Shown piece by piece: positions 1-12,929 of a DNA stretch of 12,929 nucleotides. Both the position numbers and the translations under genes were made by a program. Positions within the stretch are counted from its first letter, which is position 1. Every line of letters begins with the position of its first letter. The notes under the pieces are model-generated. The model saw nothing but the letters and a program-made list of their open reading frames with translations. It had not been told where the DNA came from and made no database searches. The stretch is from Myxococcota bacterium (GTDB lineage Bacteria; Myxococcota; Kuafuiibacteriia; Kuafuiibacteriales; Kuafuiibacteriaceae): positions 1-12,929 of the forward strand of contig DAIQNR010000139.1 in the NCBI GenBank assembly GCA_036788295.1, written 5' to 3'.

Positions 1-1418
1 CGGCGGGTGCGGAGGCGGTATTCGATGGTGGAGCCGGGCCAGAGGGTCGCGTTTCGGCCGTCGGGGCCGCGGTACCAGCTCGTGCAGCCGCCGGTGTTCC
101 ATACCGTCCGGTCGAGCCTGCGCTGGATGGTTTGGTCGTAGGCTCGGGCGACGTCTTCCTCGACTTCGACCCGCTCGAGCCGGCCGGACCGGACCTCCTC
201 GATGAGCGAGAGCACGTAGCCGATCTGGGCTTCGGCCATGAGGAGCACGGACGTGTGCCCGAGCCCGGTGTTCGGTCCGAGCAAAAGATAGAAGTTCGGA
301 AAGCCGGGCACCGTGATCCCGAGGTGGGCGAGCGGTGCGCCAGCCCAGGCCTCTTGTAGGCTCCTGCCGTCTCGGCCTCGAACCTCGAGCGGAAAGAGAA
401 ACTGGGTGACGTCGAATCCGGTGGCAAAGACGAGCGTGTCCGCCGGGCGCTCGACGCCGCCCGCCACCACGCCTCCGGGGACGATGCCCGTGATGGGCTC
501 ATCGACGAGCTCGACGTGGGTCTCGGCGAGCGCCGGGTAGTAGGTGTCGGACAGCAAGATCCGCTTGCAGCCGATTCGATAGTTTGGGGTGAGGCGAGCC
601 CGGAGGCTTTTGTCCTTCACCTGCCGGCGGAGGTGGGCCCGCGCGCGTCGCTCGGCCATCCACCGAAGCGCCGGCGCCGCATACAGAGCGGTCCCCAGAA
701 GCTCGTTTCTCGCGTCGAGAACCACCCGGTGAAAGGCGCGAAGGCACGGGATGCGGCGAAACAGGGTTCTTCGGCGCTCGCCGTAGGGGGCATCGCCGCG
801 GGGAAGGACCCACGGTGGCGTCCGCTGAAAGACGAGCAGCCTCGATGCCGTCCTCGCGAGCTCGGGGATGACTTGAATGGCGCTGGCGCCGGTCCCGATG
901 ACCGCCACGGTGCCGTCGAGCGGGACTTCGCTTCTCCACCGGGCGGTGTGCATGACTTCGCCGGCGAAGGACTCGAGGCCCGGGATGTTCGGCCACTGCG
1001 GGATCCGGAGCGGCCCGGTAGCGGCCACCACATGTCTCGCCGTGAAGGCCCCGCCGCTCGTCTCGAGCCGCCAACCATCGCCTTCCCACGACAGCTTCTC
1101 TACGGTGGTCCCGAGACGGAGGTACTCGGTGATCCCCCTGCGCTTCACCATCGCCTCGAGGTAGGCGAGGATCTCGGGCTGGCGGGCGTAGCGGTGCGAC
1201 CAATCCGGGTTTGGCTCGAAGGACAAGGAGTAGAGGTGGCTCTCGACGTCGCAGGCGCACCCCGGGTACGTGTTCGCGAGCCAGGTGCCGCCTACCCGCC
1301 TCTCCGCTTCGAACACGGCAAAGCGCTTCTCACCGCGCTCGAGGAGCCTCGCCGCCATGGCGAGTCCCGCGAAGCCAGCGCCGATCACCGCGACCTCGAG
1401 CCGGTTCTCGTCCGCCAC
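1..1418 (-). CDS. Flavin-dependent monooxygenase (Baeyer-Villiger/FMO family), partial. The 3' end lies beyond the window start; the start is probably GTG at 1416-1418.
   Basis: Reverse-strand translation reads MADENRLEVAVIGAGFAGLAMAARLLERGEKRFAVFEAERRVGGTWLANTYPGCACDVESHLYSLSFEPNP..., so there is an N-terminal GxGxxG FAD-binding fold. The BVMO fingerprint FxGxxxHxxxW appears as FAGEVMHTARW (around 937-969). A second dinucleotide-binding motif, VAVIGTGASAIQ, follows. GC3 is high throughout the frame, and the ORF is open to nt 1, which explains its absence from the complete-ORF track. An in-frame TAG lies 4 codons upstream of the GTG. Confidence 0.7.
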   Translation of the reverse strand, partial: MADENRLEVAVIGAGFAGLAMAARLLERGEKRFAVFEAERRVGGTWLANTYPGCACDVESHLYSLSFEPNPDWSHRYARQPEILAYLEAMVKRRGITEYLRLGTTVEKLSWEGDGWRLETSGGAFTARHVVAATGPLRIPQWPNIPGLESFAGEVMHTARWRSEVPLDGTVAVIGTGASAIQVIPELARTASRLLVFQRTPPWVLPRGDAPYGERRRTLFRRIPCLRAFHRVVLDARNELLGTALYAAPALRWMAERRARAHLRRQVKDKSLRARLTPNYRIGCKRILLSDTYYPALAETHVELVDEPITGIVPGGVVAGGVERPADTLVFATGFDVTQFLFPLEVRGRDGRSLQEAWAGAPLAHLGITVPGFPNFYLLLGPNTGLGHTSVLLMAEAQIGYVLSLIEEVRSGRLERVEVEEDVARAYDQTIQRRLDRTVWNTGGCTSWYRGPDGRNATLWPGSTIEYRLRTR

Positions 1419-1522
1419 CCTTGGAGGCTACCGTGTGCGCCTCCGCCCCGGTAAGGGCTCGCTCGGTCACCGACGCACGGCAGGGGTCTTCTGCTCTTCC
1501 AAGCCTTTCGGTCCATTTCTTT

Positions 1523-1552
1523 CGACGCGACGCAACCCGACGCGTCGCGTCG
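1523..1552. promoter_or_regulatory. Perfect 11-bp inverted repeat CGACGCGACGC / GCGTCGCGTCG, containing a nested GACGCGTC palindrome, in the divergent intergenic region between the monooxygenase and CoADR-RHD genes. Candidate operator or leader hairpin.
   Basis: Read directly from the sequence: the arms are cgacgcgacgc (1523-1533) and gcgtcgcgtcg (1542-1552), which are exact reverse complements, with an 8-bp spacer. The element lies 42 bp upstream of the ATG at 1594. It is not followed by a T-run, so it is unlikely to be a terminator. Confidence 0.4.
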
Positions 1553-1593
1553 CCGGGCCCGGACCCTCGGCCGCGGCGTTGGCTCCAACGGCC

Positions 1594-3252
1594 ATGGGCA
1601 AACGAATCCTCATCGTGGGCGGGGTGGCCGGCGGCGCATCGGCCGCCGCGCGGGCTCGGCGGCTCGACGAGTCGGCCGAGATCGTGATCTTCGACCGCGG
1701 ACCCCACGTCTCGTTCGCGAACTGCGGCCTCCCGTACTTCGTCGGGGACGTGATTCGGGACGAAGCGTCGCTGCTCGTCGCCACCCCCGAGCTGTTTCGG
1801 GACCGGTTTCGCATCGAGATCCACACCGAGACCGAGGCGGTGGCGATCGATCCGAAAGCCAAGACCATCGAGGTTCGCTCGGTGAAGACCGGCGAGCGGA
1901 GGACCGAACGCTACGACGCGCTCGTCTTGTCCCCCGGTGCCTCCGCCATCCGGCCCCCGGTGCCCGGGGCTGAGCTCCCCGGCATCTTCGTCGTCCGAAC
2001 CATTCCCGACAGCCAGCGCATTCGGAGCTGGCTCACCGACCGCGCCGCAAAGCACGCCGTGGTGGTCGGAGGGGGCTTCATCGGGCTCGAGATGGCCGAG
2101 AACCTCCACCACCGCGGCGTCTCGGTCGCGGTGGTGGAGATGGCGCCGCAGGTGATGCCGCCGCTCGACCCGGAGATGGCGAGCTTTCTTTCCCACCGGC
2201 TCACCGAGCGCGGGGTCGAGCTGCTGTTGGGGGACGCGGTCACCGGCTTTCGGTCTCTCCCTGGGGACCGGCTCGAAGTGTCGACCCGGGCCGGGGCGGC
2301 CATCGAGACCGATCTGGTCATCTTGGCCGTTGGAGTTCGGCCCGAGACCGAGCTCGCTCGGGCGGCGGGCCTCTCGCTTGGGGCCCGGGGCGGGATCGAG
2401 GTGGACGAGCGCATGCGCACCAGCGCCCCCGGGATTTGGGCGGTGGGCGATGCGGTCGAGGTGCGCGAGACGATCACCGGGATCGACATCGTGCTTCCGC
2501 TCGCCGGCCCGGCGAACCGCCAGGGGCGGGTGGCGGCGGCGGACATCTGTGGCCGTCCGGCCCGGTTTCGCGGGGTGCAGGGGACGTCCGTGGTGGGATG
2601 CTTCGGGCTGACCGCGGCGATGACCGGCTGCAGCGAGCGGGCGCTTCGCCGGGCGAACCTCACGAACTACGAGGTCGTCTACCTCCACCCCGGACACCAT
2701 GCCTCGTACTATCCGGGCGCCAAACCCATTCACATGAAGCTCATCTTCGAGGCGAAGAGCGGGAAGATCCTGGGGGCGCAGGCGGTCGGGGAAGAGGGGG
2801 TGGCCCGCCGGATCGACGTCATCAGCACCGCGATCCAGCTCGGCGGCACGGTGTTCGATCTCGAGGAAGCGGAGCTGTGTTATGCGCCCCAGTTCGGGGC
2901 GGCCAAGGACCCGGTCAATGTGGCCGGCATGATCGGCGCCAACGTGCTTCGGGGGGACCTTCCGCTCGCCGATGCCGCGTCCCTGCCCGAGGTGCCCCCC
3001 GGGGTCCTCGTGCTCGACGTGCGGCGCCCGGCCGAAGTGGAGCGAGGCGCGATCCCGGGCGCCATCAACATCCCCCTCGAGTCGCTGCGCGAGCGCGCCG
3101 AAGAGCTGCCGAGAGACGAAGACATCTGGGTGTATTGCCAGGTGGGACAGCGTGGCTATTTTGCCACCCGCCTGCTGGTGCAGCTCGGCTATCGGGCCCA
3201 AAACGTCTCCGGCGGCTTTGCCACCTTCCAGGCCCGCCAAAGTCAGTCGTAG
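1594..3252 (+). CDS. CoA-disulfide reductase / NADH oxidase-family flavoprotein with a C-terminal rhodanese domain (CoADR-RHD; persulfide/polysulfide reductase-like).
   Basis: Translation from ATG 1594: MGKRILIVGGVAGGASAAARA... (FAD GxGxxG). It carries the single redox-active Cys motif SFANCGLPY (Cys codon 1723-1725) typical of Nox/CoADR, and a second NAD(P)-binding motif VVVGGGFIGLEMAE. The C-terminal rhodanese catalytic loop is YCQVGQRG (Cys codon around 3136-3138). The track ORF 1270..3252 is in the same frame, but its first 108 codons are non-coding leader. Confidence 0.9.
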   Translation: MGKRILIVGGVAGGASAAARARRLDESAEIVIFDRGPHVSFANCGLPYFVGDVIRDEASLLVATPELFRDRFRIEIHTETEAVAIDPKAKTIEVRSVKTGERRTERYDALVLSPGASAIRPPVPGAELPGIFVVRTIPDSQRIRSWLTDRAAKHAVVVGGGFIGLEMAENLHHRGVSVAVVEMAPQVMPPLDPEMASFLSHRLTERGVELLLGDAVTGFRSLPGDRLEVSTRAGAAIETDLVILAVGVRPETELARAAGLSLGARGGIEVDERMRTSAPGIWAVGDAVEVRETITGIDIVLPLAGPANRQGRVAAADICGRPARFRGVQGTSVVGCFGLTAAMTGCSERALRRANLTNYEVVYLHPGHHASYYPGAKPIHMKLIFEAKSGKILGAQAVGEEGVARRIDVISTAIQLGGTVFDLEEAELCYAPQFGAAKDPVNVAGMIGANVLRGDLPLADAASLPEVPPGVLVLDVRRPAEVERGAIPGAINIPLESLRERAEELPRDEDIWVYCQVGQRGYFATRLLVQLGYRAQNVSGGFATFQARQSQS

Positions 3253-3256
3253 CGCC

Positions 3257-3511
3257 TCAACCCTCGAGCATCGGGGCGAGCTCACCGGAGCGGTCGAGCC
3301 CCGCGAGCTCGGTGTAGCCCCCGATCGATTGGTCCCCGATGAAGATCTGGGGCACGGTCCGCTGCCCGGTGGCCTGCTGAAGCCAGGTCCTCGTCTTCGT
3401 GTCCCCGTCGACGTCGATCTCTTCGAAGGGGATTCCCCGGTGCTTGAGCAGGGCCCGGGCCCGTTGGCAGTACGGGCACCACTGGGTGAGGTAGACCTTG
3501 ACCGGTTTCAT
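3257..3511 (-). CDS. grxC: Glutaredoxin (Grx3-like, CPYC active site).
   Basis: The 84-aa protein MKPVKVYLTQWCPYCQRARALLKHRGIPFEEIDVDGD...TVPQIFIGDQSIGGYTEL has the CPYC motif, the TVPQIF cis-Pro loop and GG-[D/E] glutathione-binding elements of classical dithiol glutaredoxins. It sits 31 nt downstream of the giant ATPase gene's stop, and its own stop is 4 bp from the convergent CoADR-RHD stop. Confidence 0.88.
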   Translation of the reverse strand: MKPVKVYLTQWCPYCQRARALLKHRGIPFEEIDVDGDTKTRTWLQQATGQRTVPQIFIGDQSIGGYTELAGLDRSGELAPMLEG

Positions 3512-3542
3512 GAACGAGACATACCGCGCGGGGCCCGGCCGT

Positions 3543-6500
3543 TCACCGGTTTTCTGGGGCTGGCTCGAGCGGGAAGAGCGGCGAGACCGGTCCGGCCAGC
3601 GCGTGAACGCGGAGCAAATCGAGCAGCTCGCCGAGCGCCGGCCACAGCCGGCGGGCCTCGTCGTGGCTGGTGGCCGCGGCCCGCGCGAGCGGCCCGAGCG
3701 CCGATTCGAGCCGGGCGAGCGGCGCGGCGAGCGCGTCGTCGAGCCCCAAAGGAGGCTCGCTCGTGACCGACACCGACAGCTTAGGCTCCGACAGCCTGCC
3801 GAGCGCCTGCTCGAGCCGCTCGAGCGCGAGGAGGACGGCGCCGTGCTGGTGGTCCGACGCCCCGTTGGTCGCCTTCTTCGCGGCCGCGCCGATGTCCGAT
3901 AGATGCTCGGTGACCCCGGCGAGGATCGAGGCGATGCGGGCGGCCGGGTCGTCGTCCGCCCCGCCCGCGACCTGGAGGCGGCGAAACTCCCGCTTCATCT
4001 CGCTCCACCGGGAGCTCTCCGCCTCCGACATCCGCCCCCTGAGCTCGGCGAGCTTGAGGAGGTTCGCCTCGGCGCCGGAGGTCAAGGTCTGCGACTCCCC
4101 TCGGTAGTGGTCGTCGATGAGCGACTCGAGCTCCGCATCGTTCATGGCTGGGACCACCTTCTCGGTGAGTTTGTTCATGTTCCGATAAGAACCCTGAAGC
4201 TTGAACGGCGGCTCGGTTCGAAATCTGTCGTCCTGGGAAGCGGAGGCGATGTATTGCTGGTTCACCTCCAGCAGGACCGCCTGCACCTTCGTGAGCCGGC
4301 GAAGGGTCTGCACCGCCTCTTCGGCCTCGACCGAGGACCAGTCCTGCTCGAAGTCGCTGTCCGCGACCTCGCGGCCCCGGGCCCGCTCGATGAAGCGGTG
4401 CAGGTCGGGCAGCGAGCGGGCCGCCATCGGGCCGAGCACCGGGCTCGAGGTGAGCGCGTTTTCGAGGTAGGACAACGCGAAGACCTCCTCCCGGCCGGCG
4501 AGGACGTCGCCGAGGTTGTAGGTGTCGGCGCGGTTTGCGAGCATGTCCGGGATCTGAAACTTGTCTCCAGTCTCCGTGTAGGGGTTGCCTGCCATCACCA
4601 CGCAGAACTTCTTGCCCCGAAGGTCATAGGTCTTCGTCCGGCCCTTCCAGACCCCTTCGACCCGGCGCTGCCCGTCGCACAAGGAGATGAACTTCTGGAG
4701 CAGCTCTGGGTTCGTGTGCTGGATGTCATCGAGGTACAGCATCACGTTGTTGCCCATCTCGAACGCGAGGTTCATCTTCTCCACCTCCTGCCTGGAGGTA
4801 GCGTTTGGTGCCTCGGCCGGGTCGAGCGAGCGCACCCCGTGGCCGAGCGCGGGCCCGTTCACCTTCATGAACACCATGCCCAGCCTGGCCGCGACGTACT
4901 CCATCAGCGTCGTCTTGCCGTAGCCGGGAGGGGAGACGACGAGCAGTAGGCCCATGAGATCGGTCCGCTTGGCGTCGCCGGCGGCGCCGAGCTGCTTCGC
5001 GAGGTTGTCGCCGATGAGCGGCAGGTAGACCTCGTCGATGAGGCGGTTTCGAACGAAGCTGCTCAGCACTTGGGGCACGGCCTCGCTGAGCCGCAGGCGG
5101 GCCTTCGCCGCCTCGAGCACCCGGTGCCGCGCGTGCTGAAACCGCCGAAAGCCAGGGACCCGCTCGGCATGAAACCGGTGAAGGCGCTCTTCGAACTCGT
5201 CGATCGATAGGTTCAGGCCGCCATCGATCCTCGGGTGAAGGCCGAGCAGACCCTCCACCCGGGCCTCGATGAGCGCGCTGCTCGTCTCTCGGTCGATGCG
5301 CCCGGCGAGCACGAGGCCGGCGGCTGCCTCCTCCGCCACCGGGCCAAACGCGAGCCCGAGCTCGGCCTCGTAGGCCTTCACCCAGGCAAACGCGAGGCGA
5401 AACGCAGCCGCTGGGTCGTCCTGCAGCGCGGACAGGTCGGCTTCGAGCGCCCTCCAGCTCCCGTCGTGGTGGAGCCGCTCGAGCAGCCCGGCCCGGAGCT
5501 TCTCCGCCGCTTCGCTCTCGACGAAATGGGGATGGGCGACCGCCAACTCTTCGGCCAGGTACCGGGCGCAGGTGCGGACCGACGCTCCGAACGGGGCGAC
5601 GAAATCGGCCATCGCGGCGGCGAGGTCGCCTTCGAGTCCGTCGTCGGCGGATTGGCCGAAGAACGTCTTCAGCCGCCCGAGGCTCTCGGCCCGGCGATGC
5701 AAGCGGGCCTTCGCTTCGTCGTCCCCGGGCTTCGCCCACCACAGCAGCGCCGCCGCTCGGGCGGTGGGAGGGTGGCGGAGCCGCCCGGCGGAGGAGGACA
5801 AGACGAGCAGCTTCTCCAATATTTGCGCAGCGTCGTGATCGTGAACCCCTCGCTCGTAGCCTTCGTCGTACCGGTCCTGGGCAAAACGCCGCACCGCGGC
5901 GGCGAGCGGAGCCCCCCGGGCGCCGAGCACCTCCCGGTCGATGTCCCCTCTTTCCGCCGCCTCCCGCACCGAAAAGGCGAGGTACTCCCCCCGGTAGACT
6001 TCTTTTGACTCCGATACGAGCGGTTCGGCGAAGAACGCGGACAAGGACAGCAGCTCGGGATCGTCCACCGCTTCGAAGAAGTCGGTGCCGGCGACGTGCA
6101 GCGCGAGCCCGTCCCCCCGCGGAACCATGGTGAGATCGAAGGGCTGGGTGTGGACGCGAAACCGGTGCCGCCCCAGGCGGATGAGCGCCGAGTCCCCGTC
6201 GAAGAGGTCCCGCTTGTCCCGGAGATTTCGAAGCGCGGTCTGCTTCGCGGTGAGCAGGCGGGCGCCGAGGTCTTCGGCCTTCACGCCGTCGTCGAGCTCG
6301 AGCAGGCGCTCCCGGATCCCAGACAGGCGGAGGATCATGGGATCGGAGGCGAAGTAGGCGTTGAGCCCGTCCTCGTCGGCGAAGCTGCGGGACCTGCGCT
6401 CGGCTCCATCGAGGATCCGGGCCCCCGCCTCGAACAAGTGGGCGGAGCGGCGCTGGCGCTCGTCGAGCAGCTGCTGCTTCCTGGCCCCGAAGGCCTCGCC

Positions 6501-8798
6501 GATCTCCTCCCGCTTCGTGGTGAGATCGGCGAGCAGCTCGTCCACGCCGGCGAACCGGGCTTCGAGGTCCTCGAGCTGGCCGAGCAGCCGCCCCAGCTGC
6601 TCGTCGCAGGCCTCCGGGGTGTCGGCGAGCGCCACCGCGCTCTCGACGCTCTGGCCGAGCAAGCGAAACTGCGCCGCGAACTCCGATCGGGCTTCGGCCG
6701 AGGTGAGCGTTCGCCGCCGCTGCTCGAGCGTGGCGCGGGCCCGGTTCAGGGCGGCGTAGACCTCCGAGATGCTCTCGAGCAGGCCCGTCCGCTCGCTCGG
6801 ATCTTCGACCTCGAGGCCCGCGACCACCTCCGACAAGAGCCCGAGACCCTCGGCGAGCCGCTCCGCCTCTGCCGTCAGCGGCAAAAGCTCTGGGCTCTTT
6901 TCGACCCGCGACGCCTCGCCGAGCAGCCGCTGGGCCGCCTCGGCCACCGGCGCGAGCGCGGCTCCGGTACCGAGGAAAAAGACGCAACCGTCGTTGACGT
7001 GAGCCGAGGCCTGCACGACCTCGGCCTCGAGCTCGTCGAGCGCGGGCCGGTCGATGAGCCGAACGTCCCGGAGCGTGATGAGATGTCCCCGCCACCGCCG
7101 GAGCTCGGACATCGCCAAAAGAAATGGCTCGAGCTGCTGCCACTCGCTCGGGCGGTGCTCCCTCAGCAGCCGGCCCTGCTCCTTTTTGGCCTCGGCGAGC
7201 GCCTGCCCGGCCCGGGCTCTCAGCGACAGGACCTTCTCGAACTCGTCGATGACGAGCTCGGTGGCCCGGCGCACGGCGAGGATCGGCTCGGCGAGCGCAC
7301 CGGCCTCCTCGCTCGCGAGCCAGTGGTAGGTGCCGACCGCGCGGCTCGCCGCGCCGATGAGATCCTCGAAGGTCCGCCTGCTCGGCGCGGGGGTGTTCGC
7401 GAGGCGCACGATCTCGAGTCCGTCCGATATCCCCCGGACCAGCTCGGCGTTGCCGATGCGCTCGAGAAAGCCTCCGCCGGTGGGCAAGCTCGCCGCGTGC
7501 TCTTCCGACATGAACGGGGTTTGCCAAATCTGCACCGGGTGGACCCGGCTCGGCTCGCCCCGGGGCTGCCTGGTCAAGAGCAGCTTTCCGTCGGGAAACA
7601 AGGTGAACCCGTGGCCTTCGAGCGGGGCCGCCACCTCCTTTCGAATGAGATTGTAGGGCAAGAGCAGGTACCGGCCGTCCTCCTGGTGGTAGAAGACATA
7701 CAGCACGTCCTCGCCGTTTGGCGCGCGGACCACCCGCTCGAAGACCAGGTCGTCGATCTCGGTGTCGAAGACCTTCAGCTCCCCCGTCTCGAGATAGTAG
7801 CCGCCGGGGAACACGATCCCGTGGTCTTCGGGGAGGAGCAGGCAGGCTTGCCCGACCGCGTCCACCCGGCGCACATCCCTGGTGCGGGTATTGTAGATGA
7901 GGTAGCGCCGCTGCTTCTCTTGAAAGGGGAGGATCTCGAGGAGGATGAGCGCGCCGACCTTGGCGTAGGCGTACTCCGCGTCATCGAGGCTCTGCCGGGG
8001 GTCGTCCACCGGCTCCTGATAGATGCCGAGCCCGTCCTCGGTGTTGTCCTCCACCTTGACGGTGAGATCGCCGCCGACGGTCTCCACGAAGACGGTGTCG
8101 AGGATGTTGACGTGGGGGTGGCGGCCCCGGCGCTGATCCTCCCTCGTGGTCTTCGTGAACGAAAAGGGGTGAGAAGGAGGGAATTGGTAGTCCTCCTCGG
8201 CCCGGTTGTCGATGTAGGCCACTCCGCCGCCGGCGGACAGCCCCCACCGAAACCCACGCACGTCGGTGAGCCGCTGCCCGGTTTGGAACATCGCGAGCAG
8301 GCGGCCTTGCTGCACGGTGACCCGCACGAGCCGCGCGCCCTGGTAGAAGCGGTGCAGCTCGTTGAAATCGCTCAGAAAACGGGGGTCGTCGAACAACCCG
8401 GGGATCGCCTCTGGGCCGAGACCCTCGAGGCTTGGACCTTCACCCAAGCGGTGCAGGGCGAACACATCCCCGAGCGTCGTCTCCGTCTTGAGGCCCAAGA
8501 ACACGTTGTACGCAAAGACGAGCACGTCCCCCAGGCTCACCAGATCCCTGGGGATGCAGTTGTTGTCGGTGCGCACCCGCTCGTTGGCGATCACCTCGAG
8601 CGGCGTGCCCCCGAAGGTCTCGATCCGGCGCCGGTTGAGCGCCTCCGCGCGCTCACCGAGCCCGGTCGCGGCTTCCTTCAGCCGGCGCAGCAGCACCTCG
8701 TAGCTTCCGCCTTCGAGGGTCTCGGCCGGCTTTTCATCGTGCTTCGCCTTCGTCATGCCGCTCTCTTTTTCGGGTTGCGCCGGTCTTTTGGCGGCCAT
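3543..8798 (-). CDS. Giant (1751 aa) multidomain protein. Residues 60-440 form a beta-rich N-terminal domain. Residues 450-1250 form a long alpha-helical/coiled-coil region. The C-terminal part is a MoxR/AAA_5-type AAA+ ATPase domain. Function unknown.
   Basis: A single uninterrupted frame of 5256 nt with strong GC3 bias. The ATG at 8796-8798 lies 7 nt after the flotillin stop. The C-terminal region carries Walker A SPPGYGKTT (around 4908-4931) and Walker B VMLYLDDIQHTNPELLQKF, which parallels the MoxR hhhhDEINRAppkvQsaLL segment. AGNPYTETGDKFQIPDMLANRA parallels the MoxR sensor-1/arginine region ATQNP...LPEALLDRF. The N-terminal and central domains have no motif I can name. Confidence 0.8.
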   Translation of the reverse strand: MAAKRPAQPEKESGMTKAKHDEKPAETLEGGSYEVLLRRLKEAATGLGERAEALNRRRIETFGGTPLEVIANERVRTDNNCIPRDLVSLGDVLVFAYNVFLGLKTETTLGDVFALHRLGEGPSLEGLGPEAIPGLFDDPRFLSDFNELHRFYQGARLVRVTVQQGRLLAMFQTGQRLTDVRGFRWGLSAGGGVAYIDNRAEEDYQFPPSHPFSFTKTTREDQRRGRHPHVNILDTVFVETVGGDLTVKVEDNTEDGLGIYQEPVDDPRQSLDDAEYAYAKVGALILLEILPFQEKQRRYLIYNTRTRDVRRVDAVGQACLLLPEDHGIVFPGGYYLETGELKVFDTEIDDLVFERVVRAPNGEDVLYVFYHQEDGRYLLLPYNLIRKEVAAPLEGHGFTLFPDGKLLLTRQPRGEPSRVHPVQIWQTPFMSEEHAASLPTGGGFLERIGNAELVRGISDGLEIVRLANTPAPSRRTFEDLIGAASRAVGTYHWLASEEAGALAEPILAVRRATELVIDEFEKVLSLRARAGQALAEAKKEQGRLLREHRPSEWQQLEPFLLAMSELRRWRGHLITLRDVRLIDRPALDELEAEVVQASAHVNDGCVFFLGTGAALAPVAEAAQRLLGEASRVEKSPELLPLTAEAERLAEGLGLLSEVVAGLEVEDPSERTGLLESISEVYAALNRARATLEQRRRTLTSAEARSEFAAQFRLLGQSVESAVALADTPEACDEQLGRLLGQLEDLEARFAGVDELLADLTTKREEIGEAFGARKQQLLDERQRRSAHLFEAGARILDGAERRSRSFADEDGLNAYFASDPMILRLSGIRERLLELDDGVKAEDLGARLLTAKQTALRNLRDKRDLFDGDSALIRLGRHRFRVHTQPFDLTMVPRGDGLALHVAGTDFFEAVDDPELLSLSAFFAEPLVSESKEVYRGEYLAFSVREAAERGDIDREVLGARGAPLAAAVRRFAQDRYDEGYERGVHDHDAAQILEKLLVLSSSAGRLRHPPTARAAALLWWAKPGDDEAKARLHRRAESLGRLKTFFGQSADDGLEGDLAAAMADFVAPFGASVRTCARYLAEELAVAHPHFVESEAAEKLRAGLLERLHHDGSWRALEADLSALQDDPAAAFRLAFAWVKAYEAELGLAFGPVAEEAAAGLVLAGRIDRETSSALIEARVEGLLGLHPRIDGGLNLSIDEFEERLHRFHAERVPGFRRFQHARHRVLEAAKARLRLSEAVPQVLSSFVRNRLIDEVYLPLIGDNLAKQLGAAGDAKRTDLMGLLLVVSPPGYGKTTLMEYVAARLGMVFMKVNGPALGHGVRSLDPAEAPNATSRQEVEKMNLAFEMGNNVMLYLDDIQHTNPELLQKFISLCDGQRRVEGVWKGRTKTYDLRGKKFCVVMAGNPYTETGDKFQIPDMLANRADTYNLGDVLAGREEVFALSYLENALTSSPVLGPMAARSLPDLHRFIERARGREVADSDFEQDWSSVEAEEAVQTLRRLTKVQAVLLEVNQQYIASASQDDRFRTEPPFKLQGSYRNMNKLTEKVVPAMNDAELESLIDDHYRGESQTLTSGAEANLLKLAELRGRMSEAESSRWSEMKREFRRLQVAGGADDDPAARIASILAGVTEHLSDIGAAAKKATNGASDHQHGAVLLALERLEQALGRLSEPKLSVSVTSEPPLGLDDALAAPLARLESALGPLARAAATSHDEARRLWPALGELLDLLRVHALAGPVSPLFPLEPAPENR
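4480..4990 (-). other. AAA+ ATPase domain (MoxR / AAA_5 dynein-related subfamily) inside the giant ORF.
   Basis: P-loop GYGKTT codons lie at 4908-4925. The Walker B DD codons lie at 4725-4730 (LYLDDIQH). The sensor-1-like AGNPY and IPDMLANRA motifs lie downstream. The order and spacing of the motifs match MoxR/CbbQ/McrB-type AAA_5 domains. Confidence 0.7.
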
Positions 8799-8805
8799 GC
8801 TGGGA

Positions 8806-10923
8806 TTAGTTGACCGGGCCGCGGTTCGTATCGAGCCCCAGCTCGTTGGCTCGGTCGGCCAGCGCCTCGAGCTTCACGCGGGTGGGGGCGTCGGCGCCGG
8901 CCATCAGCCGCGCGATGAGCGTGCTGACGCTCAAGTCCCGAACCCCGGCCGCGCCCAGGCTGCCCACCGCGTCGATCAGCTCCGCGGGCAGGCTCCGGCC
9001 GCCGTTGAGGTAGTCGCCAAACAGGGACTTCAGGTGGGTCGAGCCGTCGAGCGCGCCGTCCACCGAGCGGCCGACCGAGACCGCCTGAACGAACCGGTCG
9101 AAGAACGCGCCGTCGCCACCCACGATCTGGATGTTCGCGGCCGAGAACGCCTCCTTGAGGATCGCCGCTCGCTCCTTCGCGATGCGCTCCTCGGCCGTGA
9201 TCCGGGCCAGCGACAGGGCCCGGTCGTGCTCGAGCCGCAGGCGGTACTCCTCGTGGCTTCGGCTCGCTTCGTCGAGCGCGGCCATCGCGCGGGCCTTCTC
9301 CGCGATGCCCGACGCTTCGGCGGCGAGCTTCTTCTCGATGCCGACCGCCTCCGCGAGCGCGGTGCGCTCGAGCACGGTCGCGTCGGCGATGCCCCGCTTC
9401 TCCACCGCGGCGGCGTCCGCTTCCTTGACCCGAACCTCGGCCATGCCTCGCTCCTCGTGGCCGCGGGCCTCCGCCTCGAGCTGCTCCCGGGTGACCCGGG
9501 CCTTCGCCGCCCCTTCCTTCTCGAGGGCCAGCGCGTCCGCTTCCCGCACCCGCGCCTTCGCGAGGCCGTCCGCCGCCGCCTCGGCCTGCCGGCCCTCGGC
9601 CAGACGCGCCTTCGCCTTCGCGTCCCGGTCCGCCGCCTCGAGGTCGGCTTCGGCGAGAGTCAGCCGCTCCTTGGCCGCGTGCCGAGCCGCCTGCTCCTTG
9701 GCTTCCGCCGCGCGGGTGGTCGCGATGAGCTTCTCCTCGGCTTCGGCCGAGGCGGCGGTGACGAGCACCTCCTTCTCCCGCTTCGCGGTCATGATCGCCC
9801 GAAGGTCCGCGATTCGCTCCTCTTCCTCGGCGACGTTCTTCTCGACCGCGATCCGGTCCCGGACCACGTCGGCGATGTTCTTCTTCTCGACCTCGATCTC
9901 CCGCTCTTTGGCGATCCGCTGCAGCTCGGTCTCCCGCTCCCTCGAGATCGCCTCGAGCATGCGATCCTTCTCGACCCGCTCGGTCTCCACCGCGATCGCC
10001 CGCTCCCTTGCCTTCTGCGCGATCTCGATCTGCCGGCGCTTGGCTTCCTGCCCGACCTCTACCTCCTGCTCGGCCGCGATCTTCGCGAGCTGCGCCTTTT
10101 GGTACTCCTCCGCCTGCACCCGGGCCGTCTCCGCCTCCTCGCGGGCCTTGCGCACCGCGATCTCCCTCGCTTGCACCGCTCGGGCGTCCTTCTCCTGCCG
10201 CTCGAGGCTCAGCACCGCCGCCTCCGCCTCCACGTTCTGCTTCGTGACCTCCTTTCGCTCGTTCTGCCGAAGCAGGTTCGTCTGGATGTTCTGGAGCGTG
10301 GTCAGCTCGGTGATCTTTCGGATGCCCTGGGCGTCGAGGATGTTCTCCGGGTCCAGGGTCTCGATCGGCGTCTGCTCGAGAAAGTCGATGGCGGCGTCGT
10401 CGAGCACGTAGCCGTTCAGATCGGTCCCGATGTTGCGGATGATTTGGTCCTTGAAGTCGTGGCGCTGGGTGTACAGCGCCTCGAAATCGAGCTGCTTTCC
10501 CACCGTCTTCAGCGCTTCGGAGAACTTCGCCTGAAAGAGCTGCTCGAGCGTGGCTTGGTCGGACGCGCGGTTGCACCCAACCTGTTGAGCGACCCGGAGC
10601 ACGTCTTCTTTCGTCTTGTTCACCTTCACGAAGAACGTGACCTTGATGTCGGCGCGAATGTTGTCGCGGCAGATGAGGCCCTCTTTCCCGCGGCGGTCGA
10701 GCTCGATCGTCTTCAAAGAGATGTCCATCGTCTCCGCCCGATGGATGACCGGGAGCACGAGACCTCCGGTGAATTTGACCTCGGGGTCGCCCTGCATGCG
10801 GTTGATGATGAGCGCGCGGCCCTGGTCCACCTTCCGGTAGAAGAGCTTGAGGATCATCGCCATCCCGATGAGAATGGCGACGAGGGCGCCCGCGCCCGTT
10901 CCTACGAAGTACAGTATATCCAT
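8806..10923 (-). CDS. Flotillin-family SPFH/band-7 protein (FloT/YqiK-like), 705 aa, with an extended Ala/Glu-rich coiled coil.
   Basis: It has an N-terminal TM helix (ILYFVGTGAGALVAILIGMAMIL) followed by an SPFH domain (GRALIINRMQ...GLVLPVIHRAETMDISLKTIELDRRGKEGLICRDNIRADIKVTFFVKV...) and then about 350 residues of EA-repeat coiled coil (AEAKEQAARHAAKERLTLAEADLEAADRDAKAKARLAEGRQAEAA...), which is characteristic of bacterial flotillins. A credible RBS (aaggaa) lies about 8 nt upstream of the ATG at 10921-10923. Confidence 0.9.
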   Translation of the reverse strand: MDILYFVGTGAGALVAILIGMAMILKLFYRKVDQGRALIINRMQGDPEVKFTGGLVLPVIHRAETMDISLKTIELDRRGKEGLICRDNIRADIKVTFFVKVNKTKEDVLRVAQQVGCNRASDQATLEQLFQAKFSEALKTVGKQLDFEALYTQRHDFKDQIIRNIGTDLNGYVLDDAAIDFLEQTPIETLDPENILDAQGIRKITELTTLQNIQTNLLRQNERKEVTKQNVEAEAAVLSLERQEKDARAVQAREIAVRKAREEAETARVQAEEYQKAQLAKIAAEQEVEVGQEAKRRQIEIAQKARERAIAVETERVEKDRMLEAISRERETELQRIAKEREIEVEKKNIADVVRDRIAVEKNVAEEEERIADLRAIMTAKREKEVLVTAASAEAEEKLIATTRAAEAKEQAARHAAKERLTLAEADLEAADRDAKAKARLAEGRQAEAAADGLAKARVREADALALEKEGAAKARVTREQLEAEARGHEERGMAEVRVKEADAAAVEKRGIADATVLERTALAEAVGIEKKLAAEASGIAEKARAMAALDEASRSHEEYRLRLEHDRALSLARITAEERIAKERAAILKEAFSAANIQIVGGDGAFFDRFVQAVSVGRSVDGALDGSTHLKSLFGDYLNGGRSLPAELIDAVGSLGAAGVRDLSVSTLIARLMAGADAPTRVKLEALADRANELGLDTNRGPVN

Positions 10924-10989
10924 GTCTCGGTTCCTTGTATGGGCCTCGTCGCGTTGGCCTTCGGTCGAATGGTTGGGGAAGGATCGAGG

Positions 10990-11628
10990 TCAGATGTCCT
11001 CGGGTGTGGGTTCGCGCTCGAGCGGCTCGACCCGAAAGGCGTCGAGCTTCTCGTCGAACGCGATGATGAGGGCGTGGTCGCCGCGGCGCAGACGCCCGGG
11101 CTCGGCCCGAACCTGAAGGATCCGCCAGTCGCCGCCTTCCTCGAGCCGGGCTTGCCCAAAACCAAGGTCCACCTCCCCGGTGCTGATCCGGCAGCTGCGG
11201 CCGATGAGGTCGCTCTGGGCTTCGGCCGACGCACCCGAAAACAGGGGGCCGAGCCGAGCGGCGATCATGTGGAGGGCAGGCGCGGTGACCGCGAGGCTGC
11301 CGACGCCGACGAGGCCGCCGAGCGCGAGGCCCATCGGACCGTCCTGGGGGCCCAAGGACCGCATCGCCAGGTAGGAAGTCGCCCACGCGAACAGCGACCA
11401 CAAGCTGAGGAGGATCGACGCCGGAACCTTGCCGAGCCCGAGCCAGGCGAGCAGGGCGGCGCCGGTTCCGAGCCCCTCGAGCAGCCCGCTTGCCCCCTCG
11501 ACCTCATCGTGAAGGCCCATCCCGGTCAGGCCGACGACGACCCAGTACAGGACGGCGATGGCGAGCAGAACGGAGAACACTCCGGTGGGAAAACGGGTGG
11601 CATGATCGAAAAACGCATCCATGGGCAA
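10990..11628 (-). CDS. NfeD/YqiJ-like polytopic membrane protein with a C-terminal soluble beta-domain (flotillin-associated partner).
   Basis: About 130 N-terminal residues are hydrophobic, giving roughly four predicted TM helices (VFSVLLAIAVLYWVVVGLTGMGL; GAALLAWLGLG; ILLSLWSLFAWATSYLAM; LALGGLVGVGSLAVTAPALHMIAARLG). These are followed by a beta-rich tail (CRISTGEVDLGFGQARLEEGGDWRILQVRAEPGRLRRGDHALIIAFDEKLDAFRVEP) consistent with an NfeD OB-fold. The gene sits immediately upstream of the flotillin gene, matching the yqiJ-yqiK / yuaF-floT arrangement. The track start at 11628 is a TTG, so the true start may instead be the ATG at 11620-11622. Confidence 0.6.
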   Translation of the reverse strand: MPMDAFFDHATRFPTGVFSVLLAIAVLYWVVVGLTGMGLHDEVEGASGLLEGLGTGAALLAWLGLGKVPASILLSLWSLFAWATSYLAMRSLGPQDGPMGLALGGLVGVGSLAVTAPALHMIAARLGPLFSGASAEAQSDLIGRSCRISTGEVDLGFGQARLEEGGDWRILQVRAEPGRLRRGDHALIIAFDEKLDAFRVEPLEREPTPEDI

Positions 11629-11853
11629 GTCCGGTCAGCGGCACAAAAGAGGCGACTTCGGCGAGGTCCCCGGGCTCGGCGCGGCCGCCGAAGCGACCGG
11701 GTGACGACGACTCCGAATTCGCTTCGACAATACCTTGGGTAGCCACCGGAGTTCGCACCGTCACCCTGGTTTTCTCGTCGGCCTGCGTTTTCTCTCTCGC
11801 GGCCGATTCGACCGGTGGTTGACGCCGGCCAGGACGGAGCGCACCGACCTCTC
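11629..11853. promoter_or_regulatory. Divergent intergenic region (225 bp) between the NfeD/YqiJ-like operon (-) and the HEAT-repeat gene (+). It presumably contains both promoters.
   Basis: This is the only appreciably T-rich, lower-GC stretch in the window (ctggttttctcgtcggcctgcgttttctctctcgcgg, around 11765-11801). A TTGACG hexamer lies at 11819-11824, but there is no convincing -10 element, so exact promoter elements cannot be called. Confidence 0.3.
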
Positions 11854-12929
11854 ATGCCCGGACTGCTCGTCGTCGAACATCGGCCGGCCGTGGCCCACGC
11901 GGTCCGCTCGCTGGCGACCGCGCTCGGGGTCCCGATGGCCAAGCGGCGGGAGCCGCCGGCGCTGGTGGTGGGCCGACTCCATCGGCTCGGCCCGGCGCGA
12001 GCGGTCTCGGCGCCGGTCCTCCTTCTCGGGGGACCGCGACCGGCGTTCATCGCCCCCGACGGCGGCGCCGTGCTCGGATACCTTCCGTATTCGTCGGGCT
12101 GGCAGACGGCGCTGGCCGAGCAGTGGGTCGGATTCTTCGGCTTGAAAACCTCCATCATCCCACCGGTTCACGCCGCCCCGCCCACCCTGGCCCTGCGGGC
12201 ACCCGCCAGGTGGGATCGACTGTTCGAGGTCGTGGCCGAGGGCGGGCCGCTCGCTGGACCGGCGCTCGTCGCGCTCGCCGGCCGAGCGCCCGCGTCCGAA
12301 GTCGCCGGGGTGGTGCGCGCGGCGCTCCTCCAGGAGGACCTCGCGCTCGCTCGAGCGGCGCTCCGCGCGGCCGTTCGGCTCGGCGACTCGGGGCTCCTGA
12401 AGGGGGCGGCGAGCCACGCTCGCTCGGGCGCGGTGCGGATCGAGGCCATCGAATGGCTGGCCCGGCTGCTCGACGGGACCGAGCTCGACGAGGCCCTCCC
12501 CTTCGACGACCCGGACCGGGCGGTTCGGGTCCACGCCCTCCGGGTCCGCGTGCGCGAGCGGGGGGCCGACGCGGAGGAGCTCACCGAGGTGCTCGTGGCG
12601 CCCGAGGACGCGATCGGAGCGGTGCTCGGGGCAATCGAGCTCGGTCGGGCCGGGCTCGGGCTCCTCGACCGATGGTCCCGCGACCGATCCCTCCCCGCAT
12701 CGGCCCGGGCTGCAGCCGTGGGTGGCCTGCGCCGAGCCGGCCTGGCCCCGGGGCCTCTCGACCCTGAGGTTTCGGCGTGGCTTTCGCCTCCGGCGACGAG
12801 CCTCCCGCTCGAGCGGGCAGCGTGGTCGGACTTCGCCGATACCGCGCCGCTCGAACCGGCGACCGGGCCGCTCGAACCGGCTACGGTGCCGCTCCAACCG
12901 GTGACCGGGCCGCTCGAACCGGCGACGGC
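11854..12929 (+). CDS. HEAT/PBS-lyase-type repeat protein, partial (continues beyond the window), ending in tandem heptapeptide repeats.
   Basis: The frame from ATG 11854 translates as MPGLLVVEHRPAVAHAVRSLATALGVP... with strong GC3 bias. It contains HEAT-like units (AAVRLGDSGLLKGAASHARSGAVRIEAIEWLARLLDG...DDPDRAVRVHALRVRVRE...). The frame is open to the window end, so it is absent from the complete-ORF track. The overlapping track ORFs 11761..12897 (-) and 12123..12767 (+) translate to Arg-rich low-complexity sequence and were judged to be shadow ORFs. Confidence 0.5.
   Translation, partial: MPGLLVVEHRPAVAHAVRSLATALGVPMAKRREPPALVVGRLHRLGPARAVSAPVLLLGGPRPAFIAPDGGAVLGYLPYSSGWQTALAEQWVGFFGLKTSIIPPVHAAPPTLALRAPARWDRLFEVVAEGGPLAGPALVALAGRAPASEVAGVVRAALLQEDLALARAALRAAVRLGDSGLLKGAASHARSGAVRIEAIEWLARLLDGTELDEALPFDDPDRAVRVHALRVRVRERGADAEELTEVLVAPEDAIGAVLGAIELGRAGLGLLDRWSRDRSLPASARAAAVGGLRRAGLAPGPLDPEVSAWLSPPATSLPLERAAWSDFADTAPLEPATGPLEPATVPLQPVTGPLEPAT
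12847..12929 (+). repeat. Tandem 21-bp direct repeat, at least 4 copies, truncated by the window end. It encodes PLEPATG-like heptapeptides.
   Basis: Read directly from the sequence: ccgctcgaaccggcgaccggg (12847-12867), ccgctcgaaccggctacggtg (12868-12888), ccgctccaaccggtgaccggg (12889-12909) and ccgctcgaaccggcgacggc (12910-12929, cut off). These translate in frame to PLEPATG / PLEPATV / PLQPVTG / PLEPAT. Confidence 0.85.

Follow-up and report, generated by a model that had tools for sequence, protein, structure and literature searches.

Organization of the locus

The window analysed here, a 12,929-nt stretch of a Myxococcota contig, carries four genes on the minus strand. They encode a YqiJ-like membrane protein (10990..11628), a YqiK-type flotillin of 705 aa (8806..10923), a giant cytoplasmic AAA+ protein (3543..8798) and an 84-aa glutaredoxin 3 (3257..3511). 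The gaps between them are 66 nt (YqiJ-like gene to flotillin gene), 7 nt (flotillin gene to giant gene) and 31 nt (giant gene to glutaredoxin gene), the 7-nt gap arising because the ATG at 8798 is taken as the start of the giant gene, which gives a protein of 1751 aa. This ATG has no ribosome-binding site. The start annotated by NCBI is Met15 (8756), which is preceded by the purine-rich sequence AAGAGAG and yields a protein of 1737 aa and a gap of 49 nt; we consider this the more likely start. The YqiJ-like open reading frame is 212 codons long if read from a TTG (11628); gene callers choose the ATG at 11622 instead, which gives 210 aa. Upstream of it lies a divergent intergenic region (11629..11853, minus strand of the module), with the next gene starting at 11854 on the plus strand. 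The promoter of the module is presumably located in this region, in which searches returned neither a sigma-70-like match nor an Rfam family.

The first gene of the module encodes a YqiJ/YuaF-like multi-pass inner-membrane protein with a C-terminal soluble domain, its hydrophobic segments lying near residues 12–40, 58–76 and 101–124. When a profile of 17 family members was compared with E. coli YqiJ, hhalign returned a probability of 92.5% (E 4.9e-7). The Pfam model YqiJ_N matches the window protein weakly (E 0.52) and reaches 0.0046 in one of the 17 family members, and neither the Pfam NfeD domain (a C-terminal OB-fold) nor a ClpP-type protease is matched in any of these proteins. The sole demonstrated relationship of this protein is with YqiJ (DUF1449).

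The flotillin consists of an SPFH/band-7 domain, a long Glu/Ala-rich coiled coil or repeat region and, as seen in the alignment, a conserved C-terminal region with the motif IDIVGGDGxFFD. Its single hydrophobic segment, at residues 1–32, forms an N-terminal membrane anchor. The full-length sequence has no match in Pfam, presumably because of the Glu/Ala-rich coiled coil; residues 1–230 searched alone match Band_7 at 5e-13 (residues 31–173). Identity with E. coli YqiK is 28% over 424 aa (E 1e-31). Flotillins linked to the giant gene are longer than YqiK (626–757 aa versus 553 aa); they contain additional coiled-coil repeats, and in many lineages they are also extended by a C-terminal tail. A flotillin with Band_7 and YqiK homology and a neighbour of YqiJ type with multiple transmembrane segments, two of the features that mark membership of the YqiJ/YuaF–flotillin–AAA+ module, are both present at this locus.

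The glutaredoxin is identified by TIGR02181 (95.1 bits against a cut-off of 90) and carries a CPYC motif at residues 12–15. Its gene is convergent with a CoA-disulfide reductase–rhodanese gene (1594–3252, plus strand), from which it is separated by 4 nt, and a flavin monooxygenase-like gene is found on the far side of the latter.

The giant AAA+ protein

The N-terminal part of the giant protein is the beta-rich domain DUF3686 (residues 47–492, 7323..8660 on the minus strand; Pfam E 2.5e-189), termed a beta-propeller by Ravi et al. 2024 (PMC11237479). It is followed by a helical central region that includes DUF7902 (residues 614–696, 6711..6959; PF25472 at 7.1e-24), and by an AAA+ ATPase core (residues 1285–1450, 4449..4946), in which the Pfam models AAA_5 and AAA match residues 1285–1408 at about 4e-6. 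DUF3686 is N-terminal wherever a family protein is full length (about 1600–2000 aa), which amounts to a single architecture. No mention of DUF3686 or PF12458 was found in the literature. Unlike the flotillin and the YqiJ-like protein, which have hydrophobic segments, the giant protein contains no hydrophobic 19-mer, and so lacks a membrane segment. Two elements of its original description need to be amended. The ATPase domain is not C-terminal, as some 300 residues come after it, and the 800 or so residues proposed as a coiled coil do not make up one coil: composition analysis finds Pro or Gly about every 10 residues, and a conserved segment, residues 866–1010, is less helix-biased. The predicted structure of the N-terminal domain and the central region has a pLDDT of about 62.

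The motifs of the ATPase core are Walker A (GYGK1295TT), Walker B (LYLD1357D1358), sensor 1 (N1405) and a candidate arginine finger (R1423), all at least 97% conserved in 77 sequences. Across the core the mean column majority is 92%, and the protein as a whole retains 40–56% identity between phyla over about 1,700 residues. Walker B ends in DD instead of the usual DE; hydrolysis may therefore be slow or regulatory. Reading of the sequence between strand 2 and helix 2 of the core revealed no evident aromatic pore-loop motif, which argues against a classical threading unfoldase. In the predicted structure, a beta-hairpin lies ahead of the sensor-1 strand.

The original prediction described this ATPase as MoxR-like; the MoxR family includes RavA–ViaA, NorQ–NorD and CbbQ–CbbO. 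In favour of such a relationship, AAA_5 (PF07728, the dynein-related group) is the best Pfam model in all nine family members searched (best E 7.5e-9), scoring 27.5–30.7 bits against a gathering cut-off of 22, although the classical AAA model is nearly equal. The pattern GNPxxExG...IPDxLxNR after sensor 1 is one that we take to resemble MoxR and related ATPases. The model for MoxR proper, AAA_3, however, remains below its cut-off (E 0.17, 12.2 bits against 27) and matches five of the nine members at E 0.05 or worse. Foldseek searches with the core matched RuvB, NorQ, Lon and Cdc48 at 1e-7 to 1e-5, with CbbQ and FtsH also among the matches; these are about equally weak across families, with TM-scores of about 0.3. 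The protein is therefore not a canonical MoxR. The accompanying observation that the window has no VWA gene was correct, with no VWA domain in any open reading frame of the window and no VWA-domain partner in the recurrent neighbour clusters. The contrast with MoxR–VWA pairs nevertheless has little force, because AAA_3 is below its cut-off and the fold matches do not discriminate among families. The protein that contains the core is, moreover, about five times as large as a MoxR.

Conservation and distribution of the three-gene module

More than 6,129 homologues of the giant protein were found. In a one-genome-per-species set it is present in at least 568 species, and clustering at 50% identity gave 886 clusters. 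Seventy-eight homologous loci had enough upstream DNA for the neighbourhood to be read; they come from Myxococcota, Actinomycetota, Proteobacteria, Acidobacteriota and Planctomycetota, and matches on plasmids add Bacteroidota and Deinococcus. In all 78 the giant gene is preceded by a flotillin gene on its own strand, within 400 nt in 71, and the more distant cases contain transposase-like, toxin-like or other unrelated insertions. A YqiJ-like homologue detectable by tblastn lies 5' of the flotillin gene in 70 of the 78 loci, and in some others a diverged variant occupies the position. The trio is found in at least seven phyla. Pairwise identities of the giant protein and of the flotillin across 77 loci are correlated (r = 0.88; none of 999 Mantel permutations gave as high a value). 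Across phyla the three genes are passed on together as a unit. As originally suspected, the giant ATPase is no chance neighbour of the YqiJ/flotillin pair but a recurrent operon partner, with gene order and strand preserved.

In a plasmid collection, 13 records carry the module, including pQBR103 and plasmids of Deinococcus, Streptomyces and Hymenobacter, although several multi-megabase records look like chromosomes. Over 92% of its length, the window ATPase shares 42% identity with a protein of the Hymenobacter plasmid annotated as a "DNA repair ATPase", which is encoded in an operon of the order Tir-like chaperone, PspA, DUF1449, SPFH, ATPase.

PspA and the extended operons

The architecture had been presented as a candidate undescribed system, but it has been reported by Ravi et al. 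2024 (mSystems, PMC11237479), as part of CesT/Tir–PspA operons or as an abbreviated form of them, including the abbreviated three-gene form, with Dokdonia donghaensis ANH61663.1 as an example context. That description consists of a few sentences of comparative genomics, without experiments. The link was borne out in our set, where PspA and a YjfI/CesT-like gene are found 5' of the module in 20–21 of 85 loci, all of them proteobacterial except one Bacteroidota plasmid, and CesT/Tir-like chaperone and PspA genes precede the module in 20 of about 30 sampled proteobacterial loci. The dyad directly adjoins the module in most of the loci that carry it, with five genes intervening on plasmid pQBR103. 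The window differs from these extended operons in two respects: the CesT/Tir–PspA dyad is absent 5' of the module, its place being taken by an unrelated divergent gene, and a lineage-specific glutaredoxin gene has been added at the 3' end. The locus is therefore the abbreviated form. The link with PspA was missed by the original prediction, and we regard it as the most informative clue in the gene context.

Comparison with known systems

The first two genes of the window are homologous to, and in the same order as, E. coli yqiJK and B. subtilis yuaF–floT. Unlike the window, E. coli K-12 has no ATPase gene downstream of yqiJK, and a search of complete E. coli genomes with the AAA+ region at the DNA level gave no match. 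A pairing of this kind is established for HflK/C–FtsH, where a membrane SPFH assembly and an AAA+ machine are coupled in function. FtsH, an AAA protease of about 650 aa, is anchored in the membrane and is encoded outside the hflKC operon. The window ATPase, in contrast, is soluble, has about 1,740 aa and no protease domain, and its core is of AAA_5 type rather than of the classical clade.

A further likeness is with Vps4/CdvC acting on ESCRT-III/CdvB, as in the extended operons an AAA+ protein is co-encoded with PspA, a member of the ESCRT-III superfamily. This is a functional analogy only: the window ATPase has neither an MIT domain nor a classical AAA core (the Pfam AAA and AAA_5 models score about equally, and neither identifies Vps4), its size and domain set are entirely different, and PspA is absent from the window.

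Proposed function of the module

We tentatively propose, with confidence that falls a little short of even, that the window holds the abbreviated form of a conserved membrane module, in which a YqiJ/YuaF-like protein and an inner-membrane flotillin work with a soluble ATPase of about 1,740 residues that remodels the flotillin in envelope stress or membrane repair. The flotillin would be held by its anchor in the inner membrane, its SPFH domain and coiled coil extending into the cytoplasm, where the ATPase may dock on the flotillin assembly through its N-terminal beta-rich and helical regions. ATP hydrolysis would then assemble, disassemble or otherwise remodel flotillin oligomers, and the module could serve an envelope-stress or membrane-repair response. 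In such a role the ATPase would be a functional analogue of Vps4 on ESCRT-III or of HflK/C-bound FtsH. Our best inference is that the ATPase works in the cytoplasm, remodelling assemblies of flotillin and PspA under membrane stress, and the same inference from gene context was made by Ravi et al. 2024 (PMC11237479). In B. subtilis an SPFH protein is reportedly required for placing PspA at the membrane, and bacteria are described as lacking a Vps4-like ATPase. The PspA part of this model rests on other phyla, because the PspA HMM found none within 10 kb in the sampled Myxococcota and Actinomycetota loci, the window included.

A more far-reaching version is that the giant DUF3686 protein is the Vps4 counterpart that bacteria have seemed to lack, an ATP-driven remodeller recruited by a YqiK-type flotillin platform and disassembling or reshaping both flotillin cages and ESCRT-III-like PspA polymers during membrane repair. 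We consider this version doubtful; if true, it would define a widespread, never-studied bacterial membrane-remodelling machine.

The tight linkage of flotillin and AAA+ protein speaks equally for remodelling of the flotillin scaffold and for membrane protein quality control, in which a flotillin cage would corral client membrane proteins for extraction or unfolding by the ATPase, as in HflK/C–FtsH minus the protease, or in the manner of Cdc48. Cdc48, Lon and FtsH are all among the fold matches, and the SPFH literature gives chaperone-like roles, for example the stabilization of unfolded proteins by S. aureus FloA–NfeD. Those matches are weak, however, Pfam detects no protease or substrate-recognition domain, and the classical aromatic pore loop is not evident. 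Client extraction is unlikely; the present data do not clearly separate it from scaffold remodelling. Clearly less probable is an anti-phage or conflict system, in which the flotillin and YqiJ would detect disturbance of the envelope by an infection, with the giant ATPase as effector or switch. The module is patchy across phyla and present on megaplasmids, some genomes have mobile or toxin genes inserted inside the operon, and PspA has a long-standing association with phage stress. Against this, the proteins lack a nuclease, protease or other effector domain, no defence gene recurs among the neighbours, 50,697 phage records contain no homologue, and the identity between phyla and the conservation of the AAA+ columns given above are unusually high for a defence gene. 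In PADLOC-DB 2.0 the giant protein matches only mad8 (E 0.0068, over a 30-residue P-loop stretch), and the other three proteins match nothing.

The database label could also be taken at face value, with both the title of PF12458 and the NCBI name reading "DNA repair ATPase", and the adjacency to flotillin would then reflect membrane-tethered DNA transactions. RuvB is among the best fold and sequence matches, and on the Hymenobacter plasmid the operon has a divergently oriented gene for a LexA-family repressor beside it. The similarity to RuvB is nevertheless limited to the generic P-loop (17–19.5 bits against curated cut-offs of 282–299), no DNA-binding, nuclease, helicase- or repair-specific domain was found in the protein, no paper supporting the label could be located, and the invariant partners are membrane proteins, all of which makes a repair function very improbable. 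Least probable of all, and largely refuted by gene neighbourhoods, is the fuller model of the original prediction, a system of four genes whose MoxR-type ATPase would be redox-tuned by the glutaredoxin encoded behind it. The glutaredoxin gene does share the strand of the module, with no terminator-like site in the gap that separates it from the giant gene, and a glutaredoxin gene also follows the giant gene in one of the five closest relatives, that with 62% identity. It is missing, however, from the other four and from all 83 other loci, and the low AAA_3 score weakens the MoxR component of the model. With the convergent CoA-disulfide reductase–rhodanese gene beside it and the flavin monooxygenase-like gene beyond, the glutaredoxin gene appears to belong to a local thiol-redox cluster; it is a passenger specific to its lineage and lies outside the conserved module.

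Conservation of the module across genomes

The giant AAA+ protein of the window belongs to a large family with more than 6,129 homologues, occurs in 568 or more species of a collection with one genome per species, and carries an N-terminal domain that falls into 886 clusters at 50% identity and is N-terminal whenever the protein is full length (~1600–2000 aa). The sampled loci, 80 fetched from a species-level scan plus several others, cover Myxococcota, Actinomycetota, Gamma-, Beta- and Zetaproteobacteria, Acidobacteriota and Planctomycetota, with Bacteroidota and Deinococcus represented via plasmids. At every one of the 78 loci where 3.2 kb or more of upstream DNA was available, a flotillin gene lies 5' of the giant gene on the same strand; in 71 of them it is within 400 nt. 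This is far beyond chance, and the pairing of flotillin and ATPase, originally proposed from a single stretch of DNA, is borne out by the neighbourhoods of other genomes. A YqiJ-like gene was found by tblastn in 70 of the 78 loci, and several others have a diverged variant at the same spot.

The pairwise identities of the giant proteins and of the flotillins from 77 loci are strongly correlated (r = 0.88, with none of 999 Mantel permutations as high); the genes of the module are inherited together, although the correlation alone cannot separate vertical descent from co-transfer. The three largest gaps between flotillin and giant gene contain inserted genes: two tandem PD-(D/E)XK transposase-like genes in a zetaproteobacterial locus (L079:7988-9888), an NYN-domain gene with a HepT ribonuclease toxin gene in Lampropedia (L058:6826-9920), and OmpA/DUF11 surface-protein genes in a Myxococcales MAG (L018:4065-9360). 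The AAA+ region has no DNA-level match among E. coli complete genomes. Since the module is carried by tractable hosts, namely Pseudomonas fluorescens SBW25 (on plasmid pQBR103), Myxococcus and Streptomyces species, and Proteus mirabilis, it is directly testable.

Gene organization and the glutaredoxin

The window, which is the same sequence as a 12,929-bp metagenome-assembled contig at NCBI, has a G+C content of ~69%, and its nearest relatives are Myxococcota and "Deltaproteobacteria" MAGs. ORF calling places four genes where they had been predicted, all on the minus strand: the YqiJ-like gene (10990-11628), the flotillin gene (8806-10923), the giant ATPase gene (3543-8798) and a glutaredoxin 3 gene (3257-3511), with gaps of 66, 7 and 31 nt read from the sequence. 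The 7-nt gap stands if the giant gene starts at the ATG at 8798, but not under the gene call on the contig, which starts at Met15 (8756) with AAGAGAG ahead of it and gives a protein of 1737 aa and a gap of 49 nt. The ATG at 8798 lacks a ribosome-binding site, and homologue alignments begin only at about residue 28 (residue numbers refer to the 1751-aa form). Promoter, terminator and Rfam scans of the operon's intergenic regions returned nothing useful.

The 84-aa product of the last gene is a glutaredoxin 3, scoring above the curated cut-off and carrying a CPYC motif. It had been thought a possible redox-tuning component of the system, an idea that the comparative data do not sustain: no glutaredoxin gene lies within 10 kb at any of 83 other loci, and only one of the five closest relatives (58–65% identity) has one downstream. 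This gene marks one edge of a local thiol/flavin redox cluster (1-3511), the presence of which probably explains why it follows the giant gene in this lineage. The cluster also includes a plus-strand CoA-disulfide reductase gene with a C-terminal rhodanese domain (1594-3252), convergent with the glutaredoxin gene and ending 4 nt from it, and a partial minus-strand gene for an FMO-like (flavin monooxygenase-like) flavoprotein (1-1418). Co-transcription of the glutaredoxin gene with the giant gene is possible, as the 31-nt gap contains no terminator-like site, but it is not conserved.

The flotillin and the YqiJ-like protein

At full length (705 aa) the flotillin has no match in Pfam, NCBIfam or PDB searches, whereas residues 1-230 alone match Band_7 (5e-13), and the protein shares 28% identity with E. 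coli YqiK across 424 residues (E 1e-31). It has a single, N-terminal hydrophobic segment and a long Glu/Ala-rich repeat region. The missing domain assignment presumably arises because this Glu/Ala-rich coiled coil triggers the HMMER bias correction, suppressing the score. The precomputed Pfam field is likewise empty ("-") for each flotillin orthologue seen (loci L001, L002 and L086-L090, all homologous to the window's module). At 9000-10500 the AT skew is very strong (reaching -0.45 on the plus strand) and there is GC skew as well; both are fully explained by the stretch of the minus-strand flotillin gene that encodes the Glu/Ala/Lys-rich coiled coil. We considered the C-terminal ~145 residues as a docking domain specific for the giant protein and dropped the idea as unproven; the "IVGG" core aligns with the C-terminus of YqiK, and the extra tail is absent from the Pseudomonas members.

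Three or four segments of the YqiJ-like protein (210 aa) are hydrophobic. A profile built from 17 orthologues aligns with E. coli YqiJ (hhalign probability 92.5%, E 4.9e-7) and the protein does not match Pfam NfeD, so that "YqiJ/YuaF-like" is the accurate label and "NfeD" merely a loose one. When the SPFH domain and the YqiJ-like protein, the latter also as a profile, were searched against PDB sequences, only chance matches came up.

Domain structure of the giant AAA+ protein

The giant protein has no hydrophobic segment, and Pfam finds DUF3686 (47-492, 2.5e-189), DUF7902 (614-696) and AAA_5/AAA (1285-1408). The N-terminal domain is rich in beta structure (~25 strands predicted), and 70 of its positions are near-invariant. 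AlphaFold2 models of residues 20-505 and of residues 1225-1640, built from alignments of nine sequences each, reached a pLDDT of only ~62; neither the N-terminal model, at this confidence, nor a PDB profile search, with its chance matches, confirmed a propeller fold for this domain. A coiled coil of some 800 residues had been described for the protein. In the central region (493-1230), helix-favouring residues are indeed abundant, yet Pro or Gly occurs about every ten residues, and residues 866-1010 are a conserved segment with invariant aromatic and glycine positions; the region is not a single coil of that length. About 300 residues follow the AAA+ core, the final 130 of which are not conserved.

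The original prediction described the ATPase as MoxR-like and remarked that a VWA gene was missing. Of the Pfam models, AAA_5 comes out on top for each of the nine family members tested (E down to 7.5e-9), with classical AAA close behind in score, while AAA_3, the model for MoxR proper, stays under its cut-off. In profile searches of PDB sequences, the only matches are to the P-loop region in Rix7/NVL, RuvB and Cdc48. Foldseek with the AAA+ model (pLDDT 62), which has a beta-hairpin ahead of the sensor-1 strand, scores RuvB, NorQ/CbbQ, Lon and Cdc48 about equally (1e-7 to 1e-5, TM-scores ~0.3), such that AAA+ clades cannot be separated by these matches. A VWA-domain partner was found neither by the domain search of the window nor among recurrent neighbour clusters. 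From the Pfam, PDB-profile, fold and motif results, the giant protein is classed as a divergent AAA+ family of its own with AAA_5-like features, and not as a demonstrable MoxR.

Walker A (GYGK1295TT), Walker B (D1357-D1358), the sensor-1 N1405, R1423 and a QGSYRNM motif each show at least 97% conservation across 77 sequences, from which we conclude that the protein is very probably an active ATPase. In Walker B (residues 1357-1358, encoded at 4725-4730) the sequence is LYLDD, with Asp-Asp in place of the usual hhhhDE, and this is invariant in the 77 sequences across phyla; it may point to slow or regulated hydrolysis.

Relationship to PspA operons

The architecture was initially taken to be undescribed. 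The operon type is, however, already known from computational work: Ravi et al. 2024 (mSystems; bioRxiv 2020; PMC11237479) describe operons of CesT/Tir-PspA and three further proteins, including an abbreviated form in which the dyad is lacking, and their supplementary table lists Dokdonia donghaensis with an identical gene order. Their treatment is a short comparative-genomics passage; literature searches found no paper mentioning DUF3686 or PF12458, and no experiment on any member of the module.

On a Hymenobacter plasmid (locus L085, NZ_CP010056), a Tir-like chaperone gene is followed by PspA, DUF1449, SPFH and "DNA repair ATPase" genes, the product of the last being 42% identical to the window's protein over 92% of its length. 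On pQBR103, the genes yjfI, pspA (yjfJ-type), rhomboid, DUF2491, DUF350, DUF1190 and glutathionylspermidine-synthase-like are followed by the YqiJ-like, SPFH and ATPase genes. Across the 85 loci, neighbour-ORF clustering and a PspA HMM find a YjfI-PspA dyad 5' of the module in 20–21, immediately upstream in most of these and ~4 kb upstream on pQBR103. All dyad-bearing loci are proteobacterial except for one Bacteroidota plasmid, and none was found among the sampled Myxococcota or Actinomycetota. These ties place the window in the published abbreviated form, as a further example of myxobacterial type.

On pQBR103, an environmental megaplasmid, the ten genes form a same-strand cluster (locus L084, NC_009444.1 84.4-97.6 kb) in which a complete yjfIJKLMC-like PspA/polyamine operon plus the rhomboid protease gene leads directly into the module; an MvaT/MvaU-family gene comes next after the cluster on the opposite strand. 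On the Hymenobacter plasmid, a LexA-family repressor gene (HTH and S24 peptidase; L085 2577-3362) is divergent from the CesT-PspA-YqiJ-SPFH-ATPase operon, and the Dokdonia context is similar, which hints that, in Bacteroidota, the operon is induced by damage or controlled through cleavage.

Proposed function

The module consists of three genes conserved as a unit; two of its products are membrane-anchored and the third is soluble with intact ATPase motifs, and its linkage to PspA is seen in two phyla. SPFH proteins assemble into large oligomers shaped like cages or cups, the AAA+ protease FtsH is held by HflK/C, and placement of PspA at the membrane in B. subtilis reportedly requires an SPFH protein. 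[quoted passage not shown] Our tentative proposal, in which we place a little less than even confidence, is that the flotillin assembly would recruit the giant ATPase to its cytoplasmic face and that, during envelope stress, ATP use by the giant ATPase would remodel flotillin and/or PspA polymers. The giant ATPase is an obvious candidate for a Vps4-like role, being encoded as a partner of flotillin in at least 568 species and sharing its cluster with a PspA gene at those proteobacterial and Bacteroidota loci that carry one.

A close variant, that the giant ATPase extracts or unfolds client membrane proteins, seems unlikely to us. The patchy distribution of the module and its presence on megaplasmids would suit a role in defence, which is possible but disfavoured: PADLOC gives the window proteins no assignment, no homologue was found in the phage collection, an effector domain is absent, and conservation is very high for a defence gene. 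As for the database label "DNA repair ATPase", generic P-loop similarity to RuvB is all that speaks for it; no other support was found, and literature searches pairing the label with flotillin or SPFH were empty.

Remodelling of flotillin and/or PspA polymers remains our preferred reading, and the real flotillin-ATPase coupling is what survives of the original prediction, whereas its glutaredoxin and MoxR/VWA ideas can be dropped. The system is widespread and mis-annotated, with an unsupported "DNA repair ATPase" name and partner flotillins systematically without a Pfam domain, both of which call for correction, and it bears directly on how bacteria remodel flotillin and PspA assemblies.

The divergent flanking gene

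A plus-strand gene of unassigned family, without a Pfam match, starts at 11854 and runs off the end of the window. A 378-aa minus-strand ORF at 11761-12897 was rejected as an Arg-rich, wrong-frame artefact, the real gene being in the plus frame. In three close relatives, a HEAT-repeat gene occupies the corresponding position. Within the plus-strand gene, 12841-12926 holds a 21-nt tandem repeat of ~4 copies (83% matches, with a 42-nt period also scored) that codes for PLEPATG-like heptapeptide repeats.

What the first reader, a model, noticed from the sequence alone, without database searches (positions are those of the whole stretch)
4480..4990. Intact MoxR/AAA_5-type catalytic motifs at the C-terminus of a coiled-coil giant protein
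Three motifs are conserved and correctly spaced relative to MoxR (hhhhDEINRA...ATQNP...LPEAxLDRF): Walker A PPGYGKTT, Walker B LYLDDIQH followed by NPELLQKF, and sensor-1-like AGNPY with IPDMLANRA. The domain is therefore probably an active ATPase rather than a degenerate remnant. A single AAA_5 module placed after a very long helical region is reminiscent of midasin- or dynein-like mechanoenzymes, but on a bacterial scale. This resemblance is inference.
Basis: partly seen in the sequence, partly recalled or inferred. Interest (0 to 1): 0.55.

Follow-up and report, generated by a model that had tools for sequence, protein, structure and literature searches.

The report
Flotillin-operon AAA+ ATPase (BacE/DUF3686 family)
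The flagged stretch is a real, very strongly conserved AAA+ ATPase domain near the end of a 1,750-residue cytoplasmic protein; the protein belongs to a widespread, already catalogued but biochemically untested family that is almost always encoded next to a membrane flotillin gene.

Summary
All quoted motifs lie on the minus strand inside 4480-4990, in ORF 8798..3543 (residues 1270-1440). Walker A K1295, Walker B D1357-D1358, sensor-1 N1405 and Arg-finger R1423 are invariant in 120 homologues and 80 species.

- Sequence profiles do not place it in MoxR proper: AAA_3 falls below threshold, and RavA is the weakest but one of a seven-protein panel.
- No helix-2 hairpin is seen and no VWA partner is encoded nearby.
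- The Walker B catalytic Glu is invariably Asp (DDIQH, as in DnaA), so "intact" overstates it.
- The protein is not simply a coiled coil. It is an N-terminal beta-propeller (Pfam DUF3686), then about 430 helical residues, an alpha domain, one AAA+ module and a tail.

The gene sits in a conserved YqiJ/NfeD-flotillin-ATPase operon (63 of 66 loci). The Pseudomonas aeruginosa member is PA3728/BacE. The database name "DNA repair ATPase" has no support. My best guess, which is inferred, is an ATP-dependent remodeller of flotillin/PspA membrane assemblies. It is a new member of a known family.

The parts
3543..8798 (-). Gene for the 1751-codon (probably 1737-residue) cytoplasmic DUF3686-DUF7902-AAA+ protein. 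The likely true start is Met15 at nt 8756.
   Evidence: ORF and translation. GC3 0.89. Pfam DUF3686, DUF7902, AAA_5 and AAA. The identical NCBI protein P0001 is 1737 aa. A GAGAG Shine-Dalgarno-like sequence precedes Met15. No hydrophobic segment.
7323..8660 (-). N-terminal helix plus beta-propeller domain (Pfam DUF3686, residues 47-492).
   Evidence: Pfam E 2.5e-189. The AlphaFold model is all-beta over residues ~68-426. Foldseek matches 6- and 7-bladed propellers with probability 1.0.
6219..7511 (-). Long helical (coiled-coil or spectrin-like) region, residues ~430-860. It includes Pfam DUF7902 (residues 614-696, nt 6711-6959).
   Evidence: DSSP of the model shows helices of up to 58 residues. 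DUF7902 E 7e-24.
5124..6146 (-). Small beta unit plus a mostly alpha-helical domain preceding the ATPase (residues ~885-1225). It contains the invariant EGYERGxHDxD motif.
   Evidence: Model secondary structure. Invariant columns.
4509..5045 (-). AAA+ alpha/beta core (residues ~1252-1430): alpha0 helix and strands beta1 to beta5.
4908..4931 (-). Walker A / P-loop, PPGYGKTT (K1295, T1296).
   Evidence: invariant.
4716..4739 (-). Walker B, LYLDDIQH. D1357 is predicted to coordinate Mg. D1358 sits at the position of the usual catalytic Glu.
   Evidence: The end of strand beta3 in the model. Aligned to RavA D114-E115. DDIQH is universal in the family. E. coli DnaA has LLIDDIQF.
4605..4667 (-). Pre-sensor-1 beta-hairpin, RRVEGVWKGRTKTYDLRGKKF (residues 1378-1398), with near-invariant E1381, G1382, W1384, Y1391, D1392, R1394 and G1395.
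   Evidence: Two strands directly before the sensor-1 strand in the model. Conservation.
4578..4592 (-). Sensor 1, AGNPY (N1405 at the end of strand beta4).
4527..4553 (-). Helix alpha4 with the candidate arginine finger, IPDMLANRA (R1423).
   Evidence: R1423 lies at the end of alpha4, just before beta5. Invariant.
3999..4490 (-). Helical lid (residues ~1437-1600). It carries an extra, poorly conserved insertion plus a long helix before the sensor-2 helix. Sensor-2 motif GSYRN is at residues 1536-1540 (nt 4179-4193; R1539).
   Evidence: Model. Conservation profile. R1539 and G1536 are invariant in 80 species.
3546..3998 (-). Poorly conserved helical C-terminal tail (residues ~1601-1751).
   Evidence: Column identity 0.2-0.47. 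Helices in the model up to residue 1640.
8806..10923 (-). Upstream operon partner: a flotillin-like SPFH/Band-7 protein of 705 residues, with an N-terminal membrane segment, an SPFH domain and a long Glu/Ala/Arg-rich helical region. Its stop codon lies 7 nt before the ATPase ORF.
   Evidence: Band_7 E 5e-13 on the first 230 residues. One hydrophobic segment. Conserved upstream on the same strand in 63 of 66 loci.
10990..11628 (-). First operon gene: a YqiJ/YuaF (NfeD-like) three-TM membrane protein of 212 residues.
   Evidence: Three hydrophobic segments. Weak YqiJ_N match, E 0.52. A homologue is found upstream of the flotillin gene in 58 loci. Literature description of this triad.

Best explanation
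Shown:
- The region encodes the single AAA+ ATPase module of a ~1740-residue soluble protein of the DUF3686/BacE family.
- Its architecture is N-terminal helix, beta-propeller, ~430 helical residues, alpha domain, AAA+ core with a pre-sensor-1 hairpin, lid with a sensor-2 Arg, and tail.
- It is the last gene of a conserved operon: YqiJ/NfeD-like membrane protein, flotillin (SPFH), ATPase.
- In Pseudomonas the operon also carries a CesT-like DUF2170 protein and PspA upstream, and a phospholipase-D-like gene downstream (bacABCDEF; BacE = PA3728).

Inferred:
- Like its closest structural relatives CbbQ and NorQ, the module assembles into a homo-hexameric ring that binds ATP.
- The invariant pre-sensor-1 hairpin and the loop after beta2 face the pore and engage a protein substrate.
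- The propeller and helical stalk dock the ring onto the cytoplasmic face of the flotillin/NfeD assembly, and onto PspA polymers where these are encoded.
- ATP turnover remodels or disassembles those membrane scaffolds. This would be a bacterial counterpart of the Vps4/ESCRT-III and FtsH/HflKC pairings.
- Because the Walker B catalytic Glu is always Asp (DDIQH, as in DnaA), basal hydrolysis is probably slow and stimulated by a partner or substrate.
For: Identity and architecture:
- Pfam DUF3686 (E 2.5e-189), DUF7902, AAA_5 and AAA.
- Models with pLDDT 85 and 84.
- Propeller matches.

Functional ATP site: Walker A Lys, Walker B Asp-Asp, sensor 1, Arg finger and sensor 2 are invariant in 120 clusters and 80 species. 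DDIQH is found in 141 of 144 evaluable 50%-identity representatives. The module is the best-conserved part of the protein.

Partner:
- Flotillin is upstream on the same strand in 63 of 66 loci, adjacent in 61. A YqiJ-like gene is present in 58. These loci span Myxococcota, Actinomycetota, Gammaproteobacteria and Acidobacteriota.
- The ATPase has no TM segment, whereas the flotillin has one and the YqiJ-like protein three.
- Pseudomonas loci add DUF2170 and PspA upstream and a PLD-like or rhomboid gene downstream. The P. aeruginosa locus matches PA3732-PA3724 gene for gene.
- RT-PCR shows bacA-F are co-transcribed, and BacB-F rise 6- to 13-fold together in a bacA mutant (PMC10948618).

DD precedent: E. 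coli DnaA has LLIDDIQF.
Against: - No experiment on any family member shows ATP binding, oligomerisation, or contact with flotillin, YqiJ or PspA. The mechanism rests on gene neighbourhood and analogy.
- The Asp at the catalytic-Glu position could mean very slow hydrolysis, which would favour a switch over a motor.
- The clade assignment is unsettled. Sequence profiles favour RuvB, Lon and classical AAA over MoxR. No helix-2 insert is seen.
- Three of 66 loci lack an upstream flotillin gene.
- Many flotillin-YqiJ operons, such as those of E. coli and B. subtilis, have no such ATPase (PMC2636767). Flotillin therefore does not need it.
Confidence: 0.5

Rival explanations
1. It is an ATP-bound switch or scaffold rather than a motor. 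The invariant Asp-Asp Walker B makes hydrolysis very slow, as in DnaA or ORC-type AAA+ proteins. Nucleotide state would then control assembly of the large propeller/helical protein on the flotillin platform, without processive remodelling.
For: D1358 replaces the catalytic Glu in every member examined. DnaA, which by established knowledge is a slow, partner-stimulated ATPase, has the same DDIQ motif. There is no aromatic-hydrophobic-Gly pore loop after beta2; the sequence there is NGPALGHGV.
Against: The Arg finger, sensor 1 and sensor 2, which serve hydrolysis and inter-subunit communication, are all invariant. An invariant, aromatic-bearing pre-sensor-1 hairpin (W1384, Y1391) is typical of substrate-engaging rings. 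The closest structures, CbbQ and NorQ, are active remodellers.
Confidence: 0.25
2. It is a dynein- or midasin-like mechanoenzyme. The AAA ring would drive a lever-like movement of the long helical region to exert force on a distant target.
Against: There is one AAA module per polypeptide, not six concatenated ones. The dynein matches to the helical part have TM-scores of 0.04-0.11 and rmsd near 50 A, so they reflect generic long helices. A 340-residue alpha/beta region separates the helices from the AAA core.
Confidence: 0.1
3. It is a canonical MoxR-type chaperone working with a VWA-domain partner, as in RavA-ViaA, CbbQ-CbbO and NorQ-NorD.
For: The best structural matches are CbbQ and NorQ. 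Pfam AAA_5 passes its threshold. Walker A to Walker B spacing is identical to RavA.
Against: No VWA domain was found in this protein or in any neighbouring gene. None appeared among the neighbour-gene clusters that I scanned with Pfam. AAA_3 scores 12.2 bits against a cut-off of 27. RavA is among the weakest of seven E. coli AAA+ proteins in HHalign.
Confidence: 0.05
4. It is a DNA repair ATPase, as the database name and the Pfam DUF3686 description say.
For: Source names read 'DNA repair ATPase'. Pfam describes DUF3686 as 'ATPase involved in DNA repair'. RuvB appears among the Foldseek and HHalign matches.
Against: The RuvB similarity is confined to the generic AAA+ core, and mostly to the P-loop stretch. 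No DNA-binding or nuclease domain was detected. The conserved neighbours are membrane proteins (flotillin, YqiJ, PspA, PLD and rhomboid). No paper containing 'DUF3686' exists in the searched library. RecJ lies nearby in P. aeruginosa only, and outside the bacA-F transcript.
Confidence: 0.03

Closest known systems
Pfam DUF3686/DUF7902/AAA family, which includes Pseudomonas aeruginosa BacE (PA3728 / PA14_16190) of the bacABCDEF 'biofilm-associated cluster'
   Same: Same full-length architecture: DUF3686, DUF7902, then AAA_5/AAA, at about 1750 residues. It is 47-50% identical to Pseudomonas members. The gene has the same position, directly after the YqiJ-like and flotillin genes. The catalytic residues are identical, including DDIQH.
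   Different: The window shows only the short three-gene form. No DUF2170 or PspA gene could be recognised upstream in the 1.3 kb available. No phospholipase-D-like gene follows; a convergent oxidoreductase gene does instead. BacE itself has no biochemical characterisation, only co-transcription and co-regulation data.
CbbQ and NorQ (AAA_5 / MoxR-group AAA+ remodellers; PDB 6l1q, 9qh4)
   Different: Sequence identity is 14-16%. There is no VWA partner. No helix-2 beta-hairpin appears in the model. Walker B is DD, whereas CbbQ and NorQ have DE (my recollection, not checked here). The module is fused to about 1250 N-terminal residues (propeller plus helices), whereas CbbQ and NorQ are about 260-residue stand-alone proteins.
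RuvB / HCLR-clade AAA+ (RuvB, Lon, ClpX)
   Same: The best sequence-profile similarity lies over the alpha0-P-loop-beta2 stretch. RuvB is interleaved with NorQ at the top of the Foldseek list. Both have a pre-sensor-1 hairpin without an obvious helix-2 insert, and a sensor-2 Arg.
SPFH-AAA+ and ESCRT-III-AAA+ pairings (HflK/C-FtsH; Vps4-Snf7/ESCRT-III)
   Same: This is a functional analogy only. An AAA+ ATPase is genetically coupled to an SPFH scaffold, and in some lineages to the ESCRT-III-like PspA.
   Different: The ATPase has no protease domain and no TM anchor, unlike FtsH. It has no MIT domain and is not of the classical clade, unlike Vps4. No physical interaction has been shown.

Membership tests
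AAA+ superfamily | Walker A GxxxxGK[ST], Walker B hhhhD[DE], a sensor-1 polar residue at the end of beta4, an Arg finger at the end of alpha4, and a helical lid. | tested here: met
AAA+ superfamily | Catalytic Glu immediately after the Walker B Asp. | tested here: not met
   D1358 aligns with RavA E115. It is Asp in all homologues. DnaA offers a precedent.
Pfam AAA_5 (dynein-related subfamily: CbbQ, NorQ, McrB, midasin, dynein) | Profile score at or above the gathering threshold of 22 bits. | tested here: met
   27.5 bits on the whole protein and 30.7 on the module alone. However, PF00004 AAA also passes, with 27.5 and 29.7 bits against a cut-off of 21.2.
Pfam AAA_5 (dynein-related subfamily: CbbQ, NorQ, McrB, midasin, dynein) | Closest solved structures belong to the group. 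| tested here: met
MoxR family proper (RavA/MoxR, Pfam AAA_3) | AAA_3 profile at or above 27 bits, or RavA as the best sequence-profile match. | tested here: not met
   AAA_3 scores 12.2 bits, E 0.17. HHalign scores are RavA 32, against RuvB 65, FtsH 53, ClpX 52, Lon 52 and McrB 44.
MoxR family proper (RavA/MoxR, Pfam AAA_3) | An adjacent or co-occurring VWA-domain partner protein. | tested here: not met
   No VWA domain in the protein or in window neighbours. None in the conserved neighbour clusters scanned.
Helix-2-insert / pre-sensor-2-insert AAA+ clade (MoxR, chelatase, MCM, dynein, midasin) | A beta-hairpin inserted in helix alpha2. | tested here: not met
   In the model, the beta2-alpha2 connection (residues 1315-1332, pLDDT above 90) is a short helix plus an ordered loop, with no strands.
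Helix-2-insert / pre-sensor-2-insert AAA+ clade (MoxR, chelatase, MCM, dynein, midasin) | Pre-sensor-1 beta-hairpin. | tested here: met
   Strands 1379-1384 and 1387-1392 lie directly before the sensor-1 strand 1398-1404.
Helix-2-insert / pre-sensor-2-insert AAA+ clade (MoxR, chelatase, MCM, dynein, midasin) | A helical insertion before the sensor-2 helix that repositions the lid. | tested here: inconclusive
   About 110 residues and four helices lie between beta5 and the sensor-2 helix. They include a poorly conserved loop and a 32-residue helix. Lid placement could not be measured without coordinates.
Dynein / midasin mechanoenzymes | Six concatenated AAA modules in one polypeptide, with a linker or tail. 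| tested here: not met
   A single AAA module at residues ~1250-1600. Among the 150 best family representatives listed, the module is single and lies at about 1200-1650 in the full-length proteins.
DUF3686 / BacE flotillin-operon ATPase family | DUF3686 propeller, DUF7902 and a C-terminal AAA module in a protein of about 1600-1900 residues. | tested here: met
   All 120 best homologues carry the same Pfam set.
DUF3686 / BacE flotillin-operon ATPase family | Encoded directly downstream of YqiJ/NfeD-like and flotillin (SPFH) genes. | tested here: met
   In the window the genes are 11628..10990, 10923..8806 and 8798..3543, all on the minus strand. Flotillin is upstream in 63 of 66 loci and a YqiJ-like gene in 58.
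DUF3686 / BacE flotillin-operon ATPase family | Extended bac/PSP form: DUF2170 (CesT-like) and PspA upstream, PLD-like gene downstream. | tested here: not met
   These genes are present in the roughly 12 Pseudomonas-type loci where they cluster, and in P. aeruginosa. They are not recognisable in the window. Region 11743-12927 has no Pfam match, and the downstream gene is a convergent CoA-disulfide-reductase-like gene. The window ends at 12929, so genes further upstream cannot be seen.
'DNA repair ATPase' (database name) | A DNA-binding or nuclease domain, or a DNA-repair gene context. | tested here: not met
   None in Pfam, NCBIfam or PADLOC scans. The conserved neighbours are membrane proteins.
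Known anti-phage defence ATPases (PADLOC) | A significant match to a defence-system model. | tested here: not met
   The best match is E 0.0068 over 30 P-loop residues. In addition, the P. aeruginosa cluster holds 3222 member sequences, so the protein is very widespread in that species.

The most novel reading that the evidence does not exclude
This family is the missing energy source for bacterial flotillin and PspA (ESCRT-III-like) membrane scaffolds. It would be a hexameric, propeller-tethered AAA+ ring that disassembles or recycles flotillin cages and PspA polymers. Its unusual Asp-Asp Walker B would keep it idle until the scaffold or membrane damage triggers hydrolysis. That would make it a bacterial functional analogue of Vps4, evolved from a different AAA+ lineage.
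Probability: 0.3. Interest if true: 0.7.

Novelty: new member of a known kind. Interest (0 to 1): 0.35.

Why it matters
Bacterial flotillins and PspA/Vipp1 polymers organise and repair membranes. How their assemblies are taken apart is unclear: PMC11237479 states that it is unknown how PspA homologues without an associated AAA ATPase regulate assembly.

This ATPase family is large. It has more than 6000 clusters at 90% identity. It includes a protein found in thousands of P. aeruginosa sequences whose operon affects biofilm and virulence. Most databases call it a 'DNA repair ATPase', probably wrongly.

The value of this check is modest but concrete:
- The catalytic site is under strict selection.
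- The Walker B is a DnaA-like DD variant.
- The conserved partner is flotillin.

Together these define clear mutants and binding partners to test. The window's own gene adds nothing beyond another family member.

Tried and rejected
1. Sequence searches against solved structures, with the single protein and with the family profile, matched only the P-loop/beta2 stretch of NVL, p97 and RuvB at E about 1e-3 to 1e-2. They could not assign a clade.
2. NCBIfam and PADLOC gave nothing significant, so I dropped a defence-system reading.
3. The full-length flotillin gave no Pfam hit even at E 10. Only the first 230 residues scanned alone gave Band_7. The Glu/Ala/Arg-rich repeat region probably tripped the composition filter.
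4. Literature searches for 'DUF3686' (0 papers) and for flotillin plus MoxR (2 irrelevant papers) found nothing. The P. aeruginosa SPFH paper and the Arc-pathway paper do not mention this protein. The supplement of PMC11237479 held nothing on it.
5. HHalign against seven single E. coli AAA+ sequences is dominated by the P-loop region and has low power, because the targets are single sequences. I use it only to show that RavA is not preferred.
6. Foldseek matches between the helical N-terminal region and dynein heavy chains were rejected as generic long-helix matches (TM 0.04-0.11).
7. No terminator-like or promoter-like site was found in 3200-3700, between the convergent genes.
Lid orientation, pore geometry and active-site distances could therefore not be measured.
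Full report
**1. What is at the coordinates**

The window is about 69% G+C. Codon-position GC analysis identifies the real genes. Three lie on the minus strand as one operon:
- 11628..10990, 212 residues
- 10923..8806, 705 residues
- 8798..3543, 1751 codons

Downstream is a convergent plus-strand gene at 1270..3252, a pyridine-nucleotide-disulfide oxidoreductase fused to rhodanese. A partial flavin-monooxygenase-like gene lies on the minus strand at 3..1427.

The finding's coordinates 4480-4990 correspond to residues 1270-1440 of the large ORF.
- PPGYGKTT: residues 1290-1297
- LYLDDIQH: residues 1354-1361
- NPELLQKF: residues 1363-1370
- AGNPY: residues 1403-1407
- IPDMLANRA: residues 1416-1424

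The true start is probably Met15 at nt 8756. It is preceded by a GAGAG Shine-Dalgarno-like sequence, and the NCBI protein identical to the window's is 1737 residues long.

**2. Is it more than chance, and is the site 'intact'?**

Pfam places the large protein in DUF3686 (residues 47-492, E 2.5e-189), DUF7902 (614-696) and, over residues 1285-1408, both AAA_5 and AAA at 27.5 bits each. Both AAA scores are above their gathering thresholds.

I aligned 120 homologue clusters that are 52-65% identical overall. The ATPase module is by far the most conserved part, at 77-96% column identity for residues 1251-1450 and 69-86% for 1501-1575. K1295, T1296, D1357, D1358, N1405 and R1423 are invariant.

Those genomes include Myxococcota, Actinomycetota, Gammaproteobacteria and Acidobacteriota.

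An AlphaFold model of residues 1225-1640 (pLDDT 85) puts each motif in its canonical place:
- The Walker B Asp ends strand beta3.
- N1405 ends beta4, the sensor-1 position.
- R1423 ends helix alpha4 just before beta5, the Arg-finger position.
- R1539 begins a lid helix, the sensor-2 position.

Walker A Lys to Walker B Asp is 62 residues in both proteins.

One correction matters. HHalign aligns D1357-D1358 with RavA D114-E115, so the catalytic glutamate is an aspartate here. This is a family signature, not an accident. DDIQH occurs in all 120 clusters, all 80 species, and 141 of 144 evaluable 50%-identity representatives. E. coli DnaA carries the same LLIDDIQF. By established knowledge DnaA binds ATP tightly and hydrolyses it slowly unless stimulated. 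My inference is that the site binds ATP and is catalytically competent but probably throttled.

**3. Which kind of AAA+?**

Structure:
- Foldseek also puts NorQ first, and CbbQ has the best TM-score. RuvB is interleaved among the top hits.
- The model shows a two-stranded pre-sensor-1 hairpin (residues 1379-1392) with near-invariant W1384 and Y1391.
- There is no beta-hairpin in the beta2-alpha2 connection.
- There is an extra loop plus a long helix before the sensor-2 helix.

Sequence gives a less clear answer:
- The MoxR-proper Pfam model AAA_3 fails, at 12.2 bits against a cut-off of 27.
- The family profile matches PDB sequences only over the P-loop/beta2 stretch of NVL, RuvB and p97.
- In HHalign against seven E. 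coli AAA+ proteins, RavA scores 32. RuvB scores 65, FtsH 53, ClpX 52, Lon 52 and McrB 44.

My conclusion is that this is a divergent AAA+ lineage of the pre-sensor-1-hairpin superclade. It is structurally nearest to the AAA_5 proteins CbbQ and NorQ, but it is not a demonstrable member of MoxR proper.

The module is also very distinctive. Among 1.84 billion representatives only 923 reach E of 0.001 or better. In the full-length proteins among the 150 best listed, it lies at about 1200-1650 of 1600-1900 residues.

**4. The rest of the protein**

A model of residues 26-1225 (pLDDT 84) shows, in order:
- an N-terminal helix
- an all-beta domain over residues ~68-426
- about 430 residues of long helices, up to 58 residues each
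- a small beta unit
- a mostly helical domain leading into the ATPase

Foldseek matches the beta domain to 6- and 7-bladed propellers with probability 1.0. 'Coiled-coil giant' is therefore only partly right.

The protein has no hydrophobic segment and is presumably cytoplasmic. It carries one AAA module, so any ring must be a homo-oligomer as in CbbQ or NorQ. It cannot be a single-chain ring as in dynein or midasin. The dynein matches to the helical part are not meaningful, with TM-scores of 0.04-0.11.

**5. Genomic context**

The gene immediately upstream encodes a flotillin-like SPFH protein. It has one N-terminal membrane segment, a Band_7 domain (E 5e-13) and a long Glu/Ala/Arg-rich helical region. 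The gene before it encodes a three-TM protein weakly matching YqiJ_N.

Of the 80 related loci, 66 have enough upstream sequence to judge. Flotillin lies upstream on the same strand in 63, adjacent in 61. A YqiJ-like gene precedes it in 58.

Clustering of neighbouring ORFs finds no other universally conserved neighbour. About a dozen Pseudomonas-type loci add DUF2170 and PspA upstream and a PLD-like or rhomboid gene downstream.

**6. What is already known**

PMC11237479 describes exactly this operon. [quoted passage not shown] Sometimes a CesT/Tir-PspA pair and a phospholipase D are added. The paper notes that abbreviated forms are widespread. PMC2636767 establishes YqiJ/YuaF as NfeD homologues paired with flotillin-like SPFH proteins.

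The P. aeruginosa family member is P0295, 1746 residues, in a cluster of 3222 sequences. Its locus reads DUF2170 - PspA - 213 aa - 688 aa - DUF3686/AAA - PLD - YaeQ - RecJ - an M4 peptidase that I take to be LasB. That order matches PA3732 down to PA3724. The PA numbers for recJ and lasB are from my own knowledge, but PA3732-PA3729 as the bac cluster is from the paper. The ATPase is therefore PA3728.

PA3728 corresponds to PA14_16190, renamed BacE. BacE is co-transcribed with bacA-D and bacF, and rises 8.9-fold in a bacA mutant (PMC10948618). PA3728 is listed simply as 'ATPase' among genes recurrently mutated in cystic-fibrosis isolates (PMC8190622).

I found no biochemical or structural study of any member. 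The name 'DNA repair ATPase' has no visible basis. There is no DNA-related domain, and the conserved neighbours are membrane proteins.

**7. Most likely mechanism**

What is shown:
- A strictly conserved nucleotide site with a full set of AAA+ sensors.
- A conserved pre-sensor-1 hairpin.
- A cytoplasmic location.
- Obligatory genetic coupling to a flotillin/NfeD pair.

What is inferred: the module forms a hexameric ring. The propeller and helical stalk dock it to the cytoplasmic side of the flotillin assembly, and to PspA where present. ATP turnover, slow unless triggered because of the Asp-Asp Walker B, remodels or dismantles those scaffolds. This is analogous to Vps4 with ESCRT-III or FtsH with HflK/C.

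The main rival is a nucleotide-gated switch or scaffold with little turnover. The dynein-like lever, canonical MoxR-VWA and DNA-repair readings are weaker, for the reasons given under the rival explanations.

**8. Verdict**

It is wrong or overstated on four points: an intact Walker B, membership of MoxR, the coiled-coil description, and the dynein/midasin resemblance.

The protein is one more member of a large, already catalogued and computationally described family, whose function remains untested. Interest is moderate to low for this window. The family as a whole is a reasonable experimental target.

Noticed in passing
window 5799-5873 (minus strand; residues 976-1000): The alpha-helical domain upstream of the ATPase contains a strongly conserved block, RYDEGYERGvHDhDAAqILEKLL. 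G980, Y981, R983, G984, H986, D987 and D989 are invariant in 82 sequences. It could be a metal or ligand site or an interface. No Pfam family covers it.
   Followed up: no
window 7989-8123 (minus strand; residues 226-270): The most conserved stretch of the beta-propeller is RHPHVNILDTVFVETVGGDLTVKVEDNTEDGLGIYQEPVDD, at 75-82% column identity against about 50% in the rest of the propeller. It is a candidate partner-binding surface.
   Followed up: no
window 8756 vs 8798 (minus strand): The longest ORF starts at ATG 8798, only 7 nt after the flotillin stop and with no Shine-Dalgarno sequence. Met15 (ATG 8756) follows a GAGAG motif and matches the 1737-residue NCBI protein. The first 25 residues are unconserved.
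   Followed up: partly
window 8806-10923 (minus strand): The full-length flotillin-like protein gave no Pfam hit even at E 10, yet its first 230 residues alone match Band_7 at E 5e-13. The long Glu/Ala/Arg/Lys-rich helical region apparently suppresses the hit through composition filters. Automated annotation may therefore miss this gene's identity.
   Followed up: yes
window 11743-12927 (both strands): Long ORFs are open on both strands, 395 aa on plus and 388 aa on minus. Their codon-position GC is similar and ambiguous, and neither has a Pfam match. The minus-strand product is extremely Arg-rich and unprotein-like. The plus-strand product looks more protein-like, being Ala/Leu/Arg-rich and possibly a helical repeat. 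What lies upstream of the operon is unresolved.
   Followed up: partly
window 1270-3252 (plus strand): This is a pyridine-nucleotide-disulfide oxidoreductase (CoA-disulfide-reductase-like) fused to a C-terminal rhodanese domain. It is convergent with the ATPase gene. The listed GTG start gives an unprotein-like N-terminal extension of about 110 residues that overlaps the neighbouring gene. The real start is probably the Met of MGKRILIVGG, near nt 1597.
   Followed up: no
window 3-1427 (minus strand): A partial flavin-containing monooxygenase-like gene (FMO-like and Pyr_redox_3 domains) runs off the left end of the window.
   Followed up: no
L024 (Sorangium sp. So ce1000); L022, L032, L033: These are exceptions to the operon rule. 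In L024 about 4.2 kb separates the flotillin gene from the ATPase gene. In L022, L032 and L033 no flotillin homologue is detectable in the several kb upstream. These might be insertions, rearrangements or second paralogous copies.
   Followed up: no
L057 11530-12081; L071 11520-12797; L082 12260-12952: In Pseudomonas-type loci the gene after the ATPase is a rhomboid-domain protein or a phospholipase-D-like protein (BacF in P. aeruginosa). Both are membrane- or lipid-directed enzymes, which fits a membrane role for the operon.
   Followed up: partly
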